Assembly: GCA_964016885.1 (NCBI GenBank)
Contig: OZ024741.1
Coordinates: forward strand, 196,602,001-196,666,000
Length of the DNA stretch: 64,000 nt
DNA from: Eledone cirrhosa
Lineage: Eukaryota
Direction: 5' to 3'
The number at the start of each line of letters is the position of its first letter. Position 1 is the first letter of the stretch. Made by a program: the position numbers and the translations under genes. Of the stretch, positions 1 through 64,000 are shown one piece after another. The notes beneath the pieces are model-generated. The model was not told where the DNA came from and searched no databases. It was given only the letters and a program-made list of their open reading frames with translations.

Positions 1-3000
1 TGTGTCATCCTCTTTGTGTGTTATACATAGATACCCATGCTGCTTGTTACAAGACAGAGGGTGCATTATAAAGTGTCTATAAAATGAGATATTAAGAAAT
101 GCCTTTAGTATTAGTTATTTAAGAATTTGTAATCAACACTTCTTTTCACAATATTTTCCTACATCTTAGAATATTAACACCAGCCGTAGATCTATGGATA
201 TAAAACAGAATCATTCAGACGTCATTATCGATATTATTTGCTATATTTGTATTTTTGTATGAAAGGAATTTTCTTTAATTTTTTGCATGTTTATATTTGC
301 ATCGTCTTCCTTTACTAAGAAACTATTCAAAGGGACTTATTTTATTGAAGGATCTTTTGCTAAAGGAAAATTTGGACTGAGAAATAAATATAATTAGTTG
401 TATATTTTTGACTTATTATTTAGGAATGTAAAAATAAGAATTTTTATTGAAGGGGCTACTTATATTTGTCTTTCGTCACTTGGTGCTATTTACCCTATAA
501 TTTTGATAACACATTATTTTAACTGTGATTCTAATAAGTTTTGAAACTAATAAACAGCATTATTGATTAGAATTCAAAGTCGTATCTAATTATAGACTCA
601 GTTTAATTAATGATGTATTACTGACTACTTATACTATTTTATTGTTTAAAATAAAGTACAGTTGCTTTTTATACTGATGTCTGGGTACAAGTTATTTTTT
701 TTATTATCACACTGCTTGAGAATACATACTACTAGAACTAAATGTAAAATAGTGTGTGTGTTGATTTGCACTTTTAACTGATAACTGCTTATGAAACGTT
801 AGTTTATGGTTTCAAATGGTGGTTGTATGGGAATGAGGTGGCTTGGCAGAGTGTGTTTCTGTTGATTGGCCCCAAGTCAGCTCTTATTGATTAGATCTAT
901 GGTCAAATAAATTCTCGCTGTAACCATCTTGTCTTTTTCCTCCAGAAACGGGACACGGTGTTCTTTTGTAAGACAGTAGGGTGTGGTTTAAGGGAGATTT
1001 AGCTGCTATTTTTACCCGTTCGAACGACCGAGTCGAAGCCTACCGTCGACTCGTGTATGTATCTGAGAAAATTAGGTTCGTTTGGATGATTGATTATGTG
1101 TTGTAAAATAAAAAAACAAACTAGCCAGTGGCGCTCAAGTAAGCCCTATTTTGCAACAGTAACATATCCTTATAGAATAAACTTAAAACAAGCCGGAGTT
1201 GAGGGGAACTTTTATAAATGATCTTACACCTTCAAGATATTTTAAATCTTAATGTTCTGTACCGCATGAAACCATATTAGCAACACATTCTTGAAAAGTA
1301 TAAAACAGCTAAGACTGCACCACATTCAAAATTAAAGTTTTACTTTAATACTGCAAATTTTTACAATGATCTGTCCGCTAGTAAAGACACTAAAACATTT
1401 GAATCTCGTTTTTAGACATGTTCTACTAAATCATTAGAATATGTTAATAATTTTAATAATTGGGGTACTAATCAACTAGGCCCCGAAAAACAGTGAATTC
1501 AAGTCTTTCGATAGCATATTTGTTCTTATACATGGACTGAAAAGCATCAAATAAAGGGACACGTATTTTGTAACCCTTACCTCGCAACTATTTCTATTGA
1601 TATTGTTATAATTGACTAGATCCTTTCAAATGAAATACACGTTTACGATAACTGTAGGTGATTGTTGAGTAACCCTCAACATAAAAAGACCACTGACATG
1701 GTTATTTATCGAATAATGCATTGGAACCACCCACAACTCTTGCTCACTGAATATACTTATTTAAGATACCTTGATTGTGTTGTTTGATTTAATTGAATTT
1801 TTATGAAGTAGGTTGCTCTAAGACCGAGTAATTGGCCCACGAAGATTCAATTGTAAAACCTCCCAGTAACTTGTTTGTTGATTAAGATTTGGTTGCAACA
1901 TCATTATCATCACCGTTTAACGTCTATTTTACCACGCTGGCATGGGTTGGACGAGTTATCCTGTTATGGGCAATGCCAGGTCAGGTGACCATGTACTGCT
2001 CTCACAGAACCGATTTTGGCTTGGTTTCTACAGCTGAATGCCCTTCCTAGCGCCAACCTCATTTACAGTGAGTACTGAGTGCTTTTTTGTCGTGACGCCT
2101 ACACGACCACTTTACAGTGTGGGCTGGGCTCTTTTTGTTGTGTCGCCAACACGTCTACTTTACAGTGTGGGCTGGAGGCTTCACTGGATGTAACTTCAGC
2201 TTGTCCTCATGGAAGTTGGTGGAGTAATGCATACTATATATATATACGCTTCAGGTACGGCTTGTGCCTGCGAGTATTTGGGTCTTCTGAATTACTGCAT
2301 AACACCAGAGATTTCGGTCCCTATCGATAAAGCATCCCCAAAAACCTCCTATGAGATGCACCCTTGTAGCTATACCTACACAGGTGCGAGCTGTAAATTT
2401 CCTTTTCTCATTTCATCATAATATTACATATAGGTTATTGGTGATTGGATGAGCTTGGCAAAGAATAGAAGGTTATGTCTCGCTGTCGCTTTTGGGTTTT
2501 CACATTTCAATGCGAGTGGGTGCCTAGATACTGTGATAGGAAGGGCATCCAGCTATAGAAATGTTACCAAACAAAGGGTTGGGAAGAACCTTCAGTCATG
2601 TTAAAGACATGAAAACCTTCCTTGTGCGCTCTAGAATGTAAGACTGTATGTAAACGAGATGCAGACCCCTTGACCTGTCTGGCATGTCAGTAGTCTTGTT
2701 TCAGTACTGACTTTGCTAGCAGGCAAAGTGGATGTTACTGATGATGATTACTGAGAAGTTGAAAACATTTGAAATGGTAAGGTAATTCACATCCTTTCTT
2801 TGTCATATGCAAGTTAGTTTTTAGCCTTTCCTAATGTGGATTAACTCATTAAGGCAGAAAGTCTGATTAAACACTTTGTATTAAATATTTAACAAACATT
2901 TTTATTGCCATATTTCTAATGAAATATACTGCTTATTATTTTCAAATCACTTTGAAAATAATCAAGAATTTGGAGGAATTTATTAATATAACTAACTTTC

Positions 3001-5370
3001 TCACTATTAAGTTGTAAAAAAAGCAATAAACATACGCACCCAGTACACACTGTTAAGTGGTTGGTGATAGGAACAGTATCCAACCATAGAAAGATGCCAA
3101 ACAAAGAGTCAGAAAGAATCCTTAGTTATGTAAAAAACATCACAGCCTCGCTAGTGTTGGTGATCTACATGATAACATGCCCAGTACACTCTGTAGAGTG
3201 GTTGGTGATAGAAAGGGCATCCATATATAAAAGAACTTGCTAAATAAAAACTGATTGTGTCAAAGACATGACAACCTCCCGGGTGCTGGTACCATGATTA
3301 AATGTACACAGTAGAGCATGAGAACATATGTATACAAGTTGTAGGCCCCTGGCCCATCTGCAAAGTCAGTAGTTTTGCTTGAGTACTTACCGATTTTGTG
3401 AAAATCTATCCAACCCTTACTAGCAGGGAAGACAGATGTTAACAGATGATGAACTCCATTCATCTGTCAATCCACTCAACCAAGAAGATGAGGGCTCGAC
3501 ATTTAGTCATGTAGTTTATACTCTTTGCAGCCTAATGATTGTTGGCTAATCTTGATTGGCTATGCACAATTAGGTATCCTGGATACTTCAGTGCAGGTTT
3601 GTAGTTACACAAGTTTAACTCCACCCTGAAAAGTCTCCATTTGGTACATGCAAGCTGCTAAGATAGTCAGTCAGCACCACCTTCAGGTATTACATTGTAC
3701 CAAAAATCATTTCTTTTGATTCTCTTGCTTATTACAGCTTCTGATTTACTCAGTACTGGCTGCCATGTGACAAATATATTGGATCCAAGTGTATCTGGTT
3801 TAGAATAGGCACATTATCCCTGTATGTCATAAAAAACGACTGAAATGGTTGGTGTCAGGCAGGACATCTGACTAAAACATTGCCTCAAAAAGTCCTGTCC
3901 AACCCATGCCAGCATGGAAAAGTCTGTAAAAACGATGATGACGACGACATCTCATTCATAGCTAGTTGTTCAATTGCATTGCCTGTTGCCTAATCATCTG
4001 TAACTCTGTCTCTGCTTTGTTCTGTTAACCCATCCCCTCTCATACACTAGCTACAATGAATATTTCTAAAATAGTCACCAATATTTCTTGCAATCTTCAT
4101 TATCATCTCCATTTAACATCTTTTCCGTGTTTGCATAGGTTAGATGGGTTGTTATGTACTGGTCTAAATTGGTCAGATGACCATGTTTTGCTTGTATGCT
4201 CTGTTTTTGGCTTGGTTTATACTGCTGTATGCCCTTCCTAATGATGATTTGGCGCATGTAGTGGGAGCATTTTATAATGACGCTGGCACTACTACCTTGC
4301 AGAGCAAGCTGGATGCTTTTTGTTGTGGCAACAACACTGGGAAGGCATTGATGGGAGTCCACTCAGTTGTACCACATTTATAATAAAATATGTTTCAATT
4401 AATTTTGAAAATAATAAAAGAATTTAAAATAAAGAAAATTGAAAAAAATAATTAAGTTTTTCGTAAGTAAGCTGATGTTTGGAGTATAACTTAAACATTT
4501 TTTATATAAAGGAAAGTTTTAAATAAAAGTATGAATACTTTAAAATAAGCAGTTTTGTATCATAGAATCAGGGGCAGTTTGATATTAAAAGGTTAACTCA
4601 TACACATGCTAGAAAAAATATATGTAGATTGTAACATCAAACAATTTTGTATAGATTGTGTCTTTTAAAGGTTTTCCATACAAACTCATTCCATTTTCTT
4701 CCCTTTTCATAGTCTGTATATCATCCTCATCTTTTTATGTCCATTTTCCTAATTAAAACGGGCACCCTCATTGTATGTCATAAACAGGACACTAAAATCT
4801 TGTCCACTATGAGAATCCAACTCAATTATGGAAAGTATATATTTTCTTTGATAAATCTTGCTACAATGAAATATTTCTCCAGCAATAGCATCCATCATGT
4901 ATGGTCTTCTCTAATGGTTGTCATTTGACTATCCAAGCATATGAGAAAATTCCAGTCACTGTAACAGATGTAATATACAAGAACATACCTAATGTTTATA
5001 GACTGTCTCCATTTAAATAATTCTAGCTTCAGATTTCAATGTTACTCAACAACAATCTTTTTAATTCAGATATTAAAGTCCAACCCATGCTAGCATGGAA
5101 GAACGGACGTAAAACGGCGATGATGATGATTAAAGCTTTCACAATTCTGTCGGCATAACATTTACCTAATTTTAACAGATCAAGATATGTAGAGAGAGCT
5201 TTATGTTTTAATAAAATGTATTAGTAGCCACCTTAAGTATTTTCACACCACTGATATTATTTGACTCATCTAGTAATGAAACAGTTATACTATTTGCACA
5301 TATCTTAATCAAATCAGAGTATTTTGCATTTTTATCAGACTTGCAACATATGGATTGAACTGTAACTAGC

Positions 5371-6134
5371 CTTCTTCTTCACTCACTTATTCTTGAGAGG
5401 GTCGTGGGCAGAGTCCTGAAACACTCATTCCAGCAGATCCTGTCAGAAGCAACCATCTCCAACTGACCCGGCTGGATCCTCAAGCGTGACCAAGCTCATG
5501 GATGTTATCCAACCATCTTACTCCGGGTCGACCTCTGTGTCTCTTACCGGTTGGTTTTGTCAGTAAATTCTGTCCAGTGAATCTTTCCCTAGACATTCTA
5601 ACCACATGCCCATAGTATTGGAGCTGTGATCTCTCAATTCGGAGAAGTAGCAGCACTGCTGGAGTGACTATCTGATCTCCAAGCTGCTCACTTTATCGAG
5701 TAATGTTACTCCAAAAACCCTTCGGAGGAATCCCATTTTGGCCGCTTATATTCGCAATCATATTCTTTCGGTCATTACCCAAGATTCATGACCATAGGTA
5801 AAGGTTGGCACGAAAACTGAATTGAAGATAGTGAGATTGGTTTTTACGCTTATCCCCCCCTCCCGCCCCTTCTGATTACTGAATGCTGAAGCTGGCACAT
5901 TACTGCACCAGCTTTTGCAATTCTTGCATTTAATTCAGCCTCCTGCCTTCCGTCACTTGTGAACACAGCCCGGAGATACTTGAACTTCTCTACCTGCTTC
6001 AGTGGAACTCCATTTGCATGTAACGTGCACTGCGCAGACTTTCTAGAGAGGATGAGTATTTTAGTTTTTGCAGCACTGATTTTCTTTCCAGCCATGCAGC
6101 ACTTTGCAAAAAACCTATCAAGTGCAAGTCGAAG
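5371..6134 (-). mobile_element. Truncated RTE-clade LINE (Expander/Rex3-like) with (GAA)n tail
   Basis: KQVEKFKYL..FTSDGRQEAELNARIAKA; second copy at 40340-40975. Confidence 0.8.
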
Positions 6135-8510
6135 ATCATCATCATCATCTTTGTTTAATGTCTATCTTCCACGCTAGCATGGGTTAGATGGGAGTTGTCC
6201 CACTTGAGGCAAGGCTGGTCGGGTGACCGTGTCTAGCTCATATAGGACTATCTGGCAGGTTTTCTACGGCTGGATGCCCTTCCTAACATCAACCACATTT
6301 ACAGTGTGGAACTGGGAACTTTTTACCATGTTACCTACACAGCCACATTACAGCGTGGACTGTGTGTGTTTTTTTGTCGTGACACCTACACAAACTCAAT
6401 CTCATTTTCTCGTGCTGTTGGTGGGAGTGGGAGGATAGGGTAGGGGTAGTAGATTGGGGTGTATATTTGGTTAAGAGGTGCCTACTGACTAGGTTTTGCT
6501 TTGTACATAGGCAAGGCGGGTCTTCTGTATTACGGCGTAGCGCCAAAGATCTCGGTCCTGAGCATGGCCATTTTCCTGAGGGCACCTGTGCCCTATTTTC
6601 CTTCCTACATACTAGAACTTTAGTCTTAGACAAGTTAACTTTAAGGCCTTTTGATTCTAGGCCATGCTTCCATGTTTCGAATTTCTTCTCTAGTTCAGCC
6701 ATTGATTCAGCTATGAGCGTTAGATCATCTGCGTATAGGAGTTCCCATGGGCAGCCGGTCTTGAACTCCTCTGTTATAGCCTGAAGGGCAATAATAAATA
6801 AGAGGGGGCTAAGGACAGAGCCTTGATGAATGCCAACTTTTACACTAAATTCTTCACAATATTCATTGTTAATTCTAACCTTACTGACTGTTTCATTATA
6901 CATAGCTTGTATAGCTCTCACAAGCCATTCATCTACACCTAGTTTTCTAAGAGCCCACCAGATAATGGAGCGGGGGACTCTGTCAAAAGCTTTCTCCAGG
7001 TCTACAAAAACTCAGTAGAGGGGTTTACTTTTAGCTAGGTACTTCTGTAGTTGTCGTACAAGGAAAAGAGCGTCTGTGGTACTTTTACCAGACACAAACC
7101 CAAACTGCATTTCATCTAGATCAATTCGCTCTCTGATTAGTTGCGCTATAACTCTTTCTGTGACCTTCATGACCTGGTCAACTAACTTAATGCCTCTATA
7201 GTTTCCCCTATCTAGAGCATCCCCTTTACCCTTGTAGCAGTTAATGATGATGCTGCTACGCCAGTCTTTCGGTATGACCCCATTCTGTATTACTTGGTTA
7301 ACTATACGGGTGACCATAGTGTGTCCCACCATACCAGATGCCTTCAACATCTCAGCAACTATCTCCGAAGGCCCAGCTGCCTTGCCTGTCTTCATATCTT
7401 TGATTGCCTTACTTATTATACTACCTTTAACTTGCACCGCTGGTCCTTCTACTGGATCGATAATAGTCTCTCGTAGTGACACTTCCAGGCTATTTTCTTA
7501 TCAGTATCAGTGAGTGCAAGTACACCATTATCATTACGGACACACTTCTCCCCGACAATATCATGGTTTTCCTTGACACATTGTCTAGCAATCCTGAATT
7601 CCTCACGTTTTTGGTCCTCACGTTGCAGAACATGCTTGAACTTTCTATCCTCTGCTACCCTTTTTGCAAGGTACACTTGTCTCCTAGCTTCTCTCTTGGC
7701 CACTTGATAGTGCTCTCTACTTCCCCCATCCTGCCATACTTTCCAAGCCTGCTTTTTGGCCTTGATTGTCTCTTCCACCTTACTGTTCCACCACCAAGTT
7801 AGTCTCCTCCTGCCAATAGGTCTGCTCCAGCCACAGATTTCATCTGTTGCTTTCAGCAGGTTCACTTTCAACAATTGCCACTGTTCCTCTATATTGCACG
7901 TCTCTAATTGCTCTTCCTTATTGTCAAAGGCATCAAGTAATAAGCTTTTAAATTTGTCACTGGCTATGGGGTCCTTCAACTTCCATATTCTTCTCCTCAA
8001 GGTAGGCCTCCTCTGTCGTCGAGTACGTCTATTCCTGACTATGAGGTCACTAACTACTAGGCTATGTTGGGAGGTGCATTCTTCACGAGGGAGGGATTTA
8101 GTGTTTACAACAGATATTTTGTCCCGTCTTCTAATAAGTAAATAATCTATCTGGCTGGCGTGTTCCCCTGATCTATAGGTGATCAAGTGGTTTTCACGTT
8201 TTTTGAAGTTTGTGTTACAGATAGTTAGGCTATTTGCGTCACAGATTTCCAGGATTCTGAAGCCCTCCTCATTTCTATTTCCAACCCCATAGCCTCCATG
8301 GATTCCATCAAAGCCATCACTATGTTGTCCAACATGACCGTTTAGATCGCCAGCAATAATTAAGTAGTCACTGTCGGTTATTTGGGAGGTAGTGTGCATT
8401 AGCATCTCATAGAACCTGTCCTTTATAACATCAGGTAGACCAGATTGGGGTGCATAAGCAGATATTATTGTTACAGTAGTTCTATTTAGAACTAGTCTTA
8501 ATTCAAATCA
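6135..8510 (-). mobile_element. RTE LINE with partial AP endonuclease and RT, internally deleted
   Basis: AGDLNGHVG, SQIDY and SQH endonuclease motifs, YADD, (CAT)n tail at 6135; post-RT region missing at ~6560. Confidence 0.93.
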
Positions 8511-8959
8511 TCTATCAAAATATTTTTTCTTGGCCACTCTCTTTATCTCTTGGCTTTTATGACTCTACAGTACCTGATACTTTGCCCCAACCACAAATTT
8601 TGTCTGTAGCGCTGAATATATGTCTCTAAACCTATAACTGCTTCATAGCTCTTTAACCCTTTAGCATTCACATTACTCTATATTTACTGTTGTATTTTCA
8701 CAGTAAAGGCTTTACCTCACATAATTATTTCACATGATATTGAACCTATGAGACTTTAATGTTATTTATTTTGAGAACAATACCTTAATATCAGTATGAA
8801 GGGCTGGTTACTGCCAGTTTGAACAGAAAGAGGTGTGAGAATTCTGCCGGATATGGCCGGTTTAAAGGGCTAAGTTCCATATTCTCCTTCTCTCAACTGT
8901 CTTTAGTTTCTGAATGTACCTTGCTCTTAATCTGAAGTCACTATTCATTGTTGGGTGGT

Positions 8960-9500
8960 ATATATTTCACTAGGGAAATATCTACCTATTTTATTTCCTG
9001 CTGAGAATAAAGTCTACTTGGCTTGTGTGTTTTTCTGATTGGTAGGTGATCTTAAAGCTTGTGTTGCAAATTGTCAAGTCATTTGTGTCACAGAACTCCA
9101 GGATCCTTGATCCATCCTCATTTCTCATACCAAAGCCATAACCTTGCACATAGTGGAATCCATCTTGTTGCTACTCAACATACTGTTTACAGTTACCAGT
9201 TAAAATAATAATGTTCTTGTCATACACCACCGAGGTAATTTACAAAAGGCCTTCATAGAAGTGGTCCTTTTGTTTGTTTGCAAGCCAAGCTTGGGTTGTG
9301 TATGCAGAGATAATGCAGCTGTTATATTGTGTAAGTTTAATCATATTATCATACTCTAATTACCCCAATCATTATCTAATTCAATCATATCTCTGCAGTT
9401 AGTATGCCTACATTACCCACACTGTTGCTGACACCCAAACACATTCTACAACCTCTGCAGACTTACCTTTCATTATGCTGATGTGGATTGTTGTAGCACT
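8960..9500 (-). mobile_element. Degenerate RTE endonuclease fragment
   Basis: Nucleotide similarity to the endonuclease region at 8130-8500. Confidence 0.6.
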
Positions 9501-9779
9501 GAAATTTTGATCTTGATAGGGATGCGACTGGATGTGAGGCTTGATGGTTTTTGCCATTTGGAAGTAAGAGAGTTTGTGCAATCTTCTGGAAAGAATAAGC
9601 TTTAGGTTATCCTACAGCCATATACACCATATATGCACATATGGGTATAAACACCTTTTTGTTCTTTTCATTGGTGATCAATGGTAATTTCTTAATACTT
9701 CACAACTGACTTCTTGCTGAACAGCACCTTTCATGACTGATTAGTCCTATGTGCACTCGACATGGCTTTTAACAATACC

Positions 9780-10080
9780 CACAATAGAGCAATGTTTAGG
9801 CAATAGTGTCTACCATGGTTGGGAACTTCCATCTTTGTCTGGCATCAACAGCATGTTGGATGTACAAATTTTCAAATGCTTTGGCTCCTCTATGTACAGT
9901 TGATTTCCAATTGCCATGGATCCTTGCTGACTCTTCCCATTTCCCTTCATCAATGAAGAACTCTTTCAGGGTAGTTTTACATTGGTCCTTGAGGCACAGC
10001 TTAAGACGCCCTATGCTCCTTCCATCTGCTAGTTCTGCATACAGCACTTGCAGTTGTCTGGATTTAAGGATAGGGTAGGC
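9780..10080 (-). mobile_element. RTE (BovB-like) C-terminal fragment
   Basis: LYAELADGRSIGRLKLCLKDQCK...W...W pattern. Confidence 0.65.
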
Positions 10081-10656
10081 CGATATAACATATAGGGTAT
10101 ATATGCACATTTAGGTATAACCACATATACTTGCATACAATTTATTTTTTATTTGAGTTGATTTGTATGATTTAGTTACCAATTCTAATCTAATTAAGTT
10201 TAATTTTAAATTCTTACATTGAATGGAGAATTTTAATATATATTGGGCGGTGTATTCTGGATGTTTTGGTAAATTTTAGTCTAATTTTTATTGTCTTGAT
10301 GGGTAGTAAGTGATAAGATGCATGGGCAACACCATTGAGTATGATGGTTGTGTTGTATGTTTATTGTTTGTATGTTATTAGTATCAATATAGTGTGTTGG
10401 TTTTAATTATAATTTATTACATTGTCTGTTTTGAGATTTATTTCTGGGCTATGAGTTTCGGGTTTTGTTGATTAGACACAAAATATTTAGTGAATGATTT
10501 TGTTTGTTGTGGACGTTGTTTTATTCTGTTAAACATTGTGGTTTTGTAGCTGTATTTTGTAATGGTTCTTTGGTGGTTTGGGCTTGTGGTATTCATTTAC
10601 ATTCATTTTATTGTTGAGTAGGGTTGTGAGAAAAAATTATTATATATATATATATA

Positions 10657-11436
10657 TCATCATCATCATCATCATCAACGTCAGTGTTCCATGCTTGCAT
10701 GGGTTTGGACGGGGGTTTTCCCACTTGAGGCAAGAGTGATTATCTTGCTCGCATAGGACTATCTGGCGGGTTTTCTACAGCTGGATGCCCTTCCTAACAC
10801 CAACCACATTTACAGTGTGGGGCTGGGAGGTTTTTACCGTGTTGCCTACACGGCCACATTACAGCGTGGACTGTCTGGCGGGTTTTCTACAGCTGGATGC
10901 CCTTCCTAACACCAACCACATTTCCAGTGTGGGGCTGGGAGGTTTTTACCGTGTTGCCTACACGGCCACATTACAGCGTGAACTGTGTGTTTTTTTGTCG
11001 TGACACCTACACGATCTCATTTGTTTCGGCCTGGATGTTGTGGCACCAACATAACTTTACATTGAAAGGGGCGGTGTGGTGGGGTGGGGGTGGTGGGACG
11101 GGGGTGTATTTTGTTAGAGATGCCTACTGACTGTAGTAGGTTTTACTTTGTATTTAGGTAAGGCGGGTCTTCTCTATTACTGAGTACCGCCAAAGGTCTC
11201 GGTCCAGTGACATTGTCTTGGAGAGGTGTAAGTGTGTGAGGTCGGAATTTATCAGCTCGTCCCAGGTTTTTCTGGGTCTGCCTATTCCGTGGCTACCGTC
11301 TATCTTTATTGCCCTGCACTTTGTTATACAGCTATCGTCTTTCATGCGCATCACGTGACCATACCAACGTAGCCTTCTCTTGAGTAAACAACATCTGATC
11401 CCTCTTATTTCTAATTTTTTCCTTAGTTCGTTTATG
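10657..11436 (-). mobile_element. RTE 3' fragment with an internal 112-nt tandem duplication (10757-10868 / 10869-10980)
   Basis: RRLRWYGHVMRM...GRPRKTW, (CAT)n tail, near-identical duplicate in the 3' UTR. Confidence 0.9.
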
Positions 11437-11437
11437 C

Positions 11438-13185
11438 TTATATATAAAAAATAGTTTGTTTGTCTCCTATGCACTTAAAAACCAGTGGACTAATGATGTT
11501 CAAACTTGGCATGAGTTCCTTAAACTCAGGAATAGGTTTTCCTCACACTTGAACCTATATTTGTCTGTTTGTCAATCTGTGGTCATGGTGGGTGTCGTGA
11601 GTTATCGTATGTCGCTGTAGTTGGCAGTGACACTGTTGACATCTCACCGTTACCATGACTACCAACGCCATTTTTCAAAATTGAAGAAAACTTCTAGATA
11701 TAAGTTTGGAAGCAGAGGCAACAAAGCAGAGTTCCAGCTAGATCCTGTCAGCAAAATCTCTATATGGTTTAAATACACAAGAAATCTCTGATATTCAAAT
11801 GCCTAAATGTCAGCAGAAGTGCATCCAGGAGTGATGACTTGGATGCAACCTGACCCCCTTAGAGTGCGTGTGGCGGGGTTCTTCTCTGAAGACATTTTGT
11901 TGTCCAGCTCTCCTGAGAGTTTCTTACCACTATCTTCTTCATATATTTCCTGTGTGTGTGTATATATACCATATCTTCTTATGTAGCTCCAGGTATATGT
12001 GTGTGTATCAGCTCTCGTTAAATTATGGTTTCTTAATTTGATTTATGGAAACAAAAATAACACTTGTGAAACCTGTAATTTTTTTTGCATATTCATTTCC
12101 ATTAGTTTTTGGTTGTTATTTCTGAAAAATCATTGAAAGTTAATGCAGTGAGTTCTCATTCAATGAAATTTGACTTGACTTAGATCCATCATTAATAGAA
12201 AAAATAAAAAATTTTTTTTAGATAAATAATAGTGACATTTGGAAGCTGCAAGAACAGACTTTCATTTGGAAGAAAGGCTCATAAAGCTATGGCAAAGCAG
12301 CTACAAAGGGAGAATGAAAGGGAAGAGCAGCGACAAGAAAGACTCCCCCCCCAAAAAAAAACAGCGAAATATAGGCAAAATGAATCAGAAGAACAAATAT
12401 CAAAAAGCAACTATTTGTCAAGAGGTAATAGATGTACGAAACTACAGCACAAAGCAGACAAGATGAATCAGATGCACAAAGATCATCATGGCTTCAACAA
12501 CAAAGAATAAGTGTGCAGAATAGACAGGTTGAATCAGAGGAACAAAGGTCAAATAGGCTTGTTGAAGATAGGACAATGGAAGCAAGGATTTGTCAAGAGG
12601 AATCAGATGTATGAAAATCATGACAACAGCAAATGTAGAGAAATAAAGCAGCGCAAAGACAGCATGAAGAAACTGAAGCTCAAATAACTCAAAGGCTATG
12701 TGAGCAGAGAGCTAAAACAGAAGATTTACTATTTTAAAAGGTTGCCATGTGGATTTTTGCTGCTTTTTGTTGCAATCCACATCAAGACTATGCCTTCAAT
12801 GAACAAATTTCTTCAATGAACAAAATTTGTCCAAATTGTGGTGCTAAAAAATGGAATGGTGAGTCAATTGGACTTTGCTGCAACTACTGAATCAAGACAC
12901 TTTCTTCAAAATACCCAGAAGTATAATAATGCATTCGAAATCACATCTTTTGGTGCAAATGTCATCCATGAAGGTAACTTTATGCCCACTTTCAAGATCC
13001 AAGGGCACGTGTACCATAGAATTGGACGACTTCAGCCACTTGCAGAAGATAAACCAAAATATTTACAACTGTATATCATCAGTGATACGGAAAGCCAAGC
13101 ACAGACAAGATATGAAAGGAATGAAGAAATAAAATCATACTGCAACTACAAGATATGTTACATACAAGAAACTTATTCGCTTAGC
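11438..13185 (+). mobile_element. Helitron 5' portion (degenerate RepHel N-terminus)
   Basis: RxxESxxQ (STPR-like) repeats, CPNCGAKKW...LCC, YNNAFEITSFGA...TFKIQGHVYHRIG; the left boundary is approximate. Confidence 0.8.
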
Positions 13186-14290
13186 TGAGTTGGTCCTCTC
13201 CCTCAATTGTTTCTCCTTCTTGGGTGAGATTTACCAGCAGACAATGGGGGTGGCCATGGGTACAAGAACGGGCTCCAGCCACACCAACTTATTTGTTGGC
13301 TACATTGAGGCACACATCTTTTCTAAATACTCCAACCAAACCCCTGGGCTGAACAGTCGTTACATTGACAACTGTTTTGGCGCCACATCTCTCACCCGAG
13401 CTCATCTCGACTCCTTTTTGTCCTTTTCTGCTTCCTCCACCCTGCCCTAGAGTTCACCACCTTTATTTCCACTTCTGTCAACTTCCTGGACATCTCTATG
13501 TCCATTGATCCCTCCAATCATTCCCTCATCACCTCCACCTACTTCAAGCCCTTGGATTCCCACACCTACCTCGACTTCTCCTCCTCCTCACTACCCACCC
13601 ACACCAAACACTCTATCCCCTATCCCAATTCTTCCATCTATGCCGCCTGTGTAGTCAAACCCATGATTTTAAGATTCAGTCTCATTACATGGCCAGACTT
13701 TTCACTGAACGTGGATACCTCCTACCCTGATCCAAGCCACCCTCACCCGTGTCAGTGGCATAGATTAAACCCCTGTTCCCGATCCCACTGTCATAAATGT
13801 AGCTTTATCACCAACATCATTTTCCATCCTTCTGGGTTATGGACTTCTTCAGCTGCACCCCTACCAGCCTTGTCTGTGGGCTCCGTTGTACTCTGAGCGG
13901 AGCCATCTACTTTGGTTAAACTGGCCATCTTCTAGCTGACAGATTTGCTGAACACTTTCAGAACATCCATTTCGACAACACGACTCCGATCTCCCAATAT
14001 TTTCAATCAACTGGCCACTCAGTGTCTTCAGGCTTGCACATTGTACTGGACTCGTTGACTCGTGCTGGCAGATAGAACAGCAACTTATTTTCTCCTTACA
14101 AACCTTTCGTTCCCCTAACCTTAATGCCCCACCCATCTTCCTATAATCTGCTCTGCCATATACTTTCAAACACACACTAAACATACTTCCTCTATCCTAT
14201 GTCACAAATTTGTTAAAACACATACACTCTTACATATAAATCACAGTTAGATAAAGGCTTTCTATGCCATAACTCAGTATTATTTTGACT
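13186..14290 (+). mobile_element. Penelope-like element relic (RT and C-terminal end)
   Basis: YQQTMGVAMG, RYID, NFLDI, YFKPLDSHTYLD, EQQLIFSL motifs. Confidence 0.85.
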
Positions 14291-14609
14291 GAATCAGTTA
14301 ACAAAATAGGATTACTTATCAAGGTTTCCTAGTGTATTTTGTATGTCAAACACAATTGCTTTACTCAAACCCTCTGATTACACTGTCAATGATTTCATTT
14401 GCGTTACAGTGTCTTCAGAAGAACTGATTAGTATTATGTGTGTTATGTGGAGTTATTTGGTGTAGTGTGGTATGTTGATGGGTATCCTAGCTCAACTCTG
14501 CTCAAGCAAACTTATGGCAGCTGATTAAATGCATGAGAACAGAGTGGTATGTGATATAAAATTGCATTTAGTGTAATGTTTGTGTTTTTTTTAATGTATT
14601 GATGTATTA

Positions 14610-14954
14610 GGAGGCACATGGCTTAGTGGTTAGAGCATTGGCCTTGCAATCGAAAGGTTGTGAGTTCAATTCTCAGACCGGGTGATGTGTTGTTTCCTTG
14701 AGCAAAACACTTTATTTCACATTGCTCCAGTTTACTCAGCTGTAGAAATGAGATGATAGGGACTGGGGTCCCTATCATTCCACTGCAAAGTGGACGTGGA
14801 GGTGCCACGGCAAAAAAGCACCCAGCACTCACTGTAAATAAGGTTGGTGTTAGGAAGGGCATCCAGCTGTAGAAATCAAGCCAGAATCAGTTCCCGTCCC
14901 ACCCTTGCAAGCAAGGAAAAGCGGACATAAAATGATGATGATGATGATGATGAT
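14610..14954 (+). mobile_element. tRNA-headed SINE family 1 with (ATG)n RTE tail
   Basis: A-box TGGCTTAGTGG, B-box GAGTTCAATTC; near-identical copy at 63546-63884. Confidence 0.9.
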
Positions 14955-15237
14955 ACTTTACATGTACACAATATAAACTTCAACATACACACGCGCGTTA
15001 AAATTTAATCATACACTCACACATACAAATCCACACATCTCATGGACATACTCAAACATTGCTAGATACTTTACACACACACAAAATAAACTTCAACACA
15101 TAATTTAGCTAAATTAGATGCAGTGATGTTATGTGCAAGGTCAGGAATTGTGGAATAGGAAACATAACATCACTGCATCTAATTTAGCGAAATTACCTAG
15201 CTGTAGCAACAAACAATCTAGTAGTTAGTTCTAGCCG

Positions 15238-15620
15238 GGAAATGTCTATCTAGCAATGTAGTTTACAAATGTAATGTTGACACACCCACAACCAGTAAGA
15301 CTTATGTAGGGTTAACCACCACTAGATTTAAGCAGCGTCTGTAGATGCACGCCCATTTATTTTGTAACCCATTAAGAAGGAACATGATTTCTCTTTCGGC
15401 CTATATTTGGAGTCTAAAAGATAATCACATCCAATATAGGTTACACTGGGAGATCTTAGTTTAAGCTAGATCGTTTAACGGAAATAAAAGGCCATGTGAT
15501 CTTTGTGCTGCCGAAGCCCTGGAAATACTTTACACCAATGATCGAATCTTAAACAATAAATCTGAGGCAATTTCGGCTTGTAAGCACAAATTGTATAAAA
15601 CTTTCTTGTATTACAGCCCA
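15238..15620 (+). mobile_element. Penelope-like GIY-YIG endonuclease fragment (absent from ORF track)
   Basis: Manual translation GKCLSSNVVYKC...TYVGLTTTRFKQR...CDLCAAEA...ACKHK. Confidence 0.8.
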
Positions 15621-15911
15621 ACATTATATCATAACGGATAGTACGGACACTATGCTAATAATTGTTTCTATTTTAGGCACAATGCCAGCAATTACCCAGT
15701 ACATTACTGGTACTTTATTTTATCGACCCTGTAAGGATGAAAGGCAAAGTTAACCTCGGCGGGATTTGAACTCAGATCATAAAGGGACGTAACTCTATGC
15801 TTCAAAGCATGGTGTCCGACTCTCTACCGATACTACTAATCCACCGCTTTGCTAATAATATATGTCATGATGTGAGAGCTAAGAACATTCTAACTTTATA
15901 CCAAAATTTAA

Positions 15912-15956
15912 TTATATATGTATATATATATGTATATATACTTGTATGTATGTATA

Positions 15957-16020
<64 letters not shown>

Positions 16021-16028
16021 TAGATATA
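15912..16028. repeat. Compound (TA)n/(TG)n microsatellite
   Basis: Seen directly. Confidence 0.95.
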
Positions 16029-19000
16029 TCATCGTTTAATGTCCATTTTCCATGCTAGCATGGGTTCAGGTTGTCTCATTAGAGGCAAGTTGGGTCAGGT
16101 GACCGTGTCTTAGGTTTCTATGGCTGGATGCCCTTGCTAATACCAACCACATTGACAGTGTGTGCTGGGTGCTTTTTGTTGTGACTCCTATACGACCATT
16201 TTACAGTGTAAGGGTGGTGTGGACAGAAGTTGGGGTTGCATGGAAGGAGGTATAGTGGTTAAGAGGTGCCTACTAGATGTATGTTTGTGTCCGTGCTCAT
16301 GGGAAGGTGTGTCTCCAGTATTACTGCATAATGCCAAAGATCTCGATCCTGTGTCATTGTCTTTGAGAAGTACAATTGCGCAATGTCAGCTTTTATCATC
16401 TTGTCAGGTCTTCCTTGGTCTGCCTACTCCATAGCTTCCATCAATTTTGATCACCCTGCAGTTTTTTATACAGCTGTCGTCCTTCATATACATCACATGA
16501 CTACACCAACACAATCTCCTCTCTAGTATACTGCATCTGATCCCTCTTATGCCTAATTGCTCTCTCAGATCATTTATGCTTTGCCATTCGTGTATGTAAC
16601 TATTACACATCCATCGGAGCATGCTTGCTTCATTTCTTTCCAATCTTTGCATCTTCTCTGCACACAGTGCCCAGGTCTCACTACCATGTAACATTGCCAT
16701 TTGTATACATGCATCGTAGAATCTGCCCTTCATTTTAAGGAAAAATCTTTTATAGCTAACTGCAGTATTAGTTCCCTGAACTTTCTCCATCTCGTTCTTA
16801 CTTTGGCTACTGTACTTTTGGAGCACCCTCCTCCACTACTTATTTCATCACCCAGGTAACGGAAAGTGTCGGCTATTTCTATAGAACCATCTGGGCAGTA
16901 GAAGGAGCTAGTATTCTGTGGGCACTTGCTACTTGAGCATCGGCCGGATATAAAACCTATGTTCTTTGATAGCCTATCTATGATCCCACTACTTTTATGT
17001 ACCCTTAGCTTGCATTTGAGACATAGAATGGAATTTCTACCTATTCTTTTCCTGCACATTGAGCAAGGGAATCTGGGCCCCATTTTCCTTTCTACATCAT
17101 CATCATCATCATCATTTTACGTTCGCTTTTCCTTGCTTGCAAGGGTGGGACAGGTCTTATTCAGCACAGCATCTCTCCACTTGTCACGGTCCTTCGTCAT
17201 CTCCACCGTGAGCTTCAGCGATCTGAGGTCTGTTCTCACCACCTCCGCCCATGTTTTTCGAGGTCTACCTCTACCGCGTCTTCCTTCAACTGGCATTTCC
17301 TGGCACTTCTTCACCCATCGGTCATCCTCCATGCGCATCACATGTCCATACCACCTCAGTCTCCTCTCTCGCACACTACATTCTATCCCTCTCAGACACA
17401 GTTTCTCTCTCAACACATTCATGCTGGGTCGTTCACGCACATTGACATTGCACATCCAACGGAGCATGCTTGCCTCATTTCTCTCCAGCCGTCGCATATC
17501 CTCTGCAGTTGCTGCCCATGTCTCACTACCATGCAGCATCGCGCACCTCACACAGGCATCATATAACCTGCCTTTCGTACGCAGGGAGAAACCCTTCTTC
17601 GTCAGCAGAGGAAGCAGCTCCCTAAACTTCTTCCAACCTGTCCTTATTCTAGATACTATGATCTCCTAGGTGCCGGAAGCTATCCACCACTTCTATAGCA
17701 CCCGCCTGCATTTGAAAAATGTGTCTATCAATGTGACTTCTACTGTCTAATTTCCCTGTACATCTACTGCATACGTATTTCTCCCCACCTGTTAGTTTGC
17801 CTGCTATCCCACTACATCTCTTGTGTACTCAGGATCTGCATTGTGTGCATTTTATAGAATTTATGCCAGTTTCTTTTCTGCATATCAAACATGGCCATTT
17901 CCCTGACGGAATCAGAGTTTTGTCTTCTTTTCTACTCATCAACATTTTTGTCTTAGCTAGATTCACTCTCAGTCGTCTTGCTTCCAACTGCTGTTTCCAT
18001 AGCCAGAATTTATTCTCTAGCTCCTCTACTGATTCTGCTATAAGAACCAGATCGTCAGCATAGAGAAGTTACCATGGACAGCCAATCTTAAACTCCTCTG
18101 TTATGGCTTGGAGGACTATAATGAACAAGAGCGGGCTGAGGACCGAACCTTGATGTACTCCTACTTGTATCTGGAATTCCTCACTAAACTCCATTCCTAC
18201 CCTGTCTTTACTGAGAGTACCTCTGTACAAAGTTTGCACTGTCCTCACAAGCCATTCCTCAACACCTAGTTTCCTTAGGGACCACCAGATGACAGATCGG
18301 GGTACCCTATCAAAGGCCTTCTCTAGGTCAATAAGGTAAAGTGGCTTATTCTTCTCTAAGAACCTCTTGTAATTGTCTCACCAAGAAGAGGGCATCTGTT
18401 GTACTTTTCCCAGGCACAAAACCAAATTGCATCTCATCTAGTTTGACCCTTTCTTTAATTAGTTGTGCTAATATCCTTTCTGCCACTTTCATAACCTGAT
18501 CCATCAGTTTTATACCCCTATAATTGCTCCTCTCCAGAGCATCCCCATTACCTTTGTAGCAATTTATGAGAATACTGCTGCACCAGTCTTTGGGTATGAC
18601 ACCGCCATATATAGCCTGATTGATGATGCGTGTAACCAGTTTAGTGCCTACGTCCGCTGATGCCTTCAGCATCTCAGCAACTATCCCTGACGGTCCAGCA
18701 GCCTTACCATTTTTCATTTCCTTAATCGCCTCTTGGACCCTATATTCATCAATTTCAATAGCTGATCCCTCTGGCGGATCTACTGAGGGTAATTTCTCTC
18801 TCTCCTATTCGTTCTCCACATTCATCAGTCTCTCATAATGACATTTCCAGGCCTCCTTTTTCTGATCATTCGTGACACTAAGTACACCGGCATCATTCCA
18901 GACACATTTATCTCCAACAACATCCTGATTTGCATTGACACACTGCCTTGCAATGTGGAACACCGCATGCCTCTGATCTTCCCGTCGCAGAACATTGGCA

Positions 19001-19243
19001 AACCTCCTACTCTCAGCCCCCTGCATGCTAAGTACACCTGACGTCTAGCTTCTCTCTTAGCGGCTGTATATCCTTCTCTACTCCCACCCTTTTTCCAAGC
19101 CTTCCATGCTAGTCTTTTGTATCTAATGGCCTTATCTACTGTGCTGTTCCACCACCAGGTCACTCTCTGTCTGGTTGGAGCTCTGCTCCAGCCACATGTT
19201 TCATCTGCACTAAGTTGTCACGTAAGAAATTCCAGTTATTATC

Positions 19244-19521
19244 TGTTGTATGGACTGGGAATCGAACTCACAACCTCATTGTTGTATGGACTGTTAAATT
19301 CGTTTTATTCAATTTACACGTGCTCACACATTTGCATATGAATCACGTGACCTGGGCAGTCAATCAGCGTTGGTATTAAAAACTCGGTCACAGACTGCTG
19401 CTGTCACTTACTTTATGTTATTCTGCTACTGTGAGGAGGGGCGTTTTGGTTGTTTCGTACAATACACAAATTATTTGATATAACTCGTGTTTTCTCTGCG
19501 AATACCGAGAGGAATACAACA
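19244..19521 (+). repeat. 5' LTR (278 bp)
   Basis: Direct repeat of 23804-24080; 4 substitutions and 2 indels by manual comparison. Confidence 0.97.
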
Positions 19522-19529
19522 GAGTTTAT

Positions 19530-19547
19530 TGGCGTCGCCGATAGGAT
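19530..19547 (+). promoter_or_regulatory. Primer binding site (probably tRNA-Ser type)
   Basis: TGGCGTCGCCGATAGGAT 8 nt after the 5' LTR; the tRNA identity is inferred. Confidence 0.75.
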
Positions 19548-19584
19548 TTACCTACATTGCCGGGAAATTGTTTATCATAAAAAC

Positions 19585-22500
19585 ATGGCGGAACAACAAA
19601 CAGCGGAGCTAATAAAGTTGTTTGGAGAACAAATGCAACAACACAAGAACGATATGGACACTCTGATAAAACTGTTTGGTGCTCGAGATTCTGAACAACA
19701 GAGTTTGTTGGCGTCGCCAGTTGCTTCGACACCAACAGCATTCATCCCACCATTTGCTGCTTTTGATTCAACAACAGAACTATGGCCTGATTACTGGTCA
19801 AGATTCTGCACGTTTGTGGCTGCTAACGCTGTACCCGAGCAACGCATGGCACAAGTGTTCCTGACTAATCAGACGGCTGCTATCTACAAACAACTTGCAA
19901 AATCTGGCTGCTCAACAAAATCTGCCTAAGGATATCAACAAGTTGACAATGGACGAAATTGTTGACTTCATGAAAGAACAGTTCGACCCAAAACTTTTCA
20001 TTGTGAGAGAACGTTTTAAGTTCTGGAGTGACATGCAACGGAAGCCAGGCGAAACTCTCCAGGAGCTGGCAGCACGTATACGTCAGGATGCAGCTACCTG
20101 TGATTTTCCTTCGATCACAAATCCACAAGATGAAGCTCTAAGACAGAGATTTATATGTTCTGTCAATAATGAAGCTGTGTTGAAGGCTATTTTCAAGATC
20201 AAGGATACAGAACTAGATTTCGCCCGTGCTGTCCAAGTTGCCATCGGGACCGCAGACACAGCAAAGGTTGCCAAGGAAACTGTTTACGGTTCCAAAACCA
20301 AGCAAGTCTATAAGGTCCAGCAGAACAAGAACAAGGGTCCTCGAAAGAACCATCAGCAGTCTTATTCCACAGACCAGGAGATGTGCTACCGACGTGGAAA
20401 GGCCCACAAAGCGACAGACTGCCCCTTCAAAGAAGCCAAATGTCATTTTTGTGACAAAAAGGGACATTTGCAAGCGGTGTGTAGAAAGAAACAACATCAG
20501 CAACGTAATCATCGCTCACAGAATTACGTGAAAAGAATCACGAAAGCTGAGCTAGTCAAGGCGATCCTTGGTGAAGTTCCCCACGATACTCATAGTTTGA
20601 ATGTGCCAATAACAATCCAGAACAGACTTTTCACAATGGAATTGGACACAGCTACTACAGGCAATTTTGTTTCCTTGTCAGTTTGGAAACAATTAGGAAA
20701 ACCGAAGCTACAAGATGTCAAACATCGGTTTGAATCTGCCAGCAAGCACGACCTGCCCGTTCTGGGAACTTTCATGGGCCAAACCAAGGATCCAACGACC
20801 GGTAAATGGAATTCAATACCCTATATCGTCACCAAGATCCCTGATCTTAATTTGCTGGGACGAAACGCTATCCAGACTCTGGGAATTTCCGTGGATAATG
20901 CTCTAGGATTGAAAAGCATAGACAGCCAGGCCAAGAGTGAGGGTGCAGAAGTGATGCATCCAAAGACCTCAAATGAGCCCTATATTTCCATGCAACGAGA
21001 TTGTCACAACATGTGTGATGAATTCCCAGATCTCTTCAAGCAAGAATTGGGATGTCTTAATGACTTCGAACTGGAAGTGAAGTTCAAGTCGGACGCGACA
21101 CCGGTCTTTCACAAGGCACGCCCGGTCCCGTTTGCTCTTCGTGATGACCTGGCCAAAGGAATCTGGAAGCCAGTACAGTTCAACGAATACAGAACGCCAG
21201 TGGTACCGATTTGTAAAGCACATACTTCAGGCAACCTGAAGCCCAAACTACGGATTTGTGGTGACTACTCTGTGGGAATTAATGACCAACTTGCAGATCA
21301 TCGTCATCCAATGCCACTCCCAGAGGAACTGATGCAGAAGCTCGGAGGTGGATTCGGATACACAAAGATTGATCTTGCTGATGCCTATAATCAGATCAAG
21401 CTGGCTCCAGAAAGTCAACGCAGGCTTGCACTCAGCACTCACCGTGGGGTGCTCCTGCAGGAATGACTCCCTTTCGGAATCAAGTCAGCACCTGGTTACT
21501 TTCAGGAGATCATGGAAAACCTGACTCAAGATCTACCTGGTGTGGCCGTCTTCCAGGACGACTTGCTCGTCAGTGGGAAAGATGCAAACGATCACCTGAA
21601 CAACCTAAAGTGTCTGCTCACACGTCTGTGCGACAAAGGACTCAGATGTCCCCGTGAGAAGTTCCAGTTGCAATACCCAGTGTGGAATACCTTGGACACA
21701 CCTTGTCGGCTGAAGGGATCGCGAAGGGATCCAAAGTCGAAGCAGTTTTAAAGATGCCACCTCCAACGAACGTCTCAAGCTTGAAGTCTTTCCTGGGTTC
21801 AGTTCAGTTCTATGGAAAGTTTATCCCAAACCTGGCCAGCATGGCAGAGCCACTCTATTGCCTTACGAAAAAAACGACTACTTGGAAGTCAGGAGATGAA
21901 GAACAGTCAGCTTTCGATCAGTCGAAAAATGTGCTTTCATCGGATCGAGTTCTAATACACTTCGATCCAAACAAAACTTTGGGACTGGCTTGCGACGCGT
22001 CAAACGTTGGTATTGGAGCAGTCCTGTTTCATCGCTATCCTGATGGAAGCGAGCGCTCAATATCCAATGTGTCCAAGACTCTTACTTCTGCACAGCGTAA
22101 CTACGGCCAAATTCAAAAGGAAGCCCTGGCCATCATATTTGGCTTGCAGAAGTTCTATCAGTATCTGTACGGACATCAGTTTATACTCGTAACTGACCAC
22201 AAGCCACTGACATCACTGTTCAGTCCGAGGAAAGGGACGCCACTTCTTGCTGCTAACCGACTAGCATGGTGGGCCCTGTGGCTGAACCAGTTTGACTACA
22301 CCATCGAATATCGGAAAACAGCGGATCATGGCAATGCACATGCCCTCAGCCGCTTGCCATTTGGTAATGACATCGACTTTGACAGGAAGGAAAATGGTGA
22401 AGACATGGACATGGTGTGCGCCATCAAAGCTCTCAGTCTTCAAGTCCAACCTATCGATGCTAACGTCCTCCGTCAAGAGTCAGGGAAAGATCCAGTGATA

Positions 22501-23769
22501 CGCTACGTCCGTGAAGGCTGGCCACCAAAGAATACTGAGATCAATGACGAAGTCAATAAGTTCCGGAAGTTATCGGATTCACTCAGTATCTGCCACGGAT
22601 GCCTTATCCATGGATCGAGAGTTGTGATTCCACATAGCTTACAGCCAAAGATCCTCAATCTCGGACACTTTGGCACGGAGCGCATGAAACAATTGGCAAG
22701 AACTGCTGTTTATTGGCCTGGTATCGATGCTGCTATAGAGAAAACCAGTCGACAATGTGATTCGTGTGGTGAACATCAAAACCAGCCATCCAAGTCTCCA
22801 GTTCACCCATGGATGTTACCTGAAAAGCCGTGGAGCCGCTTACACCTGGACCACGCAATAAATTTCATGGGCAGTAATTGGTTGGTGATCACGGATGCTT
22901 ATTCCAAGTATCCATGCATTCATCCTACGTCATCCACGTCCTCCAGAGCTACTTCAGATCTGCTTGAAGAAGACTTTGCGCACTTCGGATTTCCTCACAT
23001 GCTAGTCACTGATAACGCACCAACTTTTATTTCTGAGGAGTTCCAGAGCTGGTGCAAAGAACGTGGGATCACGCACCTGACAGGAGCACCTTACCACCCA
23101 GCTACCAACGGAGCAGCGGAACGTTTGGTGCAGACCTTCAAACAAGCTCTGAGGAAGACTTCTCTTCCGCCGAAGCGAGCACTTCAAGTGTTCTTGATGC
23201 AGTACCGGAGAACACCGACATCCAGTGGATTCTCTCCGAGTGAACTTTTGAATCACCGGCAGATACGGACAAGGATTGATTCTCTGCTGCCCTCGCCAGC
23301 ACACATCGCTCAAGGCAAGCAGTCTAAGGAAGCATATAAGTCTCAGATGACTCCGGACTCGGCATGTGTCGCTAAGGTTACCAGGCAGTACAAGGCTGGA
23401 GATCCTGTGTATGCACTATACTACGGACCTCGCCGAGACAAAGATCCCCGATGGGTACCAGCAATCATTAAGAAGTCATTGGGTACTCGCTGCTTCAACG
23501 TTAAGGTCATACCTCATGGCCCGGTGTGGAGACGACACTGGGAACAGCTGCAACCGCGGTACACTACTGAGGAAGACAATGAACCTGGTGATGCAGTAGA
23601 CACTGTTTTTGAATTTGCAACAGATCACCCGATGGAGATCTCGGAAATCGTGCCACTAACTCCAAGACAGACCAGACCCAAGACCTTGTTGCCCGTTCCA
23701 GAGTATGGACCAGACAATCGAAGACGGTCCAAGAGAACTCGTAAACCCCCAGAGAGACTTTGCTGTTGA
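19585..23769 (+). pseudogene. gag-pol of the Gypsy element, frameshifted near 19900, 21465 and 21670
   Basis: Zinc knuckles (CHFCDKKGHLQAVC), protease LDTAT, RT KIDLADAY/FQDD, RNase H CDAS, integrase HLD/VTDNA/AER spread over four ORFs. Confidence 0.93.
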
Positions 23770-23803
23770 TGCTTCTTTTGTCGCATCAATTTCGGTGGGG
23801 AGG

Positions 23804-24080
23804 TGTTGTATGGACTGAGAATCGAACTCACAACCTCATTGTTGTATGGACTGTTAAATTCGTTTTATTCAATTTACACGTGCTCACACATTTGAATATG
23901 AATCACGTGACCTGGGCAGTCAGTCAGCGTTGGTATTAAAAACTCGGTCACAGACTGCTGCTGTCACTTTATGTTATTCTGCTACTGTGAGGAGGGGCGT
24001 TTTGGTTGTTTCGTACAATACACAAATTATTTGATATAACTCGTTGTGTTTTCTCTGCGAGTACCGAGAGGAATACAACA
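23804..24080 (+). repeat. 3' LTR (277 bp)
   Basis: Follows purine tract GGTGGGGAGG; ends ATACAACA followed by the TSD. Confidence 0.97.
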
Positions 24081-25269
24081 TTATCTATGTCATACGTCTC
24101 TAAATCGTTTTCTTTTTCGTCATACACATCTTGAAGGGCTTTCCTAAATTTGTATTTTAGTGAAAGGTCTTTTAGCTTCCAGACCTTTCCTCTCCACACC
24201 ATACTAGAAATTTAGTCTTAGACAAGTTAACTTTAAGACCTTTTGATTCTGGGCCATGCTTCCAGGTTTGGAATTTCTTCTCTAATTCTGCTATTAGAGT
24301 TAGATCATCTGCATACAGAAGTTCCCATGGGCAGCCAGTCTTAAACTCTTTTGTTATAGCCTGTAAGGCAATAATAAACAGGATAGGGCTAAGTAAGGAG
24401 CCCTGATGAACACCTATCTGTATGTTAAATTCTTTACTATATTCATTGTTAATTCTAACCTTGCTGACTGTTCCTCTATACATGGCTTGTATAGCTTTCA
24501 CAAGCCACTCATCTACTCCTAGTTTTCTAAGTGCCCTCCAGATAATGGAACAAGAGACTCTGTCAAAGGCTTTTGCCAGGTCAACAAAAGCTAAGTATAG
24601 TGGTTTAGTTTTAGCTAAGTACTTCTCCTGCAGTTGCCTCACAAAGAAGAGAGCACCCATGGTTCTTTTACAAAGCCAAACTGCATTTCATCAAGCTTAA
24701 TTCGATGTCTAATCAGCTGTGTGATAACTCATTCTGTTACCTTCATGACCTGGTCAACCAACTTAATGCCTCTATAATTTTCTGTCCAGAGTGTCTCCTT
24801 TGCCCTTGTAGCAATTTACAATGATGTTACTACACCAGTCATTTGGTATGACCCCATTTTTGTATTAATTGGTTTACTATACAGGTGACTTTAGTGTGTT
24901 CCACCATCCCAGATGCTTTCAGCATCTCAACAACTATTGTCAAAGGTCCAGATGCTTTGCTTGCCTTATCTTTGATTGCCTTACTTACTACAGTAGCATT
25001 CAAAATAAGAGAACAATAAATTAATTTTTTATTATTTTCCTTATTTGACAAAATGTTTCCTTTAAAATTTGAAAGAATATGCATAGTATATATATATCTG
25101 TCTTGAGCTAAAATATTTTCCCAATAATCAAGGGTATACTCAAGATATTAATGATATACCTTTAATTTTGAAAAAATACAGTAATTAAAATAAGAGAACA
25201 CAAACACGATCTTTACGAAAACACAATTAAATATGAGATTTGGTCTACAAACTAGGGTTTATGCATTCT

Positions 25270-28200
25270 CAAATATTAATAGGAAATGTAGAGGCCCTTG
25301 CTTTGGATGAGTTCAGCACATCTGCGTCCATATGAAGTCACCATTGTGTAGTGATATTATTCCTCTCTTCCTCCAGTTTCTTCCATAATTCAGTGGTTGT
25401 AGCTGGGTTTTTTGCCATGACATTGTCCCCAATGATCTTCTAAAAGTTCTCGATTGGATTTAAGTAGGGACTCTGGGCTGGACATTTCAAAACTTCTATT
25501 TCCTCATCTTCGAGAAATATTTTCACTCATTTTCCAGTGTAGCAAACCATGACACTAGCTCCTCCGAATTTTACAAACTTTTTGACGTACTTAGAAAGAA
25601 GTCTTTCCCTCAATTTTACATCTTACATATTGGTTACCATCTGAACCAACCAAATTAAACTTGCTTTCATCACTAAAATAAACTTTGGACCAGTTTTTTT
25701 TCACTCCACACCACATGCTTCTCAGCAAAGGCAAGTCTAACTATTTTATTTTTTTGCTGATAAGAGGTTTGATCACTGGGGAGTGGGCTTCCAATCCAAT
25801 TTCTGCCAGACAACAAGAGACACTTCCTTGCCCAAATTAGCGCTGATTTGTCGAGATATTTCAGTTGCAGTGTCAAAGTGTTTCCCCATAGACATTCTGT
25901 GTAGCATGCGGTCCACTTGACTTGTTTTACATGGACAGCTGGCCTTCTTCATAGACGTGAATGAGTTGGTTTCATTATGGAATTTCATTATCCTCGCTAT
26001 TACACATTTCATCATCATCATCATCATCACCGATTTACATCCGTTCTTCTACACTAGCATGGGTTAGACGGGTTGTCCTGTTGTGGACAGTGTCCAGTCG
26101 GCTGACCTTCTCTTGCTCATACGGGAACTGATTCTGGCTTGATTTCTACAGCTGGATGCCCTTCCTAACACCAACCTCATTTACAGTGAGTGCTGGGTGC
26201 TTTTTTGCAGTGGGAGGGGGTAGGGGTATATTGTCTACATGCTTCAGCTTCGGCTTCTACCCGTGGGAAGTCGGGTCTTCTGTATGACTGTGTGACGCCA
26301 GAGGTCACGGTCGTGTGTCATCGCCCTTGAGAGGTGCAATTGGGTAAGGTCGGCTTTTATCACCTCACTCCAGGTCTTCTTGTGTCTCCCCACTCCACGG
26401 CTTCCATCGACTTCTAGTGTTCTGCACCTTTTTATGCAGCTGTCATTCTTCATACGCATCACATGTCCATACCAATGCAACTTCCTCTCCTGCACGCAGC
26501 ATTTGATTACTCTTATGCTCAGTCTCTCTCTCAATTCGTTTTTGCTTTTCGCATTTATTACTATTATTACACATCTATCGGAGCATGCAAGCTTCGTTTC
26601 TTTCTAATCTATGCAAGTCTTCTACAGACAGCGCCCAGGTCTCACTACCATGTAACATTGCTGTTCGTATACACGCATCATACAGTCTGCCTTTCATTTT
26701 GAGGGGAAAGCCTTTTGCAGCTAGCAGTGGCAGTAGCTCCCTGAACTTCTTCCATCCCGTTCTTACCCTAGTTATTATACTTTCCGAACACCCACCTCCA
26801 CTGCTAATTCGGTCACCTAGGTAGCAGAAGCTGTCTACTGTTTCTACAGAGCCCTCCCAGAGTTTAGTGGTGCTTGTTTCCTGTGGCCGTTTGCTGCTTG
26901 CTGTCCCAGCACAGCTGCTACATTTTTAGTTAAGCTTCCTGAGATCCCACCACATCTCTTGTGTAGCCATTGTTTGCATTTGGGGCAGAGGATGGAGTTC
27001 CTACCTACACCTTTCCTACACACTGAGCAAGGCCATTTCCCTGAGGGGATCTGGGTTCTGTTTTCTCGTCTACTCAGGTTGACTTTGAGACCCTTTCTTT
27101 CTAGTACCTGCTTCCATGTTTGGAATTTCTTCTCTAGTTCCACCATAGATTTAGCTATAAGTGCGAGATCATCTGCATATAGGAGTTCCCATGGGCATAC
27201 GGTCTTAAACTCTTCCGTTATTGCCTGCAAAACTATAATGAACAGGAGAGGGCTAAGAACAGAGCCCTGGAGGACACCGACCTGTATGCTAAATTCCTCA
27301 CTATAGTCATTGCTAACCCTAACTTTACTGACTGCTCCTCTATACATGGCTTGTACAGCTTTCACAAGCCATTCATCTACTCCTAATTTTCTAAGAGCCC
27401 ACCACATTATAGCATGGGGGACTCTGTCAAAGGCTTTTTCCAGATCGACGAATGCCAGGTAGAGCAGCTTACTTTTAGCTAGGTACTTTTCCTGTAACTG
27501 CCTCACAAGCAAGAGGGCATCAGTGGTGCCTTTTCCTGGTACAAACCCAAATTGCATACCAGATCCCTAATTAACTGTACTATAACTCTTTCTGTTACTC
27601 TCATGACTTGGTCCATCAGCTTTATACCTCTATAGTTTCCTCTATCTAGTGCATCACCTTTACCTTTGTAGCAGTTGACAATGATGCTGCTGCACCAATC
27701 CTTTGGTATGACACCCTCTAGTATTACCTGGTTAACAATACATGTGGTTATGGTGTGACCTACCGACCCAGATGCCTTCAGCATCTCGGCAGCTATACCC
27801 GATGAACCGCTTGCCTTCCCCGTCTTCATATCTTTGATTGCCTTACTTACTACGCTGCTGCTGACTTGTACTGCTGGTCCCTCTATAGGGTCCACTTGGG
27901 GTAGGGTCTCTTTTTTCCCATGCATTCTCCTCATTTAGTAATCTTTCATAATGGCTCTTCCACGCATCTTTCTTCTCAGCACTTGTGAGGGCAAGCTCAC
28001 CTTTATCATTCCGGATATACTTCTCTCCAATGACATCATAATTCTCTCTGACACACTGCCTCGCAATCTTGAACACCTCCTGTTTCTGGTCCTCACGTTG
28101 CAAAACATGCTTGAATTTTCTATCCTCTGCTTCCCTTCTAGCTAAGTATACTTGTCGCCTAGCTTCCCTCCTGGTCTCTATTTTAGAATGGCTAACTTCC

Positions 28201-28295
28201 CTTCCAATGGCCAAGAGAGAGAGTCCATCACTCTTCATCTGAATGACTTTACGTCGGAGTGCTTCAATTACCTTGAAATGGGCCGACGTCTTGCC
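25270..28295 (-). pseudogene. Tc1 transposase relic, split by RTE 'C' and internally deleted
   Basis: N-terminal HTH region GKTSAHF...GREVSHS (28295-28184) continues as KCVIARIMKFHNET at 26009; the second catalytic Asp region appears deleted. Confidence 0.85.
26010..28179 (-). mobile_element. 5'-truncated RTE LINE 'C'
   Basis: (CAT)n tail from 26010, 3' UTR, RT ORFs with FVDLEKAFD, QGSVLSP, YADD. Confidence 0.93.
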
Positions 28296-28523
28296 AAGAG
28301 TTGATAGGAAAATAAAATATACTGGTAACATGACCCTGTTGACAAGTGTTGCCAGATATTTCTAGAAAATTCAGGAAATTACCCTAAAATATAAAAAATC
28401 ACTAGAGTGTTCTCTTATATTGATCACTGCATTTTTTTAAAATTAAAGGTATATCTTTAATATCGTTTTTATATTCTTGATTATTTAGAAAATATTTTAA
28501 CACAAAATAGATATATATATACT

Positions 28524-30710
28524 ATGATGGTGTACTTGCCATCACTGATGCTGATAAGAAGGTAGCTTGGAAGTGTCACTACGAGAGGCTACTAAATGAG
28601 GAGAATAAATGGGACAAAGATAGTCTTCCCCACATCGATCCAATAGAGGGACCAGCAGTGCAAGTTGAAGGTAGTATAAGTAAGGCAATCAAAGATATGA
28701 AGACAGGCAAGGCGGCTGGGCCTTCGGAAATAGTTGCTAAAATGCTGAAAGCATCTGGAACGGTGGGACACACTATGGTCACCCGGATAGTAAACCAAGT
28801 CATACAGAACGGGGTCATACCAAATGACTGGTCTAGCATCATCATCATTAACTGATACAAGGGTAAAAGAGATGCACTAGATAGAGGAAACTATAGAGGC
28901 ATTAAATTGATTGACCAGGTCATGAAGGTCACAGAAAAAGTTATAGTGCAACTAATCAGAGAGCAAATTGATCTAGACGAAATGCAGTTTGGGTTTATGT
29001 CAGGTAAAAGTACCACAGATGCCCTTTTCCTTGTACGACAACTACAGGAGAAGTACCTAGCTAAAAGTAAACCCCTATACTTAGCTTTTGTTAACTTGGA
29101 GAAAGCATTTGACAGAGTCCCCCGTGCCATTATCTGGTGGGCTCTTAGAAAACTAGGGGTTGATGAGTGGCTTGTGAGAGCTATACAAGCTATGTATAAA
29201 GAAACAGTCAGCAAGGTTAGAATTAATGAATATAGTGAAGTTTAGCATAAAAGTTGGTGTTCATCAGGGCTCTGTCCTTAGCCCCCTCCTATTTATTATT
29301 GCCCTTCAGGCTATAACAGAGGAGTTCAAGACTGGCTTCCCATGGGAACTTCTCTATGCAGATGATCTAAGGCTCATAGCTGAATCGATGGCTGAACTAG
29401 AGAAGAAATTCCAAACATGGAAGCATGGCCTAGAATCAAAAGGCCTTAAAGTTAACTTGTCTAAGACTAAAGTTCTAGTATGTAGGAAGGAAAATAGGGC
29501 ATAGGTGCCCTCTGGGAAATGGCCATGCTCAGTGTGTAAGAAAGGAGTAGGCAGAAATTCCATTTTATGTCCCAAATGCAAAGTATGGGTGCATAAAAGA
29601 TGAAGTGGGATCACAGGTAAGCTATCTAAGAACGTAGATTTTATATGTGGCCGGTGCTCAGGTGCAATAACTAGCAAGCGCCCACAGGATACTAGCTCCT
29701 TCTATTGCCCAGATGGCTCTATAGAAATAGTGGACACCTTCCGTTACCTGGGTGACAAAATCAGCAGTGGAGGAGGGTGTTCTGAAAGTACAGTAGCCAG
29801 AGTCAGAACGGGATGGAAAAAGTTCAGAGAGCTTATACCACTATTGGCCGCTAAAGTTTCTCTCTAAAAATGAAAGGCAGACTGTATGATGCCTGCATAC
29901 GAACAGCTATGTTACATGGCAGTGAGACATGGGCATTGTGTGCAGAGGATCTACGCAGACTGGAGAGGAAGAAGCATGCATGCTCCGCTGGATATGTAAT
30001 AGTAATATACGTGAACAGCAAAGCATAAAGGAACTAAGTGAGAAATTAGGTATAAGCGGGATCAGATGCTGTTTACTCGAGAGAAGACTACATTGGTATG
30101 GTCACATGATGCGCATGAAAGACGACAGCTGTATAAAAAAGTGCAGGGCGATCAAAATTGACAGAAGTTACGGAGTAGGTAGACCCAGAAAAACCTGAGA
30201 CGATTTGATCAATTCCGACCTTACACACTTCACCTCTCTAAGACAATGTCGCTGGACCGACATCTTTGGCGTTACGCAGTAATACAGAAGACCCGCCTTG
30301 CCTAAGTACAAAGCGAAACCTACAGTCAGTAGGCTCCTCTTAATCAAATATACACCCCCTCCCCTCCCACTACCCCAACTCCCCCACCCCCACCCACATC
30401 AACACCACCCCTTTCTCTGTAAAGTTATGTTGGTACCACAACATCCAGTCCTAAATAAATGAGGTCTTGTAGGTGTCACGACAAAAATAAAACACAGTCC
30501 ATGCTGTAATGTGGCCGTGTAGGTAACACGGTAAAAACCTCCCAGTCCACACTGTAAACGTGGTTGGGGTTAGGAACAGCATCCACTCGTAGAAAACCTG
30601 CCAGACAGTCCCATACGAGCGAGACGACCAATCTTGCCTCAAATGGGACAATTCCCGTCTAAACCCATGCTAGCGTGCAAGATAGACGTTAAACAATGAT
30701 GATGATGATG
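28524..30710 (+). mobile_element. 5'-truncated RTE LINE 'D', inserted in the Tc1 terminal repeat
   Basis: RT motifs, (ATG)n tail to 30710, ATACT on both flanks (28519-23, 30711-15). Confidence 0.93.
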
Positions 30711-31054
30711 ATACTGCAAATATTCTTTCAAATTTTAAAGGAAAAATGTTGTTAAATAAGAAAAATAATGAAAAGTTAATTTAGCGTTCTCTTATTTTGA
30801 TCACTACTAACTTTCGTAGCCAGTTCCTCTGTTGTGTCAACGTGAGGCAAACTGTCGTCATCACATTCATTGTCCTCATTTAATAGTCTTTTATAGTAGC
30901 ACTTCCATGCTACCTTCTTTTCAGCATCAATGAAGGCTAGTACTCCTTTATCATCGCAGACACATTTCTCACCAACAACATCACAATTTTCCTTGATACA
31001 TTGTCTCACAATCCTGAACACCTCACGCCTTTGGTCCTCGCATTGCAGAAAATA

Positions 31055-31223
31055 CTGTATTTCCCGACGTCGAAGATGCTACTTTTCTCCTAAAATAAGT
31101 CTCAAAAATCTACCATGAGTCCTGGAGGCTGAAGGTTGTTTATTATTTTTTTTCAAATTTTTGGTTGTCAAAATTAGGGTGTGTCCTCAAGGACGAAGCG
31201 TCTTCGGCGCTGAGAAAATACAG
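31055..31223. mobile_element. Tc1/pogo-type MITE
   Basis: TA|CTGTATTT...AAATACAG|TA with imperfect ~28-bp TIRs. Confidence 0.85.
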
Positions 31224-33004
31224 TACTTAAATTTTATACACTATATCCTCGTTTATGCATGCTTCCACACCGGTCAGTGCATACTTATGTATGGGCCTAA
31301 ATCTATAACACTACTTTTAATGTTCTCATCGTCATTGGCAGTATCAGTAATGGGGGGATTGGCAGTATTAGTAGAAGGTCAGACGCCATGCTTTGCAGCA
31401 TAGAGTTACGCCCCTTTATGGTGTGAGTTCAAATCCCGTCGAGGTTCACTTTGCCTTTCATCCTTATGGGGTCGATAAAATAAAGTACCTGTAATCTACT
31501 GGGATAATTGCTGGCCTAGTGCCAACAATAGTAGAAACAATTATTATTAGTTTTACTCTTTTGGACATTAAGTTGATGTTACGAACATAACTTATCAAAG
31601 GTTTTTACATAAATTTATGATGTGAGCTTTTTAGATAAATATAACTAATTCAAAATGACATGTTTTGTATCATAGAATCATGGGCAGTTTTATGAATACC
31701 CTGGATGTATGATACAAAACTGCTAATTTAAAAATGTTTATCCTTATATCAAAACATTTCCACCATAGAAATTTTTGTTAAGTGATGTTTTAAATGCACC
31801 AGTAATATATTTCACATTTTACTGTTCAATAATTTAATTTCACAAGTTATTTCAGTAATTGTTCTGTTTCTATCTTTCTTGGAAATGTTTACCCCCCCCC
31901 CCCCACGAGAGAGTGGCGGGCAACTATATGTATAAAATTTGTTGAAGGAGCTTTAGCTACTATGAACAACTGCATATAGTTTCTGTTGTTGTTGTTGTTA
32001 AGTGCCAAAGACATTCCTACCATGATCATGCCATCTTTTTCATATGTGCAGGGAACTAAAAGCCACATTATCCAATGTGTCCTTTTGTTAGATGGTCAGG
32101 TTTGATTTGCAGATTTAGCTACTATTTCTACTAGGTTAAGCAACCACATAGAGGCTTCTCTTTTGGCTCATATATACTCTGTGATTGTGTGGTTGAGAAG
32201 CTAAAGCAAAGATGTAAAAAGCAGAATTGTTTTGGTGAAAAGCAAAAATTATTACACATGGTTAAATATAAATTTACTAACCACTTTACAGAATGCACTG
32301 GATGCATTTTACTGTGGCACCAAAACCACTGACAATTAAATTTATATTTTAAATCAGTGGGGTCGCCATTCATACTCAATAAATAATTCTAAAGCTTGAT
32401 TTTGTTTTTTATTTACTTCTTGTACTAGTGAATCAGTATTGTTAATAATTGTTTCTACTTTAAGCACAAGGCCAGCAATTACCCAGTGCATTACTGGTAC
32501 TTTATTTTATCGACCGCGTAAGGATGAAAGGCAAAGTTAACCTCGGCGGGATTTGAACTCAGAATGGCAAGGGATGTAACTCTATGCTTCAAAGCATGGT
32601 GTCCGACTCTCTACCGATACTGCCAATATTGTTAATAATGATGGCAATAGCATTTAACGTATTTAATCCCATATATATACTTGGATTAATGAATATATAT
32701 GAACAAGCATAAAAACTGGGAAATTTGTGTTTTGATAAATGAATGGTTTGCCTAAGAGAAACCCTATAGTTTATGTTTATTACTGACATGTGGAAGTGAT
32801 TAAAGATAAAATATTTTAATAATTTATTTCTAGTATATAATTGCATAAATGTTCAGCATATATGTACAAATGACACTCTGGATTAAATGTAGGTATAACT
32901 TTAGAGTTGATGAAATAAGTATGAACAATATATTGGTTGACACATCTTCTACCTAAAATAATCCTTGTTATTTATTAATACTTGTGTTTTGTTGACGTGT
33001 TTAC

Positions 33005-34765
33005 CAGGGCTGCCGAAACCTTTTTCTTAATAGTACCAAAAACTTTGTTTAAAAAGTACTAAAATATGCAAAAACATTCCGAATCCAATTATCCCCCTTC
33101 CCTACACCTCCCACTTCCTAACACTCCACCCTTCACCAGCTAAGTCCTCCAACCTAGATCTACCTCTCCAATACCCACCCTACATGCACCCAACTCCCTA
33201 TCCCAGTCCACAGTCCACACTGTAAACTGGTCGCGTTAGTGGCACAATGAAGCGTGCCCAGTCCACATAGTAAAGTGGTTGGCGTTAGGAAGGGCATCCA
33301 GCTGTAGAAACCAAGCCAGAAACAGTTCTGTATGAGTAACACACTGCCATCTGATTTGACTTCTCATGTCACAACTTGTCTAACTCATGCTTGGGTGGAA
33401 AAATGGATGTTGATCAGTGATGATGATGATAATGATGAAACCCCTCAAATGTTTTTTAAAAAAATGTTTTACATTTACATTATATATTTTAATTAAAAAG
33501 AAATGTCTTCTTCCACACTTTTCTTGCTGTACTAGTTTCTTGCAGTTTGAGACAAAGTTGCTGATGTGGATGCCACTTAGTGCAGTCAACATGTTGCAGC
33601 AGAGACTTTGATCTTAGCTAGGCATTTCATTGCCAATGGTATGATCGATTTTGGTTTACCTTCAGATCTAAAGCTACTAGAAAAGTTGCTTGTTGGTAGA
33701 AATGTCTGTTGTTTCAGCTACAATATGGGAAAATTTTTTCTGAATTTAGCTTAGACAATAAATCATTGAAAGCATGGGGACCAATCACATTTAAAAAATG
33801 CAAGTTCCTTTAGTTCTTGTGCACGTGATGTCTTTGGTGATTTTTGAATTAGAGCATATGTTGGCAATAAAACCACTCAAGTTATCTAAAATAGCAATGG
33901 GTAGGTTCTGCTCAGCAATAAATCCACACAGTTTCAGCTCAGCTGATGTTATTTTCGTTAAGTGAGCAGAACATTGAGCAGGCTTTATGAAATCTGTTAC
34001 CTTCACCGTTTGTTTCACTACTTTTGCATTCTTTTAATGTTTTTCTGTCTCTTCATACTGTTTGACCAGCTACCAGCTCTCAAAATTACACAATTTACAA
34101 TAGTCTTTACATGCATTCCAACAATGATAAAAATTTCTCATCGTTTAATAATTTTGATAGAACTTATCTTTCATAGAAAGTGGATTTCAGTTTATTCTTC
34201 TGAGGTGTGTCATTTTCATCGAACTTTTTTTTTCCACTCATGAGGTGTTCAAAATGTTTCTCAAAAAAGCAAAACAGTTCAGATATTGAAAGTTAACACT
34301 CCCAAAACACACGGCACGCCATGACACAACTTCTTAAACTGAACTGATACGGTTGTCTTCCAAGAATTCATCTTAATCTATCTATATTTAGATGTCCTTG
34401 CATATTGTCAGCAGAATCTATTCAAGTAAAATGTCCACTGATTGGTTGTAAGTGAATAGTGTGTTATTATTGGCTACCAGGCTGATACAATTGATAGTTG
34501 GCTACTGATTTGAAATACTACACAGAAGAGTATTGATGGGCAAATACATTTAATGGATAGCTTCTTGAGGTAAAAGTTGTTAAAGCTGATGAATGATAAA
34601 TCATTAAATGGTGATTTTAGAATATAAATTAAGCCAAATTCGCAAAGCAAGCACAATCTCTAAAACATACTAACAAATCCAGACATGGTACCAAATATGC
34701 AGAAAAATCAAATTACGGGTAAATAGTACCAAATTTGTACAAATGTACCAACTTTAGTTGTGCTG
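33005..34765 (-). mobile_element. Internally deleted hAT DNA transposon carrying a SINE insert (~33090-33432)
   Basis: CAG...CTG termini, 8-bp TSD GTGTTTAC/GTGTTAAC, subterminal GTACCAA repeats, transposase-like AELKLCGFIAEQNLP...CTRTK. Confidence 0.8.
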
Positions 34766-34913
34766 GTGTTAACTTTCTAAAATGAGGTATACTTTCTTTT
34801 CTAATGATTTTCAGTAATTTTTCTAACAGATATACGAAGAAATGATTTTAAAAATGATCTGTTTTCATTATTTTTAATATTTTTAATATTCCTTTTTATT
34901 TAATTTTTTTCAG

Positions 34914-37900
34914 AAGGAAACTTTAGGATCTACTGCTTTGGAGGCTAATAGGCTTAGTAATAATGGATCAAGCAATTCTCTAAGTTCTCAATATAAAAAC
35001 TTAAATTGTGAGTCAAATGAATTCAATGCTAAATCAAACCATTTACAAGCATATGACGAAAGTATGAGTCGTGTTGAAATGGATAATTATCCCCTAGAAA
35101 ACACAAGTTTTAATCACCCTATGTCTTTCAAACAAAATAAAGAGATTCATAAAAATTATAGTCAGAAAAGGCAGAAAACTTTAGAATTCCTTGAAAAGTT
35201 GCTGAAAAATTGTGACCCCGAAATAGAGGAACAACTAAAAAAGCTAGTCAAAGAGAAGTTTGGACCCCATTTGAAGAGTAGTCATCATAAAGAGGTTCTA
35301 TCATCTAACCAAACAGTCAATGATATTATGGAACTTCTGGAACAACAGAAAAGTGATTCTTTTGTATCTTGTAATTCTTCTAGACTGTCCTCTTTGTCAA
35401 GTCGAAGTAAAAACGATTGGCGTAAACAAAGAACTGATAACAATAGGAATTCGTTGAAATCTTCCAAGCCATTTCTTTCCAAAAACATGGTGACTAAAAG
35501 TATTCCTTCATTTGTTTTGAGTGGAACAAATACAGCTGAAGACTCAGATGAAGGTGTCTTTTTACTTGGAGACAACTGCTCAGAGAACAAGTTGGCAAGG
35601 CACAACAACGCTAGCAATATTTCTGAGATTAGATATCACAAAGATTCTCCTAATAGTCCTCAACATGACATGTGGGATACCATTCATCAAGTTCTTAATG
35701 AACAAAAATTAGAAGATCAATTTTGGCAAAAGGCAACATCCATAAAAAATAATTTTGAAACAAAATTCCCTAATCTTACAGACAAATCAAGCACAGAAGA
35801 TTCAACAATTAAAAATATACTGAAATCAATAGGATTTGATACAGAAATGTGTAAAAGAATGCAAGAATGTGCCAAGCAAGTGTCAGGTAAAAATGATCAA
35901 TTGAAGTGTCATAAAGATAAACATTTAACAAACAAATCTAAGCATAGTTTGTCTCCCGAAACAGATAAATCTGGGCTTAAAAGAGGGAAAAACAAAATTC
36001 TATCTTCTGAAAGGGCATACAATAAATCTCTTCCTAACAAGAATTTCATTGCAACTGTTCCTCCTATTGATACATCAGTTCCACCTCCTATTGCTAATTT
36101 CTCAAACACAATAACTCCCCCACCTTTAGCACCTCCTCCTCTACCAATGTTTCATGGTAGGCCACCTGTACATCCTGTGTTACCACCTGGTCTACCACCA
36201 CCACCACCTGTTGTCCCTGCCAATTATAACCATCTTCCACCTCAACCCACAATAGTTCCACCTTGTGGGCCATTCCTTCCTCAGCCCCAAACATCTAACA
36301 TTTTCCATCAACAGTACAATTTTAACAATATGTATGATAGGAATTCTTACTACAATACTTCAAGGTCCATTATTCCTACTTCTATACCACCTCCATCCCT
36401 TCATTCAAACTTAAAAGTTATACCACTCTCTTCAGTTCCTACATTAAATCATTCTATACCATCTGCCACAACTCCGTCATCATTACCTGGCTCTTCATTA
36501 TGTAGGGATAACTCACCCAACGTAGATAGCTGGCTGTCTAATAATGAAAGGCCTTCACAATGGAATTTACTTTCTCCTCCTCACAGAGACAGATCTCCCA
36601 TGTCATCAAGACAAGATCGGTCACTTACACCATGTTCATCAAGGCATGCATCTCACACATTAAGACGTGAAAGGTCTCAGGGCTGTAGCTCATCAAAGCG
36701 AGACAAGTCACGAAGCCCACCTTCTTCAAGGCGAGGTAGATCACGAACTCCTAGTTCTTCAAGGCGAGGTAGATCACGAACTCCTAGTTCTTCAAGGCAA
36801 GATAGGTCACGAACTCCTAGTTCTTCAAGGCGAGACAGGTCACGAGACAGATCACAGACACCATCAAAATCAAGACAAAAAAAATCACGAAATCAAAAGA
36901 GACGCGATAGATCTAGAACTCCTTATTCTTCGAGAAGAAGCCACTCAAGATCACCATGTTCTATGAAAAGAGATAGACCCAGATCTCCTGTTTCTAGGAG
37001 AAGTTCACGATATTCTAAATCTTCTTCCAGACACAGCCGATCACCAACTAAGCCAAGCAGATCTCGCACCAAAAGATCAAGGCTACTGCATCCTGTGGAT
37101 GAAAAATTTTCTTCAGAATACGAACATTCGCTATCTCCTCCAGCTCAAAGGAGAACTGGTTCTCCTGTACAGTGTAATGGCTCATCTGAAAGCAAAAATA
37201 ACAATGGCAGTTCACTGAAAGTGCAAGATGTAAAAGAAATTTTTGCCCTAAAATCTAAAAACTTGAATGCTTCTACAAACAACACTAACAGAAAGTATTC
37301 TTGTTTTCTACCACATGAAATTGAGCAGATAATAAGACAAAGGATTTTGTGCAGCAGTCGTCTTGAAACATTGCAAAATGAACTAGCAATGCTTCGCAAA
37401 CAGCAAAACGAATTGATGCGCAAAAAACAGCGTGAAAAAGATGGTCATAAAGATCCAATTTTGATTGAAAATGCTGCTTTACAGGAAGAAGTTAGCAATC
37501 AAGTTAAACTGCTGAAAAAGACTGTGGAAGAACTTACTGAAACTTTGGAAATATCGGGAATGTCTATGGAGTCTTTTACTTACCATGAAAAATTTTATCA
37601 GTACTCCAAAAAATCTTCTTTATCTGATCAATTTGGATTTAAAAGCAAAAGTCAGGAAAATAGAGATAATGATAAAAAAAGAAAGACAAATAAATTCCAT
37701 TCACACGGGTTTGACAAAACTGCTTCTATACAAAAAGAAATGTCTTGTGAACGATTCTCCTCTCGAGATAATGAACCTTTTCTCCCTTTAGAAATAAAAT
37801 CTTTTTCAAAAGAAAGGCAGCCCAGTGATAAAGGCAAGTTTGCATGGAATAAAAGAATGGATAATTGTCAGCTGTACGAGGACAAAGATAAGAAAACCTC

Positions 37901-37961
37901 CTCATTCCCTTTGAAATGGTCGTCTTCTGAAGACTTCTTGCATAATTTACATCAAAACAAG
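34914..37961 (+). CDS. ZNF318: ZNF318-like protein, large coding exon (Pro-rich, RS-rich, coiled-coil segments); upstream exon(s) not identified
   Basis: Polypyrimidine tract + CAG acceptor at 34911-34913 (phase 0), donor AAG|GTATT after 37961. Encodes ILKSIG and LRKQQNELMRKKQREKDGHKDP, which I recognise as ZNF318-family motifs. Confidence 0.9.
36708..36839 (+). repeat. Coding 33-nt tandem repeat x4 (SRTPSSSRRGR) in the RS region
   Basis: Unit tcacgaactcctagttcttcaaggcgaggtaga at 36708, 36741, 36774 and 36807. Confidence 0.95.
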
Positions 37962-38502
37962 GTATTGTGTTACATTTTAATAATTATTTATAAGTTTTCA
38001 TCAACTTAAAAAAAATATATATATATATGAGTTTTCCTTGTAAGTCTAAAAAATTTTTCTGCATTTGAGTTAGATATTTTCTGTATTTAGAGACAATGTA
38101 TCTTTTACGTGTGCACAGGTGTTTTGCTATTTTTTATGAAATACATTGCCTGTATGTTTCAATTGATTTTGAAAATAATGAAATAACTAATAACTAAGTT
38201 TTTCATTAATGATCTGATATTTAGAACATTAAAAAGAATTTCTAAAATAAAATTGGAATGAAAGGTTAGATAAGGATAAATATTTTAAAATGAGAAGTTT
38301 TGTATCATAAATCCAGGACAGTTTCAAGCAGTTTGGTATCAAATAGGTTAAACTGATTAATTTAAACTGGTATCTTCACTTTGGTTGTTATAATCAACAT
38401 TTTGGCCATTGTACTCTCCTGGGTCTAGAATGTCCATGGGTTACGGCTCTAGATTTATGCCTTAATTTTAGGTTGTCAATGTTTTGAGTAAAATTATTTT
38501 AA

Positions 38503-38656
38503 CCCTTTCGTTACTATATTTCTAATGAAAAATGCTCTAATTTTCAAATAATCAAAGGTTCTTACATAAAATTATTATGAAAGGTTTTTAAATAAACATA
38601 AACAATTTTGTATTACAAAACCAGGGTCAATTCCTGGCAGTTTGGTATGAAAAAGG
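38503..38656. mobile_element. piggyBac-type MITE
   Basis: TTAA|CCCTTTC...AAAAAGG|TTAA; same family as 48794-49049. Confidence 0.75.
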
Positions 38657-38838
38657 TTAAAATATTGGTAAGAGTTTTCTTAACTTTTCTTTTAACAAAT
38701 ACTGAAAGAGAGGAAAATTTGGTTCATGTATGAGCAGATTAGGAAATCTGTGGAGAAGCACTCACTAGGCTAGCTTGATTTAAATAGATTTTTTATTTAA
38801 TTTTTAATGTGTGTCTAACATATATTATTTCATTATAG

Positions 38839-38994
38839 GAAAAGGCTGTTGACTGTGATGAGACCAGAACTAATAAAGCTGAAGTGAGTTATGAATATTT
38901 TGACCCTGGAAATCATTGGTGTCGCCATTGTAATTTAGTAACTGGAAACATCTATGAACTATTTCAGCATCTTCAGTCAAAAAAGCATAAAGCG
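38839..38994 (+). CDS. ZNF318: ZNF318-like exon, first matrin-type C2H2 zinc finger
   Basis: TAG acceptor, GCG|GTATGT donor, 156 nt, phase 0-0; encodes YEYFDPGNHWCRHC...HLQSKKH. Confidence 0.93.
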
Positions 38995-40000
38995 GTATGT
39001 TACCAAATTTTAAATTCTAATTTCAGGTGTGATTTTTATATTAGTTCTTTAAAGACTTTGTCTAGCTGTAGTACATTTTTAATATGTTAGTCTTTGGATT
39101 GATTTGTAGTACAAATTTGAATATTTTCGTAAGTTGTTATTATATTTTTGTAATAGAACATGCTGTCTATGATTCCAAATAATTTTGAAAATAATTAACT
39201 TGGAGTGATTTAGAAATAAACTTTCTCATTATTAAGTTGGTGTTTGGAGCATAACTTAATAATTGTTTTTACATAAACTTGTAATGGAAAGTTTTTAGAT
39301 AAATATAACCCATGCTAGCATGGAAAATGGACGTTAAACAGTGATGATGATGATGATAAACACTTAATAAATAGGAAATTTCAGGCATCATTTTGGTATC
39401 AGATGGATTAAACAAATATGGATGTAATTAATCAACTGCTTAAGATCAAAATACTGTTCAATTATCTCAAATATTGAAGGCAAAGTCAATTAAATTGACC
39501 CCACTACTTGACTGGTGTTTTATTTTATTGACTCTTGAGGGATGAAAGGCAAAGTTAGCCTCAGCAGGATTTGAAATCAGAACATAAAGGGTCAGGTATT
39601 TTGTCCATTGTTCCAATGATTCTACAAACCCACGGTCATAGTAATCACTATTATAAAAGTATTGGCAGTATCGGTAGAGGGTCAGACGCTATGCTTTGCA
39701 GCATAGAGTGACGGCCCTTTATGGTCTGAGTTCAAATCTCACTGAGGTTAACTTTGACTTTCATCCTTACGGGGTCGATAAAATAGGTACCAGATAAAAT
39801 AAAGTACCAGTAATGCGCTGGGATAATTGCTGGCCTTGTGCCAAAAGTAGAAACAATTATTATAAAAGAAGGTCTGTTTCTATGTCTGACTTTCTGTCAC
39901 ACTTATATGTATATGTATAATACATATTGGGGGGGGGGGGGGGGTCTGTATGTCCTTCGACATACAGACAATGCAAGATAGACTTTAAAAAAGACTCACT

Positions 40001-40192
40001 ATAATTGTTTCTACTTTTGGCACAAGGCCAGCAATTACCCAGTGCATTACTGGTACTTTATTTTATCGACCCCGTAAGGATGAAAGGCAAAGTTAACCTC
40101 GGCGGGATTTGAACTCAGATCGTAAAGGGCCGTAACTCTTTGCTGCAAAGCATGGCGTCCGACTCTCTACCGATACTGCCAATCCACCGCCC
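40001..40192 (-). mobile_element. SINE family 2 (~190 bp, (ATT)n tail), representative copy; others near 15657, 31335, 32441, 39660, 40995, 41200, 41826, 41911, 42645, 61886, 62318, 62523, 62755
   Basis: Recurrent GAGTTCAAATCC B-box, TTTGCCTTTCATCCTTACGGGGTCGATAAAATAAAGTACCAG core and GAAACAATTATT end. Confidence 0.9.
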
Positions 40193-40339
40193 TATAGTAA
40201 TAATAATAGCAATGATAAGGATAACAACAATGTGTGCAATACTAACAGGTCAATATTCCAACCACAAAAAATATAAATAAACACTGCTGCATTTACCTCA
40301 GAAACACAAAGGCACACCTAATCATGTGACAGAATCTCG

Positions 40340-40975
40340 CATCTTCTTCGCCCACTTATTCCTGAGAGGGCCATGGGGGCAGAGTCTTCAAACACTCCCT
40401 CCAGCGGGTCCTGTCAGAAGCAACCATCTCCAACTGATCCGGCTGGATCCCCAAGCGAGACCAGCCAAGCTCATGTATGTTATCCAACCATCTATCTCGA
40501 GGTCTACTGCCAGTTGGTTTTGCCCATAAAATCTGTCCAGCGATTCTTTCCTGTCACTATGAGCATGTGGTTAGAATGTATTGGAGCTGTGATCTCTCAA
40601 TTCGCAGAAGTAGCAGCTGTACCTGGAGTAACTATCTGATCTCCAAGCTATGCACTTTATCAAGTAACGTTACTCCAAGGACCATTCGGAGGAATCCCAT
40701 TTTGGTTGCTTGTATTTGTGATCTTATTCTTTTGGTCATAACCCAAGATTCAATACCATAGGTAAGGGTTGGCACGAAAACTGAGTTGAAGATAGTGAAT
40801 TGGGCTTTTATGCGTACCTCCCTTCTGATTACTGAATGCTAATGCTGGCACATTATTGCACCAGCTTTTGCAATTCTTGCACTTAATTCAGCCTCCTGCC
40901 TTCCATTACTTGTGAACACGGCCCCAATATACATGAACTTCTCTACCTGCTTCAGTGGAACTCCATTCACATGAA
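40340..40975 (-). mobile_element. Truncated RTE-clade LINE (Expander/Rex3-like), second copy
   Basis: Collinear with 5375-6020. Confidence 0.85.
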
Positions 40976-42266
40976 TCTCTATGAAACAGTAAAAATAATT
41001 GTTTCTACTTTTGGCACAAGGCCAGCAATTATCCCAGTGCATTACTGGTACTTTATTTTATCGACCCTGTAAGGATGAAAGGTAAAGTTAACTTCGACAG
41101 GATTTGAACTCAGACCGTAAAGGGAAGTAACTATGCTGGAAAGCATGGCGTCCGACCCTCTACCAATACTGCCAATCCACCGTAAACTAAAAATAATAAT
41201 AATAATTGTTTCTACAGTTGGCACTAGGCCAGCAATTTGAAAGGAAGGGGAAAATCGATTAAATCAACTCCAGTGCGTTACTGGTGCTCTGTTTCATTGA
41301 CCTTATAAAGATGAAAGGCAAAGTTGACTGTGGCAGGATTTTAAATCAGAATGTAAAAAGCCAGAACAGATGATACCACAAAGCATTTTGTCTGATGTGC
41401 TAAAGATTCAGTTAGCTCACCAATAATAATCATTTCTAACATAGGCAGATGCCCAGAAAATTGGGGCAGGGGTGAATTCTGATGTAGTACTTTGAATTGT
41501 TTTGGGTGAGCTTTGGGGAAAAATGCATTGTGGTATTTGTTCTGGCCGTTTACATTCTGATTGCAAATTCTGCTGAGGTCAACTTTACTTTACATCATTC
41601 TGAGATCAATAAAATATAGTACCAGTCAAATAATAGGTGAGATTTAATTGACTACCTCTCCCCCAAATTTCTGGTCTTATGCCTATATTAAAAACCATCA
41701 CTACTGTTGTTGCTGTTGCTAGTACTACTACTACTAGCGCTGCTGCTGTTACTACTGCTGCCGCTGCCAGCACCACCACAACAACAATCAAAGCCAGCAG
41801 CAGACCAGACACAGTGACTTGCAGTAATGATTGTTTCTACTTTAGGCACAAGGCCAGCAAATTACCCAGTGCATTACTGGTACTTTATTTTATCGAAATG
41901 ATTTCTTTTCATAATAATTGTTTCTACTATTGGCACAAGGCCAGCAATTAACCAGTACATTACTGGTACTTTATTTTATTGACCCCGTAAGGATGAAAGG
42001 CAAAGTTAACCTCGACAGGATTTGAACTCAGAATGGCAAGGGCCGTAACTCTATGCGTCAAAGCATGATGATTCCTTTTAGTTTTATTTCATTTTATGAA
42101 TAGGAGTTTTGAACAGATGATTTATATATTAAAAAATAAGATGACAGATTTACATTACTAGTTCTTGAAAATTTGACCGAAATGGCTTAGAATGCTTTCT
42201 GTAAATTTTGTATATTTTGTCCATCTTTGAGTGACATATTTCTATTAATCCTCGTTTATCACCCAG

Positions 42267-42363
42267 AAACTTGATCACTATGACCGTCCTTGGTTACCTG
42301 AATCTATAAAGAATCCTAGTAATAAACCAAAGATGGGACAGGTTCAAATGGCACCTATTAAAG
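42267..42363 (+). CDS. ZNF318: ZNF318-like inter-finger linker exon (absent from ORF track)
   Basis: CAG acceptor, AAAG|GTATTT donor, 97 nt, phase 0-1; translates KLDHYDRPWLPESIKNPSNKPKMGQVQMAPIKG, resembling the ZNF318 LDPYNRPW...PAKG linker. Confidence 0.9.
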
Positions 42364-42501
42364 GTATTTTGTTCTTTTTTTATTCCCATTTAACACTTAA
42401 TGTCCTGTACAACATGAAACGTATTTGGAAGACATTCTTGAAACCTTTACTTTAATACTTCAAAGTTTTATAAACAGATAAACCTGTGATTTTACTCTTA
42501 A

Positions 42502-42919
42502 CCCTTTTGCATTCAAACCGGCTGTATCCGGCCAGAAATGTCTCACCTCTTTCTGTTCAAACCGGTTGTAACTGGCCACTCATACTGATGTTGAGGTATT
42601 GTTCTCAAAATAAATAACATCAAAATCTCATAGATTCGATATTATAATAATAATAATAATAATAATAATAATTGTTTCTACGTTAGGCACAAGGCCAGCA
42701 ATTACCCAGTGCATTACTAGTACTTGCTGACTTTAATAATAATAATATAATGAAATATTGTGTACAGTGCTCAGGTGCACTACAACTCATCAAAAAGTGT
42801 ATGTATAGTACATAGGGTAATGTACAAAACGTCAGGAAAATGAACAGTGAGATAATTATATAAAAGTGTTTACTACAAAAATACAATAGTATATATAGAG
42901 TAATGTGAATGCTAAAGGG
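42502..42919. mobile_element. piggyBac-type MITE with internal SINE fragments; related inverted copy at 8657-8872
   Basis: TTAA|CCCTTTTGCATTCA...TGAATGCTAAAGGG|TTAA. Confidence 0.8.
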
Positions 42920-43736
42920 TTAATGTCTTGTACCTCATGAAACTATTTGCAAGACATTCTTGAAAAGTACTAAACAGCACTATCATTACATCACATTACA
43001 AATTGAAGCATTTACTCTAAACTGTAAATTTTCACAATGATTTGTTCACTAGTAGAGATACTGTAAACATTTGAATTTTAAAAAAATTGCTTTTTGATAT
43101 TTTCTGCTAAATCATTACAGCATTTTTAGGGTTAAATAGAAAACTGTTGCACTGATTTATCATCTTTTGTGACACTACAAAAAAAACCCAGTCCACCCTG
43201 TATGGTGATCATGTTGGTGTTACAACAAAAAAGCACTTGGTCCACCCTGTATGGAGTCATACTGGTGCCACGACAAAAAAGCACCCAGTCCACCCTGTCA
43301 AGTGGTCATACAAATGTCATGACAAAAACCACTTAGTCCACCCCATAAGATGGTCCTACTGATGTCATGACAAAAAGCACTCAGTTGACTCTGTAAGGTG
43401 GCATTAGAAAGGAAACCAAACCAAAATCAGATCATGTGAGCAAAATATACTCACCTAACCTGTCTGACCTCATAACATGACAACTTCCCTAACCCATGTT
43501 AGCTTAGAAAATGGATGTTAAACTGATGAGGATAATAATTAACTAAATATTTTATCATAATCCTCAACATGATCATTAAAGATTTTGTAATAGCTTTATA
43601 AGCTACAGAAAATTGTGTGAATCTATTCTTGAAAGATAAAATTAGCTATAAAGTACATCTTTTAAGTAGCATAGTCTTTTTTTTTTTTTCTTTAATTTTT
43701 CTTTTCTACAAGAGTGACAAATTTCATCTATCACAG

Positions 43737-43855
43737 GTGTGGAATTCCTCATGTCAACACATGCTTTTTATTGCACTTTGTGTAAAGAATTTTCTGGTGA
43801 TGTTCTCTGTGCTGAAGCTCATTTAAAAAGTGACAGCCATAATGCAACATATCAG
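43737..43855 (+). CDS. ZNF318: ZNF318-like exon, second matrin-type zinc finger
   Basis: CAG acceptor, CAG|GTTTG donor, 119 nt, phase 1-0; GVEFLMSTHAFYCTLCKEFSGDVLCAEAHLKSDSHNATYQ. Confidence 0.92.
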
Positions 43856-44939
43856 GTTTGTATTATCGTTTTTTAACATTTTACAAACATATGCTCTCCC
43901 ACATTGCTGCTGCCTATAAGGTTGTCATGCTGGTAACACAACAAAAAGCACTGTCCACCCCATATGGTGGTCATTCTGGCAACACAACAAAAAGCGCTTG
44001 GTCCAACTTGTAAGTTGATCTAGCTGGTGACACAACAAAAGCACCCAGTTCACCATGTAGGTGGTTGTGCTGGTGCTATGATAAAAAGCACCCAGTCCAC
44101 TGTTAAGGGTATCAAGCCATAGAAACCTAGCCCCAAACAAATCCATATGAGCACGACGCAGTCCCAGGAGCTTACCACCAGGCTCGTTGGATGGTTATGG
44201 CCATATATGTGATCGAGATAGTTCTGTTCAGAGAACTACTTACGCCATGTAAGTCAAGAGATCTAGAAAAAGTCATTTCTGGTAATAATTTTCATTCATA
44301 AAAAGTGTTTCTCTCTTTAAATCTAATATTTTTGTGTATTTAGAACATATTCCTCCTGCTTATTTTCATTTTGTTCTGTCATGTGGTTTCTTCATTGGAT
44401 TCAGTAAAGTGAACTGAAAGGACTACAAGCCAGATCCAAAAAAATCATCATAAATAAAAAGGTGTAAAAGTGTGCAACCTCTAAATATCATTCGATTGAG
44501 CTATAATTTGGCATGTGCCGTTAATTCCTCAACTCGGACACTGGCGTAACAGACATGAGATGATTGGTGAATAGTTTGCAAAATGGAATACTCTAATGTG
44601 GAGTCTATGTCTCCTGTTTTCTTTTTTTTCAAGTATTATATTTTTATAACTAAATGTCCTTTCTCTCACCTACCACATCACAGCATGGACTGGGTACAAT
44701 TTATCTTGTCCTTGGTACTAGAGAAATTCACCTCATCTAGACCAAAAGGTCCTCTGTACTCAATTTTTCCTCTATTATTGTTGAAGGCCATCCTGTCACC
44801 AGCAACTTTATAATGTGGATTGGGTGTATTTCACTGTGCCATTGACACTAGAGAGATTGTTTTGAACAAGTCAAAAGAGCCCATTCAATCTTATGTAACC
44901 TCTGTTCATGCAATTCCTGTTCATATTCAAGTTATTTTA

Positions 44940-46430
44940 ATTCAGTGTACATCTAGCATGCTTATTGCTGCTGGCAACATCATGACATCTGCCATTGGTG
45001 TCCAGCAAGACAACCCACTCAAACTAACCTTATTTACATTAGTTATTGACATTGCTTGCTCTATTTTTTTCACCTTTCAACATTTGGTACATAGACAACG
45101 CAACACTGGGTAGTTTAGTTGAGTCTGTTGCAGATCTCTACAATAATATTCTATCAATATTGCTTCTTAGACTTGGTAATCTCATCGCAGTCAGAAGTGT
45201 TAAATGTAAAGATGATACCTCTGTTTTCTGCTAACTGATTCTGGTGCCTGGAAACCAAATGAAAATCTGGCATTGATGACTGACAGATTGCATCTGATTG
45301 ATTCTTATCCAACCTTCTTTCTGTTGAAGAACTGCTTCATTCTTCCTAAATTTTTCTTTTTGCCATGCAGCACACCATCATGATCACTTAATGCCTGTCT
45401 TCCTCTCTAGCAAGGGTTGGCCAGGTCTTCACAGACTGAGTCAGTATTCATGTGAAGTTACTGGCCTCTCTGATGGGCTGGTGGTGGTGGTGGCTACATC
45501 TCACATATATTCCTGCTTTCTACCAAATGCATTTTATCATGGCATCAGCAGTGGAAGTTGTCATGTCTTTAACAGAGCTGAAGAGTCCTCTCTTGTGGAC
45601 ACCAACCTATTTATTTTCAAGTCATCTTGACAAAGTTGATGCTACCATTTGTTCGTGTGCAGAATTCTCCTGCAATGTCGTTTTTAACAACACTGGCTGG
45701 CAGCAAACACAACTTTCTATGAGATTTGGCAGCCTTGACCTCTGCTCAGTACCCAACATGGCATTGGCAACTTATGTTTCCTTTATCACCTTCATCTGTG
45801 CTCCTACCATGTGGTTCTCCTTAACCTAACCAAACCTAATGTGGATTGCAAAAAAGGAAACGATGCAGGTTGTCTGGGTTTGTGATGGCCACACAGTCCC
45901 ACAAGATGCAACCAATCAACACAATATCAAATGTAATTCTTACAGCATGAGGATCCTGTCATCTATTGACCTATGCCATCTCACCTATCTCCAGATAGGT
46001 GAGATGGCATAGGTCTCACAACCAAACAACAATACCTGCTTCTACATGGTACCTTCTTTGTTGACCGATAGCTTTCTTGACAGTGATTGCACACACATAG
46101 GATTGCTCTGTGTCTTAGTCTCTTCATGTGTGCTGTGTCACTTTCTCCACTACCATACTGGGGATGGGGTGGTGGCTGCCACCTGATGAGGAGCAGAAGA
46201 TGACTAAATATCATTTATTAACAAATTCTTGTTTGTGCCAGTCAATGTTGTAACCTCTGCTGTCCTCAGTCTTCTGACACCTATTGTCCTTTGTCATATT
46301 GAAATGACAGCATTGTACCTGGTGTCCTCAGTCTTCTGACATCCATCATCCTTCATCATATTGAAATGATAGCATTCTGCCTGAGGAAAGAACTCTTTGA
46401 GACAGAGTTCCTCATGTTGACACTTTTGTA
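44940..46430 (+). mobile_element. Highly degenerate non-LTR retrotransposon, CRE-like
   Basis: GVQQDNPL, NIWYIDNATLG (cf. WYLDDGTLG) and QLSMRFGSLDL (cf. LPxRxGGLGL) in the expected order. Confidence 0.6.
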
Positions 46431-47122
46431 ATCTTGTCTACGGGGTTAGAGATGATTTATGTTGTTCAATAGAGAGTGCAATTTTTTTTTAATGTTCCTA
46501 TGTTCATTTATTGAAATAAAAATTGTTTTAATTTACCTAAATTCAAATAAAATTAATTTGATACATATACTAATAAAGATAACAATATAATATTAGATAT
46601 AAGATATGTATTTACAATTTTGTGTTATGAATGCTAATAAATTCTACATTTGCTAAAATAGATTATTTTGAGGTATTTCCATGTAAAAAAAAGTCATGTT
46701 TTTACTACTAAACACAGTTGTTAGAAATTTGAAATTTTGTTTCATTTCATTGAACTTAATATCAAATTTCTTTACAGTTTGTTGCTCCAAAAGTAGCATT
46801 TATCTTTTCTGTACAACATTCAAAAGCAGTGAGGGTGAAAAATACGTGAAATTTCACAAATTTTTACTTTGTTGGACTATTTGGAAAAACTACTATTTTG
46901 GCCATTTTTATCCAACTTAGAAAATGTCAAGCATCTTGAGAATTATTCACTTTGTTGTGTTAACTTTATTATAATATCCAGAACATAGCTTTTCCATTGA
47001 TATGATAGGTTCTCTGCAAGTTATAATTTTTATTTAAATTTAACTGAATCATAATTTTGCACTTAATATTACTGAATACCCATGAAAAAATATATCTTCT
47101 ATATTTTGAATGTATTTTTCAG

Positions 47123-48562
47123 AAACACATTGAAGAAAATCCATATTATGAAAAACGGTTAAATCTTGATAAAGCAGCCGGTCTTCAGTTTTTCACTTCA
47201 GACAAAGGAGAAAAGAGGAAAAATAATGAAGACAGTGATAATGAAGAAAAGAAGGATAGCTTAAAAAAACCTCAACATGACTCTAAAGAAAGGTTTTCAG
47301 AAGATAATAAAGAGAGAGAAGTCTTGTCAAAGGATTTGATGAAAGATATAAAGACAGACTCTAAAAAGTCAACTGAAATTTCTCATGAAGAAATTCAAAG
47401 TGAAAAATCTGAAAATAGAAGCAATAAAAATGCTGAGGTGTCTCCAAATTCTGAAGATAAACAAAATGGGACAAAAGCAACAGTTTTAGAGGAAAATTCT
47501 GTAAAAGACAAGATTTTGGATCAAGTAAAACCAACTGTCCAAAGGTCAAAAATTGCAATTAAACTTACTGGTAAAACAGGAATAAAACCTCTTCAATATC
47601 CAGTTTTGCCCCCTTCAATACCTGTTGGTAAAATGCCTGGTCGACATAAAAAGCGGATTGCTAAAGCAAGTATTGGTAAGAAAGTCTGGCCAACGAAAGA
47701 AATTGAAAACCAATTATCTCTTGATGATTTCCTGACCTGTTCAAACAACAATGGTAGTGTCCCAGTTGTTTCAGATATAGAAACTGGTATAGAAAAAACT
47801 GATTTTAAAATAACTAATGTGGACACTTCTAGACAATCAAGTGATATTTCAAGTCCACAAGAATATGTTGGTAACATTGAAAGTATAGAAACTTCTCAGA
47901 AACTCTTGCCTGAATCCCACATCTCTACAACAACAACAATTGCCCCTGTTTCCCAAATATCTGGTAGCTGCCTTCTCCCGATTAATGTTTTAGCAGCACC
48001 ACCTCCCCCACCTCCCCCAGAAAGTACATGTAAGAATTCCAATAATTTGGATAGTAAAAGCTCAGATTTGTGTAGTTTTCCTGTAGTTGATCAAAGGAAA
48101 ATGAATACAGGTGAATTGAATAAAGAGAGTGAAACTAAAGGCATTTCTGAAAATATAAATGGAGCAAGGACTTTATTGAACCATGAAAGTGGAACACTAA
48201 CACCAATATCTACTAGTGTCAGTATGAAATCTGAAGAGTTTTCAGCAGAAGATCTTGATGATATGAGACTCTTGGGTATTGATCCTGCTTCTCAGGTTCC
48301 TATGGCAGAAGTACGGCCACCACCATCGCTTCTCTCTTTAACAGCACATAACATGACTAATGAAGGTCATGAAATTAAGTGTAAACCAACCAAAGACAAA
48401 AGTTATCTGGGCAGTAGCTATAATATTTCTATTGTAGATAATAATAGTATTGTACATGAAAAAGATAGAAAACAATCAGAAGCTAAGACAGTTTCTGTTT
48501 CTTTTGATGAAAACAAAGAGCAATCTCCTGAGGAATTGTTTCAACATGGTCCAGAGACTAGG
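47123..48562 (+). CDS. ZNF318: ZNF318-like exon after the zinc fingers (duplicated exon, copy 1)
   Basis: TTTTTCAG acceptor, AGG|GTATGT donor, 1440 nt, phase 0-0; begins KHIEENPYYEKRLNLDKAAGL, the conserved post-finger motif. Confidence 0.88.
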
Positions 48563-48793
48563 GTATGTAATATTATTTGATTTGTTTCTACCGGGTGTTA
48601 ATATTTATGACAAAAGAGCTAAGTGAGAGTGTATATCACGTTTCAATATTACTGAACAACTGAGGTAATTGTCAAATGTAAAGTTGTTATTGTTTAGCCT
48701 CATATCAGCCCTGATCAAAGTCGTTCTAACCATGGCCATGCCATCTTTTTGTATATTAGGATCCATATTGTTCAATATGTGCTTTCTTTTTAA

Positions 48794-49049
48794 CCCTTTC
48801 ATTACCATATTTCTAATGAAATACACTACCTCTGTGTTTCAATTAATTTTGAAAATAATTTTTTTTAAATTGGAGGAATTTGATAAAATAATTACATTTT
48901 TCATTTAGTAAATTGATATTTAGGTCATTAAGAAAAATTTATGAAATAAAATTTTGAAGAAAGAATTTAATATGAAGATAAACATTTTAAAATGAGCAGT
49001 TTTGTATCATAAATCCAGGACAGTTTTGGGTGGTTTGGTATGAAATGGG
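48794..49049. mobile_element. piggyBac-type MITE inserted in another short repeat (~48690-49135; relatives at ~860-1055 and ~31985-32170)
   Basis: TTAA TSD on both sides, TIR CCCTTTCATTACCA / TGGTATGAAATGGG. Confidence 0.85.
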
Positions 49050-49214
49050 TTAAAACAGTAGGATGTAATCTGAGTGAGATTTGGCTGTTATTTCTAGTAA
49101 GTTGATCAACAACTTAGAGGCTCCCTCATTAACTCAGTGGATGTGTATGTCAACTATGGGGAATCTGAATGTATATAGCAACTGATTTTGTTGTGGCAAA
49201 GTGTAAAGAAAATG

Positions 49215-49628
49215 TGATTAATACTGAATGACACACTAGCAGTAGATACAGAGGATATGTGATGGCTGGAGAGAAATAAAGCGAGCATGCTCCATTGGAT
49301 GTGCAATGTTAATGTGGGTAGGAATGACAAAGCATGGATTAGCTGAGAGAAATACTGAGTATAGGAGGAATTAGATGTAATGTGTAAGAAAGAAGACTAC
49401 ACTAGATTGGACATATGATACATATGGATGATGATTGTTGGGTAAAGAAGTACCTAGAAATCCTACTGGAAGTTAAGGGCAGAGGTGGTGAGAGCTGATC
49501 TCAAATCACTGAAGCTCACAGAGGATATGACAAAAGAATGTAACAAATGAAAGGATGTTGTGCTGGAAAAGACACATCCAATCCATATAAGCATAGAAAT
49601 GTGGATGTACAATGGTGGTTATGATGAC
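49215..49628 (+). mobile_element. Old RTE 3' fragment
   Basis: Decayed LERNEASMLRWMCNV region and ATG-type tail. Confidence 0.8.
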
Positions 49629-50084
49629 ATAATCATCAAGTGAAAGCTTACACCAACTGTAATAGTGGATTGGAAAGAAACTGATAACAGCTGAGTTATT
49701 GTAATTATGTTGTTTATGATTTTATTACAACAGAAACACAGTTAATTTTCTCTTGCTGACATCATAGCATGTTCCAAAATCTATGATCTAAATTGTTATA
49801 TATCATCATCATCTCTGTTTAACATCTATCTTTCATGCTTGCATGCATTAGATAGGCTAGACTAGCCAAGTAACTACCTCTTGCTCATATACACAGTTTT
49901 TAATTTGGTTTTTATGGCTGAATTCCCTTCCTAACACTAACCACTTTACAGCATTTACTGGAAGCATTTTATGACTCCAATATTTCCACCTTACAGAGTG
50001 GACTAGCTGCTTTTTGACATGGCTCTAACATTACTACCTTACAGTATGAACTATTAAATATATCAACAGTTTGACTTATCTCTG

Positions 50085-52615
50085 TATTACCAGTTGTTTC
50101 AAGATGTAAAACATGTCTATCACATCAGATGCTTTCAAGAATAAGCAGCAAATAGAATGGAGTTTAGGTGCATGCTGATAAAGGTTTCCATTGGTTGGTT
50201 CAGGTCAGTTGGTGGTGTCAATATGTCAGTGACAGCAGTATGGTGAGAGAACATGGGATAGATTGTGCATAGGTGTCTCCATTAATTTTGTTAGAATTCA
50301 GTGACATTAAATGTATGTTTATGGTCACCCTGGTGGTATGATTGAGTTTGGCAGCTCTGGGTTGAATATTTAATTAATATATGTAATTACTTTTTGGTAG
50401 GTTTTTTGTTGGTGTTTTCAGGGTGTGTGTGTGTTGGTTTAAGGGTGGAAGCTGTCGGCTTCACACATGAGCTGGATGGAGCTAAGGTGACCTTTGTGCA
50501 ATGTCTGGGGCCAGTGGTTTGAAGTCGGCTAACAGGATGCTTGTCCAATGGAAGCAAAATGTTAAGTCAGTTTTCCTGCTGATGGATAACATAGGTATAT
50601 GCAATCTTTTGTAGAGGTAGAATTGACAATTATAGACCCTAGGCTAATATGAGAATCTCTGTTCAGAATGTTACATTTAATGTAGGAATGTTATGCCCTT
50701 GTTCACTGTGCCTCTATGTGAAACGTGACAGTGAGATGAAGTTCAACCTGTTTTTTGCACCTAAAGGAGTGTGCATGCTGTGTAAATCTACCCCATTGAT
50801 TGTTAGGTCCATATAGTTCCTCTGGAAGCCATCTGCTTGTGTGAAGGTAGCTCTATAGACCATAACCTTTGAGAAGTAGGATACAACCAGAGGACAGTTG
50901 GTAGGGTTTTGGCAATTGCAGATTGGTGTGTGTGCTTTTTTTCTGTTATAATATTTGAACTGATGCTATCTAAACAGGATCAGCTAACCATAATATTGGT
51001 GTAAGATCTTGTGGTACTTAAGGGTGTATGGGAAGTGTTTTCGTACTAGAAACAAGAAGTTCTGAATTATATTTGTTGATATGTCTTTCTCTTAACATGT
51101 ATATATATATTTTTCTATGAATTCACTTCGTTATTACCTTATTATGATGGAGTTCAACCATGTCAAAGCGCTGTCTGTTGGATGATAAGCTAGAGGTTTT
51201 TCTACTAGTCCTCTTTACAAAGTTTCTAACTTTAACTGGGGTGGGGTTCTTTAAATACACCTCATTAGGCTTCCTATAGGGGTAGTGCTTACGAGTTTTG
51301 AGGTTCAGAGTGATGTTCAGAATGTAAACTTTGACTAAGTTGGTGGTAACTGTGATGTTTAGGCTGAACTTATTCATAGCATGTCCCTTCATATGGCTTG
51401 AGCTTGCTAGGCCATTGTCTCAATGCTGACCATGGGGATGTGTTACTTTCTTGAGTATCAAGGAACAATAAACTGAAAAAGTCAGTTACATCAACCCTGC
51501 TGTATGACCCTATTGATATGTTGAACAGTAAATCCCCTGTTGGACCCAGTATGAATTGTCAAGAAAAAATAACTTCTAGCATTCAGAATTATTCTGATAT
51601 CTATGTTGCTGATCTTAGTGAATTGTTTACCAAAATCTAGGGTTTCAGTAGGTGGTGTTTTGATATGGAATGATAAAAGCCTATGATGTTGAACTGGATG
51701 AATCTGCAGGATGCATTATTTTCAATATTGCAAAACCAGATGACAGCATTGCTGGAGTCCCAAGGACTAGGCCAGTCACTCTTCTGATTTCAGAGTTGAT
51801 ACCACTGAGGATTTGCTTACTAATTCTGTCTAATCCACTCTTACAGAGTTTAATCACCCTGTACTTAGGGTTGAGGAGAAAGTTTGGTTTGTGATCCTAA
51901 TGAGTGACATAGGGGGTAGGTGTGTGGTGAGGCACTCCACACAGTCTTTTACCTGAAAGAGAGAGGTTCCTTTGCTTTGGTGTTTATGTCATTGTATGTT
52001 GTGGTGTGTGTTTTCTTGTATATATTAGTGATGGTGTTAGTCAAGAATTTGTTGTGAGTGGTGGTTTTTGTTTCATAGATGTTCTTTGCCATGTCAGCAA
52101 GAGTGTGTACATTTTTGGATTATTTGAGGCATGTAGTGTAATTGTTTAAGGAGTTTAAAAAAAGGGATTAGAATGTTGTTGCAAACTTATCTTTTTAATG
52201 AGGTTCATCAAGTCTGCTTGGAAACTTCCAAGGTCCTTAATCTGAGGCAGACATTTCCATGATTTGAGATCATACATTTGCAGATGTGTTGGTAGTTGAG
52301 TTCTTGAAAAAATAGGCCTTCCAGCACACATGCTTCATCAGTCTTCCTGCTCTATCCTTTCCTTGGTGTATAAGTATGTTATTTAGTGAATACTGAAGTA
52401 GTTGTCTCTCCATCTCAGACTGTTGGATCTTCGTCTATAGGTAGTGCTTGATAATGGTTGGAGAAGTTTTACATGTGTGGGTATAAATGAAAGAAAAGAG
52501 CAATCAACGCCTAATATAGAGTTGAGAGTATTCATGTTAAGTTTGACCTACCTCCACGTTGCCAGTGTTTTCATGATGTAGACATGTCTATCTCATCAGA
52601 TGCTTTAGAGAATGG
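50085..52615 (-). mobile_element. Degenerate Penelope-like element flanked by pLTR-like direct repeats
   Basis: HYPYRKPN and related RT relics; ~50-nt direct repeat at 50092-50142 and 52563-52613. Confidence 0.7.
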
Positions 52616-52801
52616 GAGAGCATGCCTCAGTGTACAGTGGATTGAAAAATAATGAAAATTGCTTCTCTTTCTCTCTATATTATGATTGATATAGTACTTC
52701 TGTAATCTACTCTCAGAGTATTTTATACTGAGAAAATTAATACTCTTTGAAAAATGGTATTTTACATTTGAAATGAATTTATGTTGTTTCTATACATGGT
52801 A

Positions 52802-52843
<42 letters not shown>

Positions 52844-52935
52844 GTAAAAAATTGAACGGGAACAAAACAGAGAGGCAGTACGAACAAAGGTTTATTAGTT
52901 TCACGCTCTTGAGAGTGGGGTGGTGGTGGTGGGGA

Positions 52936-52967
52936 ACGACGTTTCGGGCATAAGCCCTTCTTCAGGT
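52936..52967 (-). ncRNA. Minimal type I hammerhead ribozyme motif (Penelope-type)
   Basis: Minus strand AC-CUGAAGA-A-GGGC(UUAU)GCCC-GAAAC-GUC-GU; core intact, stem I only 2 bp. Confidence 0.7.
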
Positions 52968-53167
52968 GAAAAGTGTGTGGGAAGAGAGTTCCAAGGGTGT
53001 GTAGGGAAGTGGTGGAGAGACATACAGAAAAAAAGGGGGTGAGAGGAAACAGTACAAATGAAATTAAATATAAAAGCATAATAAAAATAAAAATAAACAT
53101 GAGGTAAAACAGATATATATATATATATATATAGATATATAGATATATATACATACATACACATACA

Positions 53168-54655
53168 CATCATCATCGTTTTTATGTTCGTTTTTCCATG
53201 CTTGCATGGGTTGGATGGGTCCTTTTCAGCACAGCATCTCTCCATTTGCCACATTCCTCTGTCATCTCCTTTGATGGTCAGCTCTCACAACCTCTGCCTA
53301 GGTTTTTCTTGGTCCACCTCTACTGCGGCTTCCTTCATCTGGGATTTCTTGCTATTTTATCACTCATCAATTTTTCATCCATTCACATCACACGTCTGTA
53401 CCAATGCAGTCTACTCTCCTACACGCCACTTTGGATTCCTCTTAAACCCAGTTTCTCCCTCGGTTCATCGAAGCTCTGCTTTTCTCTCACATTTACATTG
53501 TACATCCAATGGAGCATTGGTTGCTTCATTTCTCTCCAGCCTATGCATGTCCTCTGCAGTCACAGCCCATGTTTCACTACCATGTAGCATCACACTCCAC
53601 ACACGGGTGTCATACAGCCTTGCTTTTGTTGTCAAATTTCCGTATTTGGAACTTATTCTCTAGTTCTTTTATGGATACACCTATAAGGATCAGATCATCC
53701 ACATAGAGAAGTTCCTATGGAAAGCCAGTCTTAAACTCCTCTGTAATGGTGTGGAGAACTATGATGAATAGCAGTGGGCTAAGAACCTATCCCTGATGAA
53801 CTCCTACCTTAAATTCCTCACTAAATTCACTTCCTACTCTCACTTTACTGATAGCTCCTCTGTACATGGCTTGTACCTCTCTCACAAGCCATTCTTTTTC
53901 ACCTAATTTCTTTAAGGACCATCAGATAATAGATTGAGGTACTCTGCCAAAGGTCTTTTCCAGATCAACAGAAGCTAAATATTGCAGCTTATTCTTGGCT
54001 AGGAACTTCTCTTGTAGTTGCCTCACTAAAAAGAGTGTGTTTGTAGTACTTTTTCCAGGCATGAACAAAATTGCATCTCATCTAATTTGACTCTTTCCCA
54101 AAGTAGCTGCGCTATAACTCTTTCTGTCAATTTCATAACTTGGTCTATTAGTTATATTCCTCTATAGTTGCTCCTTTCTAGAGCATCACCTTTACCCTTG
54201 TAGCAATTTATGATTGTACTGCTGCACCAGTCATTGGGTATGACATTGTCCTGTATTGCCTGATTGACTATGCAGGTTATTAGTTCGACTCCTACCTCTT
54301 CCGATGCTTATAGTATCTCAGCAACCATCTCTCATAGTCATGCAACTTTACCACTCTTCATCTTTTGATTGCTTCTTTGACTTTATAACTGTATTTTCTT
54401 TTCCTCCCATTCATTCTCTACATTCATCAGTCTCTCATAGTAACATTTCTAGGCATCTTTCTTTTGAGCATCAGTGGTGCTAAGTGTGGCAGTGTCATTT
54501 GTAATACACTTTTCCCTAACAACATCCCAATTCACACTGATACACAATGCAGAACACTTCACATCTTTGATCCTCATGCCTGAAGACTGGCAAACTTTCT
54601 TTTTTCAGCCTCTCTCCGAGCTGTGTATAGCTGTCATCTAGCTTCTTTCTTAGCA
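53168..54655 (-). mobile_element. Degenerate RTE LINE, 5'-truncated and internally deleted
   Basis: (CAT)n tail and RT-region nucleotide similarity to 17100-19050. Confidence 0.88.
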
Positions 54656-54793
54656 TACATATGTATGTATGTGTATATATATACACACACACACATATAT
54701 AACCATTTTTTCTTTGTTAGAAAGTATTGTTACATTATCTTAGATAATACTTATTTTTTAGCATTACTATAATTTCTCTGTTGTGTTTTTCAG

Positions 54794-57700
54794 CAACACA
54801 TTCTTGAAGAGGAATCAAGGCATATTGAAGCAGATGACCAGTGTTTTACTTCTGACAAAGGAGAAAATATGGAAAGTCAGGAAGACAGTGATTATGAAGA
54901 AAAGAAGGATATCTTTAAGAAAGTTCAACATGACTCTAAAGAAAGGTTTTCAGAAGATAATAAGGAAAGAGAAGTCTTGTCAAAGGATTTGATGAAAGAT
55001 ATAAAGACAGACTCTAAAAGGTCAACTGAAATTTTTAATGAAGAAATTCAAAGTGAAAAATCTGAAAATAGAAGCAATAAAAATGCTGAGGTGTCTCCAA
55101 ATTCTGAAGATGAACAAAATGGGACAAAAGCAACAGTTTTAGAGGAAAATTCTGTAAAAGACAAGATCCTTGATCAAACAAAGCCAACTGTCCAAAGGTC
55201 AAAAATTAAAATTAAACTTACTGGTAAAACAGGAATAAAACCTATTCAATCTCCTGTTTTATCACCTTGGATACCTGCTAGTAAAATGTCTGGTCTAAAT
55301 AAAGGTCCACCTGCTAAAACAGATTCTGATAAGAAAGTATGTCTAACGAAGGAAATTGAAAACCAATTATCTCTTGATGATTTCCTGACCTGTTCAAACA
55401 ACAATGGTAGTGTCCCAGTTGTTTCAGATATAGAAACTGGTATAGAACAAATTGATTTTAAAATAACTAATGTGGACACTTCTAGACAATCAAGTGATAT
55501 TTCAAGTCCACAAGAATATGTTGGTAACATTGAAAGTATAGAAACTTCTCAGAAACTCTTGCCTGAATCCCACATCTCTACAACAACAACAATTGCCCCT
55601 GTTTCCCAAATATCTGGTAGCTGCCTTCTCCCGATTAATGTTTTAACAGCACCACCCCTTCCTTCTCCTCCAGGTAATACTTGTAAAAATTCCAATGTGC
55701 TTGAGTTTACTGATAGATCTATTAAGTGTGAATTTTCTATAGTTGACCATAGATCAATTCCTGTGGATGAAACTGAAGGCATTTCTGAAAATAAAAATGT
55801 AGCAAAGGCTTTGTTGAACCAACAAGGTGATACACGTATGCCATTGTCTACTGTTCTTGATACCAAATCTGAAGAGTTTTCAACAGAAGATCTTAATAAG
55901 TTAAAACTTCCAGGTATTGATCCTACCTCTCCAGTTCCTTTGGCCGAATTAAAGCTTCCACCTCCAATTTCTTCTGCTGTTTTTCAGATTGCTGACACTA
56001 ACAATGAAAGTTCATGTCAGACTAATAAAGACAAAAACAACACTTTGCACCCTTCTGTCACTCTTGGAGTAAATCCGAGCAATGAAAATCCCTCTGATGT
56101 CCAAGAGACATCTTTGCTTGTAAACAAAGAACAATTCTCAGAAATAAGCAATGATAATGTTTCTGATTCTACCACAAACAATGCATCTATTTTATTTGAT
56201 GAATTAAATTCTAAAGTTTGTTATAGCATCTCTACTTTATCTTCTCAATTACCAGATGCTGGTAATGCTCTTTATAGGAATGTAAAATTTCCAACTTTAT
56301 CCAACAAACTCCTGTTGTCTGATAACTTTGAACTGCCAACAATAAATTCTGTTATGGAGGCAACATCATCAAATCTTTGTACAATCAACTCCGAGAAAAT
56401 GGAACCTGATTATTCTACTGTCTCTTCAAAATCAGATGCAGAGAGCAATTGTTTAGAAAACAAAGACAGGTGTAGTTTGGAAACATTGTTAGGCAATGGA
56501 GCAAGATCTGATTTGAGAACAGTTGATTCCAGTACAGTTAAGCAAAATATTTCTTTGATTCCTTTACCAGCCACTTTGAACAGTTCTTTAGCTAATATTT
56601 GGGATATTCCTCTCTCTTCTAATCTACAGTCTCACTGTCAGCCCCCACCCCACAATGAAGTAATACGGGAATCAGAACATAATTATGCTATCAGACTTAT
56701 GGAAAATTCAGATGGTGTTATGCATCCTGTGAAAAGAGTGCCATTAGAACATGATGATGGAGATAATGTTGATAGTGATGACAGCAACAATATCAATAAT
56801 AACAGCTGGAAAACACAGTCTTTTATGGCCCAATCATATATATCACATAGGCAGTCTGATGATGAGGAAGAGACAAGTGAACTGAGTATGTCATCAGAAA
56901 ATGACTCTAACAATTCCCTTCCTCAACAGTGTTCTCAATCTTCAGAGAGTAATGATACAATTTCTCCACCAGTTCTTGTAGCAGAAGGAAGGCAAAACTG
57001 TGCAAATCCAAATGAAGATTTAGGCAACAATGATTCTCCTCCACCTTTAACTGCAGAAGTACCTTGTATTTCACCCAATGTCTCACTTCCATGTTCCACA
57101 TCATCTGTGATACCTGTAACTTTGATTTACACTCCAACTTGTGACAGTAAAACTTTACTAACTACACCAAACACTTTGTCTATTGACAGTACATCAGTGG
57201 TGAATAACATGTCAATCCTTAACTTAGATTCAGTTATTAAGAATCAGGCTAACTCCATCAATCACACACCTAACACCTCTACAGCTAATGACAGGAATGT
57301 GAAAAATATAAAAAAGGTACTTCTTTTAAAAAAAACTGCGCAAAATACTTCTCGTTATTTACGTACATCCCGAAAATCCTCTCGAACAAAACAAAACGAA
57401 GTGAAACTTTTAAATGTAGATAAGGAAGAACCAGAAAAAATCATTGTAAAAGTCACATCCCGCACATCAGAAGGTGTACCTGTGATAAGCTTGACACCAG
57501 CTACATCAACAGCAAGCTATACCACATTAGATCTCTCATCATCATCAGTTGCGACTACTTCATCTTCTGGTTCAAACTTTACTGAAATCTCTGAAACTGA
57601 GTCTGCAGACAACTCGTTACTAGAGGCAGCTGCGAAGAAGGCAGAAACATTGCCAAAAATGTTCATGCCTAAAGTAGTTCTTCATGATATTAAACACACA

Positions 57701-58186
57701 ATGGGTAAAGATTTGTCTCCAATGACATCTATTCCTTCATCTATAGAGAACATTCCAATCTTTGATTCTGAAAATGATGATTCTGACTCGGACATTAAAT
57801 TTGAATCACCAAAGAAGTCATGTGATTCACAACGCCATCTTGATATTGAATCGCCTTCCAAGTCTACAGAGGCATTTGATCCATACATGTTTCTGAACAG
57901 ACCTACAAAACCTATACCGTCCTCAAGCTGTAGTACGCAATTGACAAATGAGAGCTCTACTTTATTTAGTATAGGCCCTGGTGGTACTAGTGCTACTGGC
58001 CGAGTGACTGCAGATTCACTTCCATCTATTGAACACCAATCGATGGTAAGCAGCATGTTTGATGTAACTGATTGTAAGTTTGCTTTTCCTGAGGTTTTCT
58101 TGGAGAATGGTGAGCCTGAAACACCTCTGAAAATGTCCAATGCTGATGTACTAGGCCCTGGACTTGGTTTTCTTGGAGAATGGTGA
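54794..58186 (+). CDS. ZNF318: ZNF318-like terminal coding exon (5' part is duplicated exon copy 2), low-complexity tail
   Basis: TTTTTCAG acceptor ending at 54793, in frame with the 1105-aa ORF; about the first 1.2 kb is paralogous to 47123-48330; TGA at 58184-58186. Confidence 0.8.
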   Translation, partial: QHILEEESRHIEADDQCFTSDKGENMESQEDSDYEEKKDIFKKVQHDSKERFSEDNKEREVLSKDLMKDIKTDSKRSTEIFNEEIQSEKSENRSNKNAEVSPNSEDEQNGTKATVLEENSVKDKILDQTKPTVQRSKIKIKLTGKTGIKPIQSPVLSPWIPASKMSGLNKGPPAKTDSDKKVCLTKEIENQLSLDDFLTCSNNNGSVPVVSDIETGIEQIDFKITNVDTSRQSSDISSPQEYVGNIESIETSQKLLPESHISTTTTIAPVSQISGSCLLPINVLTAPPLPSPPGNTCKNSNVLEFTDRSIKCEFSIVDHRSIPVDETEGISENKNVAKALLNQQGDTRMPLSTVLDTKSEEFSTEDLNKLKLPGIDPTSPVPLAELKLPPPISSAVFQIADTNNESSCQTNKDKNNTLHPSVTLGVNPSNENPSDVQETSLLVNKEQFSEISNDNVSDSTTNNASILFDELNSKVCYSISTLSSQLPDAGNALYRNVKFPTLSNKLLLSDNFELPTINSVMEATSSNLCTINSEKMEPDYSTVSSKSDAESNCLENKDRCSLETLLGNGARSDLRTVDSSTVKQNISLIPLPATLNSSLANIWDIPLSSNLQSHCQPPPHNEVIRESEHNYAIRLMENSDGVMHPVKRVPLEHDDGDNVDSDDSNNINNNSWKTQSFMAQSYISHRQSDDEEETSELSMSSENDSNNSLPQQCSQSSESNDTISPPVLVAEGRQNCANPNEDLGNNDSPPPLTAEVPCISPNVSLPCSTSSVIPVTLIYTPTCDSKTLLTTPNTLSIDSTSVVNNMSILNLDSVIKNQANSINHTPNTSTANDRNVKNIKKVLLLKKTAQNTSRYLRTSRKSSRTKQNEVKLLNVDKEEPEKIIVKVTSRTSEGVPVISLTPATSTASYTTLDLSSSSVATTSSSGSNFTEISETESADNSLLEAAAKKAETLPKMFMPKVVLHDIKHTMGKDLSPMTSIPSSIENIPIFDSENDDSDSDIKFESPKKSCDSQRHLDIESPSKSTEAFDPYMFLNRPTKPIPSSSCSTQLTNESSTLFSIGPGGTSATGRVTADSLPSIEHQSMVSSMFDVTDCKFAFPEVFLENGEPETPLKMSNADVLGPGLGFLGEW

Positions 58187-60134
58187 GCTTGGAACAGTTC
58201 TGAAAATGTCCAATGCTGATGTACTAGGCCCTGGACTTCCATTTGAAGCATCTAGTAAAACCAAATTGCTCTTGGTTTGGATATCTTAAATGAATTTTAT
58301 ACAGCTGGGTTGACTGAAGATTTAGGTTAATATTCTAATCATTGATTAAAGTTTTTCTCTTAACACATTTCTATAAGTCTATTATAACCTCTTGCAACAG
58401 ATGGCATATCAGATACAAATAATTTTTACATAAAGTTTCTTTTTGTTTCCCTTTTTCTTGTCTCTCTTTTAATGTTGTTAATCATCATCATCATCATTGT
58501 CATTCTAAATATTTTGTTCATTCTATCTAGCTAGGATCATCAGATTTCTTTAGGAAAATATTTTTGTTAGAAATATGTAAGCAAACTATTCTTCAGTTCT
58601 AGATTGTATTGTACTTGTGAATTATTCACATTTTTTTCTGTTTTCTGGCAGAAAATACTACTCCTTTTAACACTGATTAACTTGCTCAAGCCTACATTTC
58701 TTTTAGCAATTTCAAACCCTTGCATACAGGAAATAAGTTTTGTGATCCTTTGTTATTTGGGAATAGGGAAGACATTCCTGAAATATTTATGCTTCACTGG
58801 GATTAAGCTGTTGGCATTTGGGTTTTTTTTTTTTTTAGTTTAGTGTGTAATTAGCTGATGGATATTTTGATCATTTGGTAAGAGATTGCCAATTAATTTT
58901 GTTTACTTTACTCATTAAGTAAAAAAGTAAAAAAATATATTTATGAGTAACTTGTTAGTAAAGTTTTATAGACAAAGCCAGGAATTCATTGTAGGTTGTT
59001 ATTGTTTGAAAGGCAGGTTATATAAAAGAAAAAAGGAAATCTTACTGGGGAGGCAATGAATTCCTGATAACTATAGCCTCTTAGTTTATTGATTGGTATT
59101 AACTACAAATATAATCCCTTTGTGTGTTTTTAGGTTAACACTTAACTCATATTATTGTTTGCTAGTTATTGACGCTTCTTAGAAAGATAATATTTTTTCC
59201 TGGTTAATATTTCATGGGGGCATGATTAGAAAAAGGGAGCAATAGTATATATATTTCTCCAAATGACTCGAGTTATAATAAATAATCACTTTTTCAAGGT
59301 TGAAAGTTATTTTCTGAATATTGGGGTAATTACATGGGTAACTTTTTGAAATTATGTTTCATGAAGCTCCTTGTTAAATAATTATCCAGCACTCCTTTTG
59401 TTCTTGGGTTTCTCCTATTTGTTCTGTCACCTAATTCAACCTATTCACCACATGCAGAGGTTTTAACAGATGTCCATACAAATGCTCTCAATATACTCAT
59501 AAAAGTTCAACTTTTTTTGAGGTTGTTTTATTTGGAAGTGTATCTATTACAGTCATCAATAACTGATTATCTTAAACTCTAAAATAGGACTGGGATGCAG
59601 ATTTCAAACACCTTAACAAATTAGCAATCATTTTGTCATTGTCAAAAATTGTGGCAATATTCTATTGAAATGAAATTTTTTTTTTTTTTTCACCAAAAAC
59701 ATAATAGCCAACAAAACATGAGTTGGATTTCCCATTGAGAAAACTGGGAAGATAATTATTTGAAGAAAGAAATAAAATAAAAACTAATGATGCAACTTTC
59801 TAACTACAAAAAATTATATGTATATACACTGAAAATATAGATATTTTTTTGTCTGTACAAAACTGAGGAATTAAAAGCAATCACAAAATGAACATCTTTA
59901 ACTATTTATGTTGCTTTTTGTTTTCTATTTTTTTTAGCATTAATGTTTATTTTTTCCAATTATTACGTTTTGACTTAAAAACTTTACCCATTTTCTTATT
60001 ATCTGCAGTCTCATTTAAAAATATTAAAAAAAAATTAAAAGCAGAACAAGCAATTATTCTTTACATACTCATTGAAATATGGATTAAACCAAAGTAACTT
60101 GTGCTGTTTTGTATGAGTCTTTCATTACTGAATT

Positions 60135-60745
60135 TATAATCATTATCATCATCACCGTTTAATGTCCATTTTTCCATGCTAGCATACATTAGACAAGTTG
60201 TCCAATTGTGAGACAAGTCAGATAAGATGACCATGTTTGCCCATTCTGAACTGTTTCTGGCTTCGTTTCTATGGCTGAATGTTCTTCCTAATGCTGACCA
60301 CATTTACAGTGTGGACTGGGTGTTTTTTTATCTTGACACTAAAATGACCACTTTACAGTGTGGGCTGGGCATTTTTTGTTGTATCACCAACACAACCACT
60401 TTACAGATTGGACTGGGTTCTGTTTGTCGTTTCACCATCACAACCACTTTCCAGGGGGGACTGGGCATTTATTGTTGTGTCACCAACATGATCACTCTAC
60501 AAAGCGGACTGGGCGCCTTCTGTCATGTCACCAACACAACCACTTTACTGGGTGTCTCCTGTCATGTCACCAAACATAACCACTTTACTATGTGCGTATT
60601 TGTCATGTCACTAGCATGACCACCTTGCAGAGAGAGCTAGGTGCTCGTTTATCATGATACTAATATGAGCATCTGACATGGTAGACTAGTGGCTTTTGTT
60701 GTGTCACCAGCTCGACCACCTTATAGGGTGGACTGAGAGCTTTTA
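60135..60745 (-). repeat. RTE-tailed repeat containing about 9 diverged ~47-nt tandem units
   Basis: Recurring ACCACTTTACAG..GGACTGGG..TTTTTGT..TGTCACCAACAC; similar arrays at 43170-43400, 43925-44110 and 2060-2180. Confidence 0.85.
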
Positions 60746-61011
60746 GCCATATTACGGTGAGTGTGTTCAGCTTTCTATGCTTGTATACATGGGTTGGTCA
60801 AGAGAAGTGCATCAAATGTGGCGGTGGGGGTATGTATATGTAGGGTGGGGTACTTAACTGGCGAAGGGTGGAGTGTTAAGATGTGGGAGGTATATGGAAG
60901 GGGAAGAAGTGGTGTATACCAGAGACCACAAGATGTTTGCTTTATATATATATGCTTGTTTTATGGTTTTGTTTTATAAACTCACCAAACACCCAGTGAA
61001 TTAAAGACTCA

Positions 61012-61597
61012 TCTATATATAATATAAAAGAAAGATGTTTATTGGTTGGTTGAATCACACGAAAACTACACACACATCTAAAGAGAGAGAGAGAGGCTGT
61101 TATACAGAGAGAGATACAATTAAAGTGTTAGCTATTCAGAGAGAGAGAGAGACGTCCCACAAAAGTATCAGTTGAAGGTTTAACAATATTGCATTAGCTT
61201 TTATAAAGTCGTTTTACAGAACAAAGAAAAATTGATACTATTTGAAATTAATCTACCCTCCAGCTTTTATCCATATACTATTTACAGTCTGTACTAACGA
61301 AGCAACACTTCAGAAGCAATGTTATGCAGTATATTGCTGTGTTTCAGATGATTTCCTCTAGAGCTGAAAAAGATCATACTAACTATGGTTATTTCACAAC
61401 ATTTAAATTCCAAGGCCAATGCTACCATTTAATCAGTAGTTTACTCCCTCAGCCTAATAAGGAAGTTTTATGATTGTTTTTTTTTTTATGTCTCTCTCAC
61501 ACATACTCACATAGACATTACGGTCTCACCTCATACCAGACAACACATCCATCTTCTCTTAACTGTTCTCCCAGGCAAAGCCAGGTACCTCAGCTAG
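61012..61597 (+). mobile_element. Non-autonomous Helitron with both termini
   Basis: A|TC...CTAG|T junctions, decayed subterminal hairpin CCCAGGCAAAGCCAGG, internal RepHel relic TTFKFQGQCYHLISSLLP. Confidence 0.85.
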
Positions 61598-63071
61598 TGC
61601 AGTATAAAGAGTCAATATAATAATATTAATGCTGGCTGTTTCCTTTGAAATTTTCCTGAAGTTATTTGCTTATCAAAACAATTTTGATAAGCAAATAAAC
61701 TTTGAAGAAAGCAGCCACCACTAATGACTATTTTATACATATATTGAAATATTGGGAAAAAAATTTATTTTTCCTTGTGGCCACTTTATAGCCCACACTT
61801 TGCTGATATATTCTATGTGAGGTTTTATGGAAATGTTCCAAATATAACATGAAAATAGGGTGCTATTTCTCTTATGTGGGTTTTAGTAATAATTGTTTCT
61901 ACTTTTGGCTCAAGACCAGCATTACTGGTGCTTTATTTTACTGACCCTGTAGGGATGAAAGGCAAAGTTAATTTGAACGCAGAACACAAAGGGCCATAAC
62001 TCTATGCTGCAAAGCATGGAGTCTGATGCAACATAAAGGGCCATGACTATGCTGCAAAGCATGGTGTCTAATGCTCTACCGATACTACCAAAAAAATTAG
62101 AAGTAGTGCTTATATATATTTTGAATTAGTTTGTACTGAGCACCAGTAAACAATATTTTTTGCCAGGCAGTTGGAATATTCAGGTTATAATAGTTGCAAT
62201 TATTAACAGCTAGGTAGATGTATATTCAGCTGGTTCAATTTAGAAGGGTTGCAGAGTGAGGATTTGAGCAAAAATAAAAAAAGGACTTATTCACCAAATT
62301 TCAATCAAATTACATATAATGGTTTCTGATTTAGGCACAAGGCCAGCAATTTGGGGGAGAGAAAATCGATTAAATTGACCCCAGTATGTGACTAGTACTT
62401 CATTTTATCAACCCCATAAGAATGAAAGGCAAAGCTAACCTCAGTGGGATTTGAACTCAAACTGTAAAGGGCTGTAACTCTATGCCGCAAAGCATAGAGT
62501 CTGCCAAAACTGCGAATCCACTATAATTGTTTCTACTTTTGGCACAAGACTAGCAATTACCCCCAGTGCATTACTGGTGCTTTATTTCATCAACCCTGTG
62601 AGAATGAAAGCAAAGTTAACATTGGCAGGATTTGAACTCAGAATGTAAAGGGCCATAACTCTATGCGGCAAAGCAAGGTGTCTGACACTCTACCAATACT
62701 ATCAATCCACTGCCTTAATCAATCGTATAATGCAAGTTTAGCAGGCAAGTATTAATTAGCAGTATCGGTGGAGGGTCGGACATGCTTTCCAGCATAGTTA
62801 CGTCCCTTTACGATCTGAGTTCAAATCCGGCCGAGGTTAACTTTGCCTTTCATCCTTACGGGGGTCGATAAAATAAAGTACCAGTACGTACTGGGTAATT
62901 GCTGGCCTTGTGCCAAAAACAGAAACAATTAATTAGTGATAACATTAACATAGTGTGGTTCAAAATAAAGTGTATACAGACCTATATACAATATGTATAA
63001 TATACATACATACAGTCATGCTGTGGGCATTGTAAGCTGTGATCGTATAGCTTAGTACCCATGTAAAATCA

Positions 63072-63112
63072 CTGTACATGTATTTCAGGATTTTTCAATC
63101 CATCATCAGCAG
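63072..63112 (-). ncRNA. Minimal type I hammerhead ribozyme motif
   Basis: Minus strand CUG-CUGAUGA-U-GGAUU(GAAA)AAUCC-U-GAAA-UACAUG-UA-CAG. Confidence 0.6.
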
Positions 63113-63545
63113 ATGCTTACCTACTACGAGACACTGAGCTGGATGAAGACAATGTTTTATAGATTTTATAAATATCTCTTTCACTCATATATATATTAAT
63201 TCAAGTATCATCATCATCATCATTTTACGTCCGCTTTTCCCTGCTTGCAAGGGTGGTTAATTACCAACACTTCAGTATGCAGGGTAGAGCATTCAACGAA
63301 GTGCACAGTTGGGTCTGTTTACTCCAGAGTATATTTATAAACAAGAAGTGTAAATCAACAGGTTAAAATTAACTTTGTTTATTCATAGTTGCTGTTATAT
63401 ATATATTTCAGAGAAATCAAAAATAACATAGCGGTGGAATAAAGCTTCTGTATTTCGATTTTTTTATATGCTCGGTGCTGAAATTTGGTGTTGTTTTCTC
63501 AAGGCATATATATATATATATATATTGTATATATTGTTTATATTT

Positions 63546-63884
63546 GGAGGCACATGGCTTAGTGGTTAGAGCATTGGCCTTGCAATCGAAAGGTTGTGAG
63601 TTCAATTCTCAGACCGGGTGATGTGTTGTTTCCTTGAGCAAGACACTTTATTTCACATTGCTCCAGTTTACTCAGCTGTAGAAATGAGATGATAGGGACT
63701 AGGGTCCATATCATTCCACTGCAAAGTGGTCGTGGAGGTGCCACGGAAAAAAAGCACCCAGCACTCACTGTAAATGAGGTTGGTGTTAGGAAGGGCATCC
63801 AGCTGTAGAAATCAAGCCAGAATCAGTTCCCGTCCCACCCTTGCAAGCAGGGAAAAGTGGACGTAAAATGATGATGATGATGAT
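63546..63884 (+). mobile_element. SINE family 1, second copy
   Basis: Collinear with 14610-14954 with few substitutions. Confidence 0.9.
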
Positions 63885-64000
63885 TTACAAATATATTAGC
63901 AAAAGCACTAACATGGCATAATTCACAATAAGTGTATATGGACATATACAATACAGCTATGTATAAAAAACATACATAGATTCCTACTGTGATTATTTTA

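What the first reader, a model, noticed from the sequence alone, without database searches (positions are those of the whole stretch)
16028..31240. Seven-element, three-level nested transposon complex inside a single RTE
One truncated RTE (B) has grown to about 15 kb through three insertions. First, RTE A (17098-24199, CAT on both flanks), which contains the Gypsy element (TSD TTATC). Second, an IR-DR Tc1 (24991-30808), which contains RTE C in its transposase and RTE D in its terminal repeat. Third, a MITE (31055-31223). The junctions rejoin collinearly, apart from a few bases lost at the right Tc1 end. This gives a relative chronology B < A < Gypsy and B < Tc1 < C, D.
Basis: seen in the sequence. 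Interest (0 to 1): 0.7.

Follow-up and report, generated by a model that had tools for sequence, protein, structure and literature searches.

The report
Four-level nest of old jumping genes
Seven jumping genes sit inside one another in a 15-kb stack, with insertion scars and sequence ages that fit the stacking order, and the whole stack likely sits inside an eighth, older element; it is an unusually tidy but most likely ordinary pile-up of broken transposons.

Summary
The nest is real. Each host's pieces map collinearly on other genomic copies: B/A overlap CAT, A/Gypsy TTATC, Tc1/C TTT, Tc1/D (AT)ACT, B/MITE TA; 13 bp are lost at the right Tc1 end. Own-branch K2P distances: B 0.080, Tc1 0.052, MITE 0.026, C 0.025, D 0.022, A 0.020, Gypsy 0.009; the host was older than the guest in 6 of 6 pairs. 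Two corrections: the MITE lies only about 6 B-specific bases inside B, and B itself likely sits in the TA-rich tail of an eighth element, a Hydra-clade Penelope-like element that also holds two SINEs, giving four levels and ten elements. Best explanation: independent insertions over a long time, partly steered by the TA preference of these LINEs (31 of 60 related 3' ends abut TA runs, background about 7%). Three inserts in 2.1 kb is an upper tail (P 0.0005-0.03), unremarkable among thousands of candidate copies. Empty alleles could not be tested usefully. All classes are known and nesting chronologies are a standard method. The scan noted TA-tract LINE nests before on other DNA of this genome (e1-9530689).

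The parts
15101..15661 (+). Element E, left part: 5'-truncated Penelope-like element (Hydra-clade features), GIY-YIG endonuclease end, with a short inverted 5' piece (15101-15163)
   Evidence: 79% protein identity over 136 aa to an intact-frame relative P0025 that carries RT motif YRDD, CxCX5C linker, VY..YIG, CxxC and CxH; 24 of 24 nearest loci continue into the next part
15662..15853 (+). SINE-like repeat (about 190 bp) inserted in E, about 9-bp duplication
   Evidence: E resumes after it with overlap on relatives; best copies 92% identical
15854..16027 (+). Element E, 3' untranslated part and TA/TG tract, the likely target of B
16028..17097 (-). B1: 3' part of LINE B (RTE-like), ends CAT at the A junction
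17098..19243 (-). A1: 3' part of LINE A with (CAT)n tail; ends in TTATC
   Evidence: RVT_1 match in 18346-18804
19244..24080 (+). Ty3/Gypsy-type LTR retrotransposon, LTRs 19244-19521 and 23804-24080 (TG..CA), broken gag-pol in three frames, no room for env, 5-bp TTATC duplication
24081..24199 (-). TTATC copy plus A2, the 5'-truncated end of A
   Evidence: 95-98% to most A relatives, collinear with A1
24200..24990 (-). B2: RT region of B, begins with the duplicated CAT, ends in the TA target of Tc1
24991..26009 (-). Tc1 left part: TIR 24991-about 25201 with two direct repeats and an inner TA spacer; transposase C-terminal part with an internal deletion of about 50 codons
26010..28181 (-). LINE C (RTE-like), in the transposase gene, TTT duplication
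28182..28523 (-). Tc1 middle part: transposase N-terminus and inner half of the second TIR, ending in the TA spacer
28524..30712 (+). LINE D (RTE-like), in the TA spacer of the TIR, (AT)ACT duplication, (TGA)n tail
30713..30808 (-). Tc1 outer half of the second TIR; last base lost
30809..31054 (-). B3: upstream part of B; about 10 bp missing at its start; ends in the TA target of the MITE
31055..31223 (.). MITE, 169 bp, about 25-bp terminal inverted repeats, TA on both sides
31224..31238 (-). Duplicated TA and B4, the 5' end of B: 6 B-specific bases, then up to 7 bases shared with E
31232..31336 (+). Element E, right part (continues for about 20 bp after the next SINE, 31538-31557)
   Evidence: 5 of 24 copies of this repeat carry the E left parts within 600 bp upstream; background 1 hit of the left marker and 0 of this part in 895 kb
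31337..31546 (-). Second SINE-like repeat, likely inserted in E near its end

Best explanation
The 15-kb block is a stack of seven transposons whose insertion scars and divergence agree with the nesting order, and it likely arose by independent insertions over a long time into DNA that was already dead transposon, with an eighth, older Penelope-like element likely hosting the whole stack. Shown: the junctions, target duplications and the order within each branch. Inferred order: a Hydra-clade Penelope-like element (E) inserted; LINE B entered E's TA/TG tail soon after (ages not separable); the Tc1 cut-and-paste element entered a TA in B, and 13 bp at its right end were later lost; LINEs C, D and A, the MITE and two SINEs arrived in a later period (order among C, D, MITE and A not resolved); the Gypsy element came last, into A. 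Each LINE entered by target-primed reverse transcription (5' truncation, trinucleotide tail, short duplication; mechanism from established knowledge). A TA-run preference of these LINEs likely steered two of the four LINE insertions (B into E's tail, D into the Tc1 TIR spacer); the other events need only an open, neutral target that grew with each insertion. No function is proposed.
For: Collinear rejoining with class-typical duplications at every junction; 14 of 16 full-length Gypsy relatives have exact 5-bp duplications like this copy. Host older than guest in 6 of 6 pairs; LTR pair 4 substitutions in 274 columns. Each element belongs to a dispersed family whose nearest copies are unnested or nested differently, so the block was not copied as a unit. 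Relatives are interrupted too: one B relative carries two inserts in 1.4 kb (L186); 4 of 15 Tc1 relatives carry 5 foreign inserts, one of them two. Substitution spectra of B, A, C, D and Tc1 are dominated by C>T and G>A on both strands, as in neutral decay. TA preference: 31 of 60 scored 3' ends of A, C, D relatives are followed by TATA/ATATA, background 7%; 3 of 22 resolved Tc1 TIR spacers hold foreign inserts, one an RTE-like 3' piece.
Against: Three primary inserts in 2.1 kb is rare at the rates seen in B relatives (P 0.0005-0.027, rate bracket 0.07-0.30 per kb), so a locally permissive site cannot be excluded; the bracket rests on 9 breaks among 29 relatives, most unresolved. The two Tc1 TIRs differ by 29 of 196 columns, which halves to about B's age rather than to 0.052, so the Tc1 date is soft. 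The right part of E gave a smaller branch (0.043 over 99 bp) than B, though its relatives were picked with that same stretch. Only 2 of 24 loci picked by E's left part show the right part within 1.5 kb; most belong to another subfamily. The TA runs next to LINE tails could in part have grown after insertion.
Confidence: 0.88

Rival explanations
1. A landing-pad cascade: elements that carry TA tracts (the Penelope-like tail, the Tc1 TIR spacer) attract TA-seeking LINEs, so nests are seeded by sequence rather than by chance, and this is the main cause of the stack.
For: B sits in E's TA/TG tract and D in the TIR spacer; 3 of 5 foreign inserts in 15 Tc1 relatives fall in the two spacers, about 30 of 1593 bp (binomial P 6e-5, site chosen after seeing D); 31 of 60 LINE 3' ends abut TA runs.
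Against: A, C, Gypsy, Tc1 and the MITE did not land in TA tracts, so the effect explains at most 2 of the 7 insertions into or of B; two of four LINEs is just the genome-wide rate.
Confidence: 0.2
2. A locally permissive or selected trap (piRNA-cluster-like or open chromatin beside the ZNF318-like gene) gathers and keeps insertions here.
For: Low Poisson probability; the block is fully repeat-covered while the rest of the window is about 44% covered by the same search; three of four LINEs and the Tc1 lie on the minus strand.
Against: Insertions span a ninefold range of divergence; D and the Gypsy element lie on the plus strand; the density is confined to the block itself; the locus was picked after the fact, and the B search alone had 10,439 first-look candidates (not a copy number).
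Confidence: 0.07
3. The arrangement is an assembly or recombination mosaic of similar LINE copies rather than true nesting.
For: Four related LINEs lie within 15 kb; nearest tree neighbours of B1, B2, B3 differ; no listed contig piece bridges a junction.
Against: Base-exact duplications at five junctions cannot come from a misjoin; the four LINEs are only 66-82% alike; eight contig pieces of run X1 match 24829-25979 with no difference (this run may be the source of the assembly).
Confidence: 0.03

Closest known systems
Nested transposition clusters used for chronology (TinT, PMC3014933, abstract; interruption analysis, PMC2517846, abstract)
   Same: Element-in-element insertions that give a directional order of activity; described there as arising by chance and numbering in the thousands per genome.
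   Different: One locus with five classes of element in a non-mammalian genome; ages here come from pairwise distances to genomic relatives, not from a frequency matrix.
IR-DR group of Tc1 elements (Sleeping Beauty, Minos, S, Paris, Bari; PMC4120734, passages)
   Same: Long TIRs with two direct repeats each, TA target, Tc1-type transposase; nearest full protein found (P0022, 340 aa) has D-34-E spacing.
   Different: TIR about 210 bp rather than about 250, with an inner TA spacer that collects inserts; this copy has lost the stretch with the second catalytic D.
Hydra clade of Penelope-like elements (PMC8557442, section 11 read whole, plus passages)
   Same: C-terminal GIY-YIG, CxCX5C linker, CxxC and CxH around the conserved E and N, no CCHH cysteine pair inside the GIY-YIG core, DKT motif, inverted 5' piece.
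   Different: Here the element is the target, through its own TA/TG-rich tail; hammerhead ribozyme not found by Rfam in 14500-32700; no RT phylogeny made.
RTE-clade LINEs with microsatellite tails (PMC6007223 and PMC9115989, passages)
   Same: RT plus AP-endonuclease family, trinucleotide tails, 5' truncation, link between tail and target.
   Different: Duplications here are only 3-5 bp (the cited study scored only 10-49 bp); a PHD-finger-like stretch follows the RT domain; clade not tested by phylogeny.
Ty3/Gypsy LTR retrotransposons without env (label from domain order; lineage not tested)
   Same: TG..CA LTRs, 5-bp duplication, protease-RT-RNase H-integrase order.
   Different: Small young family (16 full-length relatives listed); this copy is broken.

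Membership tests
True nested insertion cluster | Host fragments collinear on one family copy, overlap limited to the target duplication | tested here: met
   B2/B3 has a 10-bp gap instead of an overlap
True nested insertion cluster | Guests younger than hosts | tested here: met
   6 of 6 pairs, 200 of 200 replicates each; E versus B not separable
True nested insertion cluster | Empty orthologous sites in other individuals or species | tested here: inconclusive
   laid reads were swamped by paralogous copies
IR-DR Tc1 | Long TIRs, each with two or more direct repeats | tested here: met
   about 210 bp, repeats at both ends of each TIR
IR-DR Tc1 | DD34E transposase | tested here: inconclusive
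   first D and E motifs present, second D deleted in this copy; nearest intact protein P0022 (53-68% identical by piece) has D-34-E
IR-DR Tc1 | TA target duplication | tested here: met
   TA at the left end and before most relatives' ends; right copy lost in a 13-bp deletion
Ty3/Gypsy | TG..CA LTRs, short target duplication, integrase downstream of RT-RNase H | tested here: met
   (protease and RT matches weak, E 0.015 and 0.03; RNase H and integrase strong)
Ty3/Gypsy | RT phylogeny inside Ty3/Gypsy rather than BEL | not tested
   no reference set used
RTE-clade LINE (A, B, C, D) | AP-endonuclease plus RT, microsatellite 3' tail, 5' truncation | tested here: met
   RVT_1 in A, B, C; endonuclease in the 87%-identical relative of D at 7449-8507; tails
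RTE-clade LINE (A, B, C, D) | RT phylogeny inside the RTE clade | not tested
MITE of Tc1/mariner type | Short, non-coding, terminal inverted repeats, TA duplication, dispersed copies | tested here: met
   169 bp; 9 fetched relatives 89-94% alike, with TA at their ends in the rows in register; autonomous partner not sought
Hydra-clade Penelope-like element (E) | C-terminal GIY-YIG, CxCX5C linker, CxxC/CxH, no CCHH, DKT motif | tested here: met
   motifs read in relatives L238 and L240 and, for the C-terminal ones, in the window; no Pfam or PDB match of weight
Hydra-clade Penelope-like element (E) | Hammerhead ribozyme | tested here: inconclusive
   no Rfam hammerhead hit at E up to 0.1; the copy is old and interrupted
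Hydra-clade Penelope-like element (E) | RT phylogeny inside the Hydra clade | not tested
   reference proteins are in the paper's supplements, not read

The most novel reading that the evidence does not exclude
In this genome, transposons that carry their own TA tracts (Hydra-clade Penelope tails, the TA spacer inside an IR-DR Tc1 terminal repeat) act as built-in landing pads for TA-seeking RTE-like LINEs, so deep nests are seeded by element-on-element targeting, and LINE hits in the TIR spacer separate the two transposase-binding repeats and immobilise Tc1 copies.
Probability: 0.35. Interest if true: 0.45.

Novelty: new member of a known kind. Interest (0 to 1): 0.24.

Why it matters
Modestly. 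The locus is a clean internal calibration: it fixes the order of activity of five transposon classes in this lineage and shows that divergence-based dating agrees with physical nesting. Its eight or more insertion points are ready presence/absence markers for related species. It also points at a countable pattern (LINE insertions into TA tracts carried by other transposons). It reveals no new element class, mechanism or host function.

Tried and rejected
Empty alleles: two read-laying runs (27, 29; runs X1, X4, X5, X16, X17) were dominated by paralogous copies; the joint 19237-24080 and the loose ends at 24200 are what uninterrupted family members give, so they are not evidence of empty alleles. 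No RNA holder was listed for the neighbouring exon. Segmental duplication of the block: rejected, no other locus matched across the B2/Tc1 junction among 42 matches or across the MITE/B3 junction among 40. ADAR-type A>G hyper-editing (lead from earlier notes): not seen in B, A, C, D or Tc1; the Gypsy element and MITE were left out. The negative B2-B3 identity correlation (rho -0.40, 32 loci) was set aside as an effect of picking relatives with either B2 or B3. A target duplication for B was sought and not found; its 5' end abuts E directly. Weak HhH-GPD and T3SS_CopN Pfam hits are below cut-off and treated as chance. The protein atlas gave no answer for E; PDB sequence search found nothing; a first homologue search with long proteins found nothing. 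Literature searches for nested elements in octopus (3 listed, none on this) and for nested chronology wording found no paper on this locus; most subscription papers are not searched.
Full report
Setting. The window is G000:C2:196602001-196666000 of a 3.0-Gb animal assembly. Earlier scan notes call the genome octopus-like; I did not test that. Outside the block about 44% of the window matches repeats by a limited search, a lower bound. Exons of a ZNF318-like gene begin about 3.6 kb to the right (34.9-38.0, 38.9, 42.3, 43.7 kb and on); the first begins after an acceptor-like tract, so the block may be intronic, but no upstream exon was identified.

Observation. I searched the genome with each element and aligned each window fragment separately to the relatives. 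B1 and B2 overlap by 3 bp on the same relative copies, A1 and A2 by 5 bp, the Tc1 pieces abut, and B2/B3 leave a 10-bp gap. Junction letters give: CAT duplicated around A (indistinguishable from A's tail at one side); TTATC around the Gypsy element, present once in 8 of 10 printed A relatives (two rows differ); TTT around C; ACT (or ATACT) around D; TA around the MITE. At the right Tc1 end the last G, the duplicated TA and about 10 bp of B are missing; a deletion between short repeats would explain this (inferred). The Tc1 has TIRs of about 210 bp with two direct repeats each and has lost about 50 codons including the second catalytic D; its nearest intact protein has D-34-E. The Gypsy element has TG..CA LTRs, RNase H before integrase, three separate frames and no room for env; 14 of 16 full-length relatives have exact 5-bp duplications, 2 have one mismatch.

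Chronology. Own-branch K2P distances from pairwise three-point estimates on the ten nearest relatives (nine for the MITE): B 0.080 (0.068-0.096), Tc1 0.052 (0.043-0.065), MITE 0.026 (0.010-0.051), C 0.025 (0.021-0.032), D 0.022 (0.017-0.030), A 0.020 (0.014-0.025), Gypsy 0.009 (0.007-0.012). Relatives covering under 40% of an element were dropped (45, 29, 19, 14, 24, 24 and 9 kept). Host exceeded guest in 200 of 200 replicates for 6 of 6 pairs; C, D, MITE and A were not separable (0.74-0.94). The LTR pair differs at 4 of 274 columns, in line with 0.009. Against: the two TIRs differ at 29 of 196 columns, more than 0.052 per branch predicts. Relatives are best hits, which biases all values down. 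B's three pieces have terminal branches of 0.070, 0.086 and 0.089 on trees of 26 relatives, with different nearest neighbours; L152 is closest overall across all three.

The sequence right of the MITE is another repeat (40 matches). In 5 of 24 fetched copies it is preceded, across a TA/TG tract, by the sequence that lies left of B in the window; in 895 kb of other loci the left marker occurred once and the right part never. The left part encodes the end of a GIY-YIG endonuclease, 79% identical to relative P0025, which carries RT motif YRDD, a CxCX5C linker, CxxC and CxH and no cysteine pair inside the GIY-YIG core; L240 has DKT. These are the features given for the Hydra clade of Penelope-like elements (PMC8557442, section 11 read whole; its supplements were not read). 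So B most likely inserted into the TA/TG tail of element E, which also holds two SINEs: four levels, ten elements. Caveats: only 2 of 24 loci picked by the left part show the right part within 1.5 kb, most being another subfamily; E's branch is 0.078 (0.059-0.108) on the left and pooled parts but 0.043 on the 99-bp right part; B has no visible duplication. A second consequence: B extends past the MITE by only 6 specific bases plus up to 7 shared with E, so this is the thinnest link, though those six bases fit B's family far better than E's.

Is it more than chance? Of 29 B relatives, 9 stop short in the unselected 3' 1.1 kb. Fetching 10 kb for these 9: one is a deletion, one has two inserts with resumption, three run into another LINE without resumption, one ends in a different 3' end, three are unresolved. 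That brackets 0.07-0.30 inserts per kb and gives P(3 or more in 2.1 kb) of 0.0005-0.027. Of 15 Tc1 relatives, 4 carry 5 foreign inserts and one carries two; P(2 or more) is about 0.06-0.11 at assumed rates of 0.25-0.35 per kb. The block is an upper-tail case, but it was picked after the fact from a genome where the B search alone had 10,439 first-look candidates. No other locus shares its junctions.

Mechanism. Shown: order and scars. From established knowledge: LINEs and Penelope-like elements insert by target-primed reverse transcription, Tc1 and its MITEs by cut-and-paste into TA, Gypsy by integrase. Inferred: partial steering by TA runs. Of 60 scored 3' ends (23 A, 19 C, 18 D relatives, out of 29, 24 and 24; the rest lacked the end), 31 are followed by TATA or ATATA against 7% of random positions. 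Three of 22 resolved TIR spacers in the Tc1 family hold foreign inserts (5 more TIRs were unresolved), one being an RTE-like 3' piece, and D sits at the same site. B and D fit this pattern; A and C do not. Substitution spectra show ordinary C>T and G>A decay. Read data could not test empty alleles.

Comparison with what is known. Nested insertions as a chronology are standard (PMC3014933 and PMC2517846, abstracts). IR-DR Tc1 features are from PMC4120734 (passages); RTE tail and target links from PMC6007223 (passages) and PMC9115989 (passages). An Octopus vulgaris annotation reports 66% repeats and a mean of 54 kb of TE per 100 kb (PMC13282606, first part of the text and passages), a setting in which nests are expected if this genome is similar. 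My searches listed no paper on this locus or on Hydra-clade tails as LINE targets; the library lacks most subscription journals.

Verdict. Observation confirmed and extended; interpretation supported; a new instance of a known kind. Interest 0.24. The most novel reading not excluded is element-on-element targeting through TA tracts (probability 0.35, interest 0.45 if true).

Noticed in passing
window 34887-38009, 38878-39000, 42264-42380, 43709-43855 (+): Exons of a ZNF318-like gene (homologues named ZNF318 from a brachiopod, an oyster and vertebrates).
   Followed up: partly
window 47048-48580 and 54773-58186 (+): Two large open exons, 85% identical over 1.1 kb, both after acceptor-like tracts: a tandemly duplicated exon, possibly alternative last exons of the ZNF318-like gene.
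   Followed up: no
window 14605-14952 and 63541-63884: A young SINE-like element (97% identical pair) with a tRNA-like head whose tail joins 93 bp that are 98% identical to LINE C's 3' region and about 60 bp that are 95% identical to LINE A's 3' end; a candidate two-LINE chimeric tail.
   Followed up: no
L004, L009, L016; window about 28205-28225: The Tc1 family carries a short (GA)n run inside the transposase 5' coding region that has expanded by 51-170 bp in 3 of 15 relatives.
   Followed up: partly
window 26844-27566 (-): LINE C has a PHD-finger-like stretch (Pfam PHD 24.8 bits, cut-off 24) right after the RT domain.
   Followed up: no
window 12820-13188 and 13133-14150 (+): Frames that look like a Helitron Rep fragment and a second Penelope-like RT/endonuclease remnant (read; labels recalled, not tested).
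   Followed up: no
window 50720-51431 (-): Another old Penelope-like remnant, 26-29% identical to P0025.
   Followed up: no
L186 (G000:C1:230890301-230894500): A B-family copy with a 2.7-kb insert holding a LINE piece and a separate 330-bp SINE: a smaller nest of the same kind.
   Followed up: partly
window 39661-40183 and 62519-62938: Head-to-head pairs of the 190-bp SINE forming long imperfect inverted repeats.
   Followed up: no

What the first reader, a model, noticed from the sequence alone, without database searches (positions are those of the whole stretch)
47123..55990. Intragenic exon duplication in ZNF318-like gene with a sharp identity mosaic (gene conversion?)
Exons 47123-48562 and 54794+ are paralogous at a constant 7653-nt offset. 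Manual counts: 47699-48003 vs 55352-55656 differ at only 3 sites, all amino-acid changing. 47273-47590 vs 54926-55243 differ at about 14. The segment between these blocks and the segment after 48003 are far more diverged, roughly half of residues after 48003. One duplication event should give uniform divergence, so near-identity including synonymous sites suggests an older duplication with recent conversion tracts (inference). Copy 2 has lost the conserved ENPYYEKRLNLDKAAGL motif.
Basis: partly seen in the sequence, partly recalled or inferred. Interest (0 to 1): 0.75.

Follow-up and report, generated by a model that had tools for sequence, protein, structure and literature searches.

The report
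Octopod ZNF318 exon copies overwriting each other
An old duplicated exon inside an octopus-type ZNF318 zinc-finger gene has two patches that are almost letter-identical between the copies although they differ between species, most likely because one copy was recently overwritten by the other (gene conversion); this is a clean new example of a well-known process.

Summary
In detail: 14 of 318 and 3 of 305 differences, around an island with 30 of 108. The 7653 offset holds only for about 47186-48039.

The gene is a ZNF318 homologue of an octopod. The duplication is old: Argonauta hians has both copies, and other octopods have copy-1 or copy-2 types. One run's contig joins copy 1 to copy 2 exactly, so the copies are spliced in tandem.

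In the two patches the copies are 94-97% identical in protein, but only 59-67% identical to their orthologues. Orthology trees are rejected there (AU p=5e-6) and preferred in the island. A relative about 6% diverged has its own shared letters in both copies, so the younger tract postdates that split. Assembly collapse and purifying selection are rejected.

Whether selection guards the island is open; tests chosen without hindsight were not significant. The lost motif is the tail of the zinc-finger module, out of context in copy 2.

This is a known process. The scan noted similar mosaics in other genomes, none on this DNA.

The parts
34914..37961 (+). Large upstream coding exon of the ZNF318-like gene (Pro-rich, RS-rich, coiled-coil-like part); exons further 5' were not mapped
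   Evidence: ORF 34887-38009; matches to Argonauta P0009 and Lingula ZNF318 P0158; boundaries read from AG/GT
38839..38994 (+). Exon with the first zinc finger (HWCxxC...H...H)
   Evidence: tblastn and splice sites; joined frame open
42267..42363 (+). Linker exon (DRPW motif)
43737..43855 (+). Exon with the second zinc finger; ends in phase 0
47123..48562 (+). Copy 1: internal exon of 1440 nt, phase 0-0, with a GTATGT donor at 48563
   Evidence: X2 contig of 761 nt joins 47963-48561 to 54793-54954 with 0 differences
47123..47185 (+). Head of copy 1 (KHIEENPYYEKRLNLDKAAGL): continuation of the zinc-finger module; degenerate in copy 2
   Evidence: among 61 of 61 aligned homologues the motif's second Y and the next E stand in 59 each, L in 53, P in 50; 20 of 21 residues identical to P0008
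47273..47590 (+). Homogenised block 1 (pairs with 54926-55243); likely the older conversion or several short tracts
   Evidence: 14 of 318 differences, dS 0.084, identical runs of 52, 74 and 55 nt; not different from the divergence to organism B (p=0.26)
47591..47698 (+). Unconverted island (pairs with 55244-55351); copy 1 reads VLPPSIPVGKMPGR, copy 2 reads VLSPW
   Evidence: 30 of 108 differences, dS 0.35, dN 0.35; orthology tree best, three conversion trees rejected
47699..48003 (+). Homogenised block 2 (pairs with 55352-55656); contains the 193-nt identical run 47800-47992; likely the youngest tract
48004..48230 (+). Diverged segment with indels; history unresolved
   Evidence: 34 of 70 residues identical between copies; no topology rejected
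48231..48345 (+). EDLDDMRLLGIDP...PPP motif, conserved in copy 1 and eroded in copy 2
   Evidence: 38 of 38 identical to P0008, 20 of 37 to copy 2
48563..54793 (+). Intron between the copies (6231 nt, with LINE-like remnants and microsatellites); no homology to the intron before copy 1 beyond the acceptor
54794..58186 (+). Copy 2 plus the ancestral 3' tail: last coding exon, phase 0, stop at 58184-58186
54926..55243 (+). Copy-2 side of block 1
55244..55351 (+). Copy-2 side of the island; S-P-W in this genome, P0001, P0002 and Argonauta copy 2
55352..55656 (+). Copy-2 side of block 2

Best explanation
The 5' part of the last large exon of an octopod ZNF318 gene is present twice, both copies are spliced in tandem in one run's contigs, and two patches were most likely overwritten copy-to-copy by non-allelic gene conversion long after the duplication. 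Steps: (1) Shown: two copies here and in Argonauta; one copy in unnamed cephalopod-like relatives. Inferred: a tandem duplication before this lineage, Octopus and Argonauta separated; copy 1 came to end at a donor at 48563 and became an internal phase 0-0 exon. (2) Shown: a copy 1 to copy 2 splice junction. Inferred: a longer, largely disordered tail with two sets of the short conserved motifs KIxIKLTGK and LSLDDFL. (3) Shown: the patches group by species, the rest by copy. Inferred: repair of DNA breaks using the neighbouring copy 7.65 kb away as template, in several tracts of different age; the tract over 47800-47992 is younger than the split from organism B. (4) Inferred, weaker: the head, island and EDLDD motif stay copy-specific because overwriting copy 1 there would be selected against, and because accumulated mismatches and indels now stop tracts. 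(5) Inferred: the copy-2 head decayed because it no longer follows the finger exon.
For: Clustering of differences. Paralogue protein identity 100/106 and 99/102 against orthologue identity 67/106 and 65/98 (copy 1 vs P0008) and 70/105 and 59/100 (copy 2 vs O. sinensis P0001). Quartet sites, species: orthologue: cross pairing, 13:0:1 and 10:0:0 in the blocks against 0:5:1 (island), 0:3:0 (EDLDD) and 0:6:0 (tail). AU tests: orthology rejected in block 1 (p=0.0005), block 2 (0.005) and both (5e-6); in the island orthology is best and three conversion trees are rejected (0.007, 0.007, 0.0008). Organism B (run X5, another study): paired contigs over 55180-55422 differ from copy 2 at 37 and 16 of 243 letters, so it has both copies and the island. 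At 8 substitutions and one 3-nt deletion where both window copies agree, the whole double depth of B (24-29 against 14-16 single) shows another letter; 5 substitutions and the deletion lie in both separately assembled B contigs. B is 5.6-8.3% diverged in these exons and 6.3-6.8% in two intron pieces, so the blocks evolve about neutrally. A run of 193 identical letters anywhere in 854 has p=7e-4 at 5.5% divergence and 8e-5 at 6.5%. Splice junction. Age: Argonauta P0009 holds both copies, only 27% identical in the same blocks.
Against: Direction of conversion is not resolved: three conversion topologies fit equally, and the window matches copy-1 and copy-2 orthologues at 18 and 25 sites. P0008 is from an unnamed species, so conversion within the Octopus lineage was not tested. 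The B data are contigs, with 40 of 67 difference rows and 16 of 23 pieces shown; merged contigs can hide variants, and no B contig for the head of copy 2 was listed. Step 4 is weak: paralogue identity does not correlate with copy-1 conservation over 27 windows (rho -0.15, p=0.47); all unconverted segments together are not more conserved than the blocks (145/200 vs 132/204, p=0.11); the p=3e-7 for three motifs was chosen with hindsight. The island has dN equal to dS, and segment 48004-48230 is neither conserved nor recently converted. Selection on copy 1 alone would not stop copy 1 overwriting copy 2. Block 1 (4.4%) cannot be dated after the split from B (p=0.26). A double unequal crossover would leave the same sequence.
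Confidence: 0.9

Rival explanations
1. Assembly or polishing artefact: reads of one copy overwrote the other in the assembly.
For: The blocks are 96-99% identical, and runs X1, X2 and X4 belong to one study that may be the source of the assembly.
Against: Short-read contigs separate the copies in the island (168-nt contigs with 30 and 1 differences from copy 2) and merge them in the blocks (294 nt with 0 differences), as expected if the identity is in the molecules. Organism B, from another study, shows the same merged and separate layout.
Confidence: 0.02
2. Strong purifying selection, including on synonymous sites, keeps the blocks alike in both copies without exchange.
For: Two conserved motifs lie inside the blocks (KIxIKLTGK; LSLDDFL, with LDxFL also seen in shark-type ZNF318 homologues).
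Against: The blocks are only 59-67% identical to orthologous proteins and differ from organism B about as much as introns do.
Confidence: 0.02
3. A recent duplication followed by fast local divergence under positive selection.
For: The three block-2 differences all change amino acids, and orthologues carry the copy-1 residue at all three.
Against: Synonymous sites are as diverged as non-synonymous ones in the island and after 48003. Copy-specific residues are shared with Octopus and Argonauta. The introns do not align.
Confidence: 0.02
4. Exchange by another route than DNA-templated conversion: double unequal crossover, or repair templated by an RNA or cDNA copy of the gene.
For: The homogenised sequence is all exonic, and the window is rich in LINE-like reverse-transcriptase remnants.
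Against: Introns share no homology, so exon-only tracts are expected under any route. Single unequal crossovers would change copy number; this genome, B and Argonauta each show two copies. No tract runs across a splice junction.
Confidence: 0.06

Closest known systems
Peak of divergence between duplicates under gene conversion: human red/green opsins (Fawcett and Innan 2011, PMC3924837; 8 passages read)
   Same: Segments that group by species alternate with a segment that groups by copy; old duplicate; tandem arrangement.
   Different: Here both copies are exons of one gene and one polypeptide. The homogenised parts are coding and fast-evolving rather than intronic. No functional site is known in the island, and dN equals dS there.
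GOT1p1/GOT1p2 of the copepod Tigriopus californicus (PMC3728101; abstract read)
   Same: Mosaic of high and low divergence between invertebrate paralogues under ongoing conversion.
   Different: Separate enzyme genes with population data; here an intragenic pair in a disordered tail.
Long-lasting segmental concerted evolution of BMP8A/B, DDX19A/B, TUBG1/2 (PMC2720389; abstract read)
   Same: Exactly two old copies in each species, homogenised only in specific segments.
   Different: Those pairs convert in all lineages examined and keep intron similarity; here Argonauta's copies have escaped (27% identical) and introns do not align.
Intragenic homogenisation in spider MaSp silk genes (PMC9779670; 12 of 13 passages read)
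   Same: Exchange between repeated exonic units of one gene.
   Different: Many short structural repeats with homogenised introns; here two large units with sharp copy-specific islands.
Dscam duplicated exon arrays (PMC3236188; 8 passages read)
   Same: Tandemly duplicated exons within one invertebrate gene.
   Different: Mutually exclusive splicing and no conversion detected; here tandem inclusion and clear conversion.
ZNF318 / TZF (10.1101/2022.04.07.487460; 7 passages read)
   Same: Two central matrin-type fingers and a long Pro-rich C-terminal half with no ascribed function and many substitutions between orthologues.
   Different: The octopod tail carries an internal duplication of about 400 residues; none of that size was found in homologues P0010-P0070 (61 proteins).

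Membership tests
ZNF318 family | Two tandem matrin/U1-type C2H2 fingers in mid-protein | tested here: met
   Two CxxC...H...H fingers in exons 38839-38994 and 43737-43855; Atlas neighbours of the same module in relative P0003 carry zf-met/zf-C2H2_jaz; Pfam hits stayed below cut-off
ZNF318 family | Best homologues are annotated ZNF318 | tested here: met
   Search with the finger module of relative P0003; 9 of 10 hits looked up (of 150 listed) have a cluster member named ZNF318 or ZNF318-like, 1 uncharacterized; Lingula ZNF318 maps to the window exons in order
ZNF318 family | One-to-one orthology by reciprocal search or synteny | not tested
   No reciprocal search or synteny comparison was run
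ZNF318 family | RNA binding, androgen-receptor or HUSH interaction | not testable with these tools
   Vertebrate data only
Non-allelic gene conversion (concerted evolution) | Significant clustering of identity along the alignment (Sawyer-type test) | tested here: met
   Own permutation test, not GENECONV; p=5e-5
Non-allelic gene conversion (concerted evolution) | Duplication older than speciation, yet paralogues closer than orthologues in the tract | tested here: met
Non-allelic gene conversion (concerted evolution) | Similarity not explained by purifying selection | tested here: met
   Orthologue identity 59-67%; divergence to B like introns
Non-allelic gene conversion (concerted evolution) | Non-reciprocal transfer with a known donor | tested here: inconclusive
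   Three directions fit equally; 18 vs 25 sites
Non-allelic gene conversion (concerted evolution) | Shared polymorphism between copies within the species | not testable with these tools
   Only contigs were laid; one hint at 55020-55037 in X2
Selected peak of divergence (opsin type) | Copy-specific residues fixed across species inside the peak | tested here: met
   S-P-W in 4 of 4 copy-2 sequences; P-[ST]-I-x-V-G-K-M-P-G-R in 3 of 3 copy-1 sequences
Selected peak of divergence (opsin type) | Peak too high or too old for neutral termination of conversion | tested here: inconclusive
   dN equals dS; window correlation p=0.47; an unconserved segment is also unconverted
Mutually exclusive duplicated exons (Dscam type) | Copies are used alternately, not together | tested here: not met
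   A contig joins copy 1 to copy 2 directly

The most novel reading that the evidence does not exclude
The two modules of one ZNF318 polypeptide have split their jobs, and selection holds the 108-nt island against conversion in both directions: copy 1 keeps the IPVGKMPGR motif, and copy 2 keeps a tryptophan (SPW) that gastropod ZNF318 also has at this place (PPW in Haliotis and Babylonia). Conversion is still going on, with a tract near 55020-55037 possibly segregating in this species, while Argonauta has escaped. The conversion map would then point to the binding motifs in the otherwise unassigned disordered tail of ZNF318.
Probability: 0.25. Interest if true: 0.5.

Novelty: new member of a known kind. 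Interest (0 to 1): 0.3.

Why it matters
The process is textbook, so a specialist would find the case tidy rather than surprising. It has three modest uses. (1) It is an intragenic case with a dated series: escaped in Argonauta, homogenised here, one tract younger than a 6% species split. (2) The motifs that stay fixed name candidate functional sites in the C-terminal half of ZNF318, which has no ascribed function. (3) It warns that near-identity would date this duplication far too young, and that short-read assemblies merge these blocks. The O. sinensis models begin at copy 2 as a separate uncharacterized gene, which may be a split annotation.

Tried and rejected
Pfam scans of the window exons and of P0009/P0003 gave nothing above a curated cut-off. 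The look-up of sequencing runs: no RNA holder listed. X2 is of unrecorded kind; I treat it as RNA-like only because its contigs join exon ends across introns. The first read-laying run (20 kb) was swamped by repeats, and only its pieces table was usable. No contig showed the finger exon joined directly to copy 2; that form would be in frame, but contigs drop rare forms, so this is no evidence of absence. A search for full-length proteins of 1979-5000 aa returned 1 protein, so no single Octopus record with both copies was obtained. Direction of conversion was tried by site counts and trees without result. GC content is the same in both copies within the blocks, so nothing could be said on GC bias. 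The idea that conversion simply avoids conserved sequence failed both tests made without hindsight. The trees included gap-rich Argonauta insertion columns; one search dropped those columns and the two single-copy relatives. Literature: 'ZNF318' with 'octopus' gave 0 papers; 'octopus', 'gene conversion', 'tandem duplication', 'exon' gave 7 and 'intragenic', 'exon duplication', 'gene conversion', 'cephalopod' (3 of 4) gave 9, none on this gene by title or abstract start. Subscription journals and supplements were not searched. No structure or complex was predicted, since the region is disorder-rich (about 70% polar, charged or Pro residues).
Full report
Observation. Self-comparison of the window finds one exonic repeat, 47186-48324 against 54839-55962, at 85% identity. 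A genome search finds only these two places in G000, 3.0 Gb. The 7653 offset applies from about 47186 to 48039; the exon starts are 7671 apart. dS by block is 0.27, 0.08, 0.35, 0.01 and 0.50 (the one synonymous count in block 2 comes from a codon that straddles 48004). The longest identical run is 193 nt, against a maximum of 127 in 20,000 codon permutations.

The gene. Upstream exons encode two C2H2 fingers, and the joined frame from 38839 to the stop at 58186 is open. A search with the finger module of a relative found 364 proteins at E up to 0.001. Of 10 looked up, 9 have a member named ZNF318 or ZNF318-like. The nearest named proteins are from Octopus sinensis and Argonauta hians, so I infer an octopod. 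The motif that copy 2 lacks continues straight from the second finger exon and is conserved across 61 aligned homologues. It is therefore the end of the finger module. Copy 2 follows copy 1, not the finger exon, which I infer left its head free to decay.

Splicing. In run X2 (kind not on record) a 761-nt contig lies with letters 1-599 on 47963-48561 and 600-761 on 54793-54954, without differences. The G at 48562 equals the G at 54793, so the joint is 48562|54794. In X4 the same exon end runs on into the intron. A second X2 contig starts to fit at 47119, as expected from four letters shared with the end of the finger exon. The copies are thus included in tandem at least in this sample. A full-length transcript was not seen.

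Age. Argonauta P0009 carries both copies in one predicted protein. P0008 (unnamed) is a copy-1 type; P0001 (O. sinensis) and P0002 (unnamed) are copy-2 types. P0003 and P0004 (unnamed, cephalopod-like by sequence; I take them for squid or cuttlefish without proof) have one copy, with copy-1 motifs followed by the tail. The duplication therefore predates the separation of this lineage from Octopus and Argonauta, and covers the 5' ~400 codons of the ancestral last exon.

Mosaic history. In the two blocks the window's copies share 100/106 and 99/102 residues, but each shares only 59-67% with its orthologues. Quartet sites pair by species 23 times and by copy 0 times in the blocks. Elsewhere they pair by species 4 times (all in 48004-48230) and by copy 17 times. 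With seven sequences, the orthology tree is rejected for the blocks (AU p=5e-6). It is the best tree for the island, where three conversion trees are rejected. For 48004-48230 nothing is rejected. Argonauta's copies are only 27% identical in the same blocks, so that lineage shows no recent exchange.

Timing. Organism B (run X5) differs from the window by 8-9 of 143, 16 of 243 and 39 of 470 letters in copy-2 exon pieces, and by 26 of 381 and 38 of about 600 in two intron pieces. It has both copies and the island. Among the 40 of 67 rows shown, of which I entered 20, 8 substitutions and one 3-nt deletion are carried by all of B's double depth where both window copies agree on another letter. One conversion after the split, in either species, explains such sites. 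The 193-nt run requires it in this lineage: p=7e-4 allowing for any position in 854 nt. Block 2 is more alike than block 1 (p=0.012). Block 1 is indistinguishable from the species divergence (p=0.26), so it may be as old as the split. At 55020, 55035 and 55037 both B contigs carry the copy-1 letters, while P0008 and P0001 partly support the copy-2 residues as older. This hints at a copy 1 to copy 2 event in B. X2's merged contig also shows copy-1 letters there, which may be a segregating tract or an effect of contig building.

Mechanism. The best reading is repeated non-allelic gene conversion between exon copies 7.65 kb apart. Assembly collapse, purifying selection and a young duplication each fail a direct test (see rivals). 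Why the island survives is less clear. For selection: the head, island and EDLDD motif of copy 1 are 95%, 81% and 100% identical to P0008, against 63-66% in the blocks; S-P-W marks all four copy-2 sequences; two gastropod homologues have P-P-W there. Against: the window correlation is not significant (p=0.47); all unconverted segments together are not more conserved (p=0.11); dN equals dS in the island; the copy-2 island is no more conserved than its flanks (21/36); and a poorly conserved segment is also unconverted. I put selection on the island at about even odds for copy 1 and lower for both copies. That mismatches and indels stop conversion tracts is recalled knowledge, consistent with the passages on divergence-dependent rates.

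Comparison and verdict. The pattern matches the opsin peak of divergence (PMC3924837, passages), Tigriopus GOT1 (PMC3728101, abstract) and old mammalian pairs (PMC2720389, abstract). Intragenic homogenisation is known from spider silk genes (PMC9779670, passages). It is not a Dscam-type alternative array (PMC3236188, passages). My searches found no paper on this gene in octopods (open-access library only). The scan holds no note on this DNA and six notes on similar mosaics in other genomes, which I did not check. Verdict: real, well supported, a new member of a known kind; interest 0.3.

Noticed in passing
window 58093-58238 (+): A 73-nt tandem duplication (4 differences) shifts the frame and ends the protein at 58184-58186. 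About 30 C-terminal residues conserved in O. sinensis, Argonauta and the single-copy relatives (PFETSSKSNIALGLD...) are lost; their remnant has a further frame break. Contigs of X1 and X2 break at 58155 and 58209, exactly as the repeat predicts, so it is in the reads.
   Followed up: partly
P0009 (Argonauta), about residues 1165-1305 and 2515-2620: Copy 1 holds its own ~23-residue tandem repeat (LTTCSxSxVPVISDE..., about 7 units) starting at the LSLDDFLT motif. A second short repeat lies near the C-terminus and a 10-residue repeat at the N-terminus.
   Followed up: no
P0001, P0005, P0006 (O. sinensis LOC115217644): Three isoforms start with three different short first exons spliced onto the copy-2 exon; two of them look transposase-derived (recalled resemblance, not tested). 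Either a split annotation or separate starts inside the intron.
   Followed up: no
window 55020-55037 and 55326: X2's merged contig has copy-1 letters at three sites and copy-2 letters elsewhere; 55326 varies between runs. Possible segregating tract and polymorphism, or contig artefact.
   Followed up: partly
P0021 (unnamed homologue), residues about 1240 and 1405: The DLxMLGID...PPP motif occurs twice, a possible independent doubling of one of the same motifs.
   Followed up: no
window 47993-48019 and 55646-55672: The 3' edge of block 2 falls in a C-rich poly-proline tract whose other strand is G-rich; a possible tract boundary.
   Followed up: no
window 19435-23769 (+): Interrupted Ty3/gypsy-like gag-pol reading frames, flanked by a direct repeat 19244-19521 / 23804-24080 at 96% that looks like an LTR pair (label recalled).
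   Followed up: no
window 5400-8500, 16200-19200, 24200-30800, 53100-54650: Many decayed RTE-like LINE copies, and ~190-nt SINE-like repeats at 15655, 31353, 32443, 40001, 40994, 41912, 62523 (labels recalled).
   Followed up: no
window 12820-13188 (+): Short frame resembling a Helitron Rep-helicase fragment (recalled resemblance).
   Followed up: no
window 14605-14948 and 63541-63884: A 344-nt repeat at 97% identity, 48.9 kb apart, probably a young mobile element.
   Followed up: no
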